Part shown: positions 1-64,000 of the stretch, piece by piece
Position numbering within the stretch: position 1 is the stretch's first letter
How the letters are laid out: the number at the start of each line of letters is the position of its first letter
DNA from: Eubacteriales bacterium
GTDB taxonomy: Bacteria; Bacillota; Clostridia; Oscillospirales; CAG-272
Reading direction: 5' to 3'
DNA: 64,000 bases
Assembly (NCBI GenBank): GCA_045535815.1
Contig: JAZSMJ010000068.1
Coordinates: forward strand, 5,459 to 69,458
Notes under the pieces: model-generated
Databases searched by the model: none
Told to the model about the DNA's origin: nothing
The model's input: only the letters and a program-made list of their open reading frames with translations
Program-made: the position numbers and the translations under genes

Positions 1-19
1 TTTTGTTCTTTCTCTTCAT
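1..19 (-). CDS. First ~6 codons of an unidentified gene that runs off the left edge
   Basis: CAT at 17-19 (ATG on the minus strand) is preceded by a GGAGGT RBS (acctcc at 26-31) with 6-nt spacing. Confidence 0.3.
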
Positions 20-127
20 GGTAATACCTCCGTAATGGTAAAGTCTGTGATCGTAATACTTGTCGAAACAAGCAAATAGCTTATCTTTATTATCTCATAT
101 ATATGCCGTATTGTCAAGATTAATTAA

Positions 128-159
128 GCTTTTGCAGGCTCAACCATTGGTTGCAAAAA
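128..159 (+). repeat. Copy A of a direct repeat. It is 31/32 identical to 6451-6482, and a weaker resemblance to copy B extends upstream to about 72.
   Basis: By eye, gcttttgcaggctcaacCattggttgcaaaaa matches gcttttgcaggctcaacTattggttgcaaaaa at 6451-6482. Confidence 0.8.
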
Positions 160-186
160 AAACAAGCGGTGCGGTATCGTTTTATA

Positions 187-233
187 AAAGAAAAAATATT
201 CCCTTGCGAAACACTTCAGGTATTTCGCAAGGG
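187..233 (-). terminator. Rho-independent terminator of the aldolase-sialidase gene
   Basis: Hairpin cccttgcgaaa...tttcgcaaggg at 201-233, followed on the minus strand by a U-rich run (A-rich 187-200 on plus). Confidence 0.7.
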
Positions 234-253
234 AAATCGGTATTCAGCTTTTA

Positions 254-2182
254 TTAATCGCCCGAAACGAAGAAGTTATCGGAATTTTTACTGCCCTCGC
301 CCTTTACGACAAGCTTCTTTATGAACGAATTCTTATCGGTAATGCTTCCGTTCATCATATCTTCCTCTGTAAAGCTTGCAAGGAATATCTCTTTATCGTC
401 AACCCTGTTGAAATCGTAGGTAACGAAAGCTCTTCCGCTTTCGTCGATATGGCCTGCCGGGTAGGAGGTCCATGCACGCTCGTCGAGAAGAAGCTTAGGC
501 TGCCACGTGCGGCACTCGTCCGTGGATATGAACGCCGTCATATTCGAGCGGATATTCGTGTCGTTGTTTGTGACGAGCAGATAATTTCCCGAGGGGAATC
601 TTGCCATATAGCTTCTTGATGAGCAGTGATCCATCAGCTTCTGCGGCTTGCTCCAGTCTCGGCCGAAGTTGAACGATTCGGTGTATGCGATATAATTATC
701 GCATCTGATTATCATATAAATGCTTCCGTCCGATCTCTGAACGATAGCGTTTTCATCAAACGTAGATCTTTCATCGAAGGTGCCGCCAACACGGGTAAGC
801 GGCTTATCGGGGCTCTCGGTTATATAGACGCTTGAATCGCCCCAGTTGGGATAATCGTGGATCTGTCCCTTCCATCTCTGCCAAATGCTTACCGGAAGCA
901 TTACTTTGCCGTCTGCGAGAGTTATCGGAGGGGTTGCCATAACTCCGCTGCAAAGTCTCTTGGGAGCGCTCCATTTAATGCAGTCTCCGTCAATGTCAAG
1001 CTTAATTGCCCAAACTCCGCCTCTGCCGTCCCACCAGTTGTAGGACTGCGCCCAGAAGTGCCATACCGTACCCGCATTGTCACACCACATTATCGGCTCG
1101 TGCATTCTTACCGAATCAATATGGTCGAGAATGCATACGGTCTGCCAGCTGTTACCGTTATCACGGCTTCTCATAATTACGTTGTAATTGTTCGGAGCCT
1201 CGTCTCCGCCAAAGTTGTCTCCGGAAAAAGCACACAGAAGACTGCCGTCAGATGCTCTGCAGGTGCTGGGAGCAGATTGCCATCTTCTGTTTTTGGTGTT
1301 GTAGCAGTCGGCTTCAGACGCTTCTGCTCCGAATATATTTGGGGGAAGCATCGAGCAGTTGACGTCAGGGGTAAGGTTTTCTTTCGTGAAGAATGTCTTA
1401 TTTTTGTAAAGAGAGGATGTGTTACAAGCTCTCTCAAGCTTCCTTCTTGTGTTGAGAGCCTCTTGCTGTATATAGCCTACGTCAACACCGGCAGATATCA
1501 TATCGATTCCCATATTGCTCCAATGCTCGAGCGTCGAAACTGCCGTATCTCCGATTGAAATACCGACATATTTTCCGTTTGCCTTGAGTCTGGAGACGGT
1601 ATCCTCAATAAGATGAGTAGTATTTTCACCGAATATGTTACAAAGCTCGTTTATCGAGCCTGAAAGATCCATCGGACCAAAAATATATCCGTCAATATAT
1701 TCATTCTTCATTATCTCGTCAAGCTCGGCGATGGCATCGGTATGCTCTATCTGAATGAATCTTAAAAGGTTATCTTTTGTATTCCTAACGTAAAACTCAA
1801 CGTCAGAGAAGCCGAAATCTATAGCGTTCATGGGACCGAAGCCTCTGTTTCCATACGGAGGATAGAGAGTAGAGGCTATTCTTTCGTTAGCCTGTTTTGC
1901 AGATCTTATCATAGGGAATATTATTCCGTCCGGCCCCATTTCAAGAACCTTTTTCGTATAGGTAAGATCGTCCTGCGGAACACGGACTATTACTGCAGTT
2001 CCGGTCGTTTTTATGGCGATGATGGCAGACATAAGGCTTTCAAGAGACAAATACGTATGCTCAAGGTCTACCCAGATATAATCGAATCCTGCAAGCCCGG
2101 ATATTCTTGCAGATGCGACATCATTCATATTTAAATGCGTTCCGATGATCTTTTCACCGTTTTTTATCTTTTCTTTTAACAT
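254..2182 (-). CDS. Fusion protein: N-terminal HpcH/HpaI-family (class II 2-keto-3-deoxy-acid) aldolase plus C-terminal sialidase-fold/BNR glycosidase-like domain
   Basis: 642-aa ORF with an AAGGAG RBS. The N-terminal ~250 aa carry HpcH/HpaI motifs (AGFDYIWVDLEH, VIVRVP, YPPYGNRGFG, FIQIEH, IDGYIFGPMDLS). The C-terminal ~370 aa have Asp-box-like motifs (SRDNGNSW, STDECRTW) and are paralogous to the N-terminus of 3143..5221. No signal peptide. Confidence 0.75.
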   Translation of the reverse strand: MLKEKIKNGEKIIGTHLNMNDVASARISGLAGFDYIWVDLEHTYLSLESLMSAIIAIKTTGTAVIVRVPQDDLTYTKKVLEMGPDGIIFPMIRSAKQANERIASTLYPPYGNRGFGPMNAIDFGFSDVEFYVRNTKDNLLRFIQIEHTDAIAELDEIMKNEYIDGYIFGPMDLSGSINELCNIFGENTTHLIEDTVSRLKANGKYVGISIGDTAVSTLEHWSNMGIDMISAGVDVGYIQQEALNTRRKLERACNTSSLYKNKTFFTKENLTPDVNCSMLPPNIFGAEASEADCYNTKNRRWQSAPSTCRASDGSLLCAFSGDNFGGDEAPNNYNVIMRSRDNGNSWQTVCILDHIDSVRMHEPIMWCDNAGTVWHFWAQSYNWWDGRGGVWAIKLDIDGDCIKWSAPKRLCSGVMATPPITLADGKVMLPVSIWQRWKGQIHDYPNWGDSSVYITESPDKPLTRVGGTFDERSTFDENAIVQRSDGSIYMIIRCDNYIAYTESFNFGRDWSKPQKLMDHCSSRSYMARFPSGNYLLVTNNDTNIRSNMTAFISTDECRTWQPKLLLDERAWTSYPAGHIDESGRAFVTYDFNRVDDKEIFLASFTEEDMMNGSITDKNSFIKKLVVKGEGSKNSDNFFVSGD

Positions 2183-2324
2183 TGCATCTTTGCTCCTTTT
2201 TTGTGGATAATTCTATTTTAAAATAACAAATAACGAAAGTAAATTGAATAATTGGCAAAAAACATTGCGTTTCTTGCTGTTATCTGTTATAATAACTTTG
2301 CAAAAAGTAAGGGTAGAGAGATTT

Positions 2325-3128
2325 ATGGCAAGAAATGTGAACTTTTCGTTTAACTCCTCATCGGTAGATTTCGTATATACCGTTGGCAAAAAAAACGTAT
2401 ATAGCGAAATGCAGCTTCATCCGTATTTTGAGCTGTACTTTTTTATCGGCGGAAGCGTAGAATACATAGACGGACATATCCAGCAAAAACTTTCTCCAAA
2501 CAGCCTCGTTGTGATTCAGCCGGGAAGCTATCACCGCTTTCACGTTCCGGGTAATATCGATATATACGAGCGCTGCGTGCTCAATATAAGGCATGACCTT
2601 TTGGAAGGAACCGACCTTGTATCTTTTCTTCGGCAAAGGAGGATACTTGAGCTGTCGGAAAATGACAGAATAACTCAGCATTTCAAATATCTCATATCGT
2701 GCATACCGAATACCGATGTGAAGGATTTTGAGGCAATACTGACCGCTGTAGCATCAGATATACTTTATCTGATAAAATACAGCAGGGAGGGTGAGCCTTC
2801 GGATAAGCCGTCAAGCATTTCCTCTCTTGCAGGGGATATAATGAGCTATATCGACCGAAATTATCAAAAGCAATTAAATCTTGAAGAGCTCTCGGTGACG
2901 TTTAACTATTCGGTATCGCATATAACTCACGTTTTTAAAGAGAAATTTGGTATCAGCATAAAAAATTATATTATACAAAGGCGTCTGAGCTCAGCTCAAT
3001 CGCAGATGCTTTTGGGTGTAAAGACTCAGCAGGCTGCGGCTGGTTGCGGCTTTTCCGATTACGCCTCGTTTTACAGAGCCTACAAAAAGGCATACGGGAG
3101 CTTGCCATCCGAATTGAAGAAGAAATAA
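2325..3128 (+). CDS. AraC-family transcriptional regulator (cupin sensor + HTH_AraC)
   Basis: The C-terminus carries an AraC HTH (LEELSVTFNYSVSHITHVFKEKFGISIKNYIIQRRL...GFSDYASFYRAYKKAYG). The N-terminus is cupin-like. The ATG at 2325 has a better RBS than the TTG at 2244. Confidence 0.85.
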   Translation: MARNVNFSFNSSSVDFVYTVGKKNVYSEMQLHPYFELYFFIGGSVEYIDGHIQQKLSPNSLVVIQPGSYHRFHVPGNIDIYERCVLNIRHDLLEGTDLVSFLRQRRILELSENDRITQHFKYLISCIPNTDVKDFEAILTAVASDILYLIKYSREGEPSDKPSSISSLAGDIMSYIDRNYQKQLNLEELSVTFNYSVSHITHVFKEKFGISIKNYIIQRRLSSAQSQMLLGVKTQQAAAGCGFSDYASFYRAYKKAYGSLPSELKKK

Positions 3129-3142
3129 GATCAAGGTGAAGA

Positions 3143-5221
3143 TCAAGCCTTGATTTTTTCTTTTACGGCAGCAAATATTTCACCTGACGTTATGGTGGCT
3201 GCACCCTCAAGCTCAATTTTTCCGTTGTTTTGGCATTGGCTTTCGGTTGCTGATACAGCGTTTCCGCATATACCGCCTGCACATATATGCTCTATGCAGC
3301 AAATGGATGATACGGTGCCGTTGTTTATGCAGGACTCCATGTGGGAATTTTCCGCAGTTCCTGCTATACCGCCAAGATGCGCAATATCGGCATTGCGTGA
3401 GCATATGCTTCCGTCATTTAGGTTATTTGTAAAACTGATTTTTCCTCCCTTTGCAAAACCGGCTATACCGCCTGCGTGTATGAAGTTGTTGCCTGCAGTA
3501 AACGGAGAATATATATTTGCACTGTTATGGCAATCAGTAACAGCAACGTTGCCGTCGGCTCTGCCAACTATACCTCCCAAAAATTCATATCCTATGACAG
3601 ACACGTCTTTTCCGACCGAGCACGAGCTGACAGTTATCTCATTCTCTCCGTTTGAGTCTGCCCAACCGATGAGCGCTGCGGTATTGTTTCTGCCTTTGAA
3701 ATATGCATTTTCAATATTTACGTTTTTTATTGAACCTGCAGTAACGTATCCGAACAGAGCACGAGTGTGAAGCTCGGGTGCTATCTGCGTAAAATTGGAT
3801 ATTGAGTAGCCTTTTCCGTCATAATGCCCCCTGAATGCTGCCACATTTGAGCCGTGTTGTAAAAAATATCCTATAGGCTGTATATTTGTGCCGCCAAAAT
3901 CTATATCTGCTCGCTGCTCTAAAAACATACCGTCAAACGATATACCTGATGATACGCTTTTAGCAACGTAGCTCAGATGCTGAGGCTTTTCTATCAGAAT
4001 AGGATCGTTCTTCGTGCCGGAGCCTATCGGCTTTTCTGTGTCGGGGAAGGCTGCGGGATGACCCTTTATGCCGGTTTTATCCTTGATTATAAATTTGGTA
4101 CCCGATCCTTCGGTTATAAATTCGCGAGCCAGAACGTCCTCCTCTTTAAATCTTGCAAAAAGTATTTCTGCAGCAACCGTGCGTTCTCTGTCATATTGTA
4201 CGAATACCGTCCCGTCGTCTGCTATCGCTATATCCGGATAAGAAACTCCTTCTCTCTCGTCGAGCATAAGCCCGCCCAGCCAACACTCACCGCCGTCCTT
4301 TGACACGAAAGCGCAAAGCTTGCATCTTGAAGAAGGGGCGGTATCAAAGCTTTCGCCGTGCTTTATGAGAAGTATATTTCCGGAAGGAAGCGTTCGTATC
4401 ATTGCAAGACTTCCAACATGCGGAAATGCTTCCTTCTCGGGAGTCCAGGTAATGCCCCAGTCGCTCGAATACGACTTCTTTATTGACTGACATCGGGAGT
4501 ACATCATAATGCGACCGTCGCAAAGCTCGACTATAGAGTGCTCGTTGAACTGACTGTCCTTGAAGGTTATACCGCCTCTTCTGTGCCAGGTTTCGCCCTG
4601 ATCGACCGAGGCATAAACGTGTGCCCCTCTTAAGCTGTCAAGGTCTGTATGGCATTTTTTTAATATTCTGCAAACGTGCCATCTTTCCCACACTGATACG
4701 GGCAGGAGCCATTCGCCCTTTGAAGTAACTATAGGCTTTTTTAAAGATGCTCCGATGCTTATATATTTAGGATCACTCCATATGGGCTCTTCTGCATCGG
4801 GGTTATCGCATATAATAGCGTAATTTGCTCCTTCTCCATCCCACATTCCGAAAGACTGCTGATAGAAAAGCCAAAGCCTTCCGAGAGGATCCTGCCAAAG
4901 ACATCCAATGTGTGTGTTCATAATAAAAGGATTATTATCGTTATGAGGATCGATTATCAGCTTGATATTATTCCAGCTTTCTCCTCTGTCATCACTGTAT
5001 GTTGCTATAAGATAAGCTCCGGATCCGTCTTCTCCGCCTATCCAGCAGCTCCACAGTCTTCCTTTTTTTGTTATTTCAATGCTTGCCTGCATTGCGAAAT
5101 ACTTATAATTCTGAAAATACTCCACTGACGGCGAAAGCTTTATCTGCGCAGGCTTTTTTATTAGCGCCAAAGCCTCGTTTGAATATATTTTATCGGTTGT
5201 GCATTTTTTTTCAATGATCAT
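3143..5221 (-). CDS. Sialidase-fold/BNR glycosidase-like protein with C-terminal GLUG-motif repeats
   Basis: The N-terminal ~380 aa have Asp-box motifs (YSDDRGESW, SVDQGETW, SSDWGITW, SKDGGECW). The C-terminal ~250 aa have GGIVG/GGIAG/GGIAG/GGICG repeats roughly every 25-30 aa (GLUG type). ATG at 5219-5221 lies 9 nt after a GGAGAGG RBS. No signal peptide. Confidence 0.75.
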   Translation of the reverse strand: MIIEKKCTTDKIYSNEALALIKKPAQIKLSPSVEYFQNYKYFAMQASIEITKKGRLWSCWIGGEDGSGAYLIATYSDDRGESWNNIKLIIDPHNDNNPFIMNTHIGCLWQDPLGRLWLFYQQSFGMWDGEGANYAIICDNPDAEEPIWSDPKYISIGASLKKPIVTSKGEWLLPVSVWERWHVCRILKKCHTDLDSLRGAHVYASVDQGETWHRRGGITFKDSQFNEHSIVELCDGRIMMYSRCQSIKKSYSSDWGITWTPEKEAFPHVGSLAMIRTLPSGNILLIKHGESFDTAPSSRCKLCAFVSKDGGECWLGGLMLDEREGVSYPDIAIADDGTVFVQYDRERTVAAEILFARFKEEDVLAREFITEGSGTKFIIKDKTGIKGHPAAFPDTEKPIGSGTKNDPILIEKPQHLSYVAKSVSSGISFDGMFLEQRADIDFGGTNIQPIGYFLQHGSNVAAFRGHYDGKGYSISNFTQIAPELHTRALFGYVTAGSIKNVNIENAYFKGRNNTAALIGWADSNGENEITVSSCSVGKDVSVIGYEFLGGIVGRADGNVAVTDCHNSANIYSPFTAGNNFIHAGGIAGFAKGGKISFTNNLNDGSICSRNADIAHLGGIAGTAENSHMESCINNGTVSSICCIEHICAGGICGNAVSATESQCQNNGKIELEGAATITSGEIFAAVKEKIKA

Positions 5222-5385
5222 AGTCAATAACCTCTCCTTTGTTCAAAATCTGTACCGTATTTTCAGTATATCACCTGCTTGAGAGTCAGTCAATTTCAAG
5301 AGAGTGTACTTAATTGGTATTTTTTTGCGAAAAAGGTTGAGAAAATTATACTTTTGTGTTATAATCTGTGTGGAGGTGTTAAACG

Positions 5386-6390
5386 GTGTTTGATACCAAT
5401 AAAAATATAAATCGATACGGAGATATGCTTTTTGATCTATCCGATCCTGAGACCCGAGAAGGGCTCATATCAGCCGCAAAAGCTATTTCGCATCCTCTGA
5501 GGATCGAAATGCTTAATCAGATAATAAGAATGCCAAGATCTATAACCGATCTTTCAAAGCTTAATCACGTAAGCAATTCGACCGTTATTTTTCATTTGAA
5601 TATTCTTGAGGAAAGCGGGCTTGTTTTCAGCAAGGTTAAACCGAATAAAAAAGGGAAAACCCTGATGTTTTATATAAATTTCTCACATATGAGCTTTGTG
5701 CTGGAAAACAACAAGTCGAATGATTCGGTAACCGTATCTGAGCAAAGCATGGGCGTGGGAAACTATATATCCGCATCTGTTGACGAATATATCAGAATAG
5801 CAACACAAAGCAGATTTACCGTTTTTGAAAAAGATGATATGTATAATCCCGAAAGATTTGATGCAGGGCTCATCTGTATTGATAACGGAGAGATATCCTA
5901 TGCTTTTTCCAATGCCTTTGCCAAGAAAAATAAAGTTGATAAAATAGAATTTTCAATGGAATTATCCTCAGAATCTCCTTATTACTGCAACGATTGGAAG
6001 AGTGAAATATTTTTTTCGGTCTGCGGTGTGGAGGTAGCCTCATATCTTTCGTTGGGAGATTTCGGAGGAGAACGCGGAAAGCTGAATCCGTCGTGGTGGG
6101 ACAGTAAGTATTCGCAGTACGGAGTGCTTACAACGGTCGGCGTCGATGAGGAGGGGGTAACCCTTAACGGAAGAAGGGTCCGTTCGGATCTGACTTTGTC
6201 AGATATAGATCTGTCCGAAGGCGATTATATAACCCTTTCATTAAGGACCGATCCTAAATCTCAGTATGCAAGCGGCTTTAATATATACGGCAGATATTTT
6301 GGAAATGAAAAGCAGGATATTCTGATGAAATTTATATCGTATGATAGATGTAAAAACAAGCTTGCCTCAACGGAGAAGGAAAATGAATGA
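5386..6390 (+). CDS. ArsR-type winged-helix regulator with a large uncharacterised C-terminal domain
   Basis: The N-terminus ISHPLRIEMLNQIIRMPRSITDLSKLNHVSNSTVIFHLNILEESGLV is an ArsR-like HTH. About 230 aa of unassigned C-terminal domain follow. GTG start follows a GGAGGTG RBS. Confidence 0.65.
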   Translation: MFDTNKNINRYGDMLFDLSDPETREGLISAAKAISHPLRIEMLNQIIRMPRSITDLSKLNHVSNSTVIFHLNILEESGLVFSKVKPNKKGKTLMFYINFSHMSFVLENNKSNDSVTVSEQSMGVGNYISASVDEYIRIATQSRFTVFEKDDMYNPERFDAGLICIDNGEISYAFSNAFAKKNKVDKIEFSMELSSESPYYCNDWKSEIFFSVCGVEVASYLSLGDFGGERGKLNPSWWDSKYSQYGVLTTVGVDEEGVTLNGRRVRSDLTLSDIDLSEGDYITLSLRTDPKSQYASGFNIYGRYFGNEKQDILMKFISYDRCKNKLASTEKENE

Positions 6391-6482
6391 CTGTAAATTG
6401 AAAAATAGATATTCGCCTCTTCTGCTTCTGATAGCCGTTATTACAGCGCTGCTTTTGCAGGCTCAACTATTGGTTGCAAAAA
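6382..6482 (+). repeat. Copy B: non-functional remnant of the 5' end (start codon + signal sequence) of the VanY-type lipoprotein gene, fused to the copy-A tail
   Basis: 6395-6461 is about 90% identical to 11636-11702. 6451-6482 is 31/32 identical to 128-159. It reads as a 39-codon ORF (6383-6502, MNDCKLKNRYSPLLLLIAVITALLLQAQ...) that lacks the lipobox Cys. Confidence 0.8.
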
Positions 6483-6525
6483 TCCCCATCGGAAGACATT
6501 AAACGCACTTCCGATGGGGATTTTA
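6476..6525. terminator. Bidirectional rho-independent terminator
   Basis: 14-bp stem atccccatcggaag/cttccgatggggat, flanked by an A-run and a T-run. Confidence 0.75.
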
Positions 6526-6529
6526 GGTA

Positions 6530-7438
6530 TCAGAGTTGTTTTGACGACCTTTTATTTACGGCCGATATGCCTATGCTGACCAGCACGAGCGAGAGAGCAT
6601 ATTGCCAGGTAAATATATTTTCCGAGAGAAAGATTCCCGAGAGGATAGTTCCGGAAATCGGTATGACAAAGGCAAAAACGCTGACCGTGCCAAGCGGATA
6701 GCTTTTTAAAAGATAGCTCCACAGAGTAAATCCGACAGAGGATACCATAACAAGATACAAGAGCACCAAAATGCCCTGAATCGAAACCGTAAAAGGCTCC
6801 TTTGTACCTATAGCTCCGACGGCTATAAGAAGCGCACCGCCTATCAGAAGATTGTATCCGCTGACGTTATAGCAGGAGCTTTTTGCAGTTGCCTTTTTGT
6901 TTATAATTGAGCCTATAACGAAGAATAACGAGGCGAAGCAGATGAAGCCCTCTCCAAGAAAGGAAACTACGTTCACATTGCCGTTTGCAAAGCAGGCGAT
7001 TACTACACCTGCAAAGCCGATAATGCTGCCAATCAGCTTTCCCGGGCTCATTTTGTCGTTTTTATAAATGAAATGAGAGATTATCACCGACATAAACACA
7101 GACGTCGAGGATACTACAGATCCAGATGCTCCCGTGGTGTTTGAAAGACCTACGTAGAAGAATATATACTGCAAAAAGGTGTAGGTTATGGCAAGCAGAA
7201 GAATATTCCTTCCGTTTCCCTTCGGTATGCGCGGAAGACTGCGACACCGTATCGCTTCAAATAAAAGAACCACGATGCCCGATATGAAAAATCTTATTCC
7301 GGCAAAGAGAATCTTCTGAAAAACGCTCTCACCTATTCCGAAAAGCTGATAACCTATCTTTATCGCAGGAAAGGCGCTTCCGAAAAGAATATTGCAGAAA
7401 ACCGCGTAAAGTATAGCTTTTGCGTCGAGGATTTTCAT
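6530..7438 (-). CDS. EamA/DMT-family transporter
   Basis: Multi-TM protein of about 300 aa with two EamA-like halves. Its ATG overlaps the upstream stop codon (ATGA at 7435-7438), which suggests translational coupling. Confidence 0.8.
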   Translation of the reverse strand: MKILDAKAILYAVFCNILFGSAFPAIKIGYQLFGIGESVFQKILFAGIRFFISGIVVLLFEAIRCRSLPRIPKGNGRNILLLAITYTFLQYIFFYVGLSNTTGASGSVVSSTSVFMSVIISHFIYKNDKMSPGKLIGSIIGFAGVVIACFANGNVNVVSFLGEGFICFASLFFVIGSIINKKATAKSSCYNVSGYNLLIGGALLIAVGAIGTKEPFTVSIQGILVLLYLVMVSSVGFTLWSYLLKSYPLGTVSVFAFVIPISGTILSGIFLSENIFTWQYALSLVLVSIGISAVNKRSSKQL

Positions 7439-8487
7439 TCGGATACACTCTTGCAAATGCTTTCTACAGGCAGTATAGCAAGCTCGCAGTCCTCTTTGTT
7501 CTTGGCATATACGACATAAAGAAAGCCGCCGTCCTCATATGCATAGGGATAGCACCATTCGTTTGCAAGCCAATATTTTGGCGGAGCATCAAAGCCGTGT
7601 CGGATAAGATACGATTTTTCAAAGCTTCCGTTTTTACCTACCGCAATGCAGAGCGTATCTCTGTGATTTTCCTTCTTGGTGCTGTATACGAGATAGTCTA
7701 TGCCGTTTGACAGACTGCCGGCATACATTTTACTTGGTGTAATAGGGAAGTTGGTCATTTCAAGAGGAGTCCAGCTCGTTCCGAAATCGCTGCTGCGGCT
7801 GATAAGTGCACAACCTATTTCGTCAGAGCTGCGGATTATGGCGAGTAATTCTTTGCCACAGCTTAAAACGGTCGTCTCTCCCCATATTGCAAGTCCCTGA
7901 GGATTGGGAATGATCTTCATCTCCCATTTTGTGATGTCCTCTCCGTCGCATACTGCAACTGCTGCCTGTGCATCGAGAGTCTTTAGGCCTGCCATTATAA
8001 TAGTGCCGTTATCTGCCTTAAAGGGCTCGCAAAGCGGCCAGAAATCAGCATCAAGAACTACCCCGAGAGGAGTGTATGAGCCGTTTTCTTCAAGACGGTA
8101 CCCCTCCGTTACAAGATCGGGATAACCGGGGCCGTGACCGTATCTTGCCTTGGGGCAAAATGCGTAAAGAGTGCCGCCGTTCTCAAAATAAACCCCGTGA
8201 CTTCTGCCCCAGCCATCCGTCTTATCGGATATGCGCTTGTAATCTCCCCATGAAATGCCGTCATAAGAGCATTTTTCGGCAAGTATGGTATTGTCATCGT
8301 TTTCAAATCGGTATGAGTTGGCAAAGGAGATTCGAAGAAGTCCGTTATGCTTAACTATTGCGGCCCCCAAAAGGAACTGATAGTCACCGTCTATAGCGGT
8401 GTGAACCTCTATATGTCTTATTCCTTCTATATTTGACAGCTCTCCGAAGGCAGGAAAAGAGCTTTTTCCATTCCATAAGTTATACAT
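7435..8487 (-). CDS. Sialidase-fold/BNR protein (standalone catalytic-type domain, second paralog type)
   Basis: 350 aa with Asp-box SSDFGTSW. It aligns along its whole length with residues ~215-560 of 8507..10726 (HFLLGA.I.KH.G.L, FWPLCEP, VWGET, VVYAKNKEDCELAI). No signal peptide. Confidence 0.7.
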   Translation of the reverse strand: MYNLWNGKSSFPAFGELSNIEGIRHIEVHTAIDGDYQFLLGAAIVKHNGLLRISFANSYRFENDDNTILAEKCSYDGISWGDYKRISDKTDGWGRSHGVYFENGGTLYAFCPKARYGHGPGYPDLVTEGYRLEENGSYTPLGVVLDADFWPLCEPFKADNGTIIMAGLKTLDAQAAVAVCDGEDITKWEMKIIPNPQGLAIWGETTVLSCGKELLAIIRSSDEIGCALISRSSDFGTSWTPLEMTNFPITPSKMYAGSLSNGIDYLVYSTKKENHRDTLCIAVGKNGSFEKSYLIRHGFDAPPKYWLANEWCYPYAYEDGGFLYVVYAKNKEDCELAILPVESICKSVSE

Positions 8488-8506
8488 AATATTCGGCCTT
8501 TCTTTT

Positions 8507-10726
8507 TTATTCTGTAATTTCTACAAGCTTAAGTGAGGATATTGCAAAAACGGTGTCACCCTCCGAGAGAGCGTTATCGTTTCCAAAAATAATGAAGAAT
8601 GAATTGAAATCACGAACATTGAAGGAGCCGCCTATAGAATTAAAGGTGATAAACCAGGTGTTCCAGCCTTTTTCAATGCTTTTCCAAAGCTGTTTGCTGC
8701 TGCTTACTCCGTAATCAAGGCGGGTCTTGATATCATAATCTCCCGGCTTTGAAAGATTATTTCCGGATTTAGATACAGAATTGCCCCAGAACATACGGTA
8801 TACAGTAGAGGGATCGGTGATTTTCTTTGAGCTGTAAAAGGTCATAACGAAGCCGAGGCGGTCTATATCAGTCTTTGACAGATCAACGTTAAAGTGACGT
8901 CTCAGTGTTTGGTTGCCGGCTGATATGGCGGTTGAAGACTGCTTGCGGCATACTGCGTTAACACCGTCTATTTTTTCATAGGCAACGTTATTTTTACCCG
9001 TAGAGCCGTCGCCTGTCCACCATGAGTCCGAGTCAACAAGCTCGCAGATAACTGTATGCTCGGGAATGGCAACATCCTTACCTGCGTATGCCTGCTCGTA
9101 GAGTACGGACTGATAGTTGGGATCGTAATCCTTAGGCTCTATAGATGAAAGAGGTACTATAGCAAGCTCGCAGTCCTCTTTGTTTTTGGCGTATACCACG
9201 TAGAGATTTCCGTCTGCCTCGTATGCATAAGGGTAGCTCCACTCATTCGACGCCCAGTAAACAGGCTTGGAATCAAATACGTTTTTGAGAATATATGACG
9301 TGGTAAATCCATAGGATCCGTCCTTTTCTCCTACCGATATCATCATAGTTGCACGCGAACCTAAGTTGTAAACTATATATTTGCTTCCTGTGCTGAGAGT
9401 ACCGCCGTATACCTTTGAATCGGCAATATTGAAATCTGAAAGAGTAAACGAGGTCCACGTTTCACCGTTGTCAAAGCTTTGGCTTACCGCCATTTTTGAA
9501 GATGCCGATCTTATAAATGCAACAAGTCTGTCACCGTAATCGACGACCGATGTCTCTCCCCACACAGAAAGATTGTTTTTGTTCGGAAGTGTTATCATTC
9601 TCCACGAGGTAAGGTCATCTCCGTCAGATATTGCAACTGCCGGAGCAGCACCGCTTTTGCAGTTGAGCCCTGCAATAAGAATGTTTCCGTTTTCAAGCAC
9701 CATAGGCTCGCAAAGAGGCCAGAAATTCTCATCAAGGACGGTGCCGTGCGATTCCCAACTCATATCCTCGCAAAGTGTATATGCTTCCATAACCAGACCG
9801 GGGTATCCTCCACCGTGACCGTACATCGCCTTGGGGGCAAACGCCCAGACTGTGTTCTCGTATTCAAACAGAACTCCGTGGCTTCTTGAATAGCGTCCTT
9901 CAGGACCCGCTATTACAACCTCTTCGCTCCATGTCTTACCCATGTCGTAGGAATACTTGCAGGCAAATCGTGAGCCTGAATCGTTTTCGGTAAGGAGTCC
10001 CTGGCCGTAGGCGCAGATAAGAAAACCGTCGTGCTTTATGATAGATGCGCCCAAAAGGAAATGGTGTCCGTCTGCCTGAGCCTTATGTACGGAAACGTAT
10101 TCAATATCCTCAGCAAAGGTAACATCGCCGTTTTTGGGGTTAAGCTTTGCGTTATTTATAAGCTCCATATCAGGGTAGATCTCCTCCGTGGGTTTTTTAA
10201 GCAGGTTAAATGACAAAATTGAAACGTCAATAGCATCTATAAACATATCGGAATTTATATCAGCTGATGCGTATGCAGCCGGTCCTGCAGACTTTCCGAT
10301 ATCGTATGATAAAGCCGAAACGTCACCGGCGTCAATAAAGCCGTCTCCGGTAATGTCACCGGGAGTAAGAGCAATTTCCGATATTCCGGGAATATACGTC
10401 TCGGTAAGATCAATGCTTGAGCTTACGTCGATGCCCTTTACAGTGTATCCAAGATTGTTACCGCCAGATATAACAAGATCGTATATACCGCTCTCAAGTC
10501 CCGAGAGAGAGAATTTACGTTCGATAGCATCAGAGCTCTTTACGGGCTCAAGGATAGTGTGGCATATCTCAATTCCGTTACAAAGGGCGGTAATTTTAGT
10601 TTCGGAATAGTTGAAATAACCGATTATGTTTCCGCTTATACCGAAGTCAGCTGCATAAACTGTAAACGATACTGATAATAGAATTAAAGCAAAAGCAAAG
10701 GTAAATAAAATCTTAATTTTTTTCAT
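8507..10726 (-). CDS. Secreted dockerin-containing sialidase-fold/BNR protein with a C-terminal CBM-like domain
   Basis: Signal peptide MKKIKILFTFAFALILLSVSFTVYA, then an Ig-like module. A dockerin duplicated motif follows (GDITGDGFIDAGDVS...ADINSDMFIDAIDVS). The BNR domain has SYDMGKTW and SFDNGETW. The last ~190 aa are beta-rich. Confidence 0.75.
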   Translation of the reverse strand: MKKIKILFTFAFALILLSVSFTVYAADFGISGNIIGYFNYSETKITALCNGIEICHTILEPVKSSDAIERKFSLSGLESGIYDLVISGGNNLGYTVKGIDVSSSIDLTETYIPGISEIALTPGDITGDGFIDAGDVSALSYDIGKSAGPAAYASADINSDMFIDAIDVSILSFNLLKKPTEEIYPDMELINNAKLNPKNGDVTFAEDIEYVSVHKAQADGHHFLLGASIIKHDGFLICAYGQGLLTENDSGSRFACKYSYDMGKTWSEEVVIAGPEGRYSRSHGVLFEYENTVWAFAPKAMYGHGGGYPGLVMEAYTLCEDMSWESHGTVLDENFWPLCEPMVLENGNILIAGLNCKSGAAPAVAISDGDDLTSWRMITLPNKNNLSVWGETSVVDYGDRLVAFIRSASSKMAVSQSFDNGETWTSFTLSDFNIADSKVYGGTLSTGSKYIVYNLGSRATMMISVGEKDGSYGFTTSYILKNVFDSKPVYWASNEWSYPYAYEADGNLYVVYAKNKEDCELAIVPLSSIEPKDYDPNYQSVLYEQAYAGKDVAIPEHTVICELVDSDSWWTGDGSTGKNNVAYEKIDGVNAVCRKQSSTAISAGNQTLRRHFNVDLSKTDIDRLGFVMTFYSSKKITDPSTVYRMFWGNSVSKSGNNLSKPGDYDIKTRLDYGVSSSKQLWKSIEKGWNTWFITFNSIGGSFNVRDFNSFFIIFGNDNALSEGDTVFAISSLKLVEITE

Positions 10727-10748
10727 TTTCTGTATGACCTCATTTTAT

Positions 10749-11435
10749 TTATTGTTTTTCGGTTAAATCACTCAGGTTATTGAATATGCCGTTTACGTGG
10801 AAAATCATAGCCTTTTCTGCCTCATTTGCAGATCCCTTGGCTATTGCCGAGACAATATCCTTATGCATTGATATCGCGTGCACGCCGTTTCCTTCAACAG
10901 CGAAAAGGTTAGCTCTGTAATCGGTAAGCTTTTCGTTCAGTATAGATAATATGGAGATCAGCACCTCGTTTTTTGAAAGCTCGGCTATCTTCATATGAAG
11001 ACGGTCGTCACTCTCCGCCATGCCGATGGGGTCATTTTTAGCATATGCATCCTCGTATCTGTAAAGCAGTCCCCAAAGGAACGTAACCTCATCCTCGCTT
11101 GCGTTTTTGGCTGCAAGTGATGCGCAGAGCGGTTCGATAGCTCTTCTTGCTTCAAGGATATCCTTTAAAGCGTACTTATTTTTTGCAAGCCAGCCTGATG
11201 CACTTTTGCTTTCACTCGGCAAATCTTCAGATACGAACGCACCGCGACCGGGCTTTATTTCAACGTATCCCGCCGCCTCAAGTGAGCGCAAAGCCTCTCT
11301 GAGACTTGTTCTGCTGACCGATAGAGTGGAGCAAAGCACTGCTTCAGACGGAAGCTTTTCTCCAAGCGGATACGCTCCCGACTTTATGTTTTTTCTAAGC
11401 TGTTCAAAAACGGTATTTGCAACTGTTTTTTTCAT
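10749..11435 (-). CDS. GntR-family regulator, FadR subfamily (FCD domain)
   Basis: The N-terminus is a GntR HTH (LPSEAVLCSTLSVSRTSLREALRSLEAAGYVEIKPGRGAFV). The C-terminus is an all-helical FCD-like domain. Confidence 0.85.
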   Translation of the reverse strand: MKKTVANTVFEQLRKNIKSGAYPLGEKLPSEAVLCSTLSVSRTSLREALRSLEAAGYVEIKPGRGAFVSEDLPSESKSASGWLAKNKYALKDILEARRAIEPLCASLAAKNASEDEVTFLWGLLYRYEDAYAKNDPIGMAESDDRLHMKIAELSKNEVLISILSILNEKLTDYRANLFAVEGNGVHAISMHKDIVSAIAKGSANEAEKAMIFHVNGIFNNLSDLTEKQ

Positions 11436-11622
11436 ATGGACCTACCTTAAAGTTGTGATATTGTATGACATCGTACAATATTATAACACGACGATATCAT
11501 TTTGTCAATAGATTATCAGGAACACCCACAAACTTAATTGAAAAACTATTGTTTTTCCTGCAAAGATTAGTTATAATAATGTTGATAACGTGTAAAAAAA
11601 AGTCAGATAAACGGAGAATTAT

Positions 11623-11702
11623 AATGAATTACCGTAAGTTAAAAAATAGATATTCGCCTCTTCTGCTTCTGATAGCTGTTATTTTAGCGCTGATTTTGCA
11701 GG
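11623..11702 (+). repeat. Copy C: the intact, functional version of the repeated signal-sequence segment, inside the VanY-type gene
   Basis: See copy B. It encodes MNYRKLKNRYSPLLLLIAVILALILQGC with an intact lipobox. Confidence 0.8.
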
Positions 11703-12691
11703 GCTGTGACGGCAGCGAGGGCGCTGTTATAACCGAGCAGACGAGCGAGGGCACGGATGCCGAAGCCGTTATCGAGATGACTAGGGCCGAGCAGGATGAA
11801 ACGGAGGAAACCGTTGAATATACCGAAACGGAACCCGAAGTGCAGAGTGAAACAGAGCCTGAATCTCTTACGGAAACAGAGCCCGAATCGGAGGACGAGG
11901 TATATACAGAGCAAAGCGTCGGTGTGACCGATATAAGCCTTTCAACCTATGACGTCAGCATAATAGTAGGGCAGTCAAAAATGCCTATCGTTACCATGTA
12001 TCCCGAAAATGCCACCGATAAGGGCGAGAAATGGGTAAGCTCGGATGAATCGGTCGCAAGCGTTAATTGGTACGGTGATATCCTGGGAGTCTCCGAGGGT
12101 GAATGCACCGTAACGGTCACCTCGACGGATAATCCAGAGGTGTTTGCAACCGTAAACGTTAAGGTAACGCCGGACGTTGAGTGCACCTACATAGATGGAA
12201 TACTCATAGTTAACAAGACCTATCCGCTTCCCATGAGCTATGCTCCCGGGAACGATCAGGAGGCGGTGGATGCGCTGTACGTTATGTTTGCCGCCGCAAA
12301 GGAGGAGGGTCTTACGCTTTTTGTCAAATCGGGCTACAGAAGCTATATCGACCAGAAGATAATATATAACGATTACGTTGCAAGAGACGGACAGTCGGTC
12401 GCCGACAGATATTCCGCACGCCCCGGACATTCGGAGCATCAGAGCGGTCTTGCCTTTGATCTGAACTCGCTTATGCAGGATTTCGGAGAGAGCCCGGAGG
12501 GAATATGGCTTGCCGAAAACTGCTATAAATACGGATTTATCATAAGATACCCCAAGGATAAAGAAGAAATAACCGGCTATATGTACGAGCCCTGGCACGT
12601 TCGCTATCTTGGAATAGATACGGCAGAGAAGGTATATGAAAGCGGCCTATGCCTTGAGGAATATCTCGGGATAACGTCGTCGTATTCGTGA
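11624..12691 (+). CDS. Lipoprotein D-alanyl-D-alanine carboxypeptidase (peptidase M15B/VanY family) with acidic linker and Big_2-like domain
   Basis: Lipobox LILQGC, an ETEPE-type acidic repeat linker and a Big_2-like segment. VanY motifs are SGYRSY, SEHQSGLAFD and EPWHVRYLG. The ATG at 11624 has an RBS, and the longer annotated N-terminus is unlikely. Confidence 0.8.
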   Translation: MNYRKLKNRYSPLLLLIAVILALILQGCDGSEGAVITEQTSEGTDAEAVIEMTRAEQDETEETVEYTETEPEVQSETEPESLTETEPESEDEVYTEQSVGVTDISLSTYDVSIIVGQSKMPIVTMYPENATDKGEKWVSSDESVASVNWYGDILGVSEGECTVTVTSTDNPEVFATVNVKVTPDVECTYIDGILIVNKTYPLPMSYAPGNDQEAVDALYVMFAAAKEEGLTLFVKSGYRSYIDQKIIYNDYVARDGQSVADRYSARPGHSEHQSGLAFDLNSLMQDFGESPEGIWLAENCYKYGFIIRYPKDKEEITGYMYEPWHVRYLGIDTAEKVYESGLCLEEYLGITSSYS

Positions 12692-12734
12692 TATTTGCAA
12701 AAAAACTTTTAGAAAAAATACAGGAGCTTTAAAA

Positions 12735-13958
12735 ATGAACGGTACAAAACAAAATCTTTCGGTGCGCTTTGCATATTTGGTTATAGGCGTTATTGCTATG
12801 CTGTTTGCAGGTATACTGTACGCATGGTCTATTTTGAAATCGCCCCTGTCATCCGAGTTTGGCTGGGGTGCATCTCAGCTCGCTCTGAACTTTACGCTTG
12901 CTATGAGCTTTTTCTGTATAGGCGGACTGCTTGGAGCCAAGCTGTCAGGACGGTTTGGTCATCGGATAGCACTGATCGTCAGCGGTATACTGTCTGCGCT
13001 GGGATTCGTAATGACCGCCCTTTTGCCCGGCACGTACGTATGGATGCTTTACGTTACGTACGGAGTTTTGGCAGGCACGGGGATTGGTATAGCGTATAAC
13101 GTAGTTATCGCTACGGTAAGCGCTTGGTTCCCGGATAAGAAGGGGCTTTGTTCAGGATGTCTTATGATGGGCTTTGGCGCCTCTGCGCTGTTGCTCGGTA
13201 ACGTGGCAGATGCAATGTTCAAGGGCAGCTTCGGATGGCGCAAGACCTATATGATATTGGGGGCGGCGATCTGTGCCGTTATGATAATCGCAGGATTTTT
13301 ACTCAGAAAGCCCGGCTCTGACGTGATCTTCCCGCAGCCGACTGCTTCTAAAGCATCGTCGGGTGAGAGCTTTGAGCGCAAGGATTATACGTCGACTCAG
13401 ATGCTGAAGCGTCCGTCCTTTTGGATGGCGTTCGTATGCATTTCATTTCTTGCGGCGGTCGGAAGCTCGGTCATAAGCTTTGCAAAGGATCTGGCTCTGT
13501 CTGTGAATGCTCCCGAATCCCTTGCGGTGTCCTTGGTTGGAGTTTTGTCTGTCTGTAACGGCATTGGACGAATAATCACAGGTGCTGTTTTTGATGCCAT
13601 CGGGCGCAGAAAAACCATGCTGTGTGCAAATTTCCTTACCGTCTGTGCCGCTACCGTTACCCTGATAGCAGTAACCGTAGGATCCTTGCCGCTGTGTATT
13701 GCAGGACTGTGCCTGACGGGAATATCGTACGGATCGTGTCCCACCATCACCGCCGCCTTTACGTCTTCGTTTTTTGGAATGAAGCATTTCTCAACCAATA
13801 TGGCGCTTATGACGTTTACGGTAATGGGCGGATCGCTTATAGCAACCGTGTCAAATAAAGTTTTAGAGGCAACGGGCGGATATACCGCCGCATTTGCGAT
13901 GCTTCTTTTGCTTACGCTGACGGCATTGGTGCTGAATTTCTTTATTCGCAAGCCATAA
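12735..13958 (+). CDS. MFS transporter, oxalate/formate antiporter (OFA)-like
   Basis: 12-TM profile. The N-terminal motif VIGVIAMLFAGILYAWSILKSPLSSEFGW is typical of OFA-type MFS proteins. Confidence 0.8.
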   Translation: MNGTKQNLSVRFAYLVIGVIAMLFAGILYAWSILKSPLSSEFGWGASQLALNFTLAMSFFCIGGLLGAKLSGRFGHRIALIVSGILSALGFVMTALLPGTYVWMLYVTYGVLAGTGIGIAYNVVIATVSAWFPDKKGLCSGCLMMGFGASALLLGNVADAMFKGSFGWRKTYMILGAAICAVMIIAGFLLRKPGSDVIFPQPTASKASSGESFERKDYTSTQMLKRPSFWMAFVCISFLAAVGSSVISFAKDLALSVNAPESLAVSLVGVLSVCNGIGRIITGAVFDAIGRRKTMLCANFLTVCAATVTLIAVTVGSLPLCIAGLCLTGISYGSCPTITAAFTSSFFGMKHFSTNMALMTFTVMGGSLIATVSNKVLEATGGYTAAFAMLLLLTLTALVLNFFIRKP

Positions 13959-13963
13959 AACGG

Positions 13964-13992
13964 TTGCAACGGCTAAGTGCGTATGCTATAAT
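13964..13992 (+). promoter_or_regulatory. Sigma-A-type promoter driving the retron ncRNA/RT
   Basis: TTGCAA (13964-13969), 17-nt spacer, TATAAT (13987-13992). Confidence 0.65.
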
Positions 13993-13996
13993 AAAG

Positions 13997-14181
13997 TGAA
14001 CAATAGTGTTATTCCGCTAAGGCAGAAGCCGTAAGCGAGTCGCTTACGGTATACAAAAAATTGATCGTATTCGCAAGCTCAGATGAAAATGCTCGGAGTA
14101 ATCCCACACTTCGTGTGTCAATGCGGCCCTGCCGCATGACATTACACCTGCGCTTTTCATTATACAAATTAGTATTGTTCA
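13997..14181 (+). ncRNA. Candidate retron msr-msd non-coding RNA
   Basis: It lies between the promoter and the RT start. The terminal inverted repeats are a1 tgaacaata (13997-14005) and a2 tattgttca (14173-14181). Internal hairpins are ccgtaagcg/cgcttacgg (14029-14049) and an imperfect stem tgtcaatgcggc/gccgcatgaca (14116-14141). Confidence 0.6.
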
Positions 14182-14193
14182 AGGATTTTTGTT

Positions 14194-15120
14194 ATGATAG
14201 TGTACAAGGAGCTTTCTTCAATCGAGAGGGATCTCGGTATCCCTGCAAAAACGCTCTACGGAGTCAGTAATAATATATCGGCACATTACCGAAAGGTTAA
14301 GATTCCCAAAAGGGACGGAAGCTACCGTGTGCTGTCCGTTCCGGACGAGGTGCTGAAAAGGATACAGCGATCTATCGCCCTGAATCTTTTGGCATACGAG
14401 GAGATCTCGGTATACGCAAAGGCCTACAAGATAGGTGCAGGCGTGAAAAATAACGCTCTGCCGCATATCGGAAAGAGCTCTGTGCTAAAGCTGGATATAC
14501 GGAATTTTTTTGACAGCATTACCTATTCCTCGGTAAAAGAAAAGGTCTTTCCCGAAAATAAATATTCGGAAAAGATCAGAATACTTCTATCCATGCTCTG
14601 CTATTGCGGTGAGGTGCTTCCTCAGGGTGCGCCTACCTCGCCCGTCATTACCAATATCATAATGAGGGATTTTGACGAGACAGTCGGCGCATGGTGCGCT
14701 CTGCGCTCGGTAAGCTATACAAGATACTGCGACGATATGACCTTCTCGGGAGAGCTTGATACCGATGAGATCATAGAGTTCGTTTCGGATCAGCTTAAAA
14801 AGCGCGGCTTGTTTTTGAATAAAAGCAAGACTAAGCACGCACGTTTTGGTCAAAGACAGACCGTTACCGGAATAGTCGTAAACCAAAAGATAAATATATC
14901 GAGCGAATATAAGCGCAAGATAAGGCAGGAGGTCTTTTATTGCCGTAAATTCGGTGTAGAGGGGCATCTTGCGAGGATAGGGGAGGATATTTCACCCGCA
15001 AAATATTTAAGCAGTCTTATGGGACGCATAAACTACGTTTTGCAGATGCTTCCCGAAAACGAGGAGTTCAAAGGCTACAGATCAGCCGTCTCCGATATGA
15101 TAAAAAATGAAAATAAATAA
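14194..15120 (+). CDS. Retron-type reverse transcriptase
   Basis: 308 aa with motifs NALPH (NAxxH), LDIRNFFDSI, LPQGAPTSPVITNI, YTRYCDDMTFS (YxDD) and the retron-typical VTGIVVN. Confidence 0.85.
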   Translation: MIVYKELSSIERDLGIPAKTLYGVSNNISAHYRKVKIPKRDGSYRVLSVPDEVLKRIQRSIALNLLAYEEISVYAKAYKIGAGVKNNALPHIGKSSVLKLDIRNFFDSITYSSVKEKVFPENKYSEKIRILLSMLCYCGEVLPQGAPTSPVITNIIMRDFDETVGAWCALRSVSYTRYCDDMTFSGELDTDEIIEFVSDQLKKRGLFLNKSKTKHARFGQRQTVTGIVVNQKINISSEYKRKIRQEVFYCRKFGVEGHLARIGEDISPAKYLSSLMGRINYVLQMLPENEEFKGYRSAVSDMIKNENK

Positions 15121-15143
15121 GATCCGAGGCACAGCCTCGGATC
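15121..15143. terminator. Bidirectional terminator shared by the RT gene and spoIVB
   Basis: gatccgaggc-aca-gcctcggatc, a 10-bp perfect stem. Confidence 0.7.
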
Positions 15144-15147
15144 TTAT

Positions 15148-16392
15148 TTATGATGCCGCTTCAAGCATATTTTCTATAAAGATTCCGTAGCCTCTCGTAG
15201 GGTCGTTTACAAGAACGTGGGTCACTGCTCCGATTATACGTCCGTCCTGTATGATGGGTGAGCCGCTCATTCCCTGAACGATTCCGCCGGTTGCTTGAAG
15301 AAGAGCCGGATCGGTGACCTCAACTATAAAGTTTTTCGTTTGAGAATTCATATCGCAGATGCGTTCTATATTTACCGAATACTGATTTACCTTGTTATCG
15401 TCAAGGGTGCAGTATATAAATGCCTCGCCTTCCTTGACCTCGCTCTTGAGAGCGATAGGTATTGCATTTGATGCAAGGCTTTGCGGTATCGAATCTATTT
15501 TACCGTAAACTCCGGTTCCTGTATTGGCTGAAAGTGTTCCTATATTTGCAGTGCCGAAAAAGCCCTTGAGCTCTCCCGGAGTGCCTTTTATTCCCTTGGT
15601 TATTCCGCTGACGGTAACGTTTACCACAGATCCCTTTAAAAGAGGCATCAGCTCCTCGGTGTCTATATCGCATATGCCGTGTCCCAGCCCCGCAAACGCA
15701 CCGCTTGAGGGATCTATATAGGTAACGGTGCCTATTCCTGCGGTGCTGTCTCTTATCCATATACCTGCCTTGTATTTTCCGTCAGATGATGAATACACGG
15801 GCCTTAGTGTAAAATTACATTCATTCTCGCCACGCATCAGCTTGATCGTTACGGCACTGCCGTTACATTCTTCAATAGCTGCACTCACCTGCGCCGCTGA
15901 GTTTACCTCCTTGCCGTTTATCTCGGTAATTATATCCTTTATCCGTATACCTGCATCGGAAGCGGGATTTGAGGTGCTGCCGTCATCCGAGACAACGTCT
16001 GACAGTCCGACGACTATGACTCCCTTGGTATAAAGCTTCACACCGAACGCCATCCCGCCGGGATAGAGAACGGCACGGTCATAGACTCGAACGTCCACCT
16101 CCTTTATATTTATCGAATCAAAAAGCTTAGCGGCGGCGGTATAGCTTCCGACAAAGCCGTTTGAAGAGGCGGGCAGCTCGTTCATTTGGTCGGACGAGAC
16201 CGTTATAAACGGGCAATTTATACTCGGTGTGTCTGCGGCATAAACGGATATGCTGTCCGGTATGGCATTATCAAGCACACCGCAGACGGCACATATCGAC
16301 GCAAACAGCGAAAACAGCAGTATCGGAAGCGAAGGCATTCGTTTTTTGAAGTGAGGCATTGTTTTGCGTGCTTTAAAAATAGAAAAATTCAT
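15148..16392 (-). CDS. spoIVB: SpoIVB peptidase (S55, PDZ-containing stage IV sporulation signalling protease)
   Basis: The C-terminus GGIVQGMSGSPIIQDGRIIGAVTHVLVNDPTRGYGIFIENML is diagnostic, and there is a PDZ-like middle region. The start may be a downstream Met. Confidence 0.85.
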   Translation of the reverse strand: MNFSIFKARKTMPHFKKRMPSLPILLFSLFASICAVCGVLDNAIPDSISVYAADTPSINCPFITVSSDQMNELPASSNGFVGSYTAAAKLFDSINIKEVDVRVYDRAVLYPGGMAFGVKLYTKGVIVVGLSDVVSDDGSTSNPASDAGIRIKDIITEINGKEVNSAAQVSAAIEECNGSAVTIKLMRGENECNFTLRPVYSSSDGKYKAGIWIRDSTAGIGTVTYIDPSSGAFAGLGHGICDIDTEELMPLLKGSVVNVTVSGITKGIKGTPGELKGFFGTANIGTLSANTGTGVYGKIDSIPQSLASNAIPIALKSEVKEGEAFIYCTLDDNKVNQYSVNIERICDMNSQTKNFIVEVTDPALLQATGGIVQGMSGSPIIQDGRIIGAVTHVLVNDPTRGYGIFIENMLEAAS

Positions 16393-16564
16393 TGCAGATC
16401 CTCGTTTTTCCGATTTGTCAAATTATTGATTATGAGTACTTTCTTTAAAAAAGAGAATACATAGATAATGTGTTCCGTATCGGTTTTTTTATGTGTTGCA
16501 AAATTTAGATATAAAACCGATATTTTTTGATATAAATATAATATGATCGTAAAATGATATTTTT

Positions 16565-16600
16565 AAACAAAAAAGCATCGGAAGATTTCTCTTCCGATGC
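16565..16600 (-). terminator. Terminator of kdgK
   Basis: gcatcggaag-atttct-cttccgatgc, followed by a U-run on the minus strand. Confidence 0.7.
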
Positions 16601-16616
16601 ATAAATTCTATTGGTC

Positions 16617-17636
16617 TTATCTTTGTACACGGGCATTTTGATTGCTAAAGGCAAGAGCGGATATCTCTTCCTTTGTAAGCAGACTCTGATCTCCCTGAAT
16701 TGTGTGCTTGAGACAGCATGCCGCAGCTGCAAATTCTATTGATTTATCAGCTTCCATTCCGTCTTCGATCGCATAGATAAGTGCTGCCGCAAATGCATCT
16801 CCTGCACCGAGGCGGTCAACTATATTTATGGTGTATTTTTTGGATGAGCAGAGCCTTCCGCTCTCGTAAAGCTTTGCGCAGAAGGTATTTACCTCGGATG
16901 AGACCGTTCTTCTTTCGGTTATGGCAACCGTTTTGATGCCGTATTTTTCGTCAAATGCGCGTGCTATCTGCATATAGCCCTTTTCGGTAACGTCATCTCC
17001 GTTTATCTCTGATATAGAGGGAGATATGCCGAACAGCTTTGCCGAATGGTCCTCGTTTGTGATAAGTATGTCTATGTACTTGGTAAACTGCTCTATAACC
17101 GACGTCGCCTTTTCATAGCTCCAAAGCTTTGTGCGGTGATTGGGATCAAAGGAGACCTTAACTCCCATTCTTTTAGCGGTGCGACATGCGTCGTGACATA
17201 TATCGATAAGATTGTTTCCGAGAGCAAGCGTTATGCCGGTAAAATGAAAAACGTCTGCACCCGAAAGCAGCTCCTCCCAGTTGAATTCATCGGGCGAAGC
17301 TTTTGATATTGCAGAGCCTGCACGGTCGTATATTACCTTTGAGGGACGCTGGGATGCGCCCTTTTCTATAAAATAAATACCAAGCTTATCCCCGCATCTC
17401 ACTATTCTGTCGCATTTAACACCGTACCTGCGAAGAGAGTTTATTGCCGCTTGTGCTATATCGTTTTCGGGCATACGGGTGATATATTCGGAATCAGCTC
17501 CTAAAAGGGCGAGCTGAAGCGCGGTGTTTGCCTCCGCTCCGCCAAATGTCGCTTCATACGACGGGGCGTCAAGAAACCGTCCAAAGCCTGCAGGTGAAAG
17601 ACGGAGCATTATCTCTCCGAAGGAAACTATTTTCAT
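16617..17636 (-). CDS. kdgK: 2-dehydro-3-deoxygluconokinase (PfkB family)
   Basis: PfkB motifs (GGAEANTA, DRLGAGDAFAAALIY), length 339 aa, and it overlaps eda. Confidence 0.8.
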   Translation of the reverse strand: MKIVSFGEIMLRLSPAGFGRFLDAPSYEATFGGAEANTALQLALLGADSEYITRMPENDIAQAAINSLRRYGVKCDRIVRCGDKLGIYFIEKGASQRPSKVIYDRAGSAISKASPDEFNWEELLSGADVFHFTGITLALGNNLIDICHDACRTAKRMGVKVSFDPNHRTKLWSYEKATSVIEQFTKYIDILITNEDHSAKLFGISPSISEINGDDVTEKGYMQIARAFDEKYGIKTVAITERRTVSSEVNTFCAKLYESGRLCSSKKYTINIVDRLGAGDAFAAALIYAIEDGMEADKSIEFAAAACCLKHTIQGDQSLLTKEEISALAFSNQNARVQR

Positions 17637-18235
17637 TTTAATACCTCCAAAAGTTTTTTGCAGTTTTCACGGATATTTCCTTTTGTGATAAAGCTTCCGC
17701 CGACTGCGGCTATTTTATCGCAGCTCAAAAAATCTTTTATGTTTGAAATATCAACGCCGCCCGTCGGAATGAATCTTATCTGAGGAAAGGGGGCAGAAAG
17801 GGCACGTATTGCCGAAAGCCCTCCGTATATATCTGCGGGAAAGAATTTAACTGTGGTTATACCAAGTGATATTGCTTTGATGATCTCGGTAGGTGTAACG
17901 CATCCGGGTATGTAGGGGATATCGTTTTTTCGGCATACCGACAGAACATCCTCGCTAAGTCCGGGCGAGACGATAAATTCAGCGCCGCAATCGATTGCAA
18001 TCTCTGCCTGCTCCGAATTTATTACGGTGCCTGCGCCTATCTTCATATCCTTAAAGCTTTCACATCCAAGCTTTATTGCGTCAGCGGCGCACTTGGTTCT
18101 GAAGGTTATCTCTGCGCAGGGAATTCCTGAATCCTCGAGCGCGGTGAGGGTAGGCAGGGTGTCACTTATATCGTTTATGACTACGACCGGTATCACTCTG
18201 CATGCGGGTATTATCTTATCCGTTATATCAAACAT
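17633..18235 (-). CDS. eda: KDPG/KHG aldolase
   Basis: Eda-family motifs (IPVVVI, EITFRT, GAGTV, FIVSPG, VKFFPA). The start is taken at MFDITDK. Confidence 0.8.
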   Translation of the reverse strand: MFDITDKIIPACRVIPVVVINDISDTLPTLTALEDSGIPCAEITFRTKCAADAIKLGCESFKDMKIGAGTVINSEQAEIAIDCGAEFIVSPGLSEDVLSVCRKNDIPYIPGCVTPTEIIKAISLGITTVKFFPADIYGGLSAIRALSAPFPQIRFIPTGGVDISNIKDFLSCDKIAAVGGSFITKGNIRENCKKLLEVLK

Positions 18236-18417
18236 GTTTTTCTCCGTTAAAATTTCAGTATTCAATAATGCATATACTATTATATAACTTCGATGTGTAA
18301 AAATCAAATACAATATTGCTATTTTTAAAATATATTGTGCTTTTTTTATACATCGGTTGACCTTGGCGCAAAAAAATGATAAAATTATAAAAGAATTATA
18401 ATATCGGAGGTAGATTT

Positions 18418-19869
18418 ATGCCGGTTGAATATATTATACACGGGAAAGAGCCAAAGGAGCTCTTCCGATTTTTTGAGGATATAAGCGCTATTCCGAGAGG
18501 CTCGGGAAACGAGAGCGGAGTTGCCGACTATCTTTGCGACTTTGCTGAAAAGAGAGGACTTTGGTATCGAAGAGACACTTTGCATAACGTTCTGATAAAA
18601 AAATCAGCAACCTGTGGTTATGAGGGAAAGGGAGCAGTAATGCTCCAGGGTCATACCGATATGGTGTGCGAGAAAAATTCCGATACCGAGCACGATTTCG
18701 AGCGTGAGGGACTTAAGCTTGCCATAGACGGTGACCTGCTTTATGCAAAGGGAACAACCCTTGGCGGAGACGACGGTATAGCAGTTGCAATGATGCTTGC
18801 AATACTTGATTCCGACAGCATCTCGCATCCCGATATAGAATGCCTGTTTACAGTGCAGGAGGAAACGGGGCTCGGCGGAGCAGAGGGATTCGACTATTCG
18901 GATATAAAGGCAAGGACGGTCATAAACCTTGACAGCGAGAACGAATACGAGGCAACTGCAGGCTGTGCAGGCGGTGAAAGAGTTGAGATAAAGCACCGCT
19001 TTGATACCGTTTCATTCGCTAATAAGGCGTTAAAAATAAGCGTAAGCGGACTTGCTGGCGGTCATTCGGGCGTTGACATAAACAAGTGCCGTTCAAACTC
19101 CAACAAAATGATGGGAAGGATACTTTCCGCACTTTATCAAAAGGAGCCGTTTAATCTTATCAGCATAAACGGCGGAAATAAGGATAACGCCATACCGAGA
19201 GAGTGCGAGGCGGTGATATCGGTCTTTGACAGAGATCAGGCTACGGACTTTATAAAGAGCATATCCGATTTGATAAAGAAGGAGCAGTCAAAGGATGATA
19301 AGGGCCTGAGGATAAGGGTATCAAAGGCAAGCGGATTTGATAAAATGATGACCTTCAGGTCAACCAGCCGTGTGCTTTCGGTCATCTCGCTTTGCCCGTC
19401 GGGAGTTCTTTCGCTCTGTCCGGATGATACGTCGCTTGTCGAATCCTCCTCTAACCTCGGGGTAATAACGACCGATGAGGACAGCGTCAGATTTGATTTT
19501 TCAAACCGTTCGTCCGTAGAGAGCGTTATGAGTGATATTGCGCTTCGGTTCGATATGCTTGCAAAGGCGCTCGACTGTGAGATATCGCATTCGGGCAGAT
19601 ATCCGGGCTGGAGATACGTAAAGGGCACCGACGTTCAGAGGCTGTATGCAAGATCTGCAAAAGAGGTGCTGGGTGACGGCTTTGAGCCGAGGATAATAGC
19701 CATTCACGCAGGGCTTGAGTGCGGTATTATTTTAAGCAAGCTGGGTGAGGACGCTCAGGCAATATCGATAGGTCCTACCATGTACGATATCCACACACCC
19801 AAGGAAAGACTGAGCCTTTCCTCCTGCGAGCGAACCTATAAGCTGGTATGCAGGATGCTTGAGGGGTAA
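18418..19869 (+). CDS. pepD: Aminoacyl-histidine dipeptidase (M20 family, PepD-like)
   Basis: 483 aa. It has the N-terminal FEDISAIPRGSGNE, HTDMV and EETGLGGA motifs typical of PepD. Confidence 0.8.
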   Translation: MPVEYIIHGKEPKELFRFFEDISAIPRGSGNESGVADYLCDFAEKRGLWYRRDTLHNVLIKKSATCGYEGKGAVMLQGHTDMVCEKNSDTEHDFEREGLKLAIDGDLLYAKGTTLGGDDGIAVAMMLAILDSDSISHPDIECLFTVQEETGLGGAEGFDYSDIKARTVINLDSENEYEATAGCAGGERVEIKHRFDTVSFANKALKISVSGLAGGHSGVDINKCRSNSNKMMGRILSALYQKEPFNLISINGGNKDNAIPRECEAVISVFDRDQATDFIKSISDLIKKEQSKDDKGLRIRVSKASGFDKMMTFRSTSRVLSVISLCPSGVLSLCPDDTSLVESSSNLGVITTDEDSVRFDFSNRSSVESVMSDIALRFDMLAKALDCEISHSGRYPGWRYVKGTDVQRLYARSAKEVLGDGFEPRIIAIHAGLECGIILSKLGEDAQAISIGPTMYDIHTPKERLSLSSCERTYKLVCRMLEG

Positions 19870-20031
19870 ATCTAAGATATATTTATAATTATATATATAA
19901 ATTGAAAATTTTTATAATATATATTTACAAATAAGGGAAAATAAGGTACAATAATCTAAGTGGGGATCTTTTTGCGAAGGATCTTTCGTGATCAGAATGT
20001 AAAAATCATGGAAATGAGAGGTGTCAAAGCA

Positions 20032-20769
20032 ATGCAGAAGACAGATAAACCTCTTTACAAAAGAGTGTTGTTAAAATTATCCGGAGAAGCCCTTGCAACC
20101 GGAGGAGACGGTATTATCAATTATGATTTTGTCAGCGAGATATGCCACGCGGTAAAAAGATGTGTTGATATAGGCGTTCAGGTTGCTATAGTTGTGGGTG
20201 CCGGAAATATATGGAGAGGCCGTCAGGGTGCAAAGATGGACCGCACGAGAGCGGACCATATGGGTATGCTGGCAACCACGATAAACGCTCTTGCACTTCA
20301 GGATGCGCTTGAACAGCACGGAATGAATACGAGAGTTATGACCGCTATCGAGATGAGACAGTTTGCAGAGCCCTATATAAGAAATAAGGCAGTTTCCCAT
20401 CTCGAAAAGGGAAGAGTTGTTATTTTCGGATGCGGAATAGGAAACCCCTTCTTCTCGACCGATACTGCATCGGTAATGAGAGCGGCTGAGATAAATGCAG
20501 ATATAGTAATGCTTGCTAAAAACATCGACGGCGTATATACCGCCGATCCCAAGCTTCATCCCGAAGCTAAGAAGATCGACTCGATGGACTTTATGCAGAT
20601 ACTTTCAAACGGACTTACCGTTATCGATTCAACTGCGGCATCGTTCTGTATGGATAACGATATTCCGATACTCTTGTTTGCTCTGAACGATCCCGAAAAT
20701 ATCGTAAGAGCAGTTAACGGCGAAAAAATTGGAACCATAGTAAAGGGAGGAAATAAACATGAAACTTGA
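20032..20769 (+). CDS. pyrH: UMP kinase
   Basis: [23 protein letters not shown]. Start taken at MQKTDK, which has an RBS. Confidence 0.9.
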
Positions 20770-21313
20770 CGTTAAAGAATTTGAAGCAAAGATGAAGCGT
20801 ACCACTGAGGTGTACGCATCCGAGCTTGCTTCCATAAGAGCAGGTAAGGCAAGCGCTGCCGTGCTTGATAAGGTAACTGTTGACTACTACGGCGCTCCCA
20901 GCGCTATAAATCAGATCGCAGAGGTCAAGACTGCGGATGCACGCACGCTGGTTATTCAGCCTTGGGACGCATCAATGCTCAAGAGCATTGAAAAGGCGAT
21001 CATCGTTTCCGATATAGGAATTCAGCCCGCAAACGACGGTAAGGTATTGAGACTCGTATTCCCTCAGCTTACAGAGGAGAGAAGAAAAGAGCTTACAAAG
21101 CAGACCGCCAAGATGGGTGAGGAAGCAAAGGTTGCAGTCAGAAACATAAGAAGAGATGCTAACGAAAAGTGCAAGCTGATGAAGAAGAACGGCGAAATGA
21201 CAGAGGATGAACAGAAGGCGTCCGAAAAGAGCGTTCAGGATCTTACCGATAAGTACATCAAAGAGGTTGATGCTATAACTGCGGCTAAGGACAAGGAAAT
21301 AATGTCCATCTGA
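20759..21313 (+). CDS. frr: Ribosome recycling factor
   Basis: 184 aa with a typical Frr sequence ([24 protein letters not shown]). Confidence 0.9.
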
Positions 21314-21390
21314 CGTTTTTTAACAGTATAAATATTTTACTGAAAGATAGGGGATGCGGATATCCGCGTCCCCTTAAATGGAATTTAGAG

Positions 21391-22104
21391 ATGTTTGGTT
21401 TTCACAGAAAAAAGGCAGAGAAGGCTCCGTCCTCGCTTCGTCACATTGCTTTTATAATGGACGGAAACGGAAGATGGGCATCGAAAAAGGGTATGCCCAG
21501 AGAGTACGGACACAGCGTCGGGGCTCAGACCTTTGAAAAGATAGCGCAGTATTGCGGTGATATAGGAATTGAATATATAACGGTATACGCTTTTTCTACC
21601 GAAAACTGGAAGCGGCCTGAGCGTGAGGTTGGCGAGATAATGAGATTGTTCAGAGAATATCTCAAGCGAGCTCGTGACAATTTCGTCGAAAAGGATATGC
21701 GTATTCGTATAATAGGCGATACGCAATGCTTTGACGCTGAGACCAAGGCGCTGATAGAGGAGATCGAGGTCGCCTCTGCCAAAAACAGAAAAAAGGTCAA
21801 CATCGCTATGAATTACGGCGGAAGACAGGAGATAGTCAGCGCCGTAAACAAGCTTATCGCAAGCGGTGCAGACAGCGTTACCGAGGATGATATAGAATGC
21901 GCGCTTTATACCGCAGGAATACCCGAGCCGGATCTTATAGTGCGCACGGGCAATGAGAAGAGAACGTCCAATTTTCTCATGTGGCAGTCTGCCTATTCCG
22001 AGCTTTATTTTACCGAAACGCTCTGGCCGGATATGACGTGTGAGGACGTTGACAGAGCGATCAGCGATTTTTCAAAGAGAAAACGCCGATACGGCGGAAT
22101 ATAA
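21391..22104 (+). CDS. uppS: Isoprenyl transferase / undecaprenyl-diphosphate synthase
   Basis: HIAFIMDGNGRWA, FSTENWKRP, RTGNEKRTSNFLMWQ. Confidence 0.9.
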   Translation: MFGFHRKKAEKAPSSLRHIAFIMDGNGRWASKKGMPREYGHSVGAQTFEKIAQYCGDIGIEYITVYAFSTENWKRPEREVGEIMRLFREYLKRARDNFVEKDMRIRIIGDTQCFDAETKALIEEIEVASAKNRKKVNIAMNYGGRQEIVSAVNKLIASGADSVTEDDIECALYTAGIPEPDLIVRTGNEKRTSNFLMWQSAYSELYFTETLWPDMTCEDVDRAISDFSKRKRRYGGI

Positions 22105-22128
22105 CGGTACGGAGGAAATGCGTTCCAT

Positions 22129-22962
22129 ATGAAGACAAGAATACTTACGGCTATTATACTGATAGCTATCGCAATACCGTTCCTTTATTTTTCGCATACC
22201 GTTGCATTCAACGTGGTGATAGCCCTTGTAGCCTTCGTCGGCGCTTACGAGATACTTAACTGCACGGGACAGAAGAACAGCGCCTTGGTGTCTGTTCCTA
22301 CATACGCAATATCCGTTCTGATTCCGTTTATGACGAGATATGCGGGAAGCACGGAAAGGTTTTTTGCGATATCATTTATTGCTGTATTCGTCTATCTTTT
22401 TTGGATGTTTGCAGTATCGGCCTTCTGCAATGCCAAGATAAACGTTAAGGATTCGGCAATTACCTTTGCATTTACCTCGTATACGGTAATAGGACTTTCG
22501 ATAATAATATTATTCAGGGATATGGACCTTGGAAGGTATATGTATCTTCTCGTGTTCTTCTATGCGTGGATATGCGATTCCTTTGCATATTTCACAGGAA
22601 GAGCTATCGGAAAGCATAAGCTTATCCCGTCGGTAAGCCCCAAAAAGACGGTAGAGGGTGCGATAGGCGGAATTGTATTTACCGCACTTTTCTCGCTCCT
22701 TTACGGATTTGTGATAGGCGTATTTTTCGACGTTACTCCCAATTATCTTACGCTTGCCGTTATGGGAACGGTGGCCGCAGTGGTATCGCAGTGCGGAGAC
22801 CTTATAGCGTCTCAGATAAAAAGGACGTACGGCATCAAGGACTTCGGATATATCTTCCCCGGACACGGCGGAGTTCTTGACAGATTTGACAGCGTCCTTG
22901 CGGTAGCTCCGTTCTTGTATTTTCTGGTTGAGATGCTTCCGCTTAAGGCAATGTTTTTCTAA
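22129..22962 (+). CDS. cdsA: Phosphatidate cytidylyltransferase
   Basis: Polytopic protein with the CdsA signature SPKKTVEGAIGG...GDLIASQIKR...PGHGGVLDRFDS. Confidence 0.9.
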   Translation: MKTRILTAIILIAIAIPFLYFSHTVAFNVVIALVAFVGAYEILNCTGQKNSALVSVPTYAISVLIPFMTRYAGSTERFFAISFIAVFVYLFWMFAVSAFCNAKINVKDSAITFAFTSYTVIGLSIIILFRDMDLGRYMYLLVFFYAWICDSFAYFTGRAIGKHKLIPSVSPKKTVEGAIGGIVFTALFSLLYGFVIGVFFDVTPNYLTLAVMGTVAAVVSQCGDLIASQIKRTYGIKDFGYIFPGHGGVLDRFDSVLAVAPFLYFLVEMLPLKAMFF

Positions 22963-22989
22963 TTAAGTTTTGATTTTTGAGGATAATAT

Positions 22990-24147
22990 ATGATTAAAGG
23001 CGATATGAGCATATCCGTTTTCGGCTCTACCGGGTCGGTCGGAATGCAGGCGCTTGACGTTGCCCGTTTCAGAGGTACCGGGGTAGATGCCCTTTGCGCT
23101 ATGAAGAATATAAAGCTGCTCGAAGAGCAGATCCGTGAATTCAGGCCAAGGTTTTGCGCAGTAGCAGACCCTTTGGCTGCAAAAGAGCTAAGGGATCGCA
23201 TAGGAGATACCGACACGGTTGTGTATTCGGGAAAAGAGGGCGTTGAAGAGCTTGCAGGCATAGTTGAATCCGATATACTTTTAAATTCGATAGTCGGTGT
23301 AGCCGGACTTCGCACCACTCTTGCAAGAGTTAAAACGGGGCGCACGCTCGCACTTGCGAATAAAGAATCGCTGGTGGCGGCAGGCGAGCTCGTTATGAAA
23401 ACGGCAAGAGAAAACAATACGCAGATACTCCCGGTAGACAGTGAGCACTGTGCGATATTTCAATGTCTTCGTGCAGGCAGAGAAAGTGAGATCAAAAGGA
23501 TAATTCTCACCGCATCGGGAGGTCCTTTTTTCGGTAAGAGTGCAGATGAGCTCAAAAACGCATGTGCCGCTCAGGCTCTTGCCCATCCTACCTGGAGCAT
23601 GGGAAGCAAGATAACCGTTGACTGCGCAACTCTTATGAATAAGGGCTTTGAGGTCATTGAGGCGGCTCATCTTTTTGGAGTTCCTGCCTCGGATATAGAC
23701 GTCGTCGTTCACAGAGAGAGCATAATACACTCTATGGTGGAATATGTTGACAATGCAGTAATAGCGCAGATGTCAAAGCCCGATATGCGTATGTGCGTTC
23801 AGTATGCGCTTACCTATCCCGAAAGGGAGGCGGGGCAGACGGCGCCTATCGACTTTGCTTCTCTTGGCTCTCTCAGCTTTTATTCCCCCGATAAGCAAAC
23901 CTTCAAGCTGCTCCCGCTTGCATACAAGGCGTTTGATATGGGCGGTGATGCAGGTGCGGCGCTCAATGCCGCAAACGAGGCTGCGGTCGGCTATTTCCTT
24001 TGCGACAAAATATCGTTTTCCGATATTTCCGATATCGTTTGCGATACGGTCAATAATTATAAGAGCAAGGACTACAGCTCGGCTGAGCAGATAGAAGAAA
24101 CTGATTTTGAGATAAGACAGACAGTTTGCGATATGATTAAACTATAA
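22990..24147 (+). CDS. dxr: 1-deoxy-D-xylulose-5-phosphate reductoisomerase
   Basis: GSTGSVG, LANKESLV, PVDSEH, HPTWSMG. Confidence 0.9.
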   Translation: MIKGDMSISVFGSTGSVGMQALDVARFRGTGVDALCAMKNIKLLEEQIREFRPRFCAVADPLAAKELRDRIGDTDTVVYSGKEGVEELAGIVESDILLNSIVGVAGLRTTLARVKTGRTLALANKESLVAAGELVMKTARENNTQILPVDSEHCAIFQCLRAGRESEIKRIILTASGGPFFGKSADELKNACAAQALAHPTWSMGSKITVDCATLMNKGFEVIEAAHLFGVPASDIDVVVHRESIIHSMVEYVDNAVIAQMSKPDMRMCVQYALTYPEREAGQTAPIDFASLGSLSFYSPDKQTFKLLPLAYKAFDMGGDAGAALNAANEAAVGYFLCDKISFSDISDIVCDTVNNYKSKDYSSAEQIEETDFEIRQTVCDMIKL

Positions 24148-24183
24148 TGGAGATGAATTGAGATAACTATCGTAATTGCTTTA

Positions 24184-25191
24184 TTGGTCTTTGGTGTGCT
24201 GATATTCGTACACGAGCTCGGTCATTATATTGCCGCGCGTTCCTTTAACGTTTCGATTAAGGAATTCGCAATAGGTATGGGACCTAAATTAATATCAAGA
24301 AGGTCTGAAAAAACAGGCATAGTATATTCTCTGAGGCTTTTACCCATCGGAGGATTCGTCAGTATGGTCGGCGAGGATGAGGCATCCGATGACGAGGGTG
24401 CGCTGATAAACAAGCCGGTATGGCAGAGAATGATCATTACTGCCGCAGGAGCGGCAATGAACCTCGTCCTCGGTATTATTCTGATGGCAGTTATGGTAAT
24501 GGCATCCGATAAGCTCGGCTCAACCGAGATAGTCAAGTTTGAGAGCGAGGACGCATCGTCCTATCAGAGCGGACTTGAGGTCGGAGACAGAGTTGTCAAG
24601 ATAAACGACAGAAGCACGCATATTTCATACGAGCTTTTATACGAGATAATGCATCAGGGCAGTGAGCCCATCGACGTTACGGTTATAAGAGACGGCGAGA
24701 GAGTGCTTGTAGAGGACGTTGAATTTGAAAAGATAACCGAAGAGGGAATAGTTTTCGGTGAGATAGATTTTTACGTAAGAGCTGAAGAGAAAAGCTTTGC
24801 AAACGTAATAAAGCACGGCTTTTATCAGTCGACTGCATCCATCAAGCTGGTGTGGGATTCGCTTATCGACTTTATAAGCGGTAAATACGGCGTGGATCAG
24901 GTATCGGGTCCGGTCGGTGTTACGACTGCAATAGGAAATGCCGCAAAGCAGAGCACTGTCAGTCTTTTATACCTTTGCGGTATTATAACCATAAATCTCG
25001 GTATGTTCAATCTGATCCCAATACCTGCGCTTGACGGCGGAAGACTGCTGTTCCAGCTTATCGAGCTTATCAGAAGAAAGCCGGTAAAGCCGGAGATAGA
25101 GGGATATATACACTTTATCGGTATAGTTATACTGATGCTGTTTATGGTATTCGTATCCTTTAAGGATATTATTAAATTATTTGCCAAATAG
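24184..25191 (+). CDS. rseP: RIP site-2 metalloprotease (M50, RseP/RasP-type) with PDZ domain
   Basis: HELGHY zinc motif very near the N-terminus, and the NLIPIPALDGG motif. The true start codon is uncertain: TTG at 24184, or a non-canonical codon a few codons upstream. Confidence 0.85.
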   Translation: MVFGVLIFVHELGHYIAARSFNVSIKEFAIGMGPKLISRRSEKTGIVYSLRLLPIGGFVSMVGEDEASDDEGALINKPVWQRMIITAAGAAMNLVLGIILMAVMVMASDKLGSTEIVKFESEDASSYQSGLEVGDRVVKINDRSTHISYELLYEIMHQGSEPIDVTVIRDGERVLVEDVEFEKITEEGIVFGEIDFYVRAEEKSFANVIKHGFYQSTASIKLVWDSLIDFISGKYGVDQVSGPVGVTTAIGNAAKQSTVSLLYLCGIITINLGMFNLIPIPALDGGRLLFQLIELIRRKPVKPEIEGYIHFIGIVILMLFMVFVSFKDIIKLFAK

Positions 25192-25210
25192 GGCAAAAGG
25201 AAGGTTTTGA

Positions 25211-26287
25211 ATGGATTATAACGCTATCAGGCGCAAAAGCAGAAGGATACGTATAGGAAATATTTATATAGGTGCAGATCAGCCGATAGCGGTTCAGTCT
25301 ATGACCAACACCGACCCTCACGACTATGACAAAACGCTTTCTCAGGTAAGAGAGCTTGAGGCGGCAGGCTGTGATATCGTAAGACTTGCTATACCCGACC
25401 TTGAGGCTGTGAGGGTAATTTCAAAAATAAAAGAATACGGCGGCATTTCGGTGCCGCTCGTTGCAGATATACACTACGATCACAAGCTGGCTCTTGAGTG
25501 CGTTTCCGCCGGTGTTGATAAGATAAGGATCAACCCGGGAAATATAGGTGACGATAAAAAGGTAGAGCTTGTGGCAAAAAAATGTGCAGAGCACGGCGTG
25601 CCTATAAGAATAGGGGTAAACAGCGGCTCTCTTGAGAGGCATATACTCGAAAAGCACGGGGCTCCTACGGCTCAGGCACTTGCGGAAAGCGCGCTTTATC
25701 ATGCGTCACTGCTTGAAAAGAACGGATTTTTCGATATCGTTTTGGCAGTCAAGTCATCAGACGTTGCGACTATGATAAACGCCACCAGAATAATTGCCGA
25801 TGCGACCGATTATCCGATACATTTAGGAGTTACCGAGGCAGGCACTCCTCACGATGGGGTTATCAAATCTGCGATAGGTATAGGCTCGCTTATCTGCGAC
25901 GGTATCGGTGATACCATAAGGGTATCGCTGACTGCTCCGCCTGCTCTTGAGGTGAAGGAGGGCAGAGCGCTTCTTCGTAATATAGGTATAGGCGGTGGGA
26001 TAAGAGTTACGTCATGTCCTACCTGCGGAAGAACCAAGATAGATCTGATAGAGCTTTGCGAGGCTTTTGAGGAGCGTATAGCACGTGGCGACGTAAGATC
26101 TGACAGACCGTTGCACGTTGCAATAATGGGCTGTGCGGTAAACGGACCGGGTGAAGCAAGAGAGGCTGATATAGGCATAGCAGGCGGTGTCGGAGAGGGA
26201 CTCCTTTTCAGACACGGTGAGATAATAAGAAAAATTCCGCAAAACGAGATAATAGATCAATTGATCAAAGAAATCAACGATATGTGA
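25211..26287 (+). CDS. ispG: 4-hydroxy-3-methylbut-2-en-1-yl diphosphate synthase
   Basis: VQSMTNT, RINPGNIG, CPTCGR, MGCAVNGPGEA. Confidence 0.9.
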   Translation: MDYNAIRRKSRRIRIGNIYIGADQPIAVQSMTNTDPHDYDKTLSQVRELEAAGCDIVRLAIPDLEAVRVISKIKEYGGISVPLVADIHYDHKLALECVSAGVDKIRINPGNIGDDKKVELVAKKCAEHGVPIRIGVNSGSLERHILEKHGAPTAQALAESALYHASLLEKNGFFDIVLAVKSSDVATMINATRIIADATDYPIHLGVTEAGTPHDGVIKSAIGIGSLICDGIGDTIRVSLTAPPALEVKEGRALLRNIGIGGGIRVTSCPTCGRTKIDLIELCEAFEERIARGDVRSDRPLHVAIMGCAVNGPGEAREADIGIAGGVGEGLLFRHGEIIRKIPQNEIIDQLIKEINDM

Positions 26288-26323
26288 TAAGCTCGCATAA
26301 ATGCGAAAAAAGGACGGTTCAAA

Positions 26324-29300
26324 ATGGCAGGGAAAACGCTTCTTGATGTTTTTAATAAATATGCTCCGGGTGACGAATTCAAGGCTATACTTGAGAGCGC
26401 AACGGATATCTCCGTTCGTGCGGACAGAGAGCGCAAGCTTGTCGAGGCGCAGGCGTTTTTTCCGGAAACCATAGAAAAGAAAAAGCTCTACCGTCTCGAA
26501 GAGGAGATAAGGGAAGCGTATAAGATAAACTCTGTGCGCATACTCCCGAAATATTCTCCCGATAAGTTCAATAGCGAATACATAACTCAGGTAATGGTAG
26601 AGGCGCAGCGCTTAGGCGCTGTTTCGAGAGGTTTTTTCAACGATTACGACGTTTCACTCGAGGGCAATCATATCAAGATAGATATTGCGTTTGCAAACGG
26701 CGGTATCGAGCTTTTGTACAGCGCAAAGACCCACGAGATAATCGAGGGGATAATTTTAAGAGAATTCGGGCTGAATTATACTGTGGAGATAACGAGATCG
26801 CAGGGCTTTGAGGGCGGATACGAGGATTTTGTAAAGCACAGAGACGAGTATCTTTCATCCGAAATGAAGGAAGCGGTTAAGCGGATAGAAGCAAGTGCTG
26901 CCGCTAACGCAGCAGCGGCGAGCGCTTCTTCTGCGCAGAATGCCAAAAAGCTTGCCGCTGACGGCAGTGAGCTTAAGAGAATGAACTCGCTTTACGAAAC
27001 CTCTGACAGTCAGTGCGATTGGCTTGACGAGACTACCGTTATATCGGGAAAGATCAAATTTTCGGTGGCAGAGCCTACCGAGATCCACGGAAGTGCATTT
27101 CCGATAACTCCTTCGCCTATCTCGACCTTTACCTCTCCTCAAAAAAGCGTTATTGCGGTCGGTGAGGTCTTTCAGGTAGAGCTCAGAGAAACCAGAAGGG
27201 GCGACAGCGTAACCGTTATTTTCGGCATTACCGATAAGGAATCCTCGGTATACGTGCGCATATCAGCAGATCCCGAGACGGCGGACGGTATAAAATCCGC
27301 ACTCGGAATAGGAAGCGCAGTTGCCGTCAGAGGTGCGCTCAGAAACGAAAATAAAGAGAGCGCAGAGCTTGCAATATTTGCATACGATATACTTAAGATA
27401 AAAAAGATAACCAGAAAAGATAATGCGCCCGAAAAGAGAGTCGAGCTTCATCTGCATACTGCAATGTCGGCAATGGATGCGACTATGCAGCCAGACGTGG
27501 TTGTAAAAACTGCAAAGGCGTGGGGTCATCCTGCCGTTGCCTTTACCGATCACGGAAACGTTCAGGCGTTTCCCGAGGCTATGCTTGCTGCAGAAAAGCT
27601 TGGTGATATAAAGGTCATATACGGTATGGAGGGCTATTACGTCGACGATACGGCAAGAGCCGTATACGGAGACAAGCTTTGCTTGTTTACCGATCAGTTT
27701 ACCGTTTTTGATATAGAAACCACCGGACTTTCGGCTATAAATAATAAAATAACAGAAATAGGTGCGGTCAAGATAAAGGGCGGAGAGGTTATTGACAGAT
27801 TCAATACCTTCGTTGACCCAAGGGAGCATATCCCCGAAAAGATAACCGAGCTTACCGGCATAACCGACGAGATGGTTGCAGGTGCACCTGAAGAGTGCGA
27901 GGCGGTAAAGAGCTTCCTCGAATTTGCAGGTGACGATATGCTGATAGCCCATAACGCATCCTTTGATACCAGCTTTATCAGAAGGGTGTGCGATGAGCAC
28001 AGAATGCCCTTTACCAGCTCCTATCTTGACACAGTTGCTATGTCGAGATATGCAAATCCAGAGCTTTCAAAGCATAGGCTTGACGTTTTGGCAGAGTATT
28101 ATAAGCTCGGTGATTTCAATCATCACAGAGCCTGTGATGACGCAGAAATGCTTGCTCACATATTCTTTGCAATGACCGATAAGCTCCGCAAGGAAGGTGT
28201 TTTCGGAATTGCCGATATGAATCAGGCAATGAGTGAGAGAGCCGATCCGCTCAAGCTCAGGTCCTATCATATGATACTGCTCGTCAAGAATCAGACGGGA
28301 CTTAAAAACCTTTACAAAATGGTATCCGACGGATATCTGAAATATTTCAGAAAGCATCCGAGAATACCCAGGACCGTGCTTGAAGCTCACCGTGAGGGAC
28401 TTATAATAGGATCTGCCTGCTCGGAGGGCGAGCTCTTCTCGGCTATACTTGAAAACAAATCCTTTGGCGATCTCAAAAAGATAGCGAGCTTTTACGACTA
28501 TCTTGAGATACAGCCTCTTTGCAATAACGCCTATCTTATAAGAAACGGCTCGGTTGCAAACGAGGAGAAGCTGAAGGAAATAAATAAGACCATAATCAAA
28601 ATTGCCGACAGTCTCGGCAAGCCGGTCGTTGCAACCTGCGACGCTCACTTCCTTGAAGCAGACGACGAGATATACCGTCAGATACTGATGAAGGGTATGG
28701 GCTTCTCGGATACCGATAACGAAAGCGGTATTTATTTCAGAACGACCGAGGAGATGCTTCGTGAGTTTGAATATCTCGGTGAGGAAAAGGCTTACGAGGT
28801 GGTCGTAAAAAATACCAATCTAATAAGCGATATGATAGAAAACGTCCGCCCGATACCTAAAGGAAGCTTCCCGCCTAAGCTCGAGGGATCGGATGAAAAT
28901 CTGTCAGAGATGTGCTGGGCAAAGGCGAAGGAGCTTTACGGCGATCCGCTTCCCGAGGTGGTCTCAACAAGACTTGAAAGAGAGCTTGTTCCTATCATCA
29001 ACAACGGCTTTGCCGTTATGTATATGATAGCGCAGAAGCTTATTGAAAACAGTGAAAAAGCAGGCTATCTCGTCGGCTCAAGAGGCTCGGTAGGCTCGTC
29101 CTTTACCGCCACCATGTGCGGAGTTTCGGAGGTCAATCCGCTTCCGCCACATTACCGTTGCCCAAAATGCAGACACAGCGAATTCCAGGATGACAGCTGG
29201 GAGATAAAATACGGCTCGGGATACGATATGCCCAATAAGGACTGTCCCGTTTGCGGTGAGCGTATGATAGGTGACGGACACGATATTCCGTTTGAGACCT

Positions 29301-30748
29301 TCCTTGGCTTCAGCGGTGAAAAATCTCCCGATATCGACCTTAACTTCTCGGGTGACGTTCAGGGCGATGCACATAAATTCACCGAGGTTCTGTTCGGAAG
29401 CGAAAACGTCTTCAGAGCAGGAACTATAGGTACTATTGCCGATAAGACGGCATACGGATACGTTGCGAAGTATCTTGAGGAGAAGGGAATATCTCTGCCG
29501 AGAGCCGAGATGTTCAGGCTTATAAGCGGATGCGTCGGTGTCAAGAGAACTACGGGTCAGCATCCCGGCGGCGTTATCGTCGTTCCGAGAGAATACGATA
29601 TATACGATTTTTCACCCGTTCAGCATCCTGCCGATAAATCGGCGTCCGATACAGTCACAACGCACTTTGCGTTCACATATCTGCACGATACGCTTCTGAA
29701 GCTCGATATTCTCGGGCACGATGTGCCGACCAAGTACAAAAAGCTTCAGGACCTTACCGGCATAGACGTGCGTGACGTTCCAATGCACGATGAGGACGTT
29801 ATGGAGCTGTTTCTGTCGACAAAGTCACTCGGAGTAAAGCCGAGTGATATAGGAAGCGAGGTCGGAACCTTCGGTCTTCCCGAATTCGGTACAAACTTCG
29901 TTCGTCAGATGCTTGTTGACACAAAGCCGAAATGCTTTGCCGATCTTCTTCAGATATCAGGTCTTTCGCACGGTACGGGAGTTTGGCTGGGCAACGCTCA
30001 GGACCTTATCAAAAACGGCACCTGCACTATATCCGAGGTTATCGGAACGAGAGACAATATAATGCTTGAGCTTATAAATTACGGTCTTGAAAAGGGACTT
30101 GCCTTCAATATAATGGAAAAGGTGCGTAAGGGTAAGGGACTTACCCCCGAATTCGAGGCGGCTATGAGGGCATGCAACGTGCCTGAGTGGTATATAGATT
30201 CCTGCAAGAAGATTAAATATATGTTCCCGAAGGCTCATGCCGCGGCGTACGATATTGCGTCTCTTCGTCTCGGATGGTTCAAGGTGCACCGTCCTCTTGA
30301 GTTTTATGCGGTATTCTTCACTCTCGCAAAGGAAGGCTTTGATGCTCAGATAGTAATGAAGGGCAAGAACGAGGTCGTCCGTGTTATGAAGGAGATAGAA
30401 AATAAAGGAAAGGACTCAACGCAGAAGGACGATGCAATGTACAGCACCCTTCAGCTTGTTAATGAATATCTGGCAAGAGGAATGCAGTTCCTGCCCGTTG
30501 ACCTTTACAAATCGGGGGCACACGACTTCCTTCCCGATAACGGCAAGATAAGACTGCCGTTCTCATCTCTTCCCGGTCTTGGCGAGAACGCCGCAGAAAA
30601 GATAGTTTCCGTAAGAGACGAGGGAGAGCTTCTCTCTATAGAGGAGCTTCAGACAAGGGCGCACATTCCGAAGTCTGTTATAGATATTCTCAAGACAAAC
30701 GGAGTGCTTGATAAGCTTAGTGAAACCAATCAGATAACGTTCTTCTGA
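26324..30748 (+). CDS. polC: DNA polymerase III alpha, PolC type (PHP + internal DEDDh exonuclease)
   Basis: 1474 aa. Exonuclease motifs FDIETTGL and HNASFD sit inside the PHP/polymerase core, the typical Firmicute PolC architecture. Confidence 0.95.
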   Translation: MAGKTLLDVFNKYAPGDEFKAILESATDISVRADRERKLVEAQAFFPETIEKKKLYRLEEEIREAYKINSVRILPKYSPDKFNSEYITQVMVEAQRLGAVSRGFFNDYDVSLEGNHIKIDIAFANGGIELLYSAKTHEIIEGIILREFGLNYTVEITRSQGFEGGYEDFVKHRDEYLSSEMKEAVKRIEASAAANAAAASASSAQNAKKLAADGSELKRMNSLYETSDSQCDWLDETTVISGKIKFSVAEPTEIHGSAFPITPSPISTFTSPQKSVIAVGEVFQVELRETRRGDSVTVIFGITDKESSVYVRISADPETADGIKSALGIGSAVAVRGALRNENKESAELAIFAYDILKIKKITRKDNAPEKRVELHLHTAMSAMDATMQPDVVVKTAKAWGHPAVAFTDHGNVQAFPEAMLAAEKLGDIKVIYGMEGYYVDDTARAVYGDKLCLFTDQFTVFDIETTGLSAINNKITEIGAVKIKGGEVIDRFNTFVDPREHIPEKITELTGITDEMVAGAPEECEAVKSFLEFAGDDMLIAHNASFDTSFIRRVCDEHRMPFTSSYLDTVAMSRYANPELSKHRLDVLAEYYKLGDFNHHRACDDAEMLAHIFFAMTDKLRKEGVFGIADMNQAMSERADPLKLRSYHMILLVKNQTGLKNLYKMVSDGYLKYFRKHPRIPRTVLEAHREGLIIGSACSEGELFSAILENKSFGDLKKIASFYDYLEIQPLCNNAYLIRNGSVANEEKLKEINKTIIKIADSLGKPVVATCDAHFLEADDEIYRQILMKGMGFSDTDNESGIYFRTTEEMLREFEYLGEEKAYEVVVKNTNLISDMIENVRPIPKGSFPPKLEGSDENLSEMCWAKAKELYGDPLPEVVSTRLERELVPIINNGFAVMYMIAQKLIENSEKAGYLVGSRGSVGSSFTATMCGVSEVNPLPPHYRCPKCRHSEFQDDSWEIKYGSGYDMPNKDCPVCGERMIGDGHDIPFETFLGFSGEKSPDIDLNFSGDVQGDAHKFTEVLFGSENVFRAGTIGTIADKTAYGYVAKYLEEKGISLPRAEMFRLISGCVGVKRTTGQHPGGVIVVPREYDIYDFSPVQHPADKSASDTVTTHFAFTYLHDTLLKLDILGHDVPTKYKKLQDLTGIDVRDVPMHDEDVMELFLSTKSLGVKPSDIGSEVGTFGLPEFGTNFVRQMLVDTKPKCFADLLQISGLSHGTGVWLGNAQDLIKNGTCTISEVIGTRDNIMLELINYGLEKGLAFNIMEKVRKGKGLTPEFEAAMRACNVPEWYIDSCKKIKYMFPKAHAAAYDIASLRLGWFKVHRPLEFYAVFFTLAKEGFDAQIVMKGKNEVVRVMKEIENKGKDSTQKDDAMYSTLQLVNEYLARGMQFLPVDLYKSGAHDFLPDNGKIRLPFSSLPGLGENAAEKIVSVRDEGELLSIEELQTRAHIPKSVIDILKTNGVLDKLSETNQITFF

Positions 30749-30764
30749 TTTTTCACAAAAGGTA

Positions 30765-30793
30765 TTGACAATACCTTTATATTGTGCTAATAT
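30765..30793 (+). promoter_or_regulatory. Sigma-A-type promoter of the his operon
   Basis: TTGACA (30765-30770), 17 nt, TAATAT (30788-30793). The -35 sits inside a 9-3-9 palindrome, aaaggtatt-gac-aataccttt. Confidence 0.55.
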
Positions 30794-30912
30794 ATTAGCA
30801 AGATAAAGCAAGAAAGTGCCGCATCGCTCAGTCGATGCGGCAGTCTTGGGTGTTTTAAGACTTTTGATATCTAAAAAATCAACGGGAGCTGATTGAAATA
30901 AACAAGTGGAAT

Positions 30913-32094
30913 ATGAACATCCCCGAGGGTACGAGGGATATAATTTACGATGATGCGCTGGTATATGAGGATATATCGCAAAGGCTTTCAAGCGTCTATG
31001 CAAAAAACGGCTTCAGACCGGTAATGACCCCTGCCGTCGAATACTATGACGTCTTTGGCTTTGAGGGTCAGCCGATAAGCCAGGAGAGCATGTATAAGTT
31101 TACCGATATGAGCGGAAGACTTATCGTTTTGAGAGCGGATAATACAACTCCTCTTGCAAGAGTGGCGGCAACAAAGCTCCGCTCTGCTCAGCTTCCTCAG
31201 AAGATATGCTATAATCAGAATATATACAGAATTAATTCAGAGCATTCGGGAAGAAGAAACGAGATACTTCAAAGCGGTGTCGAGATAATCGGTGCGGCAG
31301 GTATTAAGAGCGACATCATCTGTCTTGCCGTTGCTCTTGAGGCGCTCAGGAGCCTCGGTGTCGATTTCAAGATAGAGATAGGCACGGTCGGTTTTTACAA
31401 TGCGCTGATAAAGGAGCTGGACCTCAGCGAAAAGGAAACCGATATAGTCAGAGAATACGTTGACACAAAGAATACCGTTTCACTTGATTTAATGAAGCGC
31501 AGAAACGGATTTGAAAAGATAAAGCGCCTTCCCATGCTTTACGGCGGAGAAGAGGTTTTTGATGAGGCTTATTCGATAGCAGGCGATAATGCCGAGGCTA
31601 TAGAGGCTCTCGATTATATTAAAAAGCTTTACGGTGCGCTTGCAAGCTCGGGATATGCCGACAATATAATGATAGATCTCGGTCTTGTTCATAAGATCGA
31701 TTATTATACAGGCGTAGTTTTCAGAGGATATATTGAGGGCGCAGGCGAGGCGGTGCTCAGCGGCGGAAGATACGATAATCTTATAAACCATTTCGGATAT
31801 AACGCAGTTGCAACAGGATTTGCAATAAACGTCGGTCTTTGCGCTGATACAATTATAAAGAATATGAAGGAAGAGGTCAGGGTTGGCGCTGATTATCTTA
31901 TCTTCTTTGAAGCAGACGGATTCAAGTATGCCGATGAATATAAGACGGAGCTTGATAAAAAGGGCTTTACAAGCGAATTTTCAAGCGCTTGCTCGATAGA
32001 GGATGCGCTTGCGTATGCAAGAGAGGCAAGAATCCAGAAGCTTGCAATTATAGGAAGTGACGGCAGCATCGATATAAAGGAGGCGGCAGAGTGA
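30913..32094 (+). CDS. hisZ: ATP phosphoribosyltransferase regulatory subunit (HisRS paralog)
   Basis: HisS-like class II core without an anticodon-binding domain. It lies immediately upstream of, and overlaps, a short-form hisG. Confidence 0.85.
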   Translation: MNIPEGTRDIIYDDALVYEDISQRLSSVYAKNGFRPVMTPAVEYYDVFGFEGQPISQESMYKFTDMSGRLIVLRADNTTPLARVAATKLRSAQLPQKICYNQNIYRINSEHSGRRNEILQSGVEIIGAAGIKSDIICLAVALEALRSLGVDFKIEIGTVGFYNALIKELDLSEKETDIVREYVDTKNTVSLDLMKRRNGFEKIKRLPMLYGGEEVFDEAYSIAGDNAEAIEALDYIKKLYGALASSGYADNIMIDLGLVHKIDYYTGVVFRGYIEGAGEAVLSGGRYDNLINHFGYNAVATGFAINVGLCADTIIKNMKEEVRVGADYLIFFEADGFKYADEYKTELDKKGFTSEFSSACSIEDALAYAREARIQKLAIIGSDGSIDIKEAAE

Positions 32095-32726
32095 TAAGGA
32101 TCGCGCTCACAAAGGGCAGAATAGAAAAAAAGGCAATTGAAATTCTTACCCGTGCCGGCTATGATATGAGCTGTCTCAATGAAGAGAATAAGGGAAGAAA
32201 GCTTCTGTTTAAGGTGGATAACGCCGATATAGAGATAGTGCTTGCAAAGGCGGCAGACGTTATGACCTACGTTGAGCACGGCGTTTGTGACGTCGGTATA
32301 GTAGGCGAGGATACCGTTCTTGAGAGCGGTAAATCGGTATACGAGCTTCTTGACCTCGGCTTCGGCAGGTGCAGATTTGCTCTTGCAGGAATAAAGGGAA
32401 AGAATTTTTACGACGGATATTCTCACAAGGTCATAGCATCGAAATATCCGAATATAACCAAGAGCTATTTTAACAGCAGAGGTATAGACGTTGAGGTCGT
32501 AAAGATAGAGGGCTCGGTAGAGCTTGCTCCTCTGCTCGGCCTTTCGGATGCTATCGCAGATATAGTTGAAACAGGCTCAACGCTTAAGGCAAACGGTCTT
32601 GAGGTGTACGAGGATATCGTAAACATCTCTGCAAGGCTTGTCGCAAACATTGCGGCGGCAAAGCTTAAAAAGGCAGAGATAGATGATCTGCTTTCCAGAG
32701 TGTCGGGAGCTCTTGCTTCCGAATAA
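32091..32726 (+). CDS. hisG: ATP phosphoribosyltransferase, short form
   Basis: 211 aa: IALTKGR, DVGIVGED, DIVETGSTLKANGL. Confidence 0.9.
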   Translation: MIRIALTKGRIEKKAIEILTRAGYDMSCLNEENKGRKLLFKVDNADIEIVLAKAADVMTYVEHGVCDVGIVGEDTVLESGKSVYELLDLGFGRCRFALAGIKGKNFYDGYSHKVIASKYPNITKSYFNSRGIDVEVVKIEGSVELAPLLGLSDAIADIVETGSTLKANGLEVYEDIVNISARLVANIAAAKLKKAEIDDLLSRVSGALASE

Positions 32727-32748
32727 CGTCAATTTATGAGGTTTTCAG

Positions 32749-34029
32749 ATGTTAAAATTATACAGTAAAGATAATATTCAAGAATTATACGCTCTGCTTG
32801 AGCGCCGTGCAGACAGCGTGACTGCAGAGCTTACCCGTGCAGTATCGGACGTTATATGTGACGTTCGTGAAAACGGTGACGAGGCACTTTACCGCCTGAC
32901 GGAAAAATTTGATAAAATAAGACCCGAAACGCTTATATTAAGCGAAGCGGAAAAGAAAAAGCTGCTTGATAAGGTGCCAGCCGAGCTTCGTCGTACTATG
33001 GAAAGAGCGGCTGAAAACATCTTTGCCTTCCATGAAAAGCAAAAGCAAAACAGCCGTATCGACTGTGAAAACGGCAGGATAATGGGTCAGAGAGTTATAC
33101 CGCTCAAAAGAGTCGGACTTTACGTTCCGGGCGGTACGGCGGCATATCCCTCATCGGTTTTGATGAATGCAATTCCCGCAAAGGTCGCAGGAGTTGACGA
33201 GATAGTTATAACGACACCGCCTAAAAGCGAGGGAATATCTCCTGCGGTCGTTTGTGCGGCTGATATAGCTGGCGTTAAGGAGATAATAACGGTGGGCGGA
33301 GCGCAGGCAGTTGCGGCTCTTGCATACGGAACGCAGAGCGTCAGACGTGTTGATAAGATAGTAGGACCCGGCAACATTTTCGTTGCTATAGCTAAAAGAC
33401 TCGTTTTCGGCTCGGTTGATATTGATATGTTTGCAGGACCGAGTGAGGTGCTTGTTATCGCTGATGAGAGTGCAGATCCCGCATACCTTGCCGCAGACCT
33501 TATGTCTCAGGCGGAGCACGATCCGATGGCGGCATCCATACTTATTGCAACCTCTGAAGATATAATTGATAAGGTAAACGTTGAGATAGAAAAGCAGCTT
33601 GCAACCCTTTCAAGAGGCGATATAATCAGAAGATCACTTGAGAGCTACGGAAGTGCGGTCGTTGTCGGCGATCTTTCGGAGGCGGCTGAGATATCGGATG
33701 TCGTTGCACCCGAGCATCTTGAGCTTGCGGTTGCGCAGCCGTTTGAGCTTCTTCCCAAGATAAGAAACGCAGGCTCGGTATTCCTTGGAAAATATACGCC
33801 TGAGCCACTCGGCGACTATTATGCAGGACCTAATCACGTTCTTCCCACCAACGGAACGGCGAGATTCTCCTCCCCCTTGTCGGTAGACAGCTTTATCAAA
33901 AAATCGAGCTTCCTTTATTACGAAAAGAGCGCACTCTTATCCGCAGGAGACGATATAATATCGTTTGCAAATGCGGAAGGGCTTGATGCTCACGCAAATT
34001 CAATAAAAGTCAGAATGAGAGATAAATAA
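32749..34029 (+). CDS. hisD: Histidinol dehydrogenase
   Basis: [29 protein letters not shown]. Confidence 0.9.
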
Positions 34030-34036
34030 AAAGAAA

Positions 34037-35119
34037 ATGTCTAACAGATTTATATCGGATAAGATAAATAAAATGGAGGAGTACAATCCGTGCTCCGCAA
34101 AATATCAAGTTCGGCTTGATGCCAACGAAAGCCCGTTTGAGCTTTCGCAAGAGATACTGTCGGAGTTTTGCGAGGCGATAAAGGATATTGACTATAACAG
34201 ATATCCCGATCCGAGAGCAAGCGAGCTTACCGAAAAGTTTGCCGCCATATATAACGTAAAAAGTGAAAACGTAGTTTGCGGAAACGGCTCGGACGAGCTT
34301 ATCAGTCTTATCTGCACAGGATTTTTAGATCCGGGGGATAAGCTTATAACCATAACTCCCGATTTTTCAATGTATCAGTTTTACGCAGAGCTTGCAGGAG
34401 CTGAGGTCATCAATTTCTATAAGACCCACGATTTTCAGTTCGATTTCGGAAGACTTATAGACACAGTAATGAAAAAGAAGGCTAAGGCGGTCATATTCTC
34501 CAATCCCTGCAATCCGACCTCTGCGGTATGCTCAAAAGAGGATATATTAACTCTTGTTAAGGCTTGCAGTGAAAGCGGATGCCTGGTTATTGCAGACGAG
34601 GCTTATATGGAGTTTTGCGATACCGATGAGAGCATGATACCGTATGTTGAAGAGTTTGATAATCTTATCGTTTTGAAAACGCTCTCAAAGGCATTCGGAC
34701 TTGCAGCGCTCAGAGTGGGATTTATGATAAGTAATCCCGATATTATTCTTGCGGTACGCAAGTTCAAAAGTCCGTATAATCTGAACTCGCTCTCGCAAAG
34801 GCTTGCAGGAATAGTTCTTGACCATTTTGATGAGATAAAAAATAACATTCAACTGATCAAAAAGGGCACCCGTGAGCTTTATGAGAGTGTAAAGGCGCTT
34901 GAGGATGTAGGCAATTTTACCGTTCAAAAGCCGTACGCCAATTTTATAACCCTTGCTTTTGAGGATAAAGAGGTGGCTGCTTCTGTATCCGAAAAGCTGC
35001 ATGATTACGGAATAGCCGTGAGATTTACAAGCGGTCTTCTCCGCATAAACTGCGGAAAAGAGGATGAAAATAAAAAATTCGTTGACAGCTTTACTGAAAT
35101 TGTCGGAGGTAAGTTATGA
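34037..35119 (+). CDS. hisC: Histidinol-phosphate aminotransferase
   Basis: Class II aminotransferase (LDANESP, NPCNPT, TLSKAFGLAALRVG) in his-operon context. Confidence 0.85.
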   Translation: MSNRFISDKINKMEEYNPCSAKYQVRLDANESPFELSQEILSEFCEAIKDIDYNRYPDPRASELTEKFAAIYNVKSENVVCGNGSDELISLICTGFLDPGDKLITITPDFSMYQFYAELAGAEVINFYKTHDFQFDFGRLIDTVMKKKAKAVIFSNPCNPTSAVCSKEDILTLVKACSESGCLVIADEAYMEFCDTDESMIPYVEEFDNLIVLKTLSKAFGLAALRVGFMISNPDIILAVRKFKSPYNLNSLSQRLAGIVLDHFDEIKNNIQLIKKGTRELYESVKALEDVGNFTVQKPYANFITLAFEDKEVAASVSEKLHDYGIAVRFTSGLLRINCGKEDENKKFVDSFTEIVGGKL

Positions 35120-35700
35120 GATATGCATGTATTACCAGAAATACACGTGAAACGCAGATAACAATGTCACTTGAGCTTGACAGAGTCGGTGCAGGTGCGC
35201 TTGAGGGAACGAGCGGAGTTGGATTTTTCGATCATATGCTCAACTCCTTCTGTGTACACGGTGGATTTTATATTAAGCTTGATATGAGCGGAGACTTAAA
35301 CGTTGACTGTCATCACACTATAGAGGACGTAGGTATAGTTTTAGGCAAGCTTTTTGATCAGATACTTGCCGATAAGGGCGGCATCTGCCGCTTCGGTGAG
35401 GCTAATCTTCCTATGGATGAGGCTCTCGTTTTTTCTGCAGTCGATATTTCGGGCAGACCTTATCTCGTGTGTGACCTTCCCGTAGCTCAGCCTATGATAG
35501 GTGATTACGATACACAGATGACACGCGAGTTCTTCAGAGCACTTGCCTTTAATATGCAGGCAACTCTGCACGTCAGAATGATATACGGTGAGAATGCTCA
35601 CCACGTAACAGAGGCAGCGTTCAAGGCGGTTGCACGTGCGATATCTGCGGCAGTAAAGACGAGCGATACAGGTGTTTTATCTGCCAAAGGGGTACTTTAA
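35116..35700 (+). CDS. hisB: Imidazoleglycerol-phosphate dehydratase
   Basis: TRETQI, HHTIEDVGI, NAHHVTEAAFKA. Confidence 0.9.
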   Translation: MRYACITRNTRETQITMSLELDRVGAGALEGTSGVGFFDHMLNSFCVHGGFYIKLDMSGDLNVDCHHTIEDVGIVLGKLFDQILADKGGICRFGEANLPMDEALVFSAVDISGRPYLVCDLPVAQPMIGDYDTQMTREFFRALAFNMQATLHVRMIYGENAHHVTEAAFKAVARAISAAVKTSDTGVLSAKGVL

Positions 35701-35702
35701 TA

Positions 35703-36329
35703 ATGCCGAGAATAGGAATAATCGACTATGGAATAGGCAATCTTCACAGCGTAAAGAATGCCTTTGACTATATTGGTTGCGATGCGTTTATATCATCGGA
35801 TGCAAAGGAGCTTGAAAAATCAGACGGAATACTTCTTCCCGGAGTGGGCGCATTTCCCGACGGAATGAGAGCTCTTGTAAATACCGGGCTTGCAGATTTC
35901 GTAAAAAGTGAGGCAGCGCTCGGCAAACCCTTGCTCGGAATATGCCTTGGTATGCAGCTTCTGTTTGACGTAAGCTACGAGTTTGAGGAGTGCAGCGGCC
36001 TTGGTCTTATCAGCGGCAGTGTCGAGAGGATGAAGGCGTGCGATGCCGATAAACGCTATAAGCTTCCGCATATAGGCTGGAATACCCTTGAATTTGTACG
36101 AACCTCTCCTCTTTGCAAGGATATAACGGCTGAAAAGCAGGTGTATTTCGTCCATTCGTACTATGCGGTAATGCCGAGTGATGATGATCTTATCGCATAT
36201 ACCGAGTATGGCGAGAGAGTAACTGCCATAGTTGGCAAGGGAAACGTTTTCGGAACTCAGTTCCATCCCGAAAAAAGCGGCAAGGTAGGGCTTGAGATGT
36301 TGAAGGGCTTTGCCGAATTCTGCAAATGA
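35703..36329 (+). CDS. hisH: Imidazole glycerol phosphate synthase, glutamine amidotransferase subunit
   Basis: GNLHSV, LPGVGAF, GICLGMQLL, FHPEKS. Confidence 0.9.
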   Translation: MPRIGIIDYGIGNLHSVKNAFDYIGCDAFISSDAKELEKSDGILLPGVGAFPDGMRALVNTGLADFVKSEAALGKPLLGICLGMQLLFDVSYEFEECSGLGLISGSVERMKACDADKRYKLPHIGWNTLEFVRTSPLCKDITAEKQVYFVHSYYAVMPSDDDLIAYTEYGERVTAIVGKGNVFGTQFHPEKSGKVGLEMLKGFAEFCK

Positions 36330-36345
36330 TCAGTGTGAGGTTGTT

Positions 36346-37080
36346 ATGATTATTTTACCTGCAATAGATATACTGAACGGCAACTGCGTCCGTCTTCAAA
36401 AGGGTGAGTACGACAGTGCGCATAAGGTGGCGGCTGACGCGATAGAGACAGCCAAGGCTTTTGAGGCAGACGGCGCAGAATATATCCACGTAGTCGATCT
36501 TAACGGTGCAAAGGACGGACAAAAAATAAACAATGATCTTATCTGTCGCATAGCGTCAAGCGTAAACGTGCCGATAGAGGTCGGCGGTGGCATAAGACAG
36601 CTTGAGGACGTTGAGTATTACCTCGAGAGAGGGGTATCAAGGGTTATAATCGGCTCTGCCGCTTATACCAATCCCGAGCTTGTGAAAAGATCTGCCGATA
36701 AATACGGCGCAAGAATTGCCGTCGGAATAGATGCAAGGGGCGGCAAGGTCAGCACGCAGGGCTGGACGCAGACCTCTGATATCGGCTATACCGAATTTGC
36801 AGTCGAGATGGAGAAGCTGGGTATAGGCAACATTATTTTTACCGAAATAGAGAGAGACGGTATGCTTTCCGGTATAGATGCAGATAAGTACGCCGATCTT
36901 ATGAGGGCAGTAAAGCTTGATATTACCGCAAGCGGCGGTATTAAGGATATCGAGGATATAAAAGCACTTGCGGATATAGGCGTTTACGGTGCAATATGCG
37001 GAAAGTCGATATACAGCGGAAGTCTTTCGCTTCCGCAGGCTATAAAATGCGCAAAGGAAGCTATCGGAGATAAAAAATGA
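36346..37080 (+). CDS. hisA: ProFAR isomerase
   Basis: [16 protein letters not shown]. Start taken at the ATG at 36346, which follows a GTGAGG RBS. Confidence 0.88.
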
Positions 37081-37856
37081 TATCAAAAAGAATTATCCCC
37101 TGCCTTGACGTCAAGGACGGAAGGGTTGTAAAGGGAGTAAATTTCGTAAATCTCAGAGATGCGGGCGACGTCGTTGAGAATGCAAAGTTCTATAATTCTC
37201 AGGGAGCGGACGAGCTTGTGTTTCTTGATATAACTGCCTCTCACGAGCAGAGAAAGACTATAACCGACGTCGTTGAGCGCACTGCCAAGGAGGTATTTAT
37301 GCCTCTTACGGTAGGCGGCGGAATACGCAGCTGTGACGATTTTCGTGAGATACTTCTTGCAGGTGCAGATAAGGTAGCGGTCAACTCTGCCGCAGTAAAG
37401 GACAAAAGCCTTATAAGTGCAGCGGCAGACAAATTCGGAAGTCAGTGCGTCGTGCTTGCAATGGATGCAAGGCGTGTGTCCGAGGGTAAATACAATATCT
37501 TTATAAACGGCGGACGTGTTGACACCGGAATAGACGCTCTTGAGTGGGCAATGGAAGCAGAGCGACTCGGAGCAGGGGAGATACTGCTTACCTCAATGGA
37601 TGCAGACGGCACCAAAAAGGGCTTTGATATAGAGCTTACCCGTGCGGTGACTGACAGAGTAAGCATACCCGTTATCGCCTCGGGCGGTGGCGGCAGTAAG
37701 GAGCATTTCTACGACGTTCTATGTGAGGACGGTGCAAACGCCGATGCTGCACTTGCGGCAACGCTCTTCCATTACAGAGAGCTTTCTGTTGGTGAGGTAA
37801 AGGAATACCTGCGTGACCGTGGAATACGGGTCAGAATGACAGAGGAGGAGCAGTAA
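37077..37856 (+). CDS. hisF: Imidazole glycerol phosphate synthase, cyclase subunit
   Basis: [31 protein letters not shown]. Confidence 0.9.
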
Positions 37857-38227
37857 TGAAGGAGATAAAGAGGATAGACGACTTTTTTGTAAAGGGCGAG
37901 CTTATCCCCGCAATAGTACAGGACTGTGATAACGGCGAGGTGCTGATGCTTGCATATATGAACCGTGAATCCCTTGCACTCACGCTTGAGGAGGGCAAGA
38001 CATGGTTTTACAGCCGTTCAAGAAATCAGCTTTGGAACAAGGGTGCAACGTCGGGGCATCTGCAGTACGTAAAGTCGGTATTCTATGACTGCGATGACGA
38101 TACCCTTCTTGTAAAGGTCCGTCAGGTAGGGCCTGCCTGCCATACCGGCAAGAGAAGCTGTTTCCATAATGAAATGCCTGAAATAGACGTTGACGGCAGG
38201 ATAATAAAGCCGAAATATGAGGAGTGA
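37856..38227 (+). CDS. hisI: Phosphoribosyl-AMP cyclohydrolase (separate from hisE)
   Basis: [36 protein letters not shown]. Confidence 0.88.
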
Positions 38228-38232
38228 ATATA

Positions 38233-38562
38233 ATGAACACAAAGGTAATAGAGGATCTTTATAACGTGGTGGCACAGCGTAAGGCAGAGCCGCAGGAGGG
38301 CTCGTATACCTGCTATCTTTTCGATAAGGGTATCGATAAGATACTCAAAAAGGTTGGCGAGGAGTGCGCCGAAACGATAATTGCCGCTAAAAACGGCAAG
38401 AGCGACGAGATAACCCTTGAGGTATGCGACCTTATATATCATCTGATGGTAATGCTCAATCAATGCGAGGTGCCGCTTGAGGACGTTATCGCAGAGCTTG
38501 AGCAGCGCTCGCTTAAGATAGGTAATCTCAAACAGTTCAAAAACGTTGATAAAAACACCTAA
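38233..38562 (+). CDS. hisE: Phosphoribosyl-ATP pyrophosphatase
   Basis: SYTCYLF, KVGEECAETIIAAKN, DLIYHLMVML. ATG at 38233 lies 8 nt after a GAGGAG RBS. Confidence 0.88.
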   Translation: MNTKVIEDLYNVVAQRKAEPQEGSYTCYLFDKGIDKILKKVGEECAETIIAAKNGKSDEITLEVCDLIYHLMVMLNQCEVPLEDVIAELEQRSLKIGNLKQFKNVDKNT

Positions 38563-38609
38563 GATATGATTTACACACCTTTTTTACGGCAATAATAGCC
38601 GTAAGAGAG

Positions 38610-38807
38610 GTGTTTGTTATTTTAGTGAGAAGATACCTGAACGGAGAAGAAACAAGCCCTGAGGGGCTTGTTATTGCCGCACAAAACAGTGCTGCTTTTG
38701 ATGAAGAGGTAAAAAGGGCAAGACAACGGATAATCAAGGATAAGAGCCGTTTCATGCACGGTATTTCTTCAAGGGGCGAGAGTGCATACAAAATAAATGA
38801 AAAGTAA
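38610..38807 (+). CDS. Small hypothetical ORF overlapping the recombinase start. Coding status is uncertain.
   Basis: 65-codon ORF ending 11 nt inside the recombinase gene. The RBS geometry for the GTG start is poor and no recognisable domain is present. Confidence 0.25.
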   Translation: MFVILVRRYLNGEETSPEGLVIAAQNSAAFDEEVKRARQRIIKDKSRFMHGISSRGESAYKINEK

Positions 38808-40173
38808 AAAGACGGCGGCTCTGTATGCAAGAGTCTCGACCGAGGCGCAGTGGGAAGAGGGCTATTCGATAGATGCACAGAAGGATATGCTGATAGCCTG
38901 CTGCCGTGCAAAGGGAATAGAGAACTTTGAGCTTTATATAGACGGCGGATATTCGGGAAGCACACTTGACAGACCCGAGATAAAAAGACTTTGCTCTGAC
39001 GTTAAAAACGGAAGGATAGACTGCGTTATCGTCTATAAGCTTGACAGACTTTCGAGAAGTCAGAAGGACACCCTATATCTTATTGAAGACGTATTCAATC
39101 CAAACGGTGTGGATTTTATCTCTCTCAATGAGAATATGGACACCGCAACTCCGATAGGCAGAGCAATGCTCGGCATAATGTCCGCCTTTGCACAGCTCGA
39201 GCGTGAGACCATAAAGGAAAGAACGAGAATGGGAATGCTTGAGCGTGTGAAGCAGGGATATTGGATGGGCGGCGGAAGAATCCCGTTTGGATACGATTAC
39301 GATAAGGAAAAGGGAATACTCGTGCCCAACAGCGATGCCGCAGTTGTAAAAAGGGTGTACGAGCTGTATCTTGCAGGATATTCGCTTATGAGTATTGCAA
39401 ATAAACTTGGGCTCGGTTACGAGCGTCTTGCACGGCAGATACTATTAAGAAAGACAAACGCAGGGTATATAGTCTACAACGGAAAGGAATACAAGGGGCT
39501 TCATCAGCCGATAATCGACGAGGCTACCTATAACAAAGCGATAGCTCTTTTTGAAAAGCGGTCAAGGGGAAGGCTTAAGGGTGCTGACAATCTTTTGACA
39601 GGGCTTATATACTGCGGTGTTTGCGGAGCAAAAATGCGGTATCAGAAATGGGGCAGGAGCGGTTATAAAATATACTGCTATTCGCAGGATAAGGGAAAGC
39701 CCCATCTGTCAAGGTCGGACGAGTGCGACAATCATAAAATATGGGCGCACGAGCTTGAGGATATCGTAACCGAGGACCTTTTCAGAATGGCGCATAAAAA
39801 GGTCAGCGGTGAGATAGAAGAGGGCGAGGTATCGGATATTGAAATACTGAAGGGCAGGCGAGAGGGAGCAGTTAAGCGCCTGAGGCGCTTATACAAGCTT
39901 TATTCTCAGTCTGATGACAGTGTTCTTATCGACGCCATAAATGAAATAAAGGAAGAAATATCAGAGATAGATGCAAGGATAGAAGCAGAAGAAAAGCTCC
40001 TGTCAAAAAGCACGGCAGATATTGAAAGCTACGAAGAGCTTGCAACTATGGAGGGCGTCTGGCAGTATATGACAAAAAAGGAAAAGCAGCACGTGTTCAG
40101 AAGCTATATCGATAAGATAGTGGTAAGCTACGATAAGGTGGACATATACTATACGCTCCCTGCGAAAACGTAA
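38797..40173 (+). CDS. Large serine recombinase (resolvase catalytic domain + recombinase domain + zinc ribbon + coiled coil), SpoIVCA/CisA-like architecture
   Basis: The N-terminus AALYARVSTEAQ...YSIDAQ contains the catalytic Ser. Also present are VIVYKLDRLSRS and SAFAQLERETIKERT. The zinc ribbon is CGVCG...C...C, followed by a C-terminal coiled coil. Confidence 0.9.
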   Translation: MKSKKTAALYARVSTEAQWEEGYSIDAQKDMLIACCRAKGIENFELYIDGGYSGSTLDRPEIKRLCSDVKNGRIDCVIVYKLDRLSRSQKDTLYLIEDVFNPNGVDFISLNENMDTATPIGRAMLGIMSAFAQLERETIKERTRMGMLERVKQGYWMGGGRIPFGYDYDKEKGILVPNSDAAVVKRVYELYLAGYSLMSIANKLGLGYERLARQILLRKTNAGYIVYNGKEYKGLHQPIIDEATYNKAIALFEKRSRGRLKGADNLLTGLIYCGVCGAKMRYQKWGRSGYKIYCYSQDKGKPHLSRSDECDNHKIWAHELEDIVTEDLFRMAHKKVSGEIEEGEVSDIEILKGRREGAVKRLRRLYKLYSQSDDSVLIDAINEIKEEISEIDARIEAEEKLLSKSTADIESYEELATMEGVWQYMTKKEKQHVFRSYIDKIVVSYDKVDIYYTLPAKT

Positions 40174-40209
40174 AAACAGACGATACGATGTTTCCACCGT
40201 ATCGGCTGT
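40172..40209 (-). terminator. Terminator of nhaC, abutting the recombinase stop codon
   Basis: 12-bp stem acagacgatacg/cgtatcggctgt with 1 mismatch. The U-run on the minus strand corresponds to the A-run at 40172-40176. Confidence 0.65.
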
Positions 40210-40229
40210 ATTGATTTTATGCGATAATT

Positions 40230-41783
40230 TTATTTTGCCGTATTTCTTGCACGCTGTCTTAAGAAGAGAACTGCAACGGCAAAGATAACGAGTGCTACTA
40301 CCCACATGATTACGCAGCAGATAAGTCCGCCGAGCGAAGCGGCAAGACCTGCAACGAGGTAAGCGATAGCAGCTATAACTGCTACCAGGCCTGCGTACGG
40401 AAGCTGTGTGTTAACATGGTCAACGTGGTTACACTGCGCACCTGCAGAAGCGAGGATGGTGGTATCGGAAATGGGAGAAATGTGGTCTCCGAATACCGCA
40501 CCGCCAAGTGTTGCGGAAACGGTGAGTATGGCAAGTGTACCGCTGCCGCCGAGAATTGTAACTGCTATAGGAACGAGAACGCCGAAGGTTCCCCATGAAG
40601 TACCTGTAGCAAATGCTATAGCACCTGCAAGGATAAAGAATATTGCAGGGAAGAGGAACTGCGGGAATGCGCTGTTTGCAAGGTTAGCTTCAACGAATGA
40701 CTGAGCGTCAAGATATCCGCCCTTTGCACCCATGATACCGGAAATGGACCATGCAAACGTAAGAATAAGTATAGCGGGAACCATTGCCTTGAAGCCCTCT
40801 GTAAAGCTTCCGGTAATTTCCTTGAAGGAAACTACCTTTGTAAGCATATAGTAAACCGAGATTATAATAAGTGCGATAGTAGAACCGATAGCAAGGGACA
40901 TACCTGCATCACAGTTGGAGAAAGCTTCGATAACGTTTGCAGACTGAAGCTCTGTGTCGATAAGACCGGTATCCCAGTTGTAGTAGAAGCCTGTGAATAT
41001 CATACCGCCTATGCAGCAGATGATAAGAATGATAACGGGAATGACGAGGTGACGAACCTTACCCTTGGGGTTAGCCTTGATCTCATCATTGCTTTCGGCG
41101 TCTTCGGTTTCACCTGCGAAAAGGTCACCTGTGGTTTCAGCTACGTACTCGTTCTTCTTCATCTTTGCGAAATCGAACTTGAAGAAGCAAAGAGCAAATA
41201 CCATTATAATGGTAAGAAGCGCATAAACGTTAAAGGGGATAGTGCTTATAAATACCATAAGACCGTCGCCCTCAAGCTCACCTGCTACTGCAGCAGCCCA
41301 GCTGGATATGGGAGCGATGATACATACGGGAGCGGCAGTTGCATCAATTATGTATGCAAGCTTTGCTCTTGATACCTTAAATTTGTCTGTAACGGGACGC
41401 ATAACCGATCCGACTGTAAGGCAGTTGAAATAGTCGTCAACGAAAATGAGACAGCCAAGTCCTGCCGTAGCAGCAAGAGCACCGCTCTTTGACTTGATCT
41501 TTTTGCCTGCCCAGTCACCGTAAGCCTTAGCGCCTCCGGACTTCTGCATAAGAACAACGAGTATACCGAGGACTACGAGGAATACGATGATCGTGGTGTT
41601 AGCACCAACCTTTTCGCTCATAACCTGGTAAAGTGTGAATAACGCCTTAAGCGGATTACCGCCTGCGTACATGAATGAGCCGACGAGGATACCGAGGAAT
41701 AACGAAACGTAAACCTGCTTGGTAGCCAGAGCCAGCACAATGGCAATAAGTGCGGGTAAAAACGCCCATAATGTACCTGCCAT
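40230..41783 (-). CDS. nhaC: NhaC-family Na+/H+ antiporter-type transporter, possibly a lysine or basic-amino-acid transporter given its riboswitch
   Basis: 517 aa with about 12 TM segments and NhaC-family sequence character. It is preceded by an L-box leader. Confidence 0.8.
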   Translation of the reverse strand: MAGTLWAFLPALIAIVLALATKQVYVSLFLGILVGSFMYAGGNPLKALFTLYQVMSEKVGANTTIIVFLVVLGILVVLMQKSGGAKAYGDWAGKKIKSKSGALAATAGLGCLIFVDDYFNCLTVGSVMRPVTDKFKVSRAKLAYIIDATAAPVCIIAPISSWAAAVAGELEGDGLMVFISTIPFNVYALLTIIMVFALCFFKFDFAKMKKNEYVAETTGDLFAGETEDAESNDEIKANPKGKVRHLVIPVIILIICCIGGMIFTGFYYNWDTGLIDTELQSANVIEAFSNCDAGMSLAIGSTIALIIISVYYMLTKVVSFKEITGSFTEGFKAMVPAILILTFAWSISGIMGAKGGYLDAQSFVEANLANSAFPQFLFPAIFFILAGAIAFATGTSWGTFGVLVPIAVTILGGSGTLAILTVSATLGGAVFGDHISPISDTTILASAGAQCNHVDHVNTQLPYAGLVAVIAAIAYLVAGLAASLGGLICCVIMWVVALVIFAVAVLFLRQRARNTAK

Positions 41784-41821
41784 GTGTTTTTTCCTCCTTA
41801 AAAATTATAATGGAAAAATAA

Positions 41822-42030
41822 AAAATCACGGCACTATCAAATACCGTGATCAAACGACCAAATATCCAATAGCACAACACTTAAAAAAGTGACAGTCGCA
41901 CCGATGTTATCGTTGCGCCCGAATCTGAACGCCCGGGCAACGTTCAAACTCTCGGTGACCATTCCTTTACCGCGCAGACCAAGTCCCCGTCTGCGTTTAT
42001 CATAATGACCACGCCTCTATTGTGATTTAT
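41822..42030 (-). promoter_or_regulatory. Lysine riboswitch (L-box) with intrinsic terminator expression platform
   Basis: On the minus strand: ATAGAGGCG..., GGTAAAGG, GTCACCGAGAG, CCCGGGCG and GCGACTGTCAC resemble the conserved L-box blocks AGAGGCGC, CTGAAAGG, GCCGAAG, CCTGG and ACTGTCA. A terminator atcacgg...ccgtgat+U7 follows at 41826-41852. Confidence 0.65.
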
Positions 42031-42036
42031 GTAGAA

Positions 42037-42065
42037 AGTATAGCATAGTATGACATATTTGTCAA
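42037..42065 (-). promoter_or_regulatory. Sigma-A-type promoter of the L-box-nhaC unit
   Basis: On the minus strand: TTGACA (42060-42065), 17 nt, TATACT (42037-42042). Confidence 0.6.
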
Positions 42066-42117
42066 TAATTTTTAAAAATTATAAGGCAAAGCAAACGAAT
42101 TTTGTTATTTTATATAT

Positions 42118-42160
42118 AAAAAACGGATATAACGCATAAAACTGCGGAATATCCGTTTTT
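42118..42160. terminator. Terminator after the DUF4145/HsdR-fragment gene
   Basis: acggatat...atatccgt stem flanked by an A-run and a T-run. Confidence 0.5.
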
Positions 42161-42161
42161 A

Positions 42162-42821
42162 CTATTCATTAAATCCGTTTGATATTATATCGTCCCTGTA
42201 GGAATCGTCGTACTGCATATAATCGTCGTATATCCTTTTCGTTTTGTCTATAGTCATATCAACAGGCTTTGGGATATAAGTTTGACGGTGCTCTGCTCGG
42301 CGTGCGGTCAGCTCCTCACGCAGCGACTTGTTTTCTTTTATAAGAGCTCCTATATCAACGCTTGAATTCGGAACGAATGAAAGCGCTTCGGCAACCGTCA
42401 GCTCGAGTAGCGACTCATCAAAATCACGCTTTTCGTATTCTGTAGCATAGCAGTATGCAAGAAAGTCAAGAAAAACGAAAAGATTCTCAAGGCAGAGCCG
42501 AGCTTCGTCACGGCTTATCTCCTTATCGCCGTGAGCGGCTGCGTTTCCTATCTTGCGGACTATGTCCATGCGCATCCAGATATCTTCTCCGACCAAAGAC
42601 CTGAACTCGTCCTCACGCATAAGCGAATAGAGCGATTGCTCTCCGTGGCACTCAAGCTCGCTGTCCACCGAAAACATCCATTTAACAGCAAATTCCATAG
42701 CTCTTCTGCAGTTAAGAACGCAGGCGTCAACGTCGATATGTAAAAGCTGCTCGGCAGAGATCGCAACGTCAGCAAAAGAAGCAAAATCGGGTGTCTTAAG
42801 TAAAAAATCGAAATTTGTCAC
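42162..42821 (-). pseudogene. DUF4145-type domain + coiled coil. Probably the truncated N-terminal fragment of a type I restriction enzyme R subunit (hsdR).
   Basis: The GTG start has a GGAGG RBS. The sequence NFDFL...FASFADVAISAEQLL...CVLNCRRAMEFAVKWMF...IRKIGNAAAHG resembles the N-terminal DUF4145 module of HsdR proteins. The ORF ends where the HsdR nuclease/helicase core would begin. Family name is from memory. Confidence 0.5.
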
Positions 42822-42881
42822 GGTCTCCTCCTTTGAATATTTCTTGTACCTATATATTATACACTCAGCCGTGTGCAAATG

Positions 42882-43208
42882 TCAATCGGTAAGATCCCTT
42901 TTTCCACATCCGATATTCATCGGCACAGCGTAAGTGGAAAACTTAACGTCAAGCTCGGTATTGAAGTTATCAACCGCCTTTATAAGTCCTATACAGCCGA
43001 CCTGAAACAGATCGTCAAGATTCTCGCCTCGGTTTGTAAATCTCTGAATTATACTCAGAACCAAACGGAGATTTCCGTCAATAAGCTCCCGTCGTGCCTC
43101 GCCGTCTCCCGCAGCGGCCTTTTTGAGCAGATCTGTTTTTTCGGCGTCAGTCAGCGTTTTGAGCTTAGCGGTGTTAACACCGCATATTTCGACTTTATTA
43201 TAATGCAT
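42882..43208 (-). pseudogene. sigG: 5' fragment of the forespore sigma factor gene sigG (regions 1.2-2.4 only)
   Basis: MHYNKVEICGVNTAKL...GNLRLVLSIIQRFTNRGENLDDLFQVGCIGLIKAVDNF...KFSTYAVPM matches SigG. After PM (42918) the expected IIGEIRRYLRD is replaced by NIGCGKRDLTD-stop. A GGAGGG RBS lies 8 nt upstream of the ATG at 43206-43208. Confidence 0.8.
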
Positions 43209-43369
43209 GGAAGCAGCCCTCCGATAGAGCAAATATATTGAAATTATTACATAAAAAGTATTGCCGACCATACGCTTTGCTTATTCAGAAAAGAGCTTAT
43301 TTCCTAAAATAGGAAATGGGAGAAAGGGAAGGAAATTATTCAATATTCACCAGCGAAGCGACTTCATTT

Positions 43370-43414
43370 TTCATTATTCATTTGAAAATCCGTTCTTGCC
43401 GAATGAATAATGAA
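43370..43414. repeat. 13-bp perfect inverted repeat (ttcattattcatt / aatgaataatgaa) with a 19-nt spacer. A third, direct copy lies at 43443-43454.
   Basis: Read directly from the sequence. Confidence 0.8.
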
Positions 43415-43461
43415 TAGTGAAATGCAGTTGCAAGCAACTGCCATGAATAATGAATAATACA

Positions 43462-43499
43462 AACAAAAATCCGCCCTCTTGCGAGAACGGATTTTTATT
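43462..43499 (-). terminator. Terminator downstream of tRNA-Thr
   Basis: Hairpin 43469-43492 pairs fully on the minus strand using G-U wobbles. It is followed by a U-run. Confidence 0.6.
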
Positions 43500-43575
43500 T
43501 GGAGCTACTACCCAGATTCGAACTGGGGACCTCATCCTTACCAAGGATGTGCTCTACCAACTGAGCCATAGTAGC
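43500..43575 (-). tRNA. tRNA-Thr (anticodon GGU) with encoded CCA
   Basis: The reverse complement gctactatggctcagttggtagagcacatccttGGTaaggatgaggtccccagttcgaatctgggtagtagctcca folds as a cloverleaf (7-bp acceptor stem, anticodon loop ttGGTaa, T-loop gttcgaatc). Confidence 0.9.
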
Positions 43576-43691
43576 AACTGCAAAATAGTATACCAAAACT
43601 TTATCGATTTGTCAAGTGTTTTGGCAAAAAAATAACGGCAGGCTGTTTTAAAGCCTGCCATCATAATAAAGCGTTTGTCATAAGGTCAAGA

Positions 43692-43928
43692 TCACTTGAT
43701 CTCTACTGTTACACGCTTGCCCTCGGAGTTGGCTGCTGCCTTCATAACGGTACGGATAGCCTTGGCTATTCTTCCGTGGCGACCGATGATCTTGCCCATA
43801 TCCTCCTCAGCAACGCTGAGCTCAAGGGTAACGTCATCGCCCTCTACCGTTTCAAGTATAACGACCTCTTCCGGCTTGTTTACAAGAGACTTTGCAATAT
43901 CCTGTAATAAATCCTTAAGTACGATCAT
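43692..43928 (-). CDS. khpA: KH-domain RNA-binding protein (YlqC/KhpA family)
   Basis: 78 aa with the GKIIGRHGRIAKAIRTV KH motif, located downstream of rpsP. Confidence 0.85.
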   Translation of the reverse strand: MIVLKDLLQDIAKSLVNKPEEVVILETVEGDDVTLELSVAEEDMGKIIGRHGRIAKAIRTVMKAAANSEGKRVTVEIK

Positions 43929-43948
43929 AAGAAAAACCCCGTTTGAGA

Positions 43949-44194
43949 TTATTCAATTATGCCGTTCTTCTTAAGCAAGGATCTAACAGTGTCTGTGGGC
44001 TGAGCACCGTTCTTTATCCACTGAGCTGCCTTTTCAGAGTCTATCTTAACGTCAGCGGGATTTGTAAGGGGGTTGTAGTAACCGATCTCTTCGATGAATC
44101 TGCCATCACGGGGAGATCTGGAATCTGCAACAACGATACGGTAAAAGGGAGCCTTCTTCATTCCCATTCTTCTAAGTCTGATTTTAACTGCCAT
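43949..44194 (-). CDS. rpsP: 30S ribosomal protein S16
   Basis: [35 protein letters not shown]. Confidence 0.95.
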
Positions 44195-44241
44195 TTTGAG
44201 TTTCCTCCAATATTATAAATATAAATTTTTGATTTTTTTAT

Positions 44242-45579
44242 TTAAAAAGGTAGCTTGAATCTGCCTTTTTTGCTCAATTTATTCATGTTCTTTCCCGAGA
44301 ACTGCTTCATCAGCTTCTGAGTCTGATCAAACTGCTTGAGCAGTCTGTTTACTGCCTCGACCGTATTTCCGCTTCCCTGAGCGATACGCTTTTTACGTGA
44401 GGACGATATTATCTCAGGCTTGTCACGCTCCTCCTGTGTCATTGAGAGGATGATCGCCTTTGTTCTTTCGATCTGCTTTTCGTCTACACGAAGATCCTTC
44501 ATTGCAGACGGCTTAACGCCGGGCATCATAGAGAGTATCTGCTCCATAGAGCCCATATTTTTCATCTGCTCAAACTGATCGAGAAAGTCTGATAAGGTAA
44601 ACCTTGATTCTCTGAGCTTCTTTTCAAGCTCAGCTGCCTTCTTCTCGTCGTAAGCGGATTCGGCTTTTTCAATAAGAGAGAGGATATCTCCCATACCGAG
44701 TATTCTCGAAGCCATTCTGTCGGGGTGGAAGGGCTCGATCATATCGAGCTTTTCGCCCATACCAACGAATTTGATGGGCTTTCCTGTAACGTATTTTACC
44801 GAGAGGGCCGCACCGCCTCGTGTGTCACCGTCCAGCTTTGTAAGAATAACGCCGGTGATATCAAGAAGCTCGTTAAAGGTCTGAGCAACGTTAACTGCGT
44901 CCTGACCCGTCATCGAGTCAACTACAAGCAATATCTCGTCCGGCTCAACAGCCGCTTTGATGTTGCAAAGCTCCTGCATCATTTCTTCGTCAACGTGCAG
45001 ACGGCCTGCTGTATCTATGATAACGACGTCGTTACCGTGCTTTTGAGCGTGGGCTATCGCTTGTTTGGATATATCGACCGGAGAGGTCTTATCACCCATT
45101 GTGAAAACGGGGATATCGAGCTGTGCGCCTACCACCTCAAGCTGCTTTATAGCGGCAGGACGGTAGATATCGCAGGCAACGAGTATGGGGCGCTTGCCCT
45201 GCTTTTTGAGCATACCGCCAAGCTTTGCGGCGTGCGTCGTTTTACCTGCACCCTGAAGACCTGTCATCATAATGACTGTCGGCGGCTTTGAAGCTATGGT
45301 AAGCTTTGACTGCGTACCGCCCATCAGGTTTGTGAGCTCTTCGTTTACTATTTTAATTATCTGCTGAGCAGGCATAAGGCTTTCAAGAACCTCTGCGCCT
45401 ACCGCTCTTTCGGAAACTATCTTTACGAATTCCTTAACGACCTTGAAGTTAACGTCAGCCTCAAGCAAAGCAAGCTTGACCTCACGCATACCTTCCTTTA
45501 CATCGGCTTCCGAAAGTTTGCCTTTATTTTTGAATTTTTTAAAAGCATTTGCCAGCTTGTCGGAAAGACCTTCAAACAT
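44242..45579 (-). CDS. ffh: Signal recognition particle protein
   Basis: GLQGAGKTT, DTAGRL, and a Met-rich M domain. Confidence 0.95.
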   Translation of the reverse strand: MFEGLSDKLANAFKKFKNKGKLSEADVKEGMREVKLALLEADVNFKVVKEFVKIVSERAVGAEVLESLMPAQQIIKIVNEELTNLMGGTQSKLTIASKPPTVIMMTGLQGAGKTTHAAKLGGMLKKQGKRPILVACDIYRPAAIKQLEVVGAQLDIPVFTMGDKTSPVDISKQAIAHAQKHGNDVVIIDTAGRLHVDEEMMQELCNIKAAVEPDEILLVVDSMTGQDAVNVAQTFNELLDITGVILTKLDGDTRGGAALSVKYVTGKPIKFVGMGEKLDMIEPFHPDRMASRILGMGDILSLIEKAESAYDEKKAAELEKKLRESRFTLSDFLDQFEQMKNMGSMEQILSMMPGVKPSAMKDLRVDEKQIERTKAIILSMTQEERDKPEIISSSRKKRIAQGSGNTVEAVNRLLKQFDQTQKLMKQFSGKNMNKLSKKGRFKLPF

Positions 45580-45647
45580 AAAAACTCCATTTGGCGGTTT
45601 GTATTTGCGCCCACCTCAAACCGCCCTATCGGGGTGGCGCCAAATTA

Positions 45648-45989
45648 TCAATCGAGACAGCTTTTTGCAAGCTCTATCATTTTCTGTATATCTTCGGTAG
45701 AGCATTCGTCTATATGCTCAAGCCCGTAAACTATCTTTGCGATGTTTTCCTTCATCTGCGAAAACGTGCTGACCAAGGAAAGCTTGCTCTCGGCATCTGT
45801 AAGTATCTTTTCGGCTTTTTTTATTCTGTCACGGATACCCTGACGGGTGAAGCCGGTTATCTCGGAAATCTCCTGCAGGGAAAGATCCTCGTTATAATAA
45901 TATTCGAGAGCCTCACGCTGAGTAGGTGAGAGAAGCTCGCCGTAAAAGTCCAAAAGAAGAACGATGTCAGTGTTTTTGGCTTGTGCCAT
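45648..45989 (-). CDS. ylxM: YlxM/UPF0122 putative DNA-binding protein
   Basis: 113 aa with a sigma-70 region-4-like HTH, in the conserved position upstream of ffh. Confidence 0.8.
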   Translation of the reverse strand: MAQAKNTDIVLLLDFYGELLSPTQREALEYYYNEDLSLQEISEITGFTRQGIRDRIKKAEKILTDAESKLSLVSTFSQMKENIAKIVYGLEHIDECSTEDIQKMIELAKSCLD

Positions 45990-46076
45990 ATAATCATCGC
46001 CTCACTTTATATGCTGTAAAGCAAAACACTTTACATATTATAGCATCGCATATCCGTTTTGTCAAGGGGAAAATTT

Positions 46077-46106
46077 AAAAAAAGTCCCGATTGATCGGGA
46101 CTTTTT
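46077..46106 (-). terminator. Terminator of the dockerin-esterase gene
   Basis: agtcccga-ttga-tcgggact flanked by A7/T7. Confidence 0.75.
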
Positions 46107-48842
46107 TTACTCGCCGTAGCCTATAAGTGTCTGAATGACCGTATGAGCGTATGCACGCATTACGAAGTCGGTGGGATGGCAGATGTTATCGCTGAAATCA
46201 CGGTATCTCTTAGAATCGCATATTGAAAGGCTGAGTGACGTCATGGTTGCAACGGCACAGCTCTTGCCTTGCTCTGCAAAATCCTCACAAACGTCTATAT
46301 AGACGTCCTCAAACAGATGCTGATTCTTATACCAGTTGGTAGAGTCGATATTAGGAACCATGGTAGCAACCTGGAGAACGGGAAGATCCGGATCCATCTC
46401 GAACACCTTATTCATAAGCTGAGTGAATACTTCCTTCTCTTTTTCAACCGTGTAATCTCCGTCGTTCATACCGAAGCCGAGAACGAGAAGATCGCATCCG
46501 TACTCATCCGCAAGCTCCTTCACGTGCGTATTGAATGCGCTGATCGCATTCTCTCCCGTCCAGCCGGGAACGCCTGCGTTAAGCATATGTATGGTGCCGT
46601 TATCACCTAAAACTATCTCTTTTTCAACTATCTCTCTTGCACCTATAACCGAAAGCGGATGAAAATGAACCGTGTATCCGTATTTCTGAGCAAGATAGAG
46701 AACGACAAGCTCATTCCACGAGGGCATTCTCGGCTCACCGAAGGAAACGCTTGATGCCGCCGCACCGTAGGTTATGCTGTCACCGAAGAAGAGCACGGTA
46801 ACGTCCTCACCGCTCTCAAGCTTGTTTATAAAGCTATCGAAGCGCTCGGACCTGCACTCGACCTCATGACCGCTCCACTCTTCAGTATGCTTATAAGTAA
46901 CCACTACCTGATAGGTTGCGGTAGCGCCGAATGCGGTAGAGCGCTCAACGTCACCGTCCATGGTAAGAACGGTGTTTGAGGTATCGCTGAAATAGTAGTA
47001 TTCACGTGTCATATACGGAATGGACGTGCCCTCTAAAAGCACTATCTTTCCGTCCTCAACATCATAGTCAACGCCCTGCGTATAGGTCGTTTTGAGGTCA
47101 AAGCTCTTGACGGAGATTATCTCGGATATAGGGTAGAGCAGAGGTGCTTTATCCTCAAGTGTCAAGAAATTGACGGTCTCGTTATATACAGTGTCACCCG
47201 ACCATACTGGTGTCATATACTGATCAAAATCAAAGCTGAAATTAAGTCCTTCTATTATATCGTACATAGGTATGTCTCCTCCGGTAACGCCTCGCCAGTT
47301 GTCAACACCCCAGCTGCAAGCGCCGTTTGTATTCAATGTGAAATTAATATACTGTACCTTTTCGGGATCGAACGATGCTCCCGTTTCTGCGCCGTTCAAT
47401 CGAAGCGTAAGCGTGTTCCATCCGTCTTTTAATTTTGAAGTGTCGGGCAGCCATTTTGCCGTGTGCGTAGCTACCGGACCGTTTCTGCAGCTTGACATAT
47501 AGATCTCAAGTGAGCTTACCTTCGATTCATCCGAAACGTAGAGATCTATCTGCATATACGCTTCCTTGGTGATATCCGTATATGCCGCACTCTCTATTGG
47601 ATAGTCGGGAAGATCGGGAACTGTCGCAGCCCCCGGCTTTTCGGCATGTATATTTCCGCAGATAATGCTTGAGGCTGCAGAATCAGTCTGATTTGAAAGC
47701 CATCCGTCACCCTCGTTTTGTCCAAAGGAGCTCCACTGCATTCCCTGCGTTCCCCACCATACTCCGTTCTGAGCAGAGTCAAAGGTATGAAGCGTGGTAG
47801 AGGATTCCTGCTGAGAGCCGCCCATGGCTTCAAGATAAAGATCGTCTATATATACGTCCATTTCCTCGGTGGTATAAACGAAAAATCTGAAGGATGAAAG
47901 CGAGCTGTAGGCTATGGTATCGGTAGCGGCGCTTATATCAAGCGTGTAATCCACCCAGCCGTCCTGCGTGCTCGATAAGAAATAGTACCAGCAGGCAGGC
48001 TTTCCGTCTGCATCGTAAAGCTCAAGAGAGCTTACCGGAGCAGCCGAGGCCTTGCCTAAGTATACCGAAACGTGTATCTGACCGTTTATATATTCAAGTG
48101 CGTTCATTCCGCCAAGATTACCTGCAACGAGATAAAGATAATACGGAGCGGAATAGACGGGATCTATCATCTTAATCGAAGCCGAGCCCTCACGCATAAC
48201 CTCACCCGATGCCTCAAGATCAGATCCTATATTGGTGGTCAAGGCACCGACCTCTTCAAAGGTGCAAAGCTGAAGCTTTTTGGTCTGAGAGGGATATTCT
48301 GCAGACTGCGCTGTTTTGAGAAGATTGAATGCTATCAGACTTACGTCAAGTGCATCTCTGAATCCGTCACCGTTTAGGTCGGAGGCAGGGTAGGTTGCTT
48401 GTGCCGGGCTTTTGCCCATATCGAAGGCTATCTGCGAAACGTCAACGCTATCTATAAATCCGTCTCCCGTAATATCGCCGGGGATGAGCTCAGGTGATGA
48501 TATTTCGGGATCGCCCGATGCGGTAAGGTCTATATTTCCGTTTACCGTGATACCGGTGATCTTATAGGATAGCGCTCCGGGCTTTGATATAACGAGATCG
48601 TACTCTCCGCCGTTTGGTACTGATATGGAAAAGGTCTCGGTGTTCTTTCCTTTTTCAATAGCGGGATCGAGCGTTATTTCGGATACAGTTTCATCGCGTT
48701 GCATAATTTTAATGCTTGTCTCAAATCCGTTATTATAAGCGGTAAAGCTTCCGCTTATTTCATAATCCGAGGCAAAGATCGGCAAAGCGCAGATGCAAAG
48801 GGATGCCAATATCATAATTGCAAATTTTAATAAATGTCTCAT
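46107..48842 (-). CDS. Secreted dockerin-containing protein with two CBM-like beta-sandwich domains and a C-terminal SGNH/GDSL hydrolase (carbohydrate esterase-like)
   Basis: It has a signal peptide. The N-terminal Ig-like + dockerin module (GDITGDGFIDSVDVS...DLNGDGFRDALDVS) is homologous to that of 8507..10726. The C-terminus has SGNH blocks FFGDSITYG, GFGMNDG and a terminal CHPTD. Confidence 0.75.
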   Translation of the reverse strand: MRHLLKFAIMILASLCICALPIFASDYEISGSFTAYNNGFETSIKIMQRDETVSEITLDPAIEKGKNTETFSISVPNGGEYDLVISKPGALSYKITGITVNGNIDLTASGDPEISSPELIPGDITGDGFIDSVDVSQIAFDMGKSPAQATYPASDLNGDGFRDALDVSLIAFNLLKTAQSAEYPSQTKKLQLCTFEEVGALTTNIGSDLEASGEVMREGSASIKMIDPVYSAPYYLYLVAGNLGGMNALEYINGQIHVSVYLGKASAAPVSSLELYDADGKPACWYYFLSSTQDGWVDYTLDISAATDTIAYSSLSSFRFFVYTTEEMDVYIDDLYLEAMGGSQQESSTTLHTFDSAQNGVWWGTQGMQWSSFGQNEGDGWLSNQTDSAASSIICGNIHAEKPGAATVPDLPDYPIESAAYTDITKEAYMQIDLYVSDESKVSSLEIYMSSCRNGPVATHTAKWLPDTSKLKDGWNTLTLRLNGAETGASFDPEKVQYINFTLNTNGACSWGVDNWRGVTGGDIPMYDIIEGLNFSFDFDQYMTPVWSGDTVYNETVNFLTLEDKAPLLYPISEIISVKSFDLKTTYTQGVDYDVEDGKIVLLEGTSIPYMTREYYYFSDTSNTVLTMDGDVERSTAFGATATYQVVVTYKHTEEWSGHEVECRSERFDSFINKLESGEDVTVLFFGDSITYGAAASSVSFGEPRMPSWNELVVLYLAQKYGYTVHFHPLSVIGAREIVEKEIVLGDNGTIHMLNAGVPGWTGENAISAFNTHVKELADEYGCDLLVLGFGMNDGDYTVEKEKEVFTQLMNKVFEMDPDLPVLQVATMVPNIDSTNWYKNQHLFEDVYIDVCEDFAEQGKSCAVATMTSLSLSICDSKRYRDFSDNICHPTDFVMRAYAHTVIQTLIGYGE

Positions 48843-48869
48843 AGGCTTTCATTTTCTAAATTATAGAGT

Positions 48870-51176
48870 CTATTTGATATATTCTCTCGGTACTAATACC
48901 GCAACCATTTCGTCACTATCGGTCATAAGACAAATGAACGCAGGCCAAGAGAGATCACTCAAATCACCCTTATTGAATGGAGGCTCATCATAATTTTCAA
49001 TATTGAGAATTCGACATTTTTTCGGATCTATTTCTTTGGTATATTCCGTAAAAGTACTCTCATTCCAATAATTGAAATTCTCATCTATAACGCAATACTG
49101 AGCACTATTCTGCCAGCCCTCCTCGAAAAGATCGTCAATAATCAATTCCTCGCCCGTTTCTGTGTTAAAGTAAAAAGTAAAATTGAAGCGTCGGTAATGG
49201 CCGTCAAGGATCGGCAGCTCTCCGTATTCGTCATTATTGTTATAGATTAGCGTATTTGTTCCGTCGAACTCGATATATCTGTTACCGTGAACGGACAGAT
49301 AGAAGTTCGGGAAAGGACCGACTTCCATACTTTCATAGATAATGCCAGCATTGTTTAGCAGCTCGGCAAGCTTTTCATTTGTAAAATGATCTTCGTAGGT
49401 ATTTTTTACAAACGAATTGATTTTGTCACATACTTCGTCGGAAATAGAGGTCTTATCCTTATCGAGATACCAAATTCCCATTCTGTCTATCTCTTCACCA
49501 TATCCGATATCGGAAGATGAGTAGATGTCCAAACATTTATAAACTGGGGTTTCTTCATCTATAGGTCCTGCCATATCACGAGGCACGCTTGTTACCATAT
49601 GTTTGTAAATTCCGTAAAGGGATAACTCCACTCCGTCTGCAAAGCATGTCCCTGGTTTAAATATGATACTGTCTATTGTAAAAGCAAAGTTTCCATCATA
49701 AAGCCCCTTGAAATCGCTTAGCATATCATGTGTGGATCCCCAGCTTGAATATGGCATTTCTGCTTCGCTTGCAAGGTGTTTATTAAGCAGCGGAACAAAA
49801 TCATCTCCCTCAAAAAACAGATCGGACAGTTCAAGCTGCTTACCTGTATAGATATCAAATACAGCAGTACGAACATCATAGTAGTAAAAAGGGGAATCTT
49901 GAACGCCGAAGCTATATCTCAATCCTACAGCAACGCTCAAATAACCGTTTAATATCTTTTTTTCAGTAAGTATGGTAGTATCACAATATGCAGAACGGGA
50001 ATCAAGAAACTCTTGCATCTTATCTTTGTCGATTTTCGATAACTCATCTGTAGCTTTGGTTATAAAATCTTCGATCTGTTGATCAAGGCCCTCAATGGTG
50101 AATGAGTTGCTTGACCATGCTTTGCACTGATAGTAGCAGTCTGCCACTGTCTCTGGCTTTGCAATACCTGAGGTGCCAAGCGAGGTATATAATGTTTTTC
50201 CTGTAGACTCCGGCAGGGTAAGTCCGTCAACCTTACGGTAAGGTATGTATCCGGCATCAGCAATCACCTGCTGTCCTTCGTCCGATTGAATCCATTTCAC
50301 AAGGGCGCGTACATTAGAGTCATCAGGTTCATCTGCGGAAAATACCGCGTAGTTATATCCGAGAAGAGGGTAACTTCCGTCTGCAAGAGTTGTAAGCGAC
50401 GGCTCAACACCGTTTACCTTGATGTATTTGATTTTTGAAATATTCTCATACATTCCATCGGAATATGCATAAACAGAATATCCGATAGCATCAATGCCGT
50501 TATCGTAATTTGCGATTACATCAAGAATTCCGGACATTGTGGCGGGTATTTCGTCGGTTATCGGCTTCATAAGCTTGGTATCGCCCATAAAGGACAGCAT
50601 ATAGTTCTGACTGCCGGAATCGGCATTGCGCTGATATGCGATGATCTCTGCATCATTGCCACCGACATCTTTCCAGTTTGTGATCTCACCGGAGTAGATT
50701 CTCTTAAGTTGTTCAACAGTGAGAGTATCTACGGGATTATCCTTATTTACCACGAATACAAATCCTTCTCCCGCAACCGGTTCAGCTTCATGGAAAAAAA
50801 CATCGCGCTCCATTATTCGAAGCTGCTCTGCAGACAGAGGAGTAGTAAAAATCAGCTCGCATTTACCCTCAAGCAGATTATAAAACGCGGTATAGGTTTT
50901 TGAATGTGATGAAAGTTGTTCGCCACCTAGAATGGCGCTTTTTACTGCGTTGTCCAAATTGATTGTTGAAGTTGAACCGTCAGTAATCGGGTAGACAAAA
51001 TCTTCGGGAAGTGTATATGTATTTGGCATTACAGTATCAGGAGAGCAGGAATTTGCAGTTGTTTCTTCGATGATTGAATCGTGATTAATTGGATTATCAT
51101 CGTTATTTGGCGTTGTATTGCATGCACTGAGAAAAAGCACCGCGCACAGTAAAATTATAAGTGTTGTTTTTTTCAT
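48870..51176 (-). CDS. Lipoprotein: PstS-like periplasmic-binding domain fused to two DUF3298/RsiV-like modules
   Basis: Lipobox LSAC. The segment LTVEQLKRIYSGEITNWKDVGGNDAEIIAYQRNADSGSQ is typical of PstS-family binding domains. Two C-terminal segments end in ...TGKQLELSDLF and ...TGEELIIDDLF (family names from memory). ATG at 51176 follows an AAGGAGAG RBS. Confidence 0.6.
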   Translation of the reverse strand: MKKTTLIILLCAVLFLSACNTTPNNDDNPINHDSIIEETTANSCSPDTVMPNTYTLPEDFVYPITDGSTSTINLDNAVKSAILGGEQLSSHSKTYTAFYNLLEGKCELIFTTPLSAEQLRIMERDVFFHEAEPVAGEGFVFVVNKDNPVDTLTVEQLKRIYSGEITNWKDVGGNDAEIIAYQRNADSGSQNYMLSFMGDTKLMKPITDEIPATMSGILDVIANYDNGIDAIGYSVYAYSDGMYENISKIKYIKVNGVEPSLTTLADGSYPLLGYNYAVFSADEPDDSNVRALVKWIQSDEGQQVIADAGYIPYRKVDGLTLPESTGKTLYTSLGTSGIAKPETVADCYYQCKAWSSNSFTIEGLDQQIEDFITKATDELSKIDKDKMQEFLDSRSAYCDTTILTEKKILNGYLSVAVGLRYSFGVQDSPFYYYDVRTAVFDIYTGKQLELSDLFFEGDDFVPLLNKHLASEAEMPYSSWGSTHDMLSDFKGLYDGNFAFTIDSIIFKPGTCFADGVELSLYGIYKHMVTSVPRDMAGPIDEETPVYKCLDIYSSSDIGYGEEIDRMGIWYLDKDKTSISDEVCDKINSFVKNTYEDHFTNEKLAELLNNAGIIYESMEVGPFPNFYLSVHGNRYIEFDGTNTLIYNNNDEYGELPILDGHYRRFNFTFYFNTETGEELIIDDLFEEGWQNSAQYCVIDENFNYWNESTFTEYTKEIDPKKCRILNIENYDEPPFNKGDLSDLSWPAFICLMTDSDEMVAVLVPREYIK

Positions 51177-51244
51177 AATCTCTCCTTTCAAAGCGCAAAA
51201 GATTTGTTTACTTCATTATATATTTAACAGCAGACTTTGTCAAC

Positions 51245-51267
51245 AAAAAAACATCGCACAGCGATGT
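51245..51267 (-). terminator. Terminator of thrS
   Basis: acatcgc-aca-gcgatgt plus a U-run on the minus strand. Confidence 0.6.
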
Positions 51268-51286
51268 ACGATGTTTTTTGAATCTA

Positions 51287-53179
51287 TCAGAATTTTTCAA
51301 ACGTTTCGATCTGCTTGAGGGCCATTTCGATAAAGTCTGCCTTGGACATAACGCCCTTATCGACACCGCCTCTCTGACGTACCGCAACCGTGCCGTCAGC
51401 AACCTCTTTTTCACCGATAACGAGCATATAAGGTACCTTCTGAAGCTGTGCTTCTCTTATCTTATAGCCGATCTTTTCGTTTCTTGCATCAAGCTCAACT
51501 CTCATGCCGTTCTTTTCAAGCTCTTTCTTGAACTCTTCTGCATATGCAACGTGATCGTTTCCGATGGGAAGAAGCTTGATCTGAGTGGGAGCCATCCAGA
51601 GAGGAAGTGCGCCTGCATATTTTTCGATAAGAAGCGCAAGCGTTCTCTCGTAGCATCCGAGGGAGGTTCTGTGGATAATGTAAGGAGTAGCGGCCTGGTT
51701 ATTGCTGTCAGTATACTCCATACCGAACTTCTTTGCGAGAAGCATATCTATCTGTATGGTAATAAGGGTATCTTCCTTACCGTAAACGTTCTTTATCTGG
51801 ATATCGAGCTTAGGTCCGTAGAATGCCGCCTCGTCTATACCTATCTTATAGTCGATGCCGAGCTTGTCAAGAAGCTCACCCATTATGCGCTGAGCCTCAT
51901 CCCACTGCTCCGCAGTTCCTTCGTACTTAGCAGTGTTGTTGGGATCCCACTGAGAGAATCTGAAGGATGCGTCCTCGTAAAGTCCGAGAGTCTTGAGCAT
52001 ATAAACCGCAAGGTCAAGACAGCCCTTGAATTCCTCCTCGAGCTGATCGGGAGTAAGGATTAGATGTCCTTCGGATATTGTAAACTGACGCACTCTTATA
52101 AGACCGTGCATCTCGCCCGAATCCTCGTTACGGAAGAGGGTTGACGTTTCGCCAAGTCTCATGGGGAGATCTCTGTACGAACGCTTTTTGTTTAAGAATA
52201 CCTGATACTGGAAGGGGCAGGTCATAGGTCTTAATGCAAAGCATTCCTTGGTTTCATCGTTGGGATCTCCGAGAACGAACATTCCGTCAAGGTAGTGATC
52301 CCAGTGACCGGAGATCTTATAAAGGTCAGACTTTGCCATAAGAGGAGTCTTTGTCAGAAGATAACCTCTTCTCTGTTCCTCGTCCTCAACGAATCTCTGA
52401 AGTATCTGTATAGTTCTTGCGCCCTTGGGGAGCATTATCGGCAGACCCTGACCGATAACGTCAACGGTCGTGAAGTATTCGAGCTCACGTCCGAGCTTGT
52501 TGTGGTCTCTCTTTCTTGCCTCAGCAACCTGCTCAAGATAAGCGTTCAGCTCGTCCTTCTTGGGGAATGCAGTACCGTATACTCTCTGAAGGACTTTATT
52601 GTTCGAGTTTCCTTCCCAGTAAGCGCCCGTGCACTGCGTAAGCTTGAATGCCTTAACCGCACCGGTAGAGAAGAGGTGCGGGCCTGCGCACAGATCAACG
52701 AAGTCGCCCTGGCGGTAGAAGGAGATATCGTCTCCCTCGGGAATTCTGTCTATAAGAAGAACCTTGTAGGGCTCGTTCTTTTCTTCCATAAGCTTTTTAG
52801 CTTCATCTCTCGGAAGGGTAAATCTTTCGATCTTAAGGTCTTCCTTTACTATCTTAGCCATCTCACCCTCTATCTTTTCAAGGATATCGGGGGAGAAGGC
52901 GGTATCGCTGTCGATATCGTAATAGAATCCGTTGTCAACGGACGGACCTATAGTCAGCTTTGCATCGGGGTAAAGGCGCTTGACTGCCTGCGCAAGAATA
53001 TGGGATGCGGTATGCCAGAAAACCTTTTTGCCTTCTGCGTCTTCAAATGTCAGAGGCTTAACGGTATCGTTATCACCTATCTCGCAGGTGAGAGCAACTG
53101 TAGCTCCGTTTACCTCGGCAGCGATAACGGCACGGCTCATAAGGCCGGCATCTTTAAGAAATTCGTAAGCTGTTTTCAT
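51287..53179 (-). CDS. thrS: Threonyl-tRNA synthetase
   Basis: 630 aa with TGS, editing, class II core and anticodon domains. It is preceded by a T-box with an ACC specifier candidate. Confidence 0.95.
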   Translation of the reverse strand: MKTAYEFLKDAGLMSRAVIAAEVNGATVALTCEIGDNDTVKPLTFEDAEGKKVFWHTASHILAQAVKRLYPDAKLTIGPSVDNGFYYDIDSDTAFSPDILEKIEGEMAKIVKEDLKIERFTLPRDEAKKLMEEKNEPYKVLLIDRIPEGDDISFYRQGDFVDLCAGPHLFSTGAVKAFKLTQCTGAYWEGNSNNKVLQRVYGTAFPKKDELNAYLEQVAEARKRDHNKLGRELEYFTTVDVIGQGLPIMLPKGARTIQILQRFVEDEEQRRGYLLTKTPLMAKSDLYKISGHWDHYLDGMFVLGDPNDETKECFALRPMTCPFQYQVFLNKKRSYRDLPMRLGETSTLFRNEDSGEMHGLIRVRQFTISEGHLILTPDQLEEEFKGCLDLAVYMLKTLGLYEDASFRFSQWDPNNTAKYEGTAEQWDEAQRIMGELLDKLGIDYKIGIDEAAFYGPKLDIQIKNVYGKEDTLITIQIDMLLAKKFGMEYTDSNNQAATPYIIHRTSLGCYERTLALLIEKYAGALPLWMAPTQIKLLPIGNDHVAYAEEFKKELEKNGMRVELDARNEKIGYKIREAQLQKVPYMLVIGEKEVADGTVAVRQRGGVDKGVMSKADFIEMALKQIETFEKF

Positions 53180-53235
53180 AAATAAACCTCCATTTTCCGC
53201 AATATGCGGTATATCTAAAATTATTTTTTTTCAAC

Positions 53236-53514
53236 AAAAAACGGCAGACCGAAAAGGTCTGCCGGGGTGTGGATTCATAGTTATCCGCACGGTTCCACCC
53301 GAGAGTTTAACTCATTTAAGAACATATTAACGTAGGATACCGGTGGTACCTCTTACGGTTTTACGGCGGAGCTTTCAGCCTGCAGACTCCGTTCTCTGTG
53401 CGTAAAATAATCGCAAAAGACATGTCCTGTATCCGGGCACTTCCTTGACAAAAGGGACTTTTTGTGATAGACTGATAAAGTTAAATATCACGAAAAAAAG
53501 CCTTTCTATGCCTT
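53236..53514 (-). promoter_or_regulatory. T-box leader (Thr) with terminator/antiterminator
   Basis: The minus-strand T-box core CTCTCGGGTGGAACCGTGCGG is the reverse complement of 53285-53305. The terminator cggcagacc-gaaaa-ggtctgccg plus U-run lies at 53236-53264. The candidate specifier is AAAACCG, containing the ACC codon. Confidence 0.75.
53445..53473 (+). promoter_or_regulatory. Possible divergent promoter for 53598..54539
   Basis: TTGACA-17 nt-TAGACT. Confidence 0.4.
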
Positions 53515-53520
53515 TTAATG

Positions 53521-53549
53521 AGTATAGCACAGACTTTTTCGGATGTCAA
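53521..53549 (-). promoter_or_regulatory. Sigma-A-type promoter of the thrS leader
   Basis: On the minus strand: TTGACA (53544-53549), 17 nt, TATACT (53521-53526). Confidence 0.6.
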
Positions 53550-53597
53550 GCATTTTTTGATTTAATTTTTTTGGCAAAGCGGTAAAGAACGTATATC

Positions 53598-54539
53598 ATG
53601 GACAGTATTTTGGATAAATTTGAATTTGACGAAAAGAACATAAAAAATTCCGATTACACACGCAGTATCCTATCGGAAGCGGTGCGGTGCGGTGTTATAT
53701 CCCAAGCTGAAATGCAAACGGTGAGAAACGGCATGAGTGAGCTTTTCGGCGAGATAATGAAGGGATATGACAAATATATCGGCATCAGACCCGATGCAGA
53801 TATATTTTCGGGTCAGCTTTTTATATTTGACGTGTATCTTCGTTCACTTGATTCGCATATGGAAGCAGTGAAGGCACTCATTTCAAGACCCTTGCAGGAT
53901 ATCAGAGCCGAAGGAGTAAAACTGCTCAAAAAGACTGTCGCTGAGACTATGGCGCTATTGGTTAAGGCAAGGCAGACGAGGCTGCCCATCGACTGCAGAG
54001 TATATTCACAAACGCTTGAATGCACTCTGAAAAACGCACTCAGACAGTACGATACAGAATACTTTCCGCAGATGATATGCGAAGGTGCGGAGTATCCCAT
54101 ATATTCTCCTCCGTACGGTCTTAGGGGCATCTTTTATCTCAGAGCGTACGTGCTGGGTCTGATAGTTGAAAATGAGTTCTGTATGTCCTACGGTAAGGAT
54201 GAGCTCGCTTCGCTCTACAGCTCTCTCTGTTCAATGCGAGGAGTAGCGGAGGATGAGTTTGCGGATAATATATACTCCGCAGTTTATGCAAACGCACTGC
54301 TTTGCGAATATCTGAAAAAGGATCCCCTCAGTATAACGGCATACGACTGTCACGTTATTGAAAATCTTCTGGGGCATATGAGCGAGAGCGAGGAGAAGGC
54401 AATACTTCAAAGGGCAGCAGATCTTTTGCCCTGCAGCAAGCTGCCGTACAGCCTGCGCAGTCATTCAAAAATGCTCCCGGGTATGCTGAAGGCGGTAAGA
54501 CATAAGCGGCTTAATAAATATCTGGTAATTACGGAATGA
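53598..54539 (+). CDS. Hypothetical protein (all-helical, no recognised domain)
   Basis: 313-aa ORF in a coding-like context. No motif was recognised. Confidence 0.5.
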   Translation: MDSILDKFEFDEKNIKNSDYTRSILSEAVRCGVISQAEMQTVRNGMSELFGEIMKGYDKYIGIRPDADIFSGQLFIFDVYLRSLDSHMEAVKALISRPLQDIRAEGVKLLKKTVAETMALLVKARQTRLPIDCRVYSQTLECTLKNALRQYDTEYFPQMICEGAEYPIYSPPYGLRGIFYLRAYVLGLIVENEFCMSYGKDELASLYSSLCSMRGVAEDEFADNIYSAVYANALLCEYLKKDPLSITAYDCHVIENLLGHMSESEEKAILQRAADLLPCSKLPYSLRSHSKMLPGMLKAVRHKRLNKYLVITE

Positions 54540-54567
54540 TAAACTTCATATTTATTGGAGAAAGTAT

Positions 54568-55260
54568 ATGATACGTATTGATGACGAAAGCCCGATGACA
54601 GAGCAAAAATACAACCTCGTTATCCCTATTGACGTTATTTGCTATAAGGACGGAAGAGAGGAGATATTCGTCTATCCTTCATTTAAAAATACTGCCGAAA
54701 TGCTTGAGAGGGATCATTCGGGTGCTCTTATATCAGAGGAGACGATAGAGCTTATCCATTCGCAGATAAAGGATAAGGTAAGAGAATACGGATATGAGGC
54801 GGATGAGCAAACACGTAAGAATACGCTTCACGTTTATTCGGTGCCCGATATATCCGAGCTTGAGGCAGATGAGCTTTATTGCGAGCTTATACAGGAGAAT
54901 ACCGTTTCTGCGCAGGAGATCAGCGGCATAGAGGATATGGAAAATCTGACAGACCTTCCGATAGATACGGATATTGCCTTCGTTACAGTAGAGGACGGTA
55001 AGATAGTTTCCGTGGCAACCTTAAATCCGCACGAGGACGGAGATATAATGCCCGAGATAACCGCCACCACCGCACAGGGCTATGAGGGCAGGGGGTACGG
55101 AACGTCAAACGTATGTGCTCTTGCGCTTTGGCTTATTTCAAACGGAATGGGCGGCTCGTACACCTGCGAGAGTGACAATCCTTCATCTGAAAGGATCGCC
55201 TTAAAGGCAGGCTTTACACACGATGCAGACGCATATTATTACGTCTGCTATGAGATTTGA
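54568..55260 (+). CDS. Hypothetical protein with a GNAT-acetyltransferase-like C-terminus
   Basis: The C-terminus ...AQGYEGRGYGTSNVCALALWLISNG...ERIALKAGF resembles the GNAT acetyl-CoA-binding motif. Confidence 0.5.
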   Translation: MIRIDDESPMTEQKYNLVIPIDVICYKDGREEIFVYPSFKNTAEMLERDHSGALISEETIELIHSQIKDKVREYGYEADEQTRKNTLHVYSVPDISELEADELYCELIQENTVSAQEISGIEDMENLTDLPIDTDIAFVTVEDGKIVSVATLNPHEDGDIMPEITATTAQGYEGRGYGTSNVCALALWLISNGMGGSYTCESDNPSSERIALKAGFTHDADAYYYVCYEI

Positions 55261-55280
55261 TTTTGATCGGAGAATAGAAA

Positions 55281-57011
55281 ATGGCATTTGACGCCGGCAT
55301 GGTTGCCGCAGTTGCAAACGAACTCAGAATAAAGCTGACCGGAGCAAGAGTCGAAAAGGTACAGCAGCCCGAAAAGGATGAAATAGTGCTTGTTATGCAC
55401 AGCGGCAGAGAGAATTACAGGCTCTGCCTTTCGGCAGGTGTCGGAAGCGCAAGAGTAAATCTGACGGCTGTGCAAAAGGAAAATCCGCAGTCTGCACCTA
55501 TGTTCTGTATGCTTTTGAGAAAGCATCTGACAGGGTCTAGGCTGCAGAATATTACTCAGCTCGGATTTGAGAGAGTGCTTGAATTTGAATTTGAAGGCTA
55601 TGACGAGATGGGATTTATCTCCAAAAGATATATCATAGCCGAGATAATGGGCAAGTGCAGTAATATCATATTTACAAATGAAGAAAAAAAGGTGCTCGGA
55701 GCTGTCAAGACGGTTGATTTCACCACCAGCCGTCTGAGACAGGTGCTTCCGGGTATGATATACGAAATGCCTCCGTCTCAGGAGGGCAAGACAGACCCCT
55801 TGAGTATGGAACGGGACGAGTTTTATTCTCTTTTTGAGAAAAAGGGATTTGACGCTCCCGCAGATAAATTTATACTTAATAATTTTATAGGAATATCTCC
55901 GCTTATATCCCGTGAGATAGCATATCTTGCAGGTGATGAGATAAGTGCACAGTCGCTGTGGAATGCCTTTTCAGCCGTTTGCGACGTTATAAGGAATGCA
56001 GACTTTACACCAATACTTATTAAAGATGAAAGCGGAAAGCCGTTTGAATACAGCTTTATGCCTATAAAGCAGTACGGTATTTCTGCCGATACGGAGGATA
56101 CCGGATCCTTCGGTGCGCTGATAGACGGATATTTCGCAAAGCGTGAAAAGATAGAACGTATAAAGCAGCGCTCGTCCGATATAATGAAGCTCCTTACAAA
56201 TGCAGAGGCACATCTGAGAAGGAAGATAGCTGCTCAGGAAAACGATATCAAGGCGAGTGAGGAGAAGGAGGTATATAAGCGAAACGGCGACCTTATAACG
56301 GCTAATATGTATATGCTGTCAAGAGGTATGACCAGCGCTGAGCTTGTAGATTATTCAGACGAGAATATGCCAACCGTGACCGTCACGCTTGATTCAAGGC
56401 TCACACCTGCGCAGAACGCACAGCGTTATTACAAATACTATAACAAAGCAAAGGCGGCGCAGATCGAGGTTGCAAAGCAGCTTGAGATATCAAAGTCAGA
56501 GCTTGAGTATATATACACCGTTTTTGAAGCGCTTGTCAAGGCGGAAAACGAGGCAGACCTTGCCGAGATAAGAGACGAGCTATACCGTTCGGGCTATGCC
56601 TCCAAAATGAAGAACTATGCCGTAAAAAAGATGAGCGCCTCAAAGCCGCTTGAATTCGTGACCGACGGCGGATACAGAGTTCTGTGCGGTAAGAATAACA
56701 CGCAGAACGATTATATAACCACAAAGCTTGCAGATAAGAACGACTATTGGTTCCACGTAAAGAATATGCCGGGCTCCCACGTTCTTCTCATCTGTGACGA
56801 CGAGCCGGGAGAGATGGATTTCACCCAGGCGGCAATGATTGCGGCGCGTTATTCAAAGGCGTCTGACGGGGTAAACGTTGCGGTGGACTACACCAAAGCG
56901 AGATACGTAAAGAAGCCGGGAGGCTCAAAGCCGGGATTCGTTATCTATACCACCAACTGGACAGCCTACGTTACCCCGGATGCAAAAGAAGTAGAAAGAC
57001 TTAAGAAGTAG
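55281..57011 (+). CDS. rqcH: RqcH / NFACT-family ribosome quality-control protein (FbpA-like)
   Basis: N-terminus MAFDAGMVAAVANEL...RVEKVQQPEKDEIVL, a coiled-coil middle region and a C-terminal NFACT-R-like segment (WFHVKNMPGSHV). Confidence 0.85.
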   Translation: MAFDAGMVAAVANELRIKLTGARVEKVQQPEKDEIVLVMHSGRENYRLCLSAGVGSARVNLTAVQKENPQSAPMFCMLLRKHLTGSRLQNITQLGFERVLEFEFEGYDEMGFISKRYIIAEIMGKCSNIIFTNEEKKVLGAVKTVDFTTSRLRQVLPGMIYEMPPSQEGKTDPLSMERDEFYSLFEKKGFDAPADKFILNNFIGISPLISREIAYLAGDEISAQSLWNAFSAVCDVIRNADFTPILIKDESGKPFEYSFMPIKQYGISADTEDTGSFGALIDGYFAKREKIERIKQRSSDIMKLLTNAEAHLRRKIAAQENDIKASEEKEVYKRNGDLITANMYMLSRGMTSAELVDYSDENMPTVTVTLDSRLTPAQNAQRYYKYYNKAKAAQIEVAKQLEISKSELEYIYTVFEALVKAENEADLAEIRDELYRSGYASKMKNYAVKKMSASKPLEFVTDGGYRVLCGKNNTQNDYITTKLADKNDYWFHVKNMPGSHVLLICDDEPGEMDFTQAAMIAARYSKASDGVNVAVDYTKARYVKKPGGSKPGFVIYTTNWTAYVTPDAKEVERLKK

Positions 57012-57020
57012 CAAAATAAA

Positions 57021-57056
57021 AAACAAAACGGACCATCGGTCCGTTTTGTTTTTTTA
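57021..57056. terminator. Bidirectional terminator
   Basis: aaaacggacc-atc-ggtccgtttt flanked by A and T runs. Confidence 0.75.
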
Positions 57057-57096
57057 GAGGTGTTCAGATGTGAAACTGATCGGTATTAAAATGACG

Positions 57097-57336
57097 TCAG
57101 CTTTTTTTCTGCTTTTTTGAAGGTATCTCCCTTGGCGGATGTTTATCGGGGAATTCATACGGAGTCAGCGGGATATTATAAATATCCTCATAGGACTGTG
57201 TTTCGTCCTCATCCTCCGGCATTATTCTTGCAAGCCCCGTGCATTCCGTGCTCGATACCACCGAGCCGCTCATAAGGTCGTTTTCATACGGCTCATGCTT
57301 GAATGGATCGGTTATTGGAAAATCATCTTTTTTCAT
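57097..57336 (-). CDS. Small acidic hypothetical protein
   Basis: 79-aa ORF with a GGAGGCG RBS 8 nt upstream. Confidence 0.45.
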   Translation of the reverse strand: MKKDDFPITDPFKHEPYENDLMSGSVVSSTECTGLARIMPEDEDETQSYEDIYNIPLTPYEFPDKHPPREIPSKKQKKS

Positions 57337-57408
57337 AAAATAATCGCCTCCGTCCGATATTAGTATTATCGGATAGAGGCGATATATTATAGGTAATTTT
57401 TTCTTTTG

Positions 57409-58290
57409 TTATCCTTTTGATTTTCTCTTAAGGAACGAAAGCTGTGTTTCGGAAATGACGATGGCGATAAATATCATAATGAAGCCTATAGCCAGACGAA
57501 GAGTGAATTCCTCGTCTGCATAAAAAATGAGCGAGAATATTATGCCGAATACCGACTCAAGACTGAGAATAAGCGATGCGGCAGAAGGGGAGGTTCCTTT
57601 TTGTCCGACGTTCTGCAAAAGAAGGCAGAGGGCGGTAGGGAATACCGCAAGATAGAAAAGCCAGGTCCAGCTTGATGCAGAAGCAGAAATACTCCAGCTC
57701 TCAGAGCACGCTGAGAAGATCCACGAAAGCACCGCCGAGGTCGCAAACTGAAGTATGGTTAGTATTACGGGATCGTGGTCACGGCTGAGCTTGGATATTG
57801 CTATCATATGTGCAGCAAAGAAAAATCCGCCGATAAGAGTAAAGCTGTCTCCGAAGCTCATTGTGAATCCGCCCTTGAGCGAAACGAGACCTATACCCGA
57901 AAGGCAGATAACTGCCGCTATGAAGTTGTAGATCGAGGGTCTTACCCTGTTTACTATCCACGCCATAAAGGGCACCATTATGCAGTACGATGCGGTAAGA
58001 AATGCATTTTTACCGGGAGTGGTATCGGTGATACCTATGGTCTGGGTAGCGTATGCTGCAAAAAGGAATACTCCAATAACAACGCCCCTCCACAGATGGC
58101 TGACGTCTGTGGTGCTGAACTTTTTCCAAAAAATAAGTATAAGTATTGCGGAGCCTATTGTGAAACGGACCCCGAGAAGCATAAACGGCGGAAAAACGTC
58201 CACCGAGTTTTTCATAAGTACGAATGACGTTCCCCAGATAAGTGCGGCGGCAAAAAGAGCGAGCTGGGGTAAAAATTTGATTTTTTTCAT
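57409..58290 (-). CDS. EamA/DMT-family transporter
   Basis: 10-TM profile with duplicated EamA halves. Confidence 0.8.
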   Translation of the reverse strand: MKKIKFLPQLALFAAALIWGTSFVLMKNSVDVFPPFMLLGVRFTIGSAILILIFWKKFSTTDVSHLWRGVVIGVFLFAAYATQTIGITDTTPGKNAFLTASYCIMVPFMAWIVNRVRPSIYNFIAAVICLSGIGLVSLKGGFTMSFGDSFTLIGGFFFAAHMIAISKLSRDHDPVILTILQFATSAVLSWIFSACSESWSISASASSWTWLFYLAVFPTALCLLLQNVGQKGTSPSAASLILSLESVFGIIFSLIFYADEEFTLRLAIGFIMIFIAIVISETQLSFLKRKSKG

Positions 58291-58314
58291 AAAGATATTT
58301 CCTTGCGATAATAG

Positions 58315-58749
58315 TTAAAGTGAACTTATAATATCCTTTTCCGACTCACCTATAACGGTTATGCCGTTTGAGATAAGCAGAGCTGCGGTTATCCCGTCTC
58401 CGACCTTGAGCGACCTTGAAAAGCTGCCGTCGTATACCCGTCCTTTTCCGCAGGATGGGCTTTTTTCTTTCAGTATAGCAAGCGTACATCCGTTTTCAAG
58501 TGCGATTTCAAGCGCTTTTTGCGCACCGAGAGAATACTGTGCGGTAACGTCCTTGCCTTCGCTGTTGATTACACGGCTGCCGCATATCTCAGCAGGCGCT
58601 CTTGGCGTCTGAAGACCGCCGAGTACCTCTGGACAGACGGGTATAAGCTCATGACGCCCCTCGAGTGCGATTATATCCGATTCCGGCTTTGACATGCCGT
58701 CATATCGGCAGCGCTCGCCGAGCAGACAGGCACTTACGAGTATTTTCAT
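58315..58749 (-). CDS. DUF523-family protein (YbbK-like)
   Basis: MKILVSACLLGERCRYDG...PVCPEVLGGLQTPR is typical of DUF523. Start taken at MKIL. Confidence 0.7.
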   Translation of the reverse strand: MKILVSACLLGERCRYDGMSKPESDIIALEGRHELIPVCPEVLGGLQTPRAPAEICGSRVINSEGKDVTAQYSLGAQKALEIALENGCTLAILKEKSPSCGKGRVYDGSFSRSLKVGDGITAALLISNGITVIGESEKDIISSL

Positions 58750-58768
58750 ATAAGTATCTCCTTGCTTT

Positions 58769-59623
58769 TTAGAGAAGAGCAACTGCTATACCGCATATTA
58801 TCACTGCGGCGCAAAGCAGTCTGTATGCAGTATCCTTTTCCTTAAAGAATATCCTTCCGCCTGCTATTACTACCACGGCGCTCGACTGCTTAAGCAGAGC
58901 CATCAGCGTTACCATGCTTGAGCTCTGAGCACAAGCCTCAAAAAGCGCACGGTCAGCAGCTATCAGCAAAAGGCTCATCAGCCATATTCTTATATCCTTT
59001 ATAAGCCTTACGAAGCGTATTTTGCTGTGCGTTATCAAAACGTATACCGACGTAAACAGCAGCAGAAGAAGCATAAACCAGAACTGAAGCTGCTTTGAAT
59101 TTAGCTGTGACATTATTATCTTATCGAGCGTACCCGAGGTCGAATTCATAATGCAGGATATCAGCATAAGAGCTATGCTGATATTTCTTTTCTTTGCGTT
59201 ATCCTCAGATAAGGCCTTTTTTCTCGGAAGCTTTAGCATAATAAGACCTGCGCTGACGAGCACGAGACCGATAACCCCGAAAAGCGAGAGCGTTTCGTTT
59301 AGAATAAAGACTCCGAGCAAGGTTGAAAACAAAACTCTCGAAAGGTCTACCACCCCGTACAGGCTGACCGGCAGATGCTTCAAGGCGTGAAAGCTGAGCG
59401 CAAACGCACCGAATACGCAAAGGGATTTAAGAACTATAAGTGCGCAGTTTTCTGCATTTGGTATCTGCGCACTCGGTATGTTTGGCAATACCATCAAAAA
59501 TGATATAAAGGTATAGGCAAACAGCACCTCGATTGAAGTGAAATCAAAAAGCGCACGCTTCTTTAACAGCTCGCGTGCGCCCTTTGCTGCACCGTAAAAC
59601 AGAACAAGAATTATCCAAAGCAT
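58769..59623 (-). CDS. EamA-like/DMT-superfamily membrane protein
   Basis: About 10 TM segments, 284 aa. Confidence 0.65.
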   Translation of the reverse strand: MLWIILVLFYGAAKGARELLKKRALFDFTSIEVLFAYTFISFLMVLPNIPSAQIPNAENCALIVLKSLCVFGAFALSFHALKHLPVSLYGVVDLSRVLFSTLLGVFILNETLSLFGVIGLVLVSAGLIMLKLPRKKALSEDNAKKRNISIALMLISCIMNSTSGTLDKIIMSQLNSKQLQFWFMLLLLLFTSVYVLITHSKIRFVRLIKDIRIWLMSLLLIAADRALFEACAQSSSMVTLMALLKQSSAVVVIAGGRIFFKEKDTAYRLLCAAVIICGIAVALL

Positions 59624-59637
59624 ATTATTTCAAAGGA

Positions 59638-60585
59638 TCAATAGAAGGTTGCAACCGGGTCGTCGGGCTGAGCTGAGAGCTCTATGGAATCAAGATAGAG
59701 CACGGGTCCCTTGGAATTGTAGGCCTTGTGCTTTTCAAGCTTTATCTTTGCTTCAACTATGACCCAGTCGTACGATTTAAAGTTATCTATACCCTTACCC
59801 TTGACCGCAAGACCGCTGTATGCGATATCGTCAACACAGCAGGTCATAATATGTCTGCCGACGAATATGAAATCATCGGGATATTGATCGTTTTTGGCAA
59901 CAACGCCCTTAAATCTGACAGTCTTTCCGTTGTAGCTTTTCATATTGTCTCCAAGATCTCTGTACCAAAGAGCGTAGTCACGGTCCTCGATCTCGATAAT
60001 CGGAGCGTCTATATCAAAGGGCAGAGGGTCCTCGATATCATCATATTCAATTTTTCCGTCAGCGTGCTCGTAAATTATGTCAACTGCCCTCGAAAGTCCT
60101 CTGACCAGCTTGTGAAGCTCCATTACGTCAAATCCGGCAGGAATGCGGTTGAATGCGACAAGGCTTGCGTTCTGGATCTTGTCGACCACAAGGCTTCTCA
60201 TGTTCGCATTGTAGTTCATTATGGTTGTTGCATCGGCAAAGAACATCTGCTGATAAACCGGCCATTCCTCGGGAAGTGCGTTATATATAGAGGATAACTG
60301 CCACATGCCGTTGTATTCAATTATGACTCTTGTTGCATCGCTTCTGCGACGCATCTTAAGAAGAAGTCCGGGAGTCAGAAGATCCTCTGAGTCAACGGTC
60401 TCTACAGTAACGCAGTCCGAAGCGAAGAGGGAAGGATCGTATTCCTCAATGCCTTCCTCACAAACTACGAGAAGCGTTTTTTCTCCTGAATTGAACTTGG
60501 GATCCTCAAGAGTTTCCTGAATAAACTTGGTTTTACCGCATTCAAGAAATCCGGTAAAGAGATATACGGGTATTTCCTGTGTCAT
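59638..60585 (-). CDS. CobW-like N-terminal domain with a degenerate P-loop, fused to a DUF1980-like C-terminal domain with a CC motif
   Basis: The N-terminus VYLFTGFLECGKTKFI sits where a COG0523 GFLGAGKTT Walker A would be. The C-terminus GRHIMTCCVDDIAYSG resembles the DUF1980/TIGR03943 motif (family names from memory). Confidence 0.55.
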   Translation of the reverse strand: MTQEIPVYLFTGFLECGKTKFIQETLEDPKFNSGEKTLLVVCEEGIEEYDPSLFASDCVTVETVDSEDLLTPGLLLKMRRRSDATRVIIEYNGMWQLSSIYNALPEEWPVYQQMFFADATTIMNYNANMRSLVVDKIQNASLVAFNRIPAGFDVMELHKLVRGLSRAVDIIYEHADGKIEYDDIEDPLPFDIDAPIIEIEDRDYALWYRDLGDNMKSYNGKTVRFKGVVAKNDQYPDDFIFVGRHIMTCCVDDIAYSGLAVKGKGIDNFKSYDWVIVEAKIKLEKHKAYNSKGPVLYLDSIELSAQPDDPVATFY

Positions 60586-60609
60586 ATTGTGTCACCTGTA
60601 AAGCAGTCC

Positions 60610-61734
60610 TCAGACTTCAAAAAGACTGCGTATATTTTCTTCGTTTATTTTTGATCCGATTATGCACAAACGGCCGATAGTTGAAGCAGCGCCGCTTCTG
60701 ACGTCGGGCTCACCGGGAACGTAGTCGAAATGGATCCAGCTTCCGTCCTGTGCGGGAACGATACCCTTGGCACGAAGTATAAAGCCGTATTTGCCCTCGT
60801 CCATAAGTGCTTCAAAAGCGCTGGAAATGAACTCGGCGGTGAATTTCTTGGGAGTTTCAACTCCCCAGCTTGTGAACACCTCATCTGCGTGGTGGTGATG
60901 GTGGTCGTGATCGTGACCGCATCCGCATCCGCACTCGTGATCGTGATGGTGATGATGGTGCTCATGCTCACAGCATTCGTGATCGTGGTCGTGATGATGA
61001 TGCTCATGCTCGCAGCACTCGTGATCGTGGTCGTGATGATGATGCTCATGCTCGCAGCATTCGTGATCATGGTCGTGATGGTGATGCCCGTGATGGTGAG
61101 CGCTTTCCTTTGCAAGATGCTCAAGCTCATCGCAGAGCGTATCCGTATGCTCTATTGCAGAAAGTATCTGTGCACCGGTAAGCTGTTCCCAGGGTGTAGT
61201 AACGATCTCGCAGTCAGCATTTATCTCCTTGAGAAGAGCAACTGCCTTTTCTATCTTTTCATTTGAAAGGTTGGTAGTATGGCTCATGATGATAGTGCTT
61301 GCGTGCTCTATCTGATTATTGAAGAATTCACCGAAGTTCTTCATATACATACGGCACTTGTTGGCATCAACTACCGTAGTAAAGCTGTTTAGCTTTATCT
61401 TATCGGATTTGATGTCCTGAACGGCACGTATAACGTCGCTCAGCTTGCCGACGCCCGACGGCTCTATAAGTATACGGTCGGGAGTATATTCGCTTATTAC
61501 CTTTTCAAGCGCAACTCCGAAATCTCCGACAAGACTGCAGCATATACAACCGGAATTCATCTCGGTTATCTCAATGCCTGCGTCCTGCATAAATCCGCCG
61601 TCAATACCGATCTCGCCGAACTCATTTTCTATAAGCACCAGCTTTTCACCGCTGTAGGCTTCCTTTATAAGCTTTTTTATAAGCGTTGTTTTTCCTGCTC
61701 CGAGAAAACCGGAGAAAATATCAATCTTTATCAT
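60610..61734 (-). CDS. COG0523/CobW-family G3E GTPase metallochaperone with an expanded His/Cys-rich insert
   Basis: GFLGAGKTTL Walker A, ENEFGEIGID, and the GCICCS (CxCC) metal motif. An ~70-aa His/Asp/Cys-rich linker follows, then a CobW_C-like C-terminus. Confidence 0.85.
   Translation of the reverse strand: MIKIDIFSGFLGAGKTTLIKKLIKEAYSGEKLVLIENEFGEIGIDGGFMQDAGIEITEMNSGCICCSLVGDFGVALEKVISEYTPDRILIEPSGVGKLSDVIRAVQDIKSDKIKLNSFTTVVDANKCRMYMKNFGEFFNNQIEHASTIIMSHTTNLSNEKIEKAVALLKEINADCEIVTTPWEQLTGAQILSAIEHTDTLCDELEHLAKESAHHHGHHHHDHDHECCEHEHHHHDHDHECCEHEHHHHDHDHECCEHEHHHHHHDHECGCGCGHDHDHHHHHADEVFTSWGVETPKKFTAEFISSAFEALMDEGKYGFILRAKGIVPAQDGSWIHFDYVPGEPDVRSGAASTIGRLCIIGSKINEENIRSLFEV
60961..61086 (-). 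repeat. Three tandem 42-bp coding repeats. Each encodes approximately HHHHDHDHECCEHE. They sit within a wider His-codon-rich tract (about 60888-61100).
   Basis: Copies at 60961-61002, 61003-61044 and 61045-61086 differ at only a few positions. Confidence 0.9.
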
Positions 61735-61834
61735 AAAATCGCATCCTTTGCTGAATTTATTTCTAATATAATATTATAACACTTATTATTTTCCGTTTCA
61801 AGATATTTATATAAAAAATTCGCCCATGCCTTTA

Positions 61835-61849
61835 TATGCATTATGCATA
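61835..61849. promoter_or_regulatory. Perfect 7-1-7 palindrome TATGCAT-T-ATGCATA; candidate metalloregulator operator
   Basis: It lies about 100 nt upstream of the cobW-like operon start. Additional ATGCA-containing half-sites lie within the next 50 nt. Confidence 0.4.
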
Positions 61850-61969
61850 CAAAAATGAATAAAATGCATTGCTTGGACTAAAAATGCAAAAAATATACAT
61901 TATAATTGATAAACAAACTCTCTTTTTGCTGTTTTATTCGTATAAATATACAAAATGGTGAATTTCCTA

Positions 61970-61998
61970 TTGACAAATCGGTTTTTATGTATTAGAAT
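61970..61998 (+). promoter_or_regulatory. Sigma-A-type promoter of the ABC transporter genes
   Basis: TTGACA-17 nt-TAGAAT. Confidence 0.6.
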
Positions 61999-62046
61999 AG
62001 GTACAGTCTTAAAAGATCACGATATTTTTTACAGGAGGATAATTCA

Positions 62047-62889
62047 ATGAAAAGAATTATATCACTTTTACTTACAGCAGTAATGCTTATCGGATGCGTT
62101 GCAGTATTTGCATCCTGCGGCAAAGAGGATGACGGCGAAAAGCTCGTTATAAACGGCTTCTCCGATCTTAACGGTCTCACCCTTTCATTCCAGGGCGGAA
62201 CAGTTTCCGATGACATCATCACAGCACTTATCGAATCCGGCGAGCTTGAAGCTACCGTTCTTCCCAACGAGAAGATACTCAACTGCTTCACACAGCTTGC
62301 AAACGGCGAAATCGACGCAGTAGTATGCGACAGCACGGTTGCTGAAGGCTACGTTGCAACGAACGGCGACAAGTATGAGATCGCATGGAAGCAGAGCGAT
62401 AACGCTGAAGAATTCGGCGTGGCTATGGGACTTGAAAACAGCGCACTTCAGACAGCTGTAAACCAGGCTCTTTCCGAGCTCAAGGCTGAGGGCTACGTTG
62501 ACGCACTTGTAAACAAGTGGTTCGGTGACGCTTCTGTTGAAGTTCAGATGCCCACAGAAAAGACAGTTGATACAAGCGCAATAACACTTATGTCCGAGGG
62601 TAAGCTCCTTGTAGGTGCCGAGATCGGTTATCCGCCTTTCGAGGATTACGCATCTGACGGTGTTACTCCCGTTGGCTTTGATATCGATCTTATGAAGGGT
62701 ATTGCCGCAAAGCTCGGTCTTGAGGTTGAATTTATCAACACCGCTTGGGAAGGCATATTCCTTGGTATCGACCAGAACTATGACTGCGTATGCTCCGCTG
62801 TATCTATAAACGATGAGCGTAAGCTTACAATGAGCTTCTCTGATCCTTATATTCAGAACTACCAGTCCGTAGTAATCGCAAAGAAATAA
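62047..62889 (+). CDS. Amino-acid ABC transporter substrate-binding lipoprotein (family 3 SBP)
   Basis: Lipobox FASCG. The segment LLVGAEIGYPPFE...GFDIDL...AWEGIFLGIDQNYDCVCSAVSI is typical of polar amino-acid SBPs. Confidence 0.8.
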   Translation: MKRIISLLLTAVMLIGCVAVFASCGKEDDGEKLVINGFSDLNGLTLSFQGGTVSDDIITALIESGELEATVLPNEKILNCFTQLANGEIDAVVCDSTVAEGYVATNGDKYEIAWKQSDNAEEFGVAMGLENSALQTAVNQALSELKAEGYVDALVNKWFGDASVEVQMPTEKTVDTSAITLMSEGKLLVGAEIGYPPFEDYASDGVTPVGFDIDLMKGIAAKLGLEVEFINTAWEGIFLGIDQNYDCVCSAVSINDERKLTMSFSDPYIQNYQSVVIAKK

Positions 62890-62964
62890 GAGCCGATAAA
62901 AATTAAGTATGGCACATGGCCGCTCAACACGACATGTGCCATACCCTGATTTAAGGAAAAAATA

Positions 62965-63999
62965 ATGAATAAAATACTGACTAAACTTAATCCCGCAAAC
63001 TACAAAAAGAAAACGAAGATACTGCTGTCGATAGCAGCAGTTATGCTTGTTATTATAACGGTGCTCGGTATAGCCGCACCTCCTATGACAGATCTTCAGG
63101 ACAGCGCTACCGAAGCTATGAAGGCAGCAATAGCGCAGGATGAAAAAAACGGCACCTTTAACGTTACCGAAACGCTCAATAACCTTTTTGTCATCAAGCT
63201 CGTTCGCTATGAGAAAAAGGGTATGGAGACTGAAAACTACATAGGCTTTTTCGGTCAGATAATGGACGTAGGTCCGCATAACAATGCCGCAAACCTTATT
63301 AATTATACCTACCGTATTCTCGGTATAGGTCAGCCTATAGTATACGGAGCTAAGCTGACCATATTCCTTACCGTCACGTCGGTTATGGCAGGCCTTTTGC
63401 TCAGTACGCTTTTAGCGCTTGGTAAGATGTCTCCTAAAAAATGGATAAGCGGTCCGTGCAGCGCATATATTTTTGTATTCAGAGGCACGCCTCTTATGCT
63501 GCAGCTTCTCTGTATATATTATCTGCTTCCGGCATGGTTCAACTTCAGCTGGAGAGGACTTTTATCGGGCATTATATCAGATAACGGACAGGCTACGATA
63601 TGGGGAGCGTTCATCTGTGCATTCGTCACCTTCAGCTTAAACTCTGCCGCATACTGCGCAGAGATAGTAAGAGCTGCAATACAGTCTATCGATAAGGGTC
63701 AAAGCGAAGCAGGTAAGGCACTCGGTCTTACGGGCGGTCAGGTTATGTCAAACATAATCATTCCGCAGACCTTCCGCAGACTTGTTCCTCCGATAGCGAA
63801 TGAGTTTATTATGGTGCTCAAGGATGCATCGATAGTAACTGTAATATCAATGCAGGATATCACCACTATCTCCAAGACTATAGCAGGTCAGGGCTCGTAT
63901 CTCGTATTCCTTCCCGCTATGATAGTTTATCTGCTTATAACGTGGGTATTCTCAATAGTATTCAACGCGCTCGAGAAGAAATTCTCGATATACGAATAA
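62965..63999 (+). CDS. Amino-acid ABC transporter permease (HisM/GlnP type) with an ~110-aa N-terminal extension
   Basis: The EAA-type loop AAYCAEIVRAAIQSIDKGQSEAGKALGL is typical. An extra N-terminal TM segment plus a soluble segment precede the core. Confidence 0.8.
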   Translation: MNKILTKLNPANYKKKTKILLSIAAVMLVIITVLGIAAPPMTDLQDSATEAMKAAIAQDEKNGTFNVTETLNNLFVIKLVRYEKKGMETENYIGFFGQIMDVGPHNNAANLINYTYRILGIGQPIVYGAKLTIFLTVTSVMAGLLLSTLLALGKMSPKKWISGPCSAYIFVFRGTPLMLQLLCIYYLLPAWFNFSWRGLLSGIISDNGQATIWGAFICAFVTFSLNSAAYCAEIVRAAIQSIDKGQSEAGKALGLTGGQVMSNIIIPQTFRRLVPPIANEFIMVLKDASIVTVISMQDITTISKTIAGQGSYLVFLPAMIVYLLITWVFSIVFNALEKKFSIYE

Positions 64000-64000
64000 A

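Follow-up and report, generated by a model that had tools for sequence, protein, structure and literature searches.

A single gene in the window (the whole 64,000-nucleotide stretch of DNA analyzed here) joins an HpcH-type class II aldolase to a sialidase-fold β-propeller. The best explanation of its product, to which we assign a probability of roughly 55%, is a bifunctional cytoplasmic enzyme in which the release of an ulosonic acid is coupled to its aldol cleavage. The same coupling had been proposed in an earlier note on this DNA; the genomic linkage of the two halves across related neighborhoods, which is the strongest evidence for function, agrees with it, as do an intact reading frame and the catalytic residues kept in both halves, from which we infer that the two reactions are catalytically coupled. 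The gene comprises the following features:

254..2182, minus strand: fusion gene, HpcH-type aldolase plus sialidase-fold propeller, 642 amino acids plus stop
1427..2182, minus strand: aldolase domain (residues 1-252), a class II metal-dependent pyruvate aldolase with a TIM barrel
1394..1426, minus strand: fusion junction or linker (about residues 253-263), pLDDT at least 76
257..1393, minus strand: six-bladed sialidase-fold β-propeller (residues 264-642), of the family here called P1
2193..2196, minus strand: ribosome-binding site GGAG upstream of the ATG, read off the sequence
189..235, minus strand: intrinsic terminator immediately behind the stop codon, with a 16-bp stem and a T-run

The open reading frame is uninterrupted from its ATG at position 2182, and the strong terminator directly behind its stop codon makes the gene monocistronic. 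As the earlier note had stated, the protein of 642 residues lacks a signal peptide, the N-terminus leading straight into barrel strand β1. An AF2 model of the whole fusion has a mean pLDDT of 91.5. The earlier note had placed an HpcH/HpaI class II aldolase at about residues 1-250 and a BNR/sialidase-fold domain at about residues 270-642, and had suggested profile searches and structure prediction for each; Pfam and AF2/Foldseek recovered both domains, with boundaries close to those proposed. These boundaries coincide with the ends of standalone homologues, since separate aldolases stop at fusion residue 252 and separate propellers start at about residue 264.

The aldolase half matches Pfam HpcH_HpaI (PF03328) over residues 16-235 (4.4e-24), and its closest PDB sequence match is YfaU (2vws, 2.8e-32), to which the catalytic region aligns gap-free. 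By Foldseek, it superposes on HpaI, YfaU and GarL with TM scores of 0.84-0.89 and an rmsd of 2.0-2.8 Å, at 26-29% identity to HpaI, YfaU (RhmA) and GarL. It has their fold, and its catalytic His, Arg, Glu and Asp residues are the same as theirs:

2057..2059, minus strand: codon of H42, equivalent to YfaU H49
1982..1984, minus strand: codon of R67, equivalent to YfaU R74
1745..1747, minus strand: codon of E146, equivalent to YfaU E153
1667..1669, minus strand: codon of D172, equivalent to YfaU D179

From the literature on YfaU and HpaI, we take E153 and D179 of YfaU to be divalent-metal ligands and R74 and H49 to be catalytic. All four residues are kept, so that the loss of metal or substrate ligands which the earlier note had named as a refutation does not apply, and they are invariant across the 17 fusions described below. 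Scores against the NCBIfam equivalog models fell far under every cut-off, at 145 bits for HpaI (cut-off 369), 121 bits for GarL (393-407) and 120 bits for RhmA (441), so the aldolase is no orthologue of HpaI, GarL or RhmA. As judged from these sequence profiles, it is a PF03328 superfamily member in a distinct clade apart from all three. Unlike them, it is extended by a C-terminal propeller, and genes of its clade are linked in genomes to those for Asp-box propellers. No DHDPS match was found in the aldolase half with Pfam or NCBIfam, and an identity as a class I N-acetylneuraminate lyase (NanA, a DHDPS-family enzyme with a Schiff-base lysine) was rejected in favor of the HpcH family.

The propeller half matches Pfam BNR_2 over residues 313-583 (2.5e-21), and a model of the propeller only reached a pLDDT of 93.2 and a pTM of 0.92. 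Its best 50 PDB neighbors by Foldseek comprise GH33 sialidases and Kdnases, Dfer_1899 and the designed sialidase-fold protein 4j9t, at 12-17% identity and query-based TM scores of 0.55-0.68. All 50 have the sialidase fold, nearly all are GH33 enzymes, and they include an intramolecular trans-sialidase. A P1 profile matched GH33 at 3e-18. The match to the Pfam BNR motif is weak, and a canonical Asp-box, SRDNGNSW, occurs at residues 339-346, with degenerate boxes at 503-510 and 553-560. Active-site residues were mapped by HMM alignment to sialidase 7lbu:

461..463, minus strand: codon of Y574, putative nucleophile, aligned to the GH33 Tyr
752..754, minus strand: codon of E477, partner of the Tyr, aligned to the GH33 Glu
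704..706, minus strand: codon of R493, aligned to the second GH33 arginine
548..550, minus strand: codon of R545, aligned to the third GH33 arginine
1286..1288, minus strand: codon of R299, four residues upstream of the RIP-arginine position
1199..1204, minus strand: codons of D327 and E328, candidate general acid, D327 being aligned to the GH33 Asp

Conservation was assessed over 128 distant P1 domains from 116 representatives, each more than 50% different. E477 is conserved in 100% of these domains, R493 in 99%, R545 and Y574 in 98% each and R299 in 86%, while D590 and R593 likewise reach 98-100%. D327 is poorly conserved in the family, and Glu or Asp occupies position 328 in 92%. The RIP-arginine position holds S303 in the fusion and Gly in 100 of the 128 domains, which makes the arginine triad non-canonical; R299 may substitute for the missing arginine, to judge from its position in the alignment. 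Thus, of the sialidase hallmarks that the earlier note had wanted checked, the Tyr/Glu pair and two arginines stand and the RIP arginine does not, and the half is not a propeller stripped of catalytic residues.

Membership of this propeller in known families of related activity was also considered. Pfam PF24067 (BT1020/GH143) gave no match at E≤10 to the fusion propeller, to its three paralogues in the window or to representatives of P1 and two further propeller families, P2 and P3; a Paenibacillus propeller, used as a positive control, scored 28.9 bits against a cut-off of 27. GH143 membership was therefore rejected for want of a PF24067 match. A relationship to GH93 was rejected as well, no GH93 structure being present in the best 50 Foldseek or best 60 PDB profile matches, and the retained Tyr and Arg residues point to GH33-type chemistry. 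Given its BNR_2 match and its 12-17% identity to GH33 structures, the propeller is best placed in a sialidase-like family of its own.

The fusion is a rare fused form of a widespread two-gene module (HpcH aldolase and Asp-box propeller, with AraC). Among 72 non-redundant loci carrying the aldolase clade, the aldolase is fused in 6 and has an Asp-box propeller within 3 kb in another 30; the remaining half of these aldolase genes lack a propeller at that distance. The neighboring propellers belong to the three divergent families P1, P2 and P3, of which P1 and P2 are related (hhalign probability 93%), and in a rough tree the aldolase subclades follow the propeller family. P2 matches sialidases weakly (4.5e-7) and P3 only through the Asp-box, so catalytic residues are not mappable in P2 and P3. 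Standalone aldolase and P1 genes are neighbors at seven loci (L006, L016, L018, L020, L022, L023 and L025), where the P1 propellers show 39-43% identity; between the L006 aldolase and the N-terminal half of the fusion, identity is 53%. In Paenibacillus thalictri, an aldolase of the clade has a BT1020-like propeller nearby. An AraC-family gene was found in 47 of the surveyed related loci; as a rule it directly adjoins the gene for the aldolase or the fusion, may lie to either side of it, and in most cases is read from the other strand. The module recurs in ruminant, hindgut and Hadza-type microbiomes, its carriers being herbivore and high-fiber gut Clostridia.

In the window, an AraC-family gene, several propeller genes and a GntR regulator gene lie at higher coordinates than the fusion gene:

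2244..3128, plus strand: AraC-family regulator, divergent from the fusion gene and likely its local regulator (HTH_18, HTH_AraC and AraC_binding matches)
3143..5227, minus strand: P1-type propeller with C-terminal GLUG repeats (BNR_2 and Glug matches), no signal peptide
7435..8487, minus strand: BNR_2 propeller gene, 350 amino acids, no signal peptide
8507..10726, minus strand: BNR_2 propeller gene with signal peptide and dockerin
10749..11435, minus strand: FCD-type GntR regulator, of the carboxylate-sensing kind (GntR and FCD matches)

The C-terminal half of the fusion and the N-terminal propeller encoded by gene 3143..5227 share 32% identity (E 1e-45), confirming a suspected paralogy, and the equivalents of the E, R, R and Y residues are kept there in the alignment to the fusion. 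Position 5221, previously given as an end of this gene, is an internal ATG of the frame. By their proximity, genes 7435..8487 and 8507..10726 may belong to the same pathway. The cluster of the window's GntR regulator (cluster 11) is represented in 6 loci; in L011 its gene sits just upstream of the fusion, and in L019 it separates the aldolase from a P2 propeller. The L019 member has NanR, below cut-off, as its top NCBIfam match. KDG kinase and KDPG aldolase genes occur near the module in the window, L015 and L016, and DHDPS/NAL-like lyases paired with Asp-box proteins adjoin the module. Genes for the sporulation protein SpoIVB and for dockerin proteins point to a sporulating Clostridia bacterium.

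In the proposed mechanism, the propeller would act as a retaining exo-glycosidase, with Y574/E477 as the nucleophile pair, the acid at 327/328 as general acid/base, and R493, R545 and probably R299 clamping the carboxylate. From an imported oligosaccharide it would free a terminal ulosonic (2-keto-3-deoxy) acid sugar, and the HpcH-type class II aldolase, with its metal bound by E146/D172 and with R67 and H42 catalytic, would then split the open-chain sugar acid into pyruvate and an aldehyde. The covalent fusion might permit direct hand-over of the just-released, ring-closed sugar, and the divergent AraC regulator probably controls expression. Glycosidase activity, the order of the reactions and the identity of the sugar are what we infer from these features. 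The logic is that of NanH (GH33) and NanA, in which release of a 2-keto-3-deoxy acid by a sialidase fold is followed by a pyruvate lyase; the fusion further resembles NanH/GH33 in its aligned Tyr/Glu pair and two arginines and in its associated FCD-GntR (NanR-like) regulators. Unlike in the NanH and NanA system, a single polypeptide houses both predicted activities, and its lyase belongs to the class II metal-dependent HpcH enzymes, whereas NanA is a class I Schiff-base enzyme of the DHDPS family. The putative glycosidase is also cytoplasmic, differs from GH33 structures in sequence (only 12-17% identity) and has no RIP arginine. Kdnases such as that of Aspergillus fumigatus (2xzi) also share the sialidase fold and act on a non-aminated ulosonic acid; they differ from the fusion propeller in sequence (14% identity), in their canonical arginine triad, in being secreted and in having no link to an aldolase.

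As to the sugar, Neu5Ac, Kdn, Kdo and Dha had all been suggested. The FCD-GntR regulators, the DHDPS/NAL-like lyase pairs and the KDG kinase and KDPG aldolase genes speak for an acid-sugar context. None of the four sugars predicts the recurrent operon partners of the module, a true AraD (L-ribulose-5-P 4-epimerase) and a divergent FGGY kinase. These partners suit L-arabinose catabolism and are at odds with the aldehydes that cleavage should yield, whether D-arabinose from Kdo, a C4 uronate from Dha, or the products of Kdn or Neu5Ac. Dha or Kdo of pectic RG-II are the most coherent candidate substrates and are favored only circumstantially. Dha is a C7 dicarboxylic 2-keto-3-deoxy acid and resembles the substrates of HpaI and GarL. 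We tentatively raise the possibility that the fusion and its split relatives constitute a missing cytoplasmic route for RG-II Dha and/or Kdo in Gram-positive gut bacteria, in which the sugar would be set free by a new family of sialidase-like glycosidases and then cleaved by a dedicated class II aldolase. Kdo aldolase activity (EC 4.1.2.23) has long been known but, to our knowledge, has yet to be assigned to a gene, and we know of no Dha aldolase; the RG-II route, if true, would therefore give a first sequence.

Fusions of comparable logic exist in Bacteroides thetaiotaomicron, where BT1013 combines a GH78 rhamnosidase with a Kdo hydrolase and BT1020 a GH143 Dha hydrolase with a GH142 arabinofuranosidase, each being bifunctional and joining an ulosonic-acid hydrolase to the enzyme of an adjacent step (PMC13501991). 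Unlike the fusion described here, they join two glycosidases and contain no aldolase. These Bacteroides fusions work outside the cytoplasm. We found nothing relevant in the literature combining an HpcH/class II aldolase with a sialidase, Kdo, Dha or BNR, which accords with the earlier note's statement that it was aware of no characterized aldolase-sialidase fusion. Gut bacterial use of the rare acidic sugars found in RG-II (Kdo, Dha) and in bacterial surface glycans is for the most part uncharted, and a 2026 preprint describes D-Kdo catabolism by gut microbes as unconfirmed (bioRxiv 10.64898/2026.03.13.711244). If our reading is correct, the fusion brings together two successive steps, a sialidase-like glycosidase and then a class II aldolase, of an uncharacterized route of sugar-acid breakdown in herbivore gut bacteria, and would provide both a candidate gene for the aldolase activity and a compact bifunctional enzyme for ulosonic acid analysis or synthesis. 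It also flags a recurrent, so far unannotated aldolase-propeller-AraC module. These proteins are currently annotated only as "exo-alpha-sialidase", a label that would mislead scores of mucin or sialic-acid foraging.

The AraD and FGGY genes, which often share operons with the split modules, lend themselves to another account, in which the two halves belong to one regulon and serve different sugars. The propeller would then cleave off a neutral or other residue, such as the arabinofuranosides targeted by GH93, itself a sialidase-fold family. The aldolase would act on some metabolite downstream of this step or parallel to it in the catabolism of L-arabinose or pectin, and the fusion would amount to co-expression and not to consecutive catalysis. 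The ubiquity of AraC-type regulators, the GH172 and GH32 genes near the modules of L001, L004 and L036, and the missing canonical RIP arginine are in keeping with this. We nevertheless consider it unlikely: three or more arginines and the Tyr/Glu pair of GH33 type are near-invariant family-wide and point to an anionic ketoside substrate, GH93 is absent from the best 50 fold neighbors, and covalent fusion together with the pairing of aldolase subclades and propeller families exceeds what co-regulation usually yields. Other fusion partners of P1, mostly a second propeller in tandem, with one AraC-HTH and one IU-nucleoside-hydrolase-like domain, offered no decisive clue to the substrate.

The cytoplasmic location of the fusion, with no importer adjoining its gene in the window, bears on a further scheme, in which the propeller converts an imported, modified free ulosonic acid (anhydro, 2,3-unsaturated or lactone) to its normal form and the aldolase splits it. 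Such a conversion would parallel the hydration of Neu5Ac2en or the opening of 2,7-anhydro-Neu5Ac by sialidase folds, and the intramolecular trans-sialidase among the structural neighbors is in line with it. The secreted, dockerin-bearing BNR_2 paralogue would make the modified sugar outside the cell, an EamA transporter lies in the same island, and GFO/IDH/MocA oxidoreductases adjoin the fusion in L011. The argument is purely analogical, with no sequence feature separating this chemistry from hydrolysis, and solute-binding proteins of the oligosaccharide-import type (ABC) adjoin standalone P1 genes in L012, L022 and L025; we regard this scheme as improbable. More doubtful still is that the propeller serves as a non-catalytic binding or oligomerization module on an ordinary sugar-acid aldolase. 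BNR/Asp-box propellers can be non-enzymatic, and the altered arginine triad might be read in that sense, yet the 98-100% conservation of E477, R493, R545, Y574, D590 and R593 across 128 divergent domains is a pattern typical of an active site.

The fusion is genuine, as is borne out by its distribution in related genomes, a survey of which had been suggested. Seventeen independent clusters of homologues, separately assembled and drawn from ENA, Logan, NCBI and JGI with contigs reaching 77 kb, span the full length and stay colinear across the junction at 54-66% identity, with K262, P281 and G285 of the linker region invariant; together with the single 642-residue frame, they substantiate the continuous polypeptide claimed at the outset and argue against the frameshift that the earlier note had cautioned about. 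All 17 fall into one 50%-identity cluster, so the fusion is phylogenetically narrow. A sequencing frameshift or an assembly chimera of two adjacent genes, which might be suspected from a related 2-kb contig (L059) with both halves as separate overlapping frames and from one chimeric-looking database entry (P0027), is effectively refuted by these independent homologues from four data sources and by the usual placement of separate neighboring halves on opposite strands, where a frameshift could not join them. Entry P0027, a fusion cut off in blade 1 and followed by a dockerin, was set aside.

Several other candidate associations were discarded. An M14-like protein of about 400 residues adjoins the module in L004 and L006 (37% mutual identity); its absence outside these two loci removes it as a third conserved partner. 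The EamA transporter of the window groups with neither the L004 nor the L008 EamA protein, and its linkage to the module was rejected. A role in anti-phage defense was dismissed, there being no PADLOC matches.

The fusion gene is an uninterrupted open reading frame of 642 codons, with its own ribosome-binding site and a hairpin directly after the stop codon, and is therefore self-contained and monocistronic. It lies among the following features:

199..235 (-): hairpin with a 16-bp stem and a T-run, immediately 3' of the stop codon
254..2182 (-): fusion gene
2193..2196 (-): ribosome-binding site, GGAG, upstream of the ATG at 2182
2244..3128 (+): AraC-family regulator, divergent from the fusion gene

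Pfam places HpcH_HpaI at residues 16-235 (4.4e-24) and BNR_2 at residues 313-583 (2.5e-21), and the C-terminal half is 32% identical (E 1e-45) to the N-terminal propeller of the adjacent ORF, 3143..5227. The earlier note had described one polypeptide with an aldolase and a sialidase-fold half, the latter paralogous to the neighbouring gene, and was right on every point that could be checked. The survey of the fusion's distribution that it proposed returned, among 5.8 billion protein clusters, 16 more full-length fusion clusters of 632-648 aa, with 54-66% identity over 98-100% of the query. The source assemblies are from ENA, Logan, NCBI and JGI, and some of the contigs measure 43-77 kb; in all 16 clusters the junction is colinear and unbroken, with invariant residues within the junction region; with 17 fusions colinear, the frameshift entertained in that note does not explain the gene. 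In an exhaustive HMMER scan, matches to standalone aldolases extend as far as query residue 252 and those to standalone propellers start near residue 264; the fusion is therefore a near end-to-end join. Only one of 1.84 billion 50%-identity representatives scanned with HMMER, P0002, covers both halves by itself, and matches in reference genomes come from water deer MAGs, other gut metagenomes (host unstated) and Fumia sp. The fusion is genuine, yet its range is limited to a single, rather narrow lineage of uncultured gut Clostridia. NCBI labels its orthologues "exo-alpha-sialidase" and nothing more. On a 2-kb contig (L059, 4-1841), the orthologue appears as two overlapping ORFs, aldolase at 10..660 and propeller at 657..1841, reflecting either a sequencing frameshift or natural fission.

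The nearest solved structures to the aldolase half are YfaU (2.8e-32), HpaI and GarL, with 26-29% identity, TM-scores of 0.84-0.89 and rmsd of 2.0-2.8 Å. A gap-free alignment with YfaU over the catalytic region pairs H42, R67, E146 and D172 with H49, R74, E153 and D179, which we take, from the YfaU/HpaI literature, to be the catalytic histidine and arginine and the two metal ligands, respectively. Loss of metal or substrate ligands, a possibility raised at the outset, does not apply, as all four residues are kept and are invariant in 17 of 17 fusions. Against the NCBIfam HpaI, GarL and RhmA equivalogs, the half scores 120-145 bits and reaches none of the cut-offs (369-441). It is a superfamily member with intact catalytic residues, orthologous to no characterised enzyme.

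AlphaFold models the whole protein confidently, with a pLDDT of 91.5, and the propeller alone with 93.2 (pTM 0.92). The propeller's 50 best PDB neighbours are all sialidase-fold proteins, comprising GH33 sialidases, Kdnases, an intramolecular trans-sialidase, the uncharacterised Dfer_1899 and the designed protein 4j9t, at query-normalised TM-scores of 0.55-0.68 but only 12-17% identity. A profile of 43 propeller sequences matches GH33 chains with values up to 3e-18. In the residue-level profile alignment, E477 (FDEN) occupies the position of the GH33 catalytic glutamate, Y574 (SYP) that of the nucleophilic tyrosine, D327 that of the acid/base aspartate, and R493 and R545 those of the triad's second and third arginines; S303 (WQSAP) lies opposite the RIP-motif arginine with high posterior probability. 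Of the Tyr/Glu pair and arginine triad singled out for checking in the earlier note, the pair and two of the arginines have aligned counterparts. Conservation was assessed across 128 P1-type domains, P1 being our name for this propeller family (116 representatives, each >50% divergent):

E477: 100%
R493: 99%
R545, Y574, D590 and R593: 98% each
R523: 91%
R359: 90%
R299: 86%
Position 328: acidic (Glu or Asp) in 92%
Position 303: Gly in 78%

Such conservation points to an active site of sialidase type that the family has kept, and with E477 and Y574 kept in 100% and 98% of domains, the propeller does not lack catalytic residues. By our inference, R299 now stands in for the RIP arginine, over a residue kept small at position 303; the active site departs from canonical GH33. 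The fusion propeller does not match the Pfam BT1020/GH143 Dha hydrolase model, and we regard it as a putative separate sialidase-like family.

Among 72 non-redundant loci with this aldolase clade, aldolase and propeller are fused in six, and an Asp-box propeller lies <=3 kb from the aldolase in 30, drawn from three divergent families, P1, P2 and P3. P2 (~353 aa, 14 loci) is related to P1 (hhalign probability 93%) and has a weak sialidase likeness (4.5e-7); P3 (~369 aa, six loci) resembles sialidases through the Asp-box only. An AraC-family gene, usually directly adjacent to the aldolase, is found in 47 of the surveyed related loci, and we refer to aldolase, propeller and AraC gene together as the module, split where the genes are separate. 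The closest P1 propellers that stand alone share 39-43% identity with that of the fusion, and standalone P1 adjoins a clade aldolase in L006, L016, L018, L020, L022, L023 and L025, mostly divergently with a few hundred bases between; in L006 the aldolase shares 53% identity with the N-terminal half of the fusion. A rough neighbour-joining tree with no bootstrap support has the aldolase subclades following the partner propeller family; fused and split forms interleave in it, suggesting that fusion or fission happened more than once. In L027, L033, L040 and L043, the gene for a DHDPS/NAL-like class I aldolase precedes that for a 390-470-aa protein carrying Asp-box motifs (as at L033 6605-8956), with its own AraC-family gene nearby; this second, parallel pair adjoins the HpcH aldolase in all four loci and a P2 propeller in three (not L033). 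The theme of a pyruvate lyase with a sialidase-like propeller therefore recurs in these genomes. In one predicted protein, P0071 (946 aa), a P1-type BNR_2 propeller occurs together with an Asp-box region and an AraC-type HTH; this may be a fusion of regulator and enzyme, or the product of merged gene calls. A ~400-aa conserved protein with a weak Peptidase_M14/AstE-AspA match is the direct neighbour of the fusion in L004 (11933-13153) and adjoins the split module of L006 (5026-6219), with 37% mutual identity, and was seen in no other locus.

The best-supported reading, with a probability of roughly 0.55, is that the propeller half would free a keto-deoxy acid sugar and the aldolase half would cleave it, both in the cytoplasm. 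This coupling, first proposed in the earlier note, draws support from the architecture, the catalytic residues and gene neighbourhoods far beyond the window, which strengthen it; the non-canonical active site relative to GH33 tells against it. In joining putative sialidase and lyase functions, the fusion is functionally akin to NanH/NanA of sialic-acid catabolism, and we rate it as a putative fused counterpart with a class II aldolase. Unlike NanH/NanA, it would carry both activities on one chain, its lyase is of the class II, metal-dependent type rather than class I and Schiff-base, and its glycosidase is predicted to be cytoplasmic and falls in a family far removed from GH33, with a non-canonical arginine arrangement. 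In B. thetaiotaomicron, the Kdo and Dha hydrolases are each fused to uncapping glycosidases, with no aldolase linkage described (PMC13501991). A 2026 preprint (bioRxiv 10.64898/2026.03.13.711244) describes the Kdo pathways of other gut microbes as unconfirmed, and a full-text literature search turned up no account of an HpcH-sialidase fusion or module. The fusion makes Kdo/Dha catabolism in Gram-positive gut bacteria a directly testable question.

The fusion lies in an island (1-11435) with four sialidase-fold (BNR_2) genes, interspersed with AraC, ArsR-like, EamA and FCD-GntR genes. Besides the fusion, the window holds:

3143..5227 (-): P1 propeller with GLUG repeats
7435..8487 (-): 350-aa BNR_2 protein
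8507..10726 (-): secreted dockerin-BNR_2 paralogue
10749..11435 (-): FCD-GntR regulator
16617-18313 (-): KDG-kinase-like PfkB gene and KDPG/KHG aldolase gene, with a 4-base overlap

The propellers of 7435..8487 and 8507..10726 form their own family, with no PDB sequence match. The kinase/aldolase pair is separated from the fusion by ~14 kb; L015 and L016 also have this pair close to the module.

An acid sugar is favoured as substrate by the conserved arginines, the FCD-GntR regulators and the aldolase's nearest relatives (HpaI, YfaU and GarL), all of which cleave 2-keto-3-deoxy acids. FCD-type GntR genes occur in six loci, one of them at 10749..11435 in the window and another directly upstream of the fusion in L011; that of L019 has NanR as its best NCBIfam match, below cut-off. 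Circumstantially, a plant-pectin origin is favoured by the hosts of module carriers (herbivore hindgut, rumen and Hadza microbiomes), the dockerin-BNR_2 paralogue, the KDG kinase/KDPG aldolase pair and a GH143-like propeller in the isolate Paenibacillus thalictri N2SHLJ1. In this isolate (L051, 9905-16481), a clade aldolase with 49% identity adjoins an FCD-GntR gene and lies beside AraC-family regulators and ABC solute-binding proteins; the BNR_2 propeller, ~5 kb away, barely passes the Pfam BT_1020-like (GH143) model. This cultured organism is a possible experimental handle.

Dha is a C7 dicarboxylic 2-keto-3-deoxy acid, near the HpaI and GarL substrates, and in RG-II carries a beta-L-arabinofuranose cap. 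Two further genes share operons with split modules: a true AraD, the L-ribulose-5-P 4-epimerase, which scores above NCBIfam cut-offs, and a divergent FGGY kinase resembling XylB (L014 9959-14116, L015 9959-13060, L018 3570-9714, L020 8927-15331 and L053 9977-12994); a secreted EEP-family lipoprotein is also found in L018, L020, L022 and L025. The cap could be the reason for the recurrent AraD and kinase. Neither Kdo, Kdn nor Neu5Ac would yield an aldehyde that needs this pair, and no candidate ulosonic acid by itself explains these operons. Kdo, from RG-II chain C or bacterial capsules, is an equally possible substrate, and naming RG-II Dha or Kdo on this circumstantial evidence is tentative, with the odds against it. 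P0048, a 553-aa metagenome protein truncated at a contig end, joins an inosine-uridine nucleoside-hydrolase-like domain to a P1 propeller ~50% identical to the window's, and might point to glycans with both ribose and ulosonic acid.

Elsewhere in the window we found:

14194-15120 (+): 308-aa ORF with a reverse-transcriptase (RVT_1) domain
38797..40173: large serine recombinase (Resolvase, Recombinase and Zn-ribbon domains)
42162..42878: DUF4145 protein
46107-48842 (-): second dockerin-bearing protein, 911 aa, with a GDSL lipase/acylhydrolase domain

The RVT_1 ORF possibly represents a group II intron or an element of the retron type. The cumulative GC skew switches sign at about 41-42 kb, and the region 38797-42878 could mark the edge of a mobile element or a replication landmark. 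With a second dockerin protein present, the organism probably has a cellulosome-like system.

Follow-up and report, generated by a model that had tools for sequence, protein, structure and literature searches.

Three conserved modules of sialidase-fold enzymes in a gut Clostridia bacterium and their possible role in the use of 3-deoxy-2-ulosonic acids

Side chains C and D of rhamnogalacturonan II (RG-II), a plant pectin, contain the acid sugars Kdo and Dha. The propeller of BT1020 is the GH143 Dha-hydrolase for chain D, and chain C has its Kdo hydrolase in the C-terminal domain of B. thetaiotaomicron BT1013 (PMC13501991). The latter is a GH33 domain, and the activities listed for this family include Kdo hydrolase and KDNase (PMC9120202). 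The nan clusters, including the IT-sialidase/2,7-anhydro-Neu5Ac system of Ruminococcus gnavus, combine an extracellular sialidase-fold enzyme with an importer, a pyruvate-yielding intracellular lyase and a GntR/FCD (NanR-like) regulator. Together with the class II aldolases of the HpcH/HpaI family (HpaI, GarL, YfaU/RhmA), these are the described systems that the locus studied here resembles in part.

The analysed window comprises 64,000 nucleotides from an uncultured bacterium of the class Clostridia from farm-animal gut, with a habitat in bovine, sheep and pig gut and manure metagenomes. Its region 254..11435 consists of three conserved modules set side by side. The original prediction had described four sialidase-fold paralogs of two sequence types with different domain additions and three regulators, and this observation was confirmed. 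The features are as follows, with domain matches from Pfam unless stated otherwise.

199..235, minus strand, hairpin resembling an intrinsic terminator, 16-bp stem followed by a T-run
254..2182, minus strand, Type 1a, 642 aa, HpcH_HpaI at residues 16-235 (85 bits) and BNR_2 at 313-583 (77 bits)
2244..3128, plus strand, AraC-family regulator (HTH_18 and AraC_binding), divergent from Type 1a
3143..5221, minus strand, Type 1b, BNR_2 at residues 56-343 (93 bits) and a C-terminal region with a marginal Glug match
5293-5265, minus strand, promoter-like site of Type 1b
5337-5365, plus strand, promoter-like site of the ArsR-type regulator
5386..6390, plus strand, ArsR/HTH_5-type regulator (HTH_5), divergent from Type 1b
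6530..7438 (6530..7456 as ORF), minus strand, EamA/DMT-family permease (EamA, 99 bits), last gene of the Type 2 operon
7435..8487, minus strand, Type 2, bare propeller, predicted cytoplasmic, 350 aa, BNR_2 only (53 bits)
8507..10726, minus strand, Type 2, predicted secreted, 739 aa, Dockerin_1 at residues 122-174 (32.6 bits) and BNR_2 at 260-510
10749..11435, minus strand, GntR/FCD regulator (GntR and FCD), first gene of the Type 2 operon
11480..11508, minus strand, sigma-70-type promoter consensus, TTGACA-17-TATAAT with extended TG, 12/12
16617..17636, minus strand, kdgK, by NCBIfam sugar-kinase models
17633..18313, minus strand, eda, by NCBIfam eda (222 bits, above cut-off)

The four sialidase-fold genes are all intact, lie on the minus strand and span 254..10726; each scored above the cut-off of Pfam BNR_2 (PF13088). 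The two Type 1 proteins (254..2182 and 3143..5221) share 32% identity over 333 aa (E 4e-44) and the two Type 2 proteins (7435..8487 and 8507..10726) 47% over 346 aa (E 2e-98). Between the types, BLASTP gave no significant alignment, but their profiles align with an hhalign probability of 98.7% (E 1.5e-16). The first module is formed by the AraC gene and the aldolase–Type 1 fusion, the second by the ArsR-like regulator and the Type 1–GLUG gene and the third by the GntR–Type 2–Type 2–EamA operon.

By its profile, Type 1 is a divergent relative of GH33. It matched GH33 crystal structures with E 7e-17 to 1e-12, and it has in common with GH33, including the BT1013 Kdo-hydrolase domain, a six-bladed propeller with Asp-boxes. 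Within the Type 1 family, E477, R493, R545 and Y574 are invariant and align to the sialidase Glu-Arg-Arg-Tyr. Thus, the Tyr nucleophile, its Glu partner and the second and third of the three sialidase arginines are found at the same relative positions as in GH33. An acidic residue is also kept at the acid/base position: E328, which is at least 90% conserved, aligns to this site in NanI, although it is Glu in Type 1a and Asp in GH33. In contrast to GH33, Ser or Gly takes the place of the first arginine of the triad (RIP motif), and the last blade carries an invariant arginine, R593, instead. Further differences are the predicted cytoplasmic location and the fused partners, which are an HpcH aldolase or a GLUG beta-helix and not CBM40 or GH78. 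When single sequences were compared with characterised sialidases, similarity was marginal (best E 6e-6). The relatives carry the automatic NCBI name exo-alpha-sialidase.

In Type 1a, a class II pyruvate aldolase of the HpcH/HpaI family (residues 1-250) is joined to a GH33-like six-bladed propeller (about 290-620). The hairpin at 199..235 lies 19 nt past the stop codon of this gene (gene end 254). Among PDB structures, YfaU matched the aldolase domain best (E 6e-33). The His42, Arg67, Glu146 and Asp172 of YfaU align to conserved IDGEH, Arg, VQVE and GPADL positions, so that the domain keeps both the catalytic pair, His and Arg, and the metal-binding pair, Glu and Asp. Unlike the described class II aldolases, the domain scored far below every NCBIfam equivalog cut-off (145 vs 369 for HpaI) and represents its own ortholog group, either fused to or adjoining Type 1 propellers. 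About 20 protein clusters contain the fusion. Stand-alone HpcH genes with 43-53% identity to the domain in the fusion occur as well: they adjoin unfused Type 1 genes in the loci L083 and L085, and the one in L087 overlaps the Type 1b homolog at its stop codon. In L084, eda and a PfkB kinase gene directly follow an unfused Type 1 gene.

Type 1b starts with ATG for the 692-aa product on record (3143..5221) or with TTG (3143..5227). It comprises a GH33-like propeller (residues about 40-395) and a C-terminal GLUG beta-helix (about 395-692). The AlphaFold model of this tail (pLDDT 92.3) had the GLUG beta-helix 3N6Z as top PDB match (E 1e-7, TMq 0.69), with IgA1-protease beta-helices next in rank. 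The architecture is kept in P0166, P0167, P0169, P0173, P0177 and P0233. The aldolase, GLUG and dockerin additions had all been named before, and they hold by Pfam for HpcH_HpaI and Dockerin_1 and by the structural model for GLUG. With respect to localisation, a signal-peptide-like N-terminus is present only in the 739-aa Type 2 protein (MKKIKILFTFAFALILLSVSFTVYA|AD), as had been predicted; Type 1a, Type 1b and the bare Type 2 protein lack one and are predicted to be cytoplasmic.

Type 2 is a small separate family, to which the GH143 Dha-hydrolase domain of BT1020 comes closest among solved structures. When the PDB was compared with the Type 2 profile, the propeller of BT1020 (PDB 5MQR/5MQS), likewise of the sialidase fold, ranked first (5MQR, E 1.8e-6), and the AlphaFold model of the 7435..8487 product (pLDDT 94.5) matched sialidase-fold structures including 5MQR. 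In common are K253, R276, Y313 (the Tyr of YP), Y327 and the NKED motif (Y-x-x-N-K-E-D) of the last blades. The similarity covers about 115 residues in the last third of the domain only, and none of 32 Type 2 members matched the Pfam BT_1020 propeller model (PF24067), even at E<=1. An acidic ketoside as substrate would be a further shared trait, although for Type 2 it is a proposal. Unlike BT1020, Type 2 has neither a fused GH142 nor a Bacteroides-type polysaccharide utilisation locus and occurs as a bare 350-aa cytoplasmic or a dockerin-bearing secreted protein.

Pairwise alignment of the profiles (hhalign) matched E62, E204, R219, R276, Y313 and K331 of Type 2 to E328, E477, R493, R545, Y574 and R593 of Type 1. 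No Arg was seen at the RIP position of Type 2 when the alignment was read by eye. The predicted catalytic residues are kept in all four proteins, and the domains did not fall into a well-characterised family with an unrelated substrate.

The secreted Type 2 protein comprises the signal peptide, an N-terminal module of ~95 aa, a type I dockerin, the propeller (186-530) and a 209-aa tail. This tail had been taken as CBM-like, but it gave no Pfam match, even at E<=1; it is conserved behind the catalytic domain in L017-L024. Gut metatranscriptome contigs map to 8613-8841, 8920-9188 and 9800-10000 within the gene. Relatives of Type 2 carry a dockerin, Golvesin_C, Laminin_G_3 or HpiC1-like module, and from these additions they are predicted to behave like secreted glycosidases. 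Dockerin display is typical of plant-fibre degraders (cellulosomes). As no cohesin was found in the window, cellulosome anchoring of the secreted protein is an inference only.

The original prediction had further regarded the three regulators as interleaving one unit. This did not hold, since each regulator is the conserved partner of its own module. The AraC protein is 37-46% identical to AraC proteins encoded divergently from the fusion in L006, L008 and L009; these alignments start at residues 34-38, and the ATG at 2325 is probably its true start. The ArsR-type regulator has a C-terminal domain of roughly 230 aa to which no family was assigned; in L087, the regulator encoded divergently from the Type 1b homolog shares 47% identity with it over 315 aa. 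Both partners are orthologous across loci. A GntR/FCD gene adjoins Type 2 in ten loci of Clostridia and Planctomycetota, and the pairing of Type 2 with EamA was found in seven loci; the EamA protein itself is 59% identical to the one encoded next to Type 2 in L016. Within the operon, the gaps from gntR onwards are 22, 19 and -4 nt, and the ATG of eamA overlaps the upstream stop codon (ATGA at 7438-7435). The promoter at 11480..11508 upstream of this operon, a consensus match only, is the best of the region. With a separate regulator for each module, co-regulation of all four genes is unlikely, and the modules may respond to different substrates.

The cluster resembles the nan clusters in having a predicted extracellular sialidase-fold enzyme, a putative importer, a candidate pyruvate-yielding intracellular lyase and a GntR/FCD regulator, whose best NCBIfam match was NanR (111 bits vs a cut-off of 260). 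However, none of the ORFs scanned in 1..20 kb matched the NanA, NanK or NanE families, which bears out the earlier view that this is not a nan cluster. As candidate lyase it has an HpcH aldolase of class II, which is fused to a predicted glycosidase, and as putative importer an EamA/DMT permease instead of an ABC, SSS or MFS system; it also contains additional cytoplasmic glycosidase paralogs. Neither nanT, CBM40 nor an oligosaccharide ABC transporter is present. With regard to the kdgK-eda pair placed near the cluster by the original prediction, both genes exist, but VanY, an MFS transporter, a retron RT and spoIVB, unrelated to the cluster, lie in between; the pair is possibly its downstream route.

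Full-length Type 1 and Type 2 genes are co-located in L046 (Pirellulaceae) and L056 (Verrucomicrobiales), two of ~65 other Type 2 loci, and L027 contains a 125-aa Type 1 fragment at its contig end. Most relatives carry the modules singly. Many relatives come from marine and soil Planctomycetota and Verrucomicrobiota. Their gene neighbourhoods are mixed (GH172, GH32, IU_nuc_hydro, ManD-like dehydratase, M14-like proteins), with sulfatases in the Planctomycetota/Verrucomicrobiota group. Pectin-related neighbours are GH28 (L003), GH106 (L085) and rhamnose catabolism genes (L004, where Type 2 lies beside rhaABD, behind genes for a GntR/FCD protein and an aldolase of the DHDPS family).

Taken together, the modules might enable this gut bacterium to harvest glycosidically bound 3-deoxy-2-ulosonic acids, with Kdo and Dha of RG-II as best guess of the substrate; we hold this reading tentatively, at somewhat below even chances. 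The secreted Type 2 enzyme with its dockerin and conserved tail would cut the ketosidic bond outside the cell and release the acid sugar or a small glycoside, which the translationally coupled EamA permease would bring into the cell. There, the cytoplasmic Type 2 and both Type 1 enzymes would hydrolyse remaining ulosonic-acid glycosides. The mechanism would be sialidase-type and retaining, with a Tyr nucleophile, its Glu partner and Glu or Asp as acid/base. Two canonical arginines and a relocated Arg or Lys of the last blade would clamp the carboxylate, which remains a proposal because the RIP arginine is absent from both types. Finally, the metal-dependent aldolase domain of Type 1a would cleave the 2-keto-3-deoxy acid thus set free, yielding pyruvate along with an aldehyde, namely D-arabinose from Kdo or a C4 aldehyde-acid from Dha. 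Each module would be switched by its own regulator (AraC, ArsR-like protein and GntR/FCD). In this scheme, folds, domain architecture, conserved residues, operon packing and conserved gene partners are observed, while activities, the sugar, the transport direction and the order of events are inferred.

The fusion and the adjoining aldolase, eda and kdgK genes, as Rosetta-stone evidence, support a route in which a 3-deoxy-2-ulosonic acid is released and then undergoes aldol cleavage. The idea of an acidic keto-deoxy-sugar substrate gained independent backing from these links, from L004 and from the likeness to BT1020, and the original interpretation is supported in part. The eda and kinase partnership in L084, however, points to a C6 keto-deoxy acid (KDG) and not to Kdo or Dha. 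In addition, the EamA/DMT permease seems too small for oligosaccharides, so three cytoplasmic glycosidases fit poorly.

The same enzymology could serve a microbial substrate; candidates are Kdo of the LPS cores or capsules of neighbouring Gram-negative gut bacteria, or further bacterial ulosonic or nonulosonic acids, for example Kdn, pseudaminic or legionaminic acid. LPS is abundant in the gut, and GH33 is recognised to contain a Kdo hydrolase and a KDNase (PMC9120202). M14-carboxypeptidase-like proteins, which would suit N-acylated sugars, flank unfused Type 1 in L009 and L083, and in L006 the fusion has CTP_transf_3, SIS and ROK genes in its vicinity. Moreover, the window holds no RG-II backbone or side-chain enzyme (no GH78, GH106, GH127, GH137-142 or beta-L-arabinofuranosidase). 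This reading is nevertheless unlikely: among solved structures, Type 2 comes closest to an RG-II enzyme, pectin or rhamnose genes adjoin relatives, the dockerin suggests plant fibre, and nonulosonic acids are normally split by NanA-type class I lyases and not by HpcH aldolases. True sialidases acting on Neu5Ac or Neu5Gc of host or dietary sialoglycans are very improbable. The database name of the relatives, the fold with its Tyr, Glu and Arg residues and the NanR match of the GntR regulator would agree with them. Against them stand the missing nan genes and CBM40, the lost RIP arginine, a class II HpcH aldolase or Eda as partner in place of NanA, the marginal similarity to characterised enzymes and the frequency of relatives in marine and soil bacteria.

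That the modules lie together by chance or local duplication and act on different, unrelated substrates, so that no single utilisation locus exists, is improbable. It would explain three separate regulators and transcription units, modules that mostly stand alone and the rarity of full-length Type 1 among Type 2 loci, but not the recurring co-location in Planctomycetota and Verrucomicrobiota, the unusual active-site variant common to both types or the pyruvate aldolases linked to both. Somewhat more doubtful still is the idea that the cytoplasmic propellers are enzymes of free sugar acids feeding the aldolase (lactonase, anhydro- or unsaturated-acid hydratase, cycloisomerase) instead of glycosidases. 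Three of the four proteins lack a signal peptide, and the sole transporter is a small-molecule permease. Neighbours of relatives include ManD-like dehydratase, aldolases, KDG kinase and GFO/IDH/MocA oxidoreductases, the last of which recall the NanOx step of 2,7-anhydro-Neu5Ac use. However, the complete sialidase-type set of nucleophile, acid/base and arginines is kept in both types. In the manner of glycosidases, relatives of Type 2 are frequently secreted proteins with a fused lectin-like or dockerin module, and no similarity to known lactonase families was found.

The harvest of ulosonic acids by the three modules is the preferred reading. B. thetaiotaomicron secretes D-Kdo, and D-Kdo pathways in other gut microbes are unconfirmed (bioRxiv 10.64898/2026.03.13.711244). 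The secreted D-Kdo represents an open niche for Kdo users, among which this bacterium may belong.

All four BNR/sialidase-fold genes that the original prediction had placed in the cluster were recovered as intact minus-strand ORFs, each scoring above the Pfam BNR_2 cut-off. They are as follows:

254..2182, minus strand: Type 1a, HpcH_HpaI aldolase and propeller (BNR_2 77 bits)
3143..5221, minus strand: Type 1b, propeller with a C-terminal GLUG region (BNR_2 93 bits)
7435..8487, minus strand: Type 2 bare propeller, 350 aa
8507..10726, minus strand: Type 2 secreted, with signal peptide, a module of ~95 aa, type I dockerin, propeller and a 209-aa tail

The assignment to two sequence types was upheld as well, with identities within the pairs of 32% (Type 1) and 47% (Type 2). 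BLASTP gave no significant match between Type 1 and Type 2; their profiles align with an hhalign probability of 98.7%. NCBIfam holds no model for any of the four propellers. The ORF of Type 1b extends to a TTG at 5227, and the recorded product of 692 aa starts from the ATG at 5221. Its proposed GLUG addition scored marginally in Pfam (20.1 vs 20.5 bits) and was supported by a structural model of the tail (pLDDT 92.3), which matched the GLUG β-helix of 3N6Z and helices of IgA1 protease. This propeller-GLUG architecture was found again in six relatives.

The AraC, ArsR-type and GntR/FCD regulators, the EamA permease, kdgK and eda are present as claimed, and the cluster is composed of three conserved modules. 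Module 1 consists of the AraC gene and the aldolase-Type 1a fusion and is closed by a strong terminator at 235-199. Module 2 comprises the ArsR-like regulator and Type 1b-GLUG, with facing promoter-like sites between 5221 and 5386. In module 3, gntR is followed by the genes of the secreted and then the cytoplasmic Type 2 enzyme and by eamA; the spacings are 22, 19 and -4 nt, the last being an ATGA overlap, and the promoter is a perfect consensus match at 11508-11480. The gntR operon shares its promoter region with a divergent gene on the plus strand (11465..12691). This gene codes for a secreted D-Ala-D-Ala carboxypeptidase of the VanY type, which contains a Big_2 domain as well as an acidic low-complexity linker. 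The MFS gene at 12735..13958 was considered as a possible importer and dismissed, as it is of the lactate/oxalate-formate type and lies on the opposite strand, past the unrelated VanY gene.

Pairing of Type 2 with EamA was observed in seven loci from gut-derived Clostridia MAGs and pairing with GntR/FCD in ten loci, including Gimesia. One Pirellulaceae and one Verrucomicrobiales locus likewise have a full-length Type 1 gene as neighbour of a full-length Type 2 gene. The neighbourhood clusters of Planctomycetota and Verrucomicrobiota were dominated by families judged generic to those phyla (sulfatases, PSCyt/PSD/DUF1501 and DUF7133), and they were judged uninformative on the substrate. In L001 (a locus of a relative from another genome, as are all L numbers), two IU_nuc_hydro genes lie directly upstream of Type 2 (8134-11035), and the vicinity also contains another BNR_2 gene, a ManD-like dehydratase, a fucose/D-arabinose isomerase and a GH172 gene. 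The same nucleoside-hydrolase-fold domain is fused to a Type 1 relative in the protein P0122. In the Verrucomicrobiales locus L056 (94-3403), Type 2 lies between two GFO/IDH/MocA oxidoreductase genes, and one such gene is present in four more loci; the arrangement is reminiscent of the NanOx/YjhC step in the use of 2,7-anhydro-sialic acid.

Type 1 is, judged by its profile, a distant relative of GH33. The family profile matched GH33 sialidase structures in the PDB with E-values of 7e-17 to 1e-12, and the protein has the six-bladed propeller with Asp-boxes. The family-invariant residues E477, R493, R545 and Y574 (numbering of the 254..2182 protein) align to the partner Glu, the second and third arginines and the Tyr nucleophile of sialidases. 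The acid/base Asp of C. perfringens NanI is matched by E328, for which Type 1b, the GLUG paralog, has D67. Thus, a Tyr nucleophile, its Glu partner and an acidic acid/base residue are all found in the alignment. The arginine triad of GH33 for the C1 carboxylate is incomplete, since the RIP arginine is missing. Its position is taken by the Ser of WQSAP in Type 1 and by Gly in the family's distant relatives. The invariant D590-x-x-R593 occupies the position of the sialidase Glu that holds the first arginine, and R593 may substitute for the RIP arginine. A homolog search with the Type 1b propeller alone yielded 1275 Type 1 proteins at E<=1e-10.

Type 2 is a small family with 237 representatives at E<=1e-30 among 1.84 billion. 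Single-sequence searches of the PDB were without a match for the bare Type 2 protein, and with the secreted protein they matched the dockerin alone. With the Type 2 profile, the best solved match was the N-terminal propeller of BT1020 (5MQR; E 1.8e-6, chain residues 280-405 only), followed by GH33 structures only at about 1e-3. This propeller is the GH143 Dha-hydrolase of chain D of rhamnogalacturonan II (RG-II), while the C-terminus of BT1013 is the Kdo hydrolase of chain C (PMC13501991), an activity listed under GH33 (PMC9120202). The residues common to Type 2 and 5MQR are the Type 2 invariants K253, R276, the Tyr of YP (Y313) and Y327-x-x-N-K331-E-D (Type 2 family numbering). None of 32 Type 2 members matched the Pfam BT_1020 propeller model PF24067, even at E<=1; this model spans the N-terminal part of the propeller. 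The structural model of Type 2 (pLDDT 94.5) has a sialidase-like propeller fold. In Foldseek, 5MQR was found at rank 24 (E 1.7e-11, TMq 0.66) after 5HX0 and GH33 structures, and the fold is therefore shared with GH143 but not specific to it. Nor does Foldseek assign Type 2 to a family, because the top match 5HX0 lacks an assigned function and the fold is that of a generic sialidase. Type 2 is no more than a possible member of GH143. In other loci, Type 2 proteins are frequently secreted and carry a dockerin with Golvesin_C, Laminin_G_3 or HpiC1-like modules, and such fusions resemble those seen in glycosidases.

In the profile-profile alignment, E62, E204, R219, R276, Y313 and K331 of Type 2 pair with E328, E477, R493, R545, Y574 and R593 of Type 1, respectively. 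This pairing indicates the same active-site variant in both types, which, by alignment, is one with two canonical arginines and a basic residue on the last blade. The paired residues are kept in all four propellers of the window.

The secreted Type 2 protein carries a type I dockerin (Dockerin_1 32.6 bits, cut-off 22.9). No cohesin family matched among the scanned ORFs of the 64-kb window. Its tail had been described as CBM-like. A conserved module of 209 aa is indeed present and follows the catalytic domain in every secreted relative of L017-L024, but the CBM label was not confirmed: the tail has no Pfam match at E<=1. Literature searches for dockerin-BNR proteins in the rumen returned nothing relevant. 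The window is part of a 70-kb NCBI contig from an uncultured organism. A scan of genome contigs gave 55% identity at best, and the taxonomy is read from the relatives (Clostridia, Oscillospiraceae, Eubacteriales MAGs) and from the sequencing runs that contain the DNA. Near-identical DNA was found in bovine, sheep and pig gut as well as manure metagenomes. Two gut metatranscriptomes contained short contigs on the secreted Type 2 gene with 99-100% identity. The metatranscriptome contigs are few; they cover parts of the secreted Type 2 gene and of the EamA gene (bins 6004-7337), while the Type 1 genes have none. For in vivo expression of the secreted Type 2 gene they provide weak evidence.

The remainder of the window consists of housekeeping genes and a second dockerin protein, a GDSL/SGNH esterase (46107..48842, minus strand). 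It has the same signal peptide, N-terminal module of ~95 aa and dockerin as the secreted Type 2, with 41% identity over 184 aa. Immediately upstream lies the gene of a PBP-like lipoprotein of 773 aa (48870..51191, minus strand). A retron-type reverse transcriptase is encoded at 14194..15120 (PADLOC RT_Ec107-like, 422 bits; NCBIfam retron St85, 218 bits, just under the cut-off). The hairpin-rich intergenic region of 235 nt on its 5' side (stretch 13959..15120) is likely the msr/msd RNA, and there is no obvious effector gene beside it. A lysine riboswitch (41862..42027, minus strand; Rfam RF00168, 76 bits) precedes a gene of the Na+/H+-antiporter family (40230..41783). In the region 38797..43575, a large serine recombinase right after the his operon is followed by a DUF4145/type-I-REase-like protein, an MzaA-like fragment and a tRNA. 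The region is a possible defence islet or integrated element of small size.

Residues 1-250 of Type 1a form a class II pyruvate aldolase domain of the HpcH/HpaI family (Pfam 85 bits, cut-off 25) with YfaU as the best PDB match (E 6e-33). H42, R67, E146 and D172 align to conserved YfaU motifs and correspond to the catalytic His and Arg and the metal-binding Glu and Asp of YfaU and HpaI. Against the NCBIfam equivalogs HpaI, GarL and RhmA, the domain reached 145, 121 and 120 bits and stayed below the cut-offs of 369, 393-407 and 441. On these scores, it is a distinct subfamily separate from these equivalogs.

The fusion of HpcH and Type 1 occurs in about 20 protein clusters from gut Clostridia, and the fusion gene always has an orthologous AraC gene as its divergent neighbour (L006, L008, L009). 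Where Type 1 is unfused (L083, L085), the same locus holds a stand-alone aldolase with 43-53% identity to the fused domain. The closest homolog of Type 1b on a long contig is found in L087. Its stop codon lies within the overlap with a stand-alone aldolase gene of this kind, and it is divergent from an ArsR-like regulator with 47% identity to the one in the window. In L084, eda and a PfkB kinase gene lie directly 3' of Type 1, and L004 has the order GntR/FCD, DHDPS-family aldolase and Type 2 with rhaABD beside it. That sialidase-fold enzymes and pyruvate aldolases occur together again and again is what most strongly points to a 2-keto-3-deoxy acid as the product released by the propellers. Two poorly or un-annotated families also flank fused or unfused Type 1 in relatives and are both absent from the window, one M14-carboxypeptidase-like (about 400 aa) and the other without a Pfam match (409-495 aa). 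Their genes are located at L009 11933-13153, L083 5026-6219, L084 11031-12260 and L085 9239-10726. Literature searches on an HpcH-sialidase fusion or on a Dha aldolase found nothing relevant, and in the portions of the literature searched, Kdo aldolase activity (EC 4.1.2.23) was cited only through enzymology from 1966-1990.

A classical nan cluster had already been doubted, and this agrees with the absence of its defining genes nanA (class I lyase), nanK and nanE from the ORFs of 1..20 kb; the GntR regulator has its best match with NanR, below the cut-off. The locus would work like a nan cluster and like the chain C and D steps of Bacteroides RG-II degradation, but it belongs to neither. It differs from both in the fusion of a class II aldolase to a glycosidase, in the probable role of EamA as importer and in the cellulosome-style display suggested by the dockerin. 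Likewise, the propeller families lack defining features of the known ones, namely the RIP arginine of GH33 and the Pfam model of GH143. No paper describing such a fusion or locus was found in the literature searched.

A biochemical reading of the locus is plausible. The secreted Type 2 would cut an acidic ketoside at the fibre surface, and the small acidic product would be imported by EamA. Hydrolysis would be completed by the cytoplasmic Type 2 and the Type 1 enzymes, before the fused aldolase would split the free acid to pyruvate and an aldehyde. Kdo and Dha of RG-II would fit best as substrates because Types 1 and 2 parallel the GH33 and GH143 pair of B. thetaiotaomicron for chains C and D, GarL and HpaI act on diacids of which Dha is the C7 homologue, pectin or rhamnose genes adjoin relatives, and Kdo released by Bacteroides is without a known consumer. 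Few sugars of plant cell walls are as rare as Kdo and Dha, which occur also in green-algal thecae; Kdo is, in addition, found in every LPS. B. thetaiotaomicron secretes Kdo, and the consumer pathway is unconfirmed (bioRxiv 10.64898/2026.03.13.711244). Green-algal thecae, for which Kdo and Dha are given by Becker et al. 1989, as cited in PMC3355719, are a possible target of the marine relatives in Planctomycetota and Verrucomicrobiota.

Several points count against this proposal. The scanned ORFs of the window include no other RG-II CAZymes, an oligosaccharide transporter is lacking in the window, and the neighbourhoods of relatives are heterogeneous. The proposal does not explain why three cytoplasmic glycosidases would be needed behind a small-molecule permease, and the partnership with eda and kdgK hints at a C6 acid.

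A further-reaching version of this proposal is, in our estimate, rather unlikely. In it, the HpcH domain of Type 1a and its stand-alone orthologs would represent the gene for Kdo aldolase (EC 4.1.2.23) or a Dha aldolase. Each of the two propeller types would count as a new family, or deep subfamily, of glycoside hydrolases, and both would be exo-ketosidases whose third basic residue has been relocated. For the keto-acid sugars of RG-II, which Bacteroides sets free without consuming them, the locus would be the first route defined in a Gram-positive organism. In a bolder variant, the secreted Type 2 would free an anhydro-ulosonic acid like IT-sialidases do, EamA would import it and the cytoplasmic Type 2 would re-open it.

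The catabolism of Kdo and Dha after their release is essentially unmapped and could be addressed with this locus. If the reading is true, it supplies candidate genes for the missing steps, namely ketosidases, importer and aldolase, and adds two uncharacterised sialidase-fold families, one large and one small. The automatic name "exo-alpha-sialidase" is probably wrong for these proteins, and microbiome surveys that include them among mucin-degrading sialidases would be misled. The locus would also exemplify cross-feeding on pectin side chains in the guts of herbivores.

Follow-up and report, generated by a model that had tools for sequence, protein, structure and literature searches.

In every retron whose mechanism is understood, the complex of reverse transcriptase (RT) and msDNA restrains a toxin; the Ec107-like clade is a large and repeatedly noted exception. 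Retrons without an associated protein, including those of the Ec107 branch, were described as 'orphan retrons' by Mestre et al. in 2020 (PMC7736814). A 2026 SPIRE survey (10.64898/2026.05.14.725207) lists 192 members of this clade (clade2_Ec107like), 178 of which (93%) come from Bacillota, and finds no recurrent accessory module. The Ec107_like msr/msd model is among those most often detected (PMC7736814; 10.64898/2026.05.14.725207). The Ec107 RT shares only 20-26% identity with the 15 other validated retron RTs and, of all these, it alone carries a YCDD box (PMC6868368), and its branch shares a node with RTs linked to PRTase (PMC7736814). Co-expressed with nothing but the ncRNA, RTs of clade 2 rank among the best producers of RT-DNA (PMC10849725). 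Ec107 was omitted from the 2020 defence screen.

The element described here occupies positions 13964-15151 of a 64-kb stretch of clostridial DNA, which was analysed as a whole and is referred to below as the window. It is a compact cassette composed of a sigma-A-type promoter, an msr-msd RNA of ~185 nt, a 308-amino-acid (aa) retron RT, and a terminator. We put at roughly 80% the probability that this cassette is an intact, predicted-expressed and self-contained retron from the 'orphan' lineage of Ec107-like elements (Retron-Eco5, RT clade 2), with no effector in cis and under purifying selection in core-chromosome contexts.

The dedicated sigma-70/sigma-A-type promoter (plus strand, 13964-13992) consists of a -35 box TTGCAA (13964-13969), a 17-nt spacer with a TG extension, and a -10 box TATAAT (13987-13992). 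This TTGCAA-17-TATAAT arrangement, already pointed out in the initial annotation, scores 10 of 12 matches in a promoter scan. A comparable -10 box (at least 5 of 6 matches) is found just 5' of a1 in 53 of 62 related loci, is a perfect TATAAT in 31 of the 62, and mostly starts 12-15 nt 5' of a conserved GAAC. At the other end of the cassette, a G+C-rich stem-loop of 18 bp (15113-15151) overlaps two stop codons, that of the RT gene (15118-15120) and that of spoIVB, which runs convergently. It had been proposed that a terminator shared with spoIVB closes the unit. The hairpin indeed covers both stops; sharing is plausible only, as the terminator scan calls the minus strand alone and the T-run of the plus strand falls within the 3' arm of the stem. 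Upstream, a co-directional gene for an MFS transporter ends at 13958, 5-6 nt before the -35 box, in agreement with the position first reported for it. Neither between this gene and the cassette nor between the cassette and spoIVB is there free coding space.

The RT gene (plus strand, 14194-15120) is preceded by the ribosome-binding site AAGGA at 14181-14185. Its 308-aa product contains, all intact, the hallmark motifs named in the initial annotation: NALPH (region X, NAxxH), LDIRNFFDSI, QGAPTSP, YCDD, and VTGIVVN (region Y, VTG). Pfam RVT_1 matches the protein with an E value of 4.9e-23. Among PADLOC models, the best is RT_Ec107-like (421.9 bits, E 3.8e-127), followed by RT_III-A (336.3 bits), and all 25 of the PADLOC matches listed are to retron RT models (150-420 bits). 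The nearest solved structures are likewise retron RTs (Ec86, E 4e-28), compared with E values of ~1e-7 for group II intron RTs and Drt2. The protein lacks a fused effector domain and has the length of a bare retron RT.

The ncRNA lies between the promoter and the RT gene, on the same strand, and has the canonical order, which recurs in related loci. Its closing stem is formed by a1 (TGAACAATA, 13997-14005) and its exact complement a2 (TATTGTTCA, 14173-14181), the latter preceded by an invariant G at 14172. In shuffled 235-nt sequences, an inverted repeat of at least 9 nt with arms at least 100 nt apart arises in 3-4% of cases; thus, the 9-nt repeat alone is weak evidence. The pairing noticed initially becomes convincing through its conservation and compensatory change over ~60 homologous loci: 8 of 11 pairs of this helix (helix 1) show compensatory change, with relatives carrying the paired variants GAACAAUA/UAUUGUUC, GAACGGUA/UACCGUUC, and GAACAACA/UGUUGUUC. 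The dinucleotide AG, made up of the last a1 base and the base that follows it (A12 and G13 of the alignment), does not vary in any of the 62 aligned loci. Going by how retrons generally work, the guanosine directly 3' of a1, G14006, is predicted to be the priming (branching) guanosine.

Two hairpins follow in the msr part. Hairpin 1 (14012-14027) is short and variable in sequence, is present in the minimum-free-energy fold, and corresponds to helix 2, whose three consensus pairs have all changed on both sides. Hairpin 2 (14029-14049; helix 3) has a 9-bp stem and a near-invariant core, GCGAGUCGC, at 14035-14043; 95.7% of its alignment cells are paired, and seven of its nine pairs show compensatory change. 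Its GCGAGTCGC also occurs in the E. coli Ec107 ncRNA. Hairpin 2 is probably the hairpin recognised by the RT. A conserved linker block, CGTATTCGC (14066-14074), separates msr from msd and is a candidate site at which reverse transcription would stop and the 3' end of the msDNA would stay paired with RNA. The msd (14082-14161) folds into a long imperfect stem, GATGAAAATGCTCGGAGTAA ... TTACACCTGCGCTTTTCATT, with inner hairpins that include 14124-14140. Pairs of this stem covary in 38 and 31 relatives, with further support from helices 5-7 and 9, and the apical part differs in length between lineages. Both internal hairpins of the initial annotation, 14029-14049 and ~14115-14144, are present in the minimum-free-energy fold.

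The ncRNA as a whole folds with z = -3.33, a value reached by none of 200 shuffles, and RNAalifold finds compensatory change in 17 of 22 pairs across 62 loci. In the consensus structure, 87% of cells are paired, as against 31-45% when partners are slid, a margin inflated by derivation of the structure from the same alignment; 35 of 44 consensus pairs change on both sides, and none of 500 shuffles reaches the observed values. Open reading frames (ORFs) of 57 and 69 aa that run over the ncRNA are regarded as spurious: the 69-aa frame is lost in a relative with 87% identity, and the region evolves by base-pair compensation.

For comparison with Retron-Eco5 (Ec107), the E. coli locus was located through split matches of the K-12 slmA-pyrE junction in complete E. 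coli genomes; the sequence used was NZ_CP086520.1. The RT encoded between slmA and pyrE is 43% identical to the clostridial RT over 293 aa (E 4e-87), shares with it the identical stretch YTRYCDDMTFSG, which includes the YCDD box, and has the same best PADLOC model, RT_Ec107-like (437 bits). The relationship extends to the RNA. A covariance model of the 69-position msr part, built from clostridial msr sequences only, matches the E. coli Ec107 ncRNA (30.6 bits, E 1.3e-5) and gives no match on the empty K-12 slmA-pyrE site; in the 64-kb window it has one significant copy only. In both ncRNAs, a1 ends in ...AAUA followed by G, the GCGAGUCGC hairpin is present, and a2 starts with G-UAUUG; their spans are similar (~190 nt in Retron-Eco5, ~185 nt here). 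Moreover, both elements are ncRNA-RT cassettes of ~1.2-1.3 kb situated where two chromosomal genes converge and a terminator would be expected, and neither has a mobile-element gene nearby. They differ in host (Pseudomonadota versus Bacillota, class Clostridia), in the a1/a2 stem (15 bp with two G-U pairs versus 9 bp), and in the msd, whose sequences are unrelated except for the flanks. In addition, msDNA-Ec107 has been shown experimentally, whereas msDNA of the element described here is predicted. On the basis of HMM scores, pairwise identity and ncRNA homology, the RT and ncRNA are assigned to the Ec107-like branch (RT clade 2).

Other described retrons are less similar. Type III-A retrons (e.g., Retron-Eco11, type III-A3) supply the second-best RT models, but their PRTase-like and winged-helix partners are absent beside the RT; PADLOC families of these two kinds have no match in the window or among the flanking proteins of 80 related loci. 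Retrons with fused effectors (RT-Toprim of type I-C Retron-Eco2, RT-protease of type XI, RT-TIR of type XII) also combine a single protein gene with an ncRNA; however, their proteins of ~470-600 aa carry a C-terminal effector domain, and the 308-aa RT matches only the RT part. From the clade2_Ec107like orphan retrons the element does not differ in kind: it has an Ec107-branch RT and no recurrent accessory gene, and the 80 related loci agree with this description, as with the mostly Bacillota distribution. The initial annotation had presented the effector-less arrangement as potentially novel. As solo retrons of this clade were catalogued in 2020 (PMC7736814) and again in 2026 (10.64898/2026.05.14.725207), the element is a further member of a known clade and not a new kind of system. 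What is added, for one clostridial subfamily, is a conserved promoter of its own, a covariation-supported msd, a dN/dS estimate, and linkage to spoIVB.

The 80 related loci, from genomes of Oscillospiraceae and other Clostridia, have the same promoter-ncRNA-RT layout with strong base-pair covariation, and the RT measures 301-326 aa in 81 loci. Genes in these loci were called as ORFs of at least 70 aa, a limit under which a very small partner would escape notice. Within this scope, the 80 related loci contain neither a neighbour gene that recurs beyond small syntenic groups nor any known retron effector. The largest neighbour cluster comprises 10 proteins in nine loci, at scattered positions; these are XRE-type HTH proteins, and their recurrence is weak. 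PADLOC finds no retron effector model among 149 flanking proteins, only generic XRE-HTH and similar matches; the XRE-type HTH neighbours that match the HTH_VI and RmrA models (6 of 149 proteins) were judged a generic HTH signal in view of their scattered positions and lengths. Among the 52 other ORFs of the window, no match to effector-type families (PRTase, NDT, ATPase-TOPRIM, HNH) was obtained at E <= 1e-6, and the few single matches are generic. The statement that the RT has neither an adjacent nor a fused effector therefore holds for the window and for the 80 relatives alike. An Lrp/AsnC-type gene overlaps the RT stop codon in two loci (L005, L031) and lies close downstream in two others (L015, L018); as these four loci share other flanking genes too, the adjacency is explained by synteny, and the gene was set aside as a candidate effector. 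A dGTPase-like gene that follows the RT in a single locus (L082) was rejected, as it heads the dnaG-sigA operon there.

Sequence comparison with the closest relative (L081, RT 87% identical) gives a dN/dS of 0.083 at a dS of 1.05, and the two ncRNAs are 94.5% identical although dS is ~1. The element is thus maintained under purifying selection rather than decaying. The spoIVB gene adjoins the RT in five loci, over which spoIVB identity falls to 47-49%. Because genomic contexts differ among most of the related loci, long-term vertical inheritance is supported for the spoIVB-linked subgroup only. The window and many relatives have housekeeping-gene surroundings and not defence islands. The best deposited phage or plasmid relatives of the RT are ~41% identical, and a peptide-pattern search yields one distant match in 2.9 million viral contigs versus 368 in genomes; on these data, the element is not phage- or plasmid-borne.

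Several other explanations of the locus have to be weighed against an intact orphan retron. Membership of the RT in another class (group II intron, DGR, or Abi/UG/DRT RTs) is scarcely conceivable. It could be argued from the generic RVT_1 domain and from weak NCBIfam matches to the group II intron RT/maturase model TIGR04416 (67.7 bits) and to Drt2 (69.5 bits), but these scores lie far under the respective cut-offs of 300 and 390 bits, retron models reach the much higher values given above, and the retron-specific NAxxH and VTG motifs are accompanied by an ncRNA with an a1/a2 stem and covarying hairpins. An Rfam scan of 13800-15300 (E <= 10) returned only chance matches on the terminator hairpin and no retron, group II intron or other family. 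The retron assignment made initially is thus upheld. Membrane effectors occur in some types of retron (2TM, type IV). This has been counted, together with the co-directional position of the 12-TM MFS transporter immediately upstream of the -35 box, in favour of the idea that the transporter is an unconventional membrane effector. The protein is, however, of the ordinary OFA/monocarboxylate type, as had been recognised from the start (NCBIfam L-lactate MFS, 262 bits; OFA family, 190 bits; Pfam MFS_1), and has no PADLOC match. None of the 82 other RT loci contains a homolog, and another gene lies upstream of the RT in its closest relative. In metagenomes, MFS homologs with 60-86% identity were found on six contigs, most of them short, and none of the six carries an RT or spoIVB. 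Conserved adjacency of MFS gene and retron, as envisaged in the initial annotation, is therefore absent; the transporter is ruled out as a partner at the comparative level, and its role as an effector is highly improbable.

Recent loss of an effector, leaving behind a degenerate retron without function or in decay, is also improbable, if slightly less so, and the data on selection and conservation largely refute it. Three extra genes (339, 113 and 245 aa) between the RT and spoIVB in the closest relative are missing from the window, and Mestre et al. suggested that a partner of the PRTase type may have disappeared from the Ec107 branch (PMC7736814). Yet these genes lie 3' of the RT's own terminator, have their own promoter, are without Pfam or PADLOC matches except for a weak SUKH_5, and have no counterpart in the 82 other loci; they were rejected as a deleted effector. 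Nor do close homologs uniformly carry an adjacent effector that is deleted here. The strong constraint on RT and ncRNA described above argues against decay, as do the intact catalytic and retron motifs and a promoter and ncRNA structure kept across ~60 loci; if an effector was ever lost, this would have happened long ago, at the root of the clade, and the element would have been maintained thereafter. A dedicated effector encoded elsewhere in the genome, i.e., a tripartite defence retron in which RT-msDNA restrains an unlinked toxin until a phage infects the cell, has more to recommend it, and we regard it as possible albeit unlikely. All mechanistically studied retrons use an effector, Mestre et al. 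raised this possibility for orphan branches (PMC7736814), and the sister RT group is tied to PRTase-like effectors (PMC7736814), in line with RT_III-A as the second-best PADLOC model. The Ec107 insertion, moreover, occurs in only ~5 of 60 evenly sampled complete E. coli genomes, a patchy, accessory or defence-like distribution. Against this, the known partner proteins of retrons have no homolog in most genomes that carry an orphan retron (PMC7736814), no such effector was found in the 64-kb window or beside the 80 relatives, linkage is normally kept in toxin-antitoxin-like pairs, and the housekeeping surroundings are not those of a defence island.

For the intact orphan retron, a course of msDNA synthesis can be outlined from the anatomy of the element and from the way studied retrons work, with start, stop and branch positions as predictions. 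Transcription from the constitutive-type promoter would produce one RNA in which the ~185-nt msr-msd is joined to the RT mRNA. Pairing of a1 with a2 (13997-14005 with 14173-14181) would set the invariant G14006 beside the end of the template. The RT would probably dock on the GCGAGUCGC hairpin, prime from the 2'-OH of G14006, copy the msd leftwards from about 14172, and stop near the conserved block at 14066-14081. The expected product is a branched msDNA of roughly 90-105 nt, folded as a long stem-loop.

What such a particle does can be suggested with less assurance. An RT-msDNA sensor module whose output runs via an unlinked or housekeeping host factor is the reading we lean towards, at somewhat below even odds. 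A function of the RT or msDNA alone, unrelated to a toxin, is less probable, and a nearly neutral retroelement or something else would account for the remainder. More speculatively, and with considerable doubt, it can be proposed that Ec107-like solo retrons of gut Clostridia are domesticated, largely vertical msDNA producers without a dedicated toxin, in which the particle itself counters invading nucleic acids or has a role for the host that is linked to stationary phase or sporulation. Hints in this direction, none of them decisive, are the purifying selection on RT and ncRNA, the conserved strong promoter, the core-genome contexts, the spoIVB adjacency over deep divergence, the near absence from phage, plasmid and viral contigs, and the induction of Ec107 by starvation, as cited in PMC6868368. 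If this is true, retrons would have a second mode of action besides that of the toxin-antitoxin model.

Within an abundant subfamily of gut Clostridia, the locus is a clean and evidently functional example, which offers well-defined cassette boundaries, a covariation-supported RNA structure, and an element under selection. As clade 2 RTs are strong producers (PMC10849725), the compact RT-ncRNA pair may interest users of retrons as in-cell DNA producers. Relatives are present in cultured strains, namely Allofournierella massiliensis An912, Ruminococcaceae bacterium D5, and Pseudoflavonifractor sp. HCP28S3_F10; together with this example, they make the role of Ec107-like retrons experimentally approachable.

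The cassette at positions 13964-15151 of the window can be assigned, with a probability of about 0.8, to the Ec107-like orphan retrons, i.e., to retrons without an associated protein that resemble Retron-Eco5 (Ec107; RT clade 2) of E. coli. It has its own promoter and a predicted terminator. The promoter (13964-13992, + strand; TTGCAA-17-TATAAT, TG-extended) is close to the consensus; it is the top-scoring promoter-like site of the 4-kb neighbourhood in a promoter scan and lies in a 235-nt intergenic region (13959-14193). Within the same region and on the same strand, a1 (TGAACAATA, 13997-14005) and a2 (TATTGTTCA, 14173-14181) are exact reverse complements, and a2 is followed by a ribosome-binding site (AAGGA) and by the RT start codon, ATG, at 14194. 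The 201-nt RNA folds with its ends paired (-57.4 kcal/mol, z = -3.33; none of 200 shuffles was as stable); its 5' part contains hairpins at 14012-14027 and 14029-14049, and its 3' part a long stem enclosing inner hairpins (14082-14161). The a1/a2 repeat by itself would not be enough to identify a retron ncRNA, because a 9-nt inverted repeat with distant arms is present in 3-4% of shuffled versions of the 235-nt region. The cassette ends in an 18-bp stem-loop (15113-15151) that contains both the RT stop codon and the stop of the convergent spoIVB gene (15148-16392; Peptidase_S55 match, E 1e-83). The promoter, a1/a2 pair, hairpins and RT motifs described in the initial annotation were thus all found as described, and its view that the ends of the RNA pair agrees with the fold.

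The RT ORF (308 aa; 14194-15120, + strand) carries NALPH, LDIRNFFDSI, QGAPTSP, YCDD and VTGIVVN and matches Pfam RVT_1. It had been called a retron RT from its motifs, and profile searches bear this out, classing it as an Ec107-type retron RT. In particular, the top PADLOC model is RT_Ec107-like (421.9 bits, E 3.8e-127), RT_III-A models come next at 336 bits and lower, and the remaining matches listed are all to retron RT models. In NCBIfam, retron models score 163-218 bits, whereas group II intron and DRT models reach 25-70 bits, well short of their cut-offs. Among solved structures, the retron RTs Ec86, Ec83, Ec78, Kva2, Ec67 and Eco8 are nearest, and those of group II intron RTs and of Drt2 rank approx. 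20 orders of magnitude behind.

The Ec107 locus itself was recovered by searching the E. coli K-12 slmA-pyrE junction, the described site of Retron-Ec107 (PMC6868368; PMC7736814), against all complete E. coli genomes; at the bottom of the ranking, matches are split by an approx. 1.27-kb insertion annotated as 'reverse transcriptase family protein'. In strain Ec-042-T20-ESBL (NZ_CP086520.1; locus L084), a 319-aa RT lies between slmA and pyrE and matches RT_Ec107-like at 437 bits. The window RT is 43% identical to it over 293 residues (E 4e-87), and YTRYCDDMTFSG is identical in the two proteins. According to the published identity table (Simon 2019), the Ec107 RT shares merely 20-26% identity with the other 15 validated retron RTs, and it has been singled out for YCDD in place of YADD (PMC6868368). 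The insertion was seen in 5 of 60 evenly spaced ranking rows, all five at the bottom (e.g., L084 993-2294); a rough estimate from this sampling is that approx. 7-10% of 5,425 complete E. coli genomes carry Retron-Ec107 at slmA-pyrE.

A scan of a genome collection with peptide patterns returned 368 related stretches, the best 80 of which are 54-65% identical and nearly all from gut bacteria of animals and humans assigned to Oscillospiraceae, Eubacteriales or Clostridia; one match from protein databases is 87% identical to the window RT (locus L081). An a1/a2 pair on a common core was placed in 62 loci, and these were aligned. Here, a1 reads ...GAACAAYA and is followed by an invariant G, a variable small hairpin, a 9-bp hairpin whose core, GCGAGUCGC, is near-invariant, the block CGTATTCGC and a long msd stem with an apex of variable length; the 3' end consists of ATACA, an invariant GU and a2. 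In 53 of the 62 loci, a1 is closely preceded by a -10 box that matches TATAAT at 5 or more of its 6 positions; the box mostly begins 12-15 nt ahead of the conserved GAAC and usually comes with a TTGACA-like -35 box. The a1/a2 arms vary in a compensatory manner among loci (GAACAAUA/UAUUGUUC, GAACGGUA/UACCGUUC, GAACAACA/UGUUGUUC, GAGCAAUA/UAUUGCUC and others), 17 of the 22 pairs in the RNAalifold consensus carry compensatory changes, and covariation of the msd stem is seen in a 38-sequence subset. When a structure of 44 pairs was tested on 31 aligned sequences, 87.0% of cells were paired, compared with 30.9-44.9% in controls with the partners shifted by 1-3 columns, and 35 of the 44 pairs change on both sides, compared with 11-22 in those controls; the structure was derived from the tested alignment, so that the margin over the controls is somewhat flattering, yet it is large, and none of 500 shuffles reaches any observed measure. 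Covariation among homologous loci, proposed earlier as a check, shows that the ncRNA structure is under selection. A subfamily of about two dozen loci with a1 GAACAACA carries an additional stem-loop (approx. 60 nt) that separates the CGTATTCGC block from the msd stem (columns 119-199 of the ncRNA alignment A1; e.g., L012 987-1225, L013, L020, L048 and L061), and its ncRNAs measure 228-257 nt, compared with approx. 170-200 nt otherwise.

A covariance model of the msr part, built from clostridial sequences only, matches the E. coli Ec107 locus exactly upstream of the RT (30.6 bits, E 1.3e-5), finds nothing in the empty K-12 slmA-pyrE site and detects one significant copy in the 64-kb window. 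The E. coli ncRNA shares several landmarks with the clostridial one: a 15-bp a1/a2 stem whose a1 ends in ...GCAAUA followed by G, a GCGAGTCGC hairpin, and an a2 opened by G-UAUUGCC. Moreover, both cassettes lie between convergent genes, at a place where a terminator is to be expected, with no mobility gene nearby. Rfam contains no family matching the window ncRNA; covariation, the model match and the common landmarks mark this RNA as genuine and as a homologue of the Ec107 ncRNA.

The initial annotation had recognised no effector gene beside the RT, and this observation extends to the relatives. RT length is 301-326 aa in all 81 loci; none of these RTs therefore has a fused domain. PADLOC detected no retron effector family (PRTase, NDT, ATPase-TOPRIM, HNH) at E <= 1e-6 among the other 52 ORFs of the window, where matches are few, single and generic and a DEDDh match probably reflects the PolC exonuclease domain; nor did it detect these or any other retron effector family among 149 immediately flanking proteins of related loci, which match only generic HTH, RmrA and similar models. 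When ORFs of at least 70 aa were called in each locus and four neighbours per side were clustered, the largest real cluster comprised 10 XRE-type HTH proteins (129-387 aa) in 9 loci at offsets of -4 to +4 (e.g., L003 7566-8498, L059 3472-3861, L079 1215-2378), and six flanking proteins match the PADLOC HTH_VI and RmrA models; this recurrence is probably a generic HTH signal. Two clusters were discarded as spurious frames over the conserved ncRNA, and the others are small syntenic housekeeping groups (alanine racemase-like, aminoacyl-tRNA-synthetase-like, Lrp/AsnC, AraC, sigma factors, glycosidases). No effector is encoded in cis, and the cassette, like the whole family, is self-contained. In four loci, an Lrp/AsnC-type regulator (approx. 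152-191 aa) directly follows the RT (L005 4193-4657, L031 2928-3389, L015 6960-7535, L018 6932-7390), its start overlapping the RT stop in L005 and L031; synteny and functional coupling are inseparable here because three of the four (L005, L015, L031) have the same upstream flanking gene.

Two of the readings suggested initially concern the MFS transporter and a lost effector. The OFA/monocarboxylate-type MFS transporter gene ends at 13958, directly upstream of the cassette, and was considered as an unconventional effector; its homolog is absent from all 82 other RT loci, L081 has a different upstream gene, and six mostly short metagenome contigs with MFS homologs (60-86% identical) carry neither RT nor spoIVB, so this option was rejected. 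The alternative of a lost effector draws on L081, which retains the spoIVB-pfkB synteny of the window and has, between the RT terminator and spoIVB, three extra genes (L081 1444-3720) absent from the window: two co-directional genes, whose products are 339 aa long without a detectable domain and 113 aa long with a weak SUKH_5 (SMI1/KNR4 immunity-like) match, and, on the opposite strand, a gene for a 245-aa TPR protein. The first two have their own promoter and terminator after that of the RT, the three have no Pfam or PADLOC match beyond the weak SUKH_5 and TPR repeats, and they were found in no other locus. The three genes resemble a separate insertion, perhaps a pair of the toxin-immunity type, rather than a family partner, and were rejected as a recently deleted effector. 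Degeneration of the cassette also fits poorly: compared with L081, the window RT shows a dN/dS of 0.083 at a dS of 1.05, and the 201-nt ncRNA region is 94.5% identical. Both are therefore strongly constrained, and decay was rejected.

The element is genuine and functional-looking. A single transcript would carry the msr-msd and the RT mRNA. By analogy with studied retrons and from the anatomy, the a1/a2 duplex may present the 2'-OH of G14006, and the RT, probably via the GCGAGUCGC hairpin, would copy the msd from approx. 14172 leftwards and stop near the conserved 14066-14081 block, giving a predicted branched msDNA of approx. 90-105 nt. In a published census (PMC10849725), clade 2 RTs expressed with only the ncRNA ranked with the strongest RT-DNA producers. 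As to its role, the retron may tentatively be seen as a sensor module acting through an unlinked or host factor; a function of the RT and msDNA only is rather unlikely, and a near-neutral element or another role takes the remaining share.

An associated protein is absent from the clade 2 branch with Retron-Eco5 (59 RTs) and from branches of clade 11, and most host genomes of such 'orphan retrons' lack known retron partners, leaving trans effectors or a different mechanism as possibilities (Mestre et al. 2020, PMC7736814). Ec107 was left out of the defence tests by Millman et al., and the SPIRE survey of 2026 (10.64898/2026.05.14.725207) counts 192 members of clade2_Ec107like, 178 from Bacillota, reports no recurring accessory module for them and gives the group low novelty priority. 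The window element therefore adds one member to a described group and would not surprise a specialist; the anatomy given initially stands, while its novelty was overstated. The question raised by an effector-less retron is real and already recognised, a full-text literature search returned no paper giving orphan, standalone or effector-less retrons a function, and the clostridial subfamily, with its cultured carriers, offers a practical entry to what they do.

Downstream of the cassette lie pyrH, frr, uppS, cdsA, dxr, rseP (M50 peptidase), ispG and polC (19960-30748, + strand); with this housekeeping cluster nearby, the region is core chromosome and neither defence island nor prophage. Five loci have a convergent spoIVB downstream of the RT: the window, L081 (3801-5045), L008 (3652-4887), L011 (8754-9980) and L056 (6762-7862). 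In the last three, spoIVB is 47-49% identical to that of the window and the RTs 58-60% identical; retention of the adjacency at such divergence suggests long co-residence of the retron beside spoIVB within one lineage. Outside these loci, the RT context differs. In the relative L082 (71% identical), the genes after the RT encode first a dGTPase-like HD protein (PADLOC dGTPase, 264 bits) and then DnaG and SigA (9161-13184); dGTPase is a listed defence family and here heads a housekeeping-looking operon. Deposited phages and plasmids contain no close RT relatives; the best, each approx. 41% identical, are on a 4.7-kb human faecal 'Bacteriophage sp.' contig (H61, MT838960.1) and in Vagococcus lutrae NZ_CP116505.1 (H73). 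The same peptide patterns gave one distant match (29% identical) in 2.9 million viral contigs, compared with the 368 genomic relatives. Elsewhere in the window, a 739-aa secreted protein (8507-10726, - strand) that combines a type I dockerin with a BNR/sialidase-like domain points to a cellulosome-type, Ruminococcaceae-like host.
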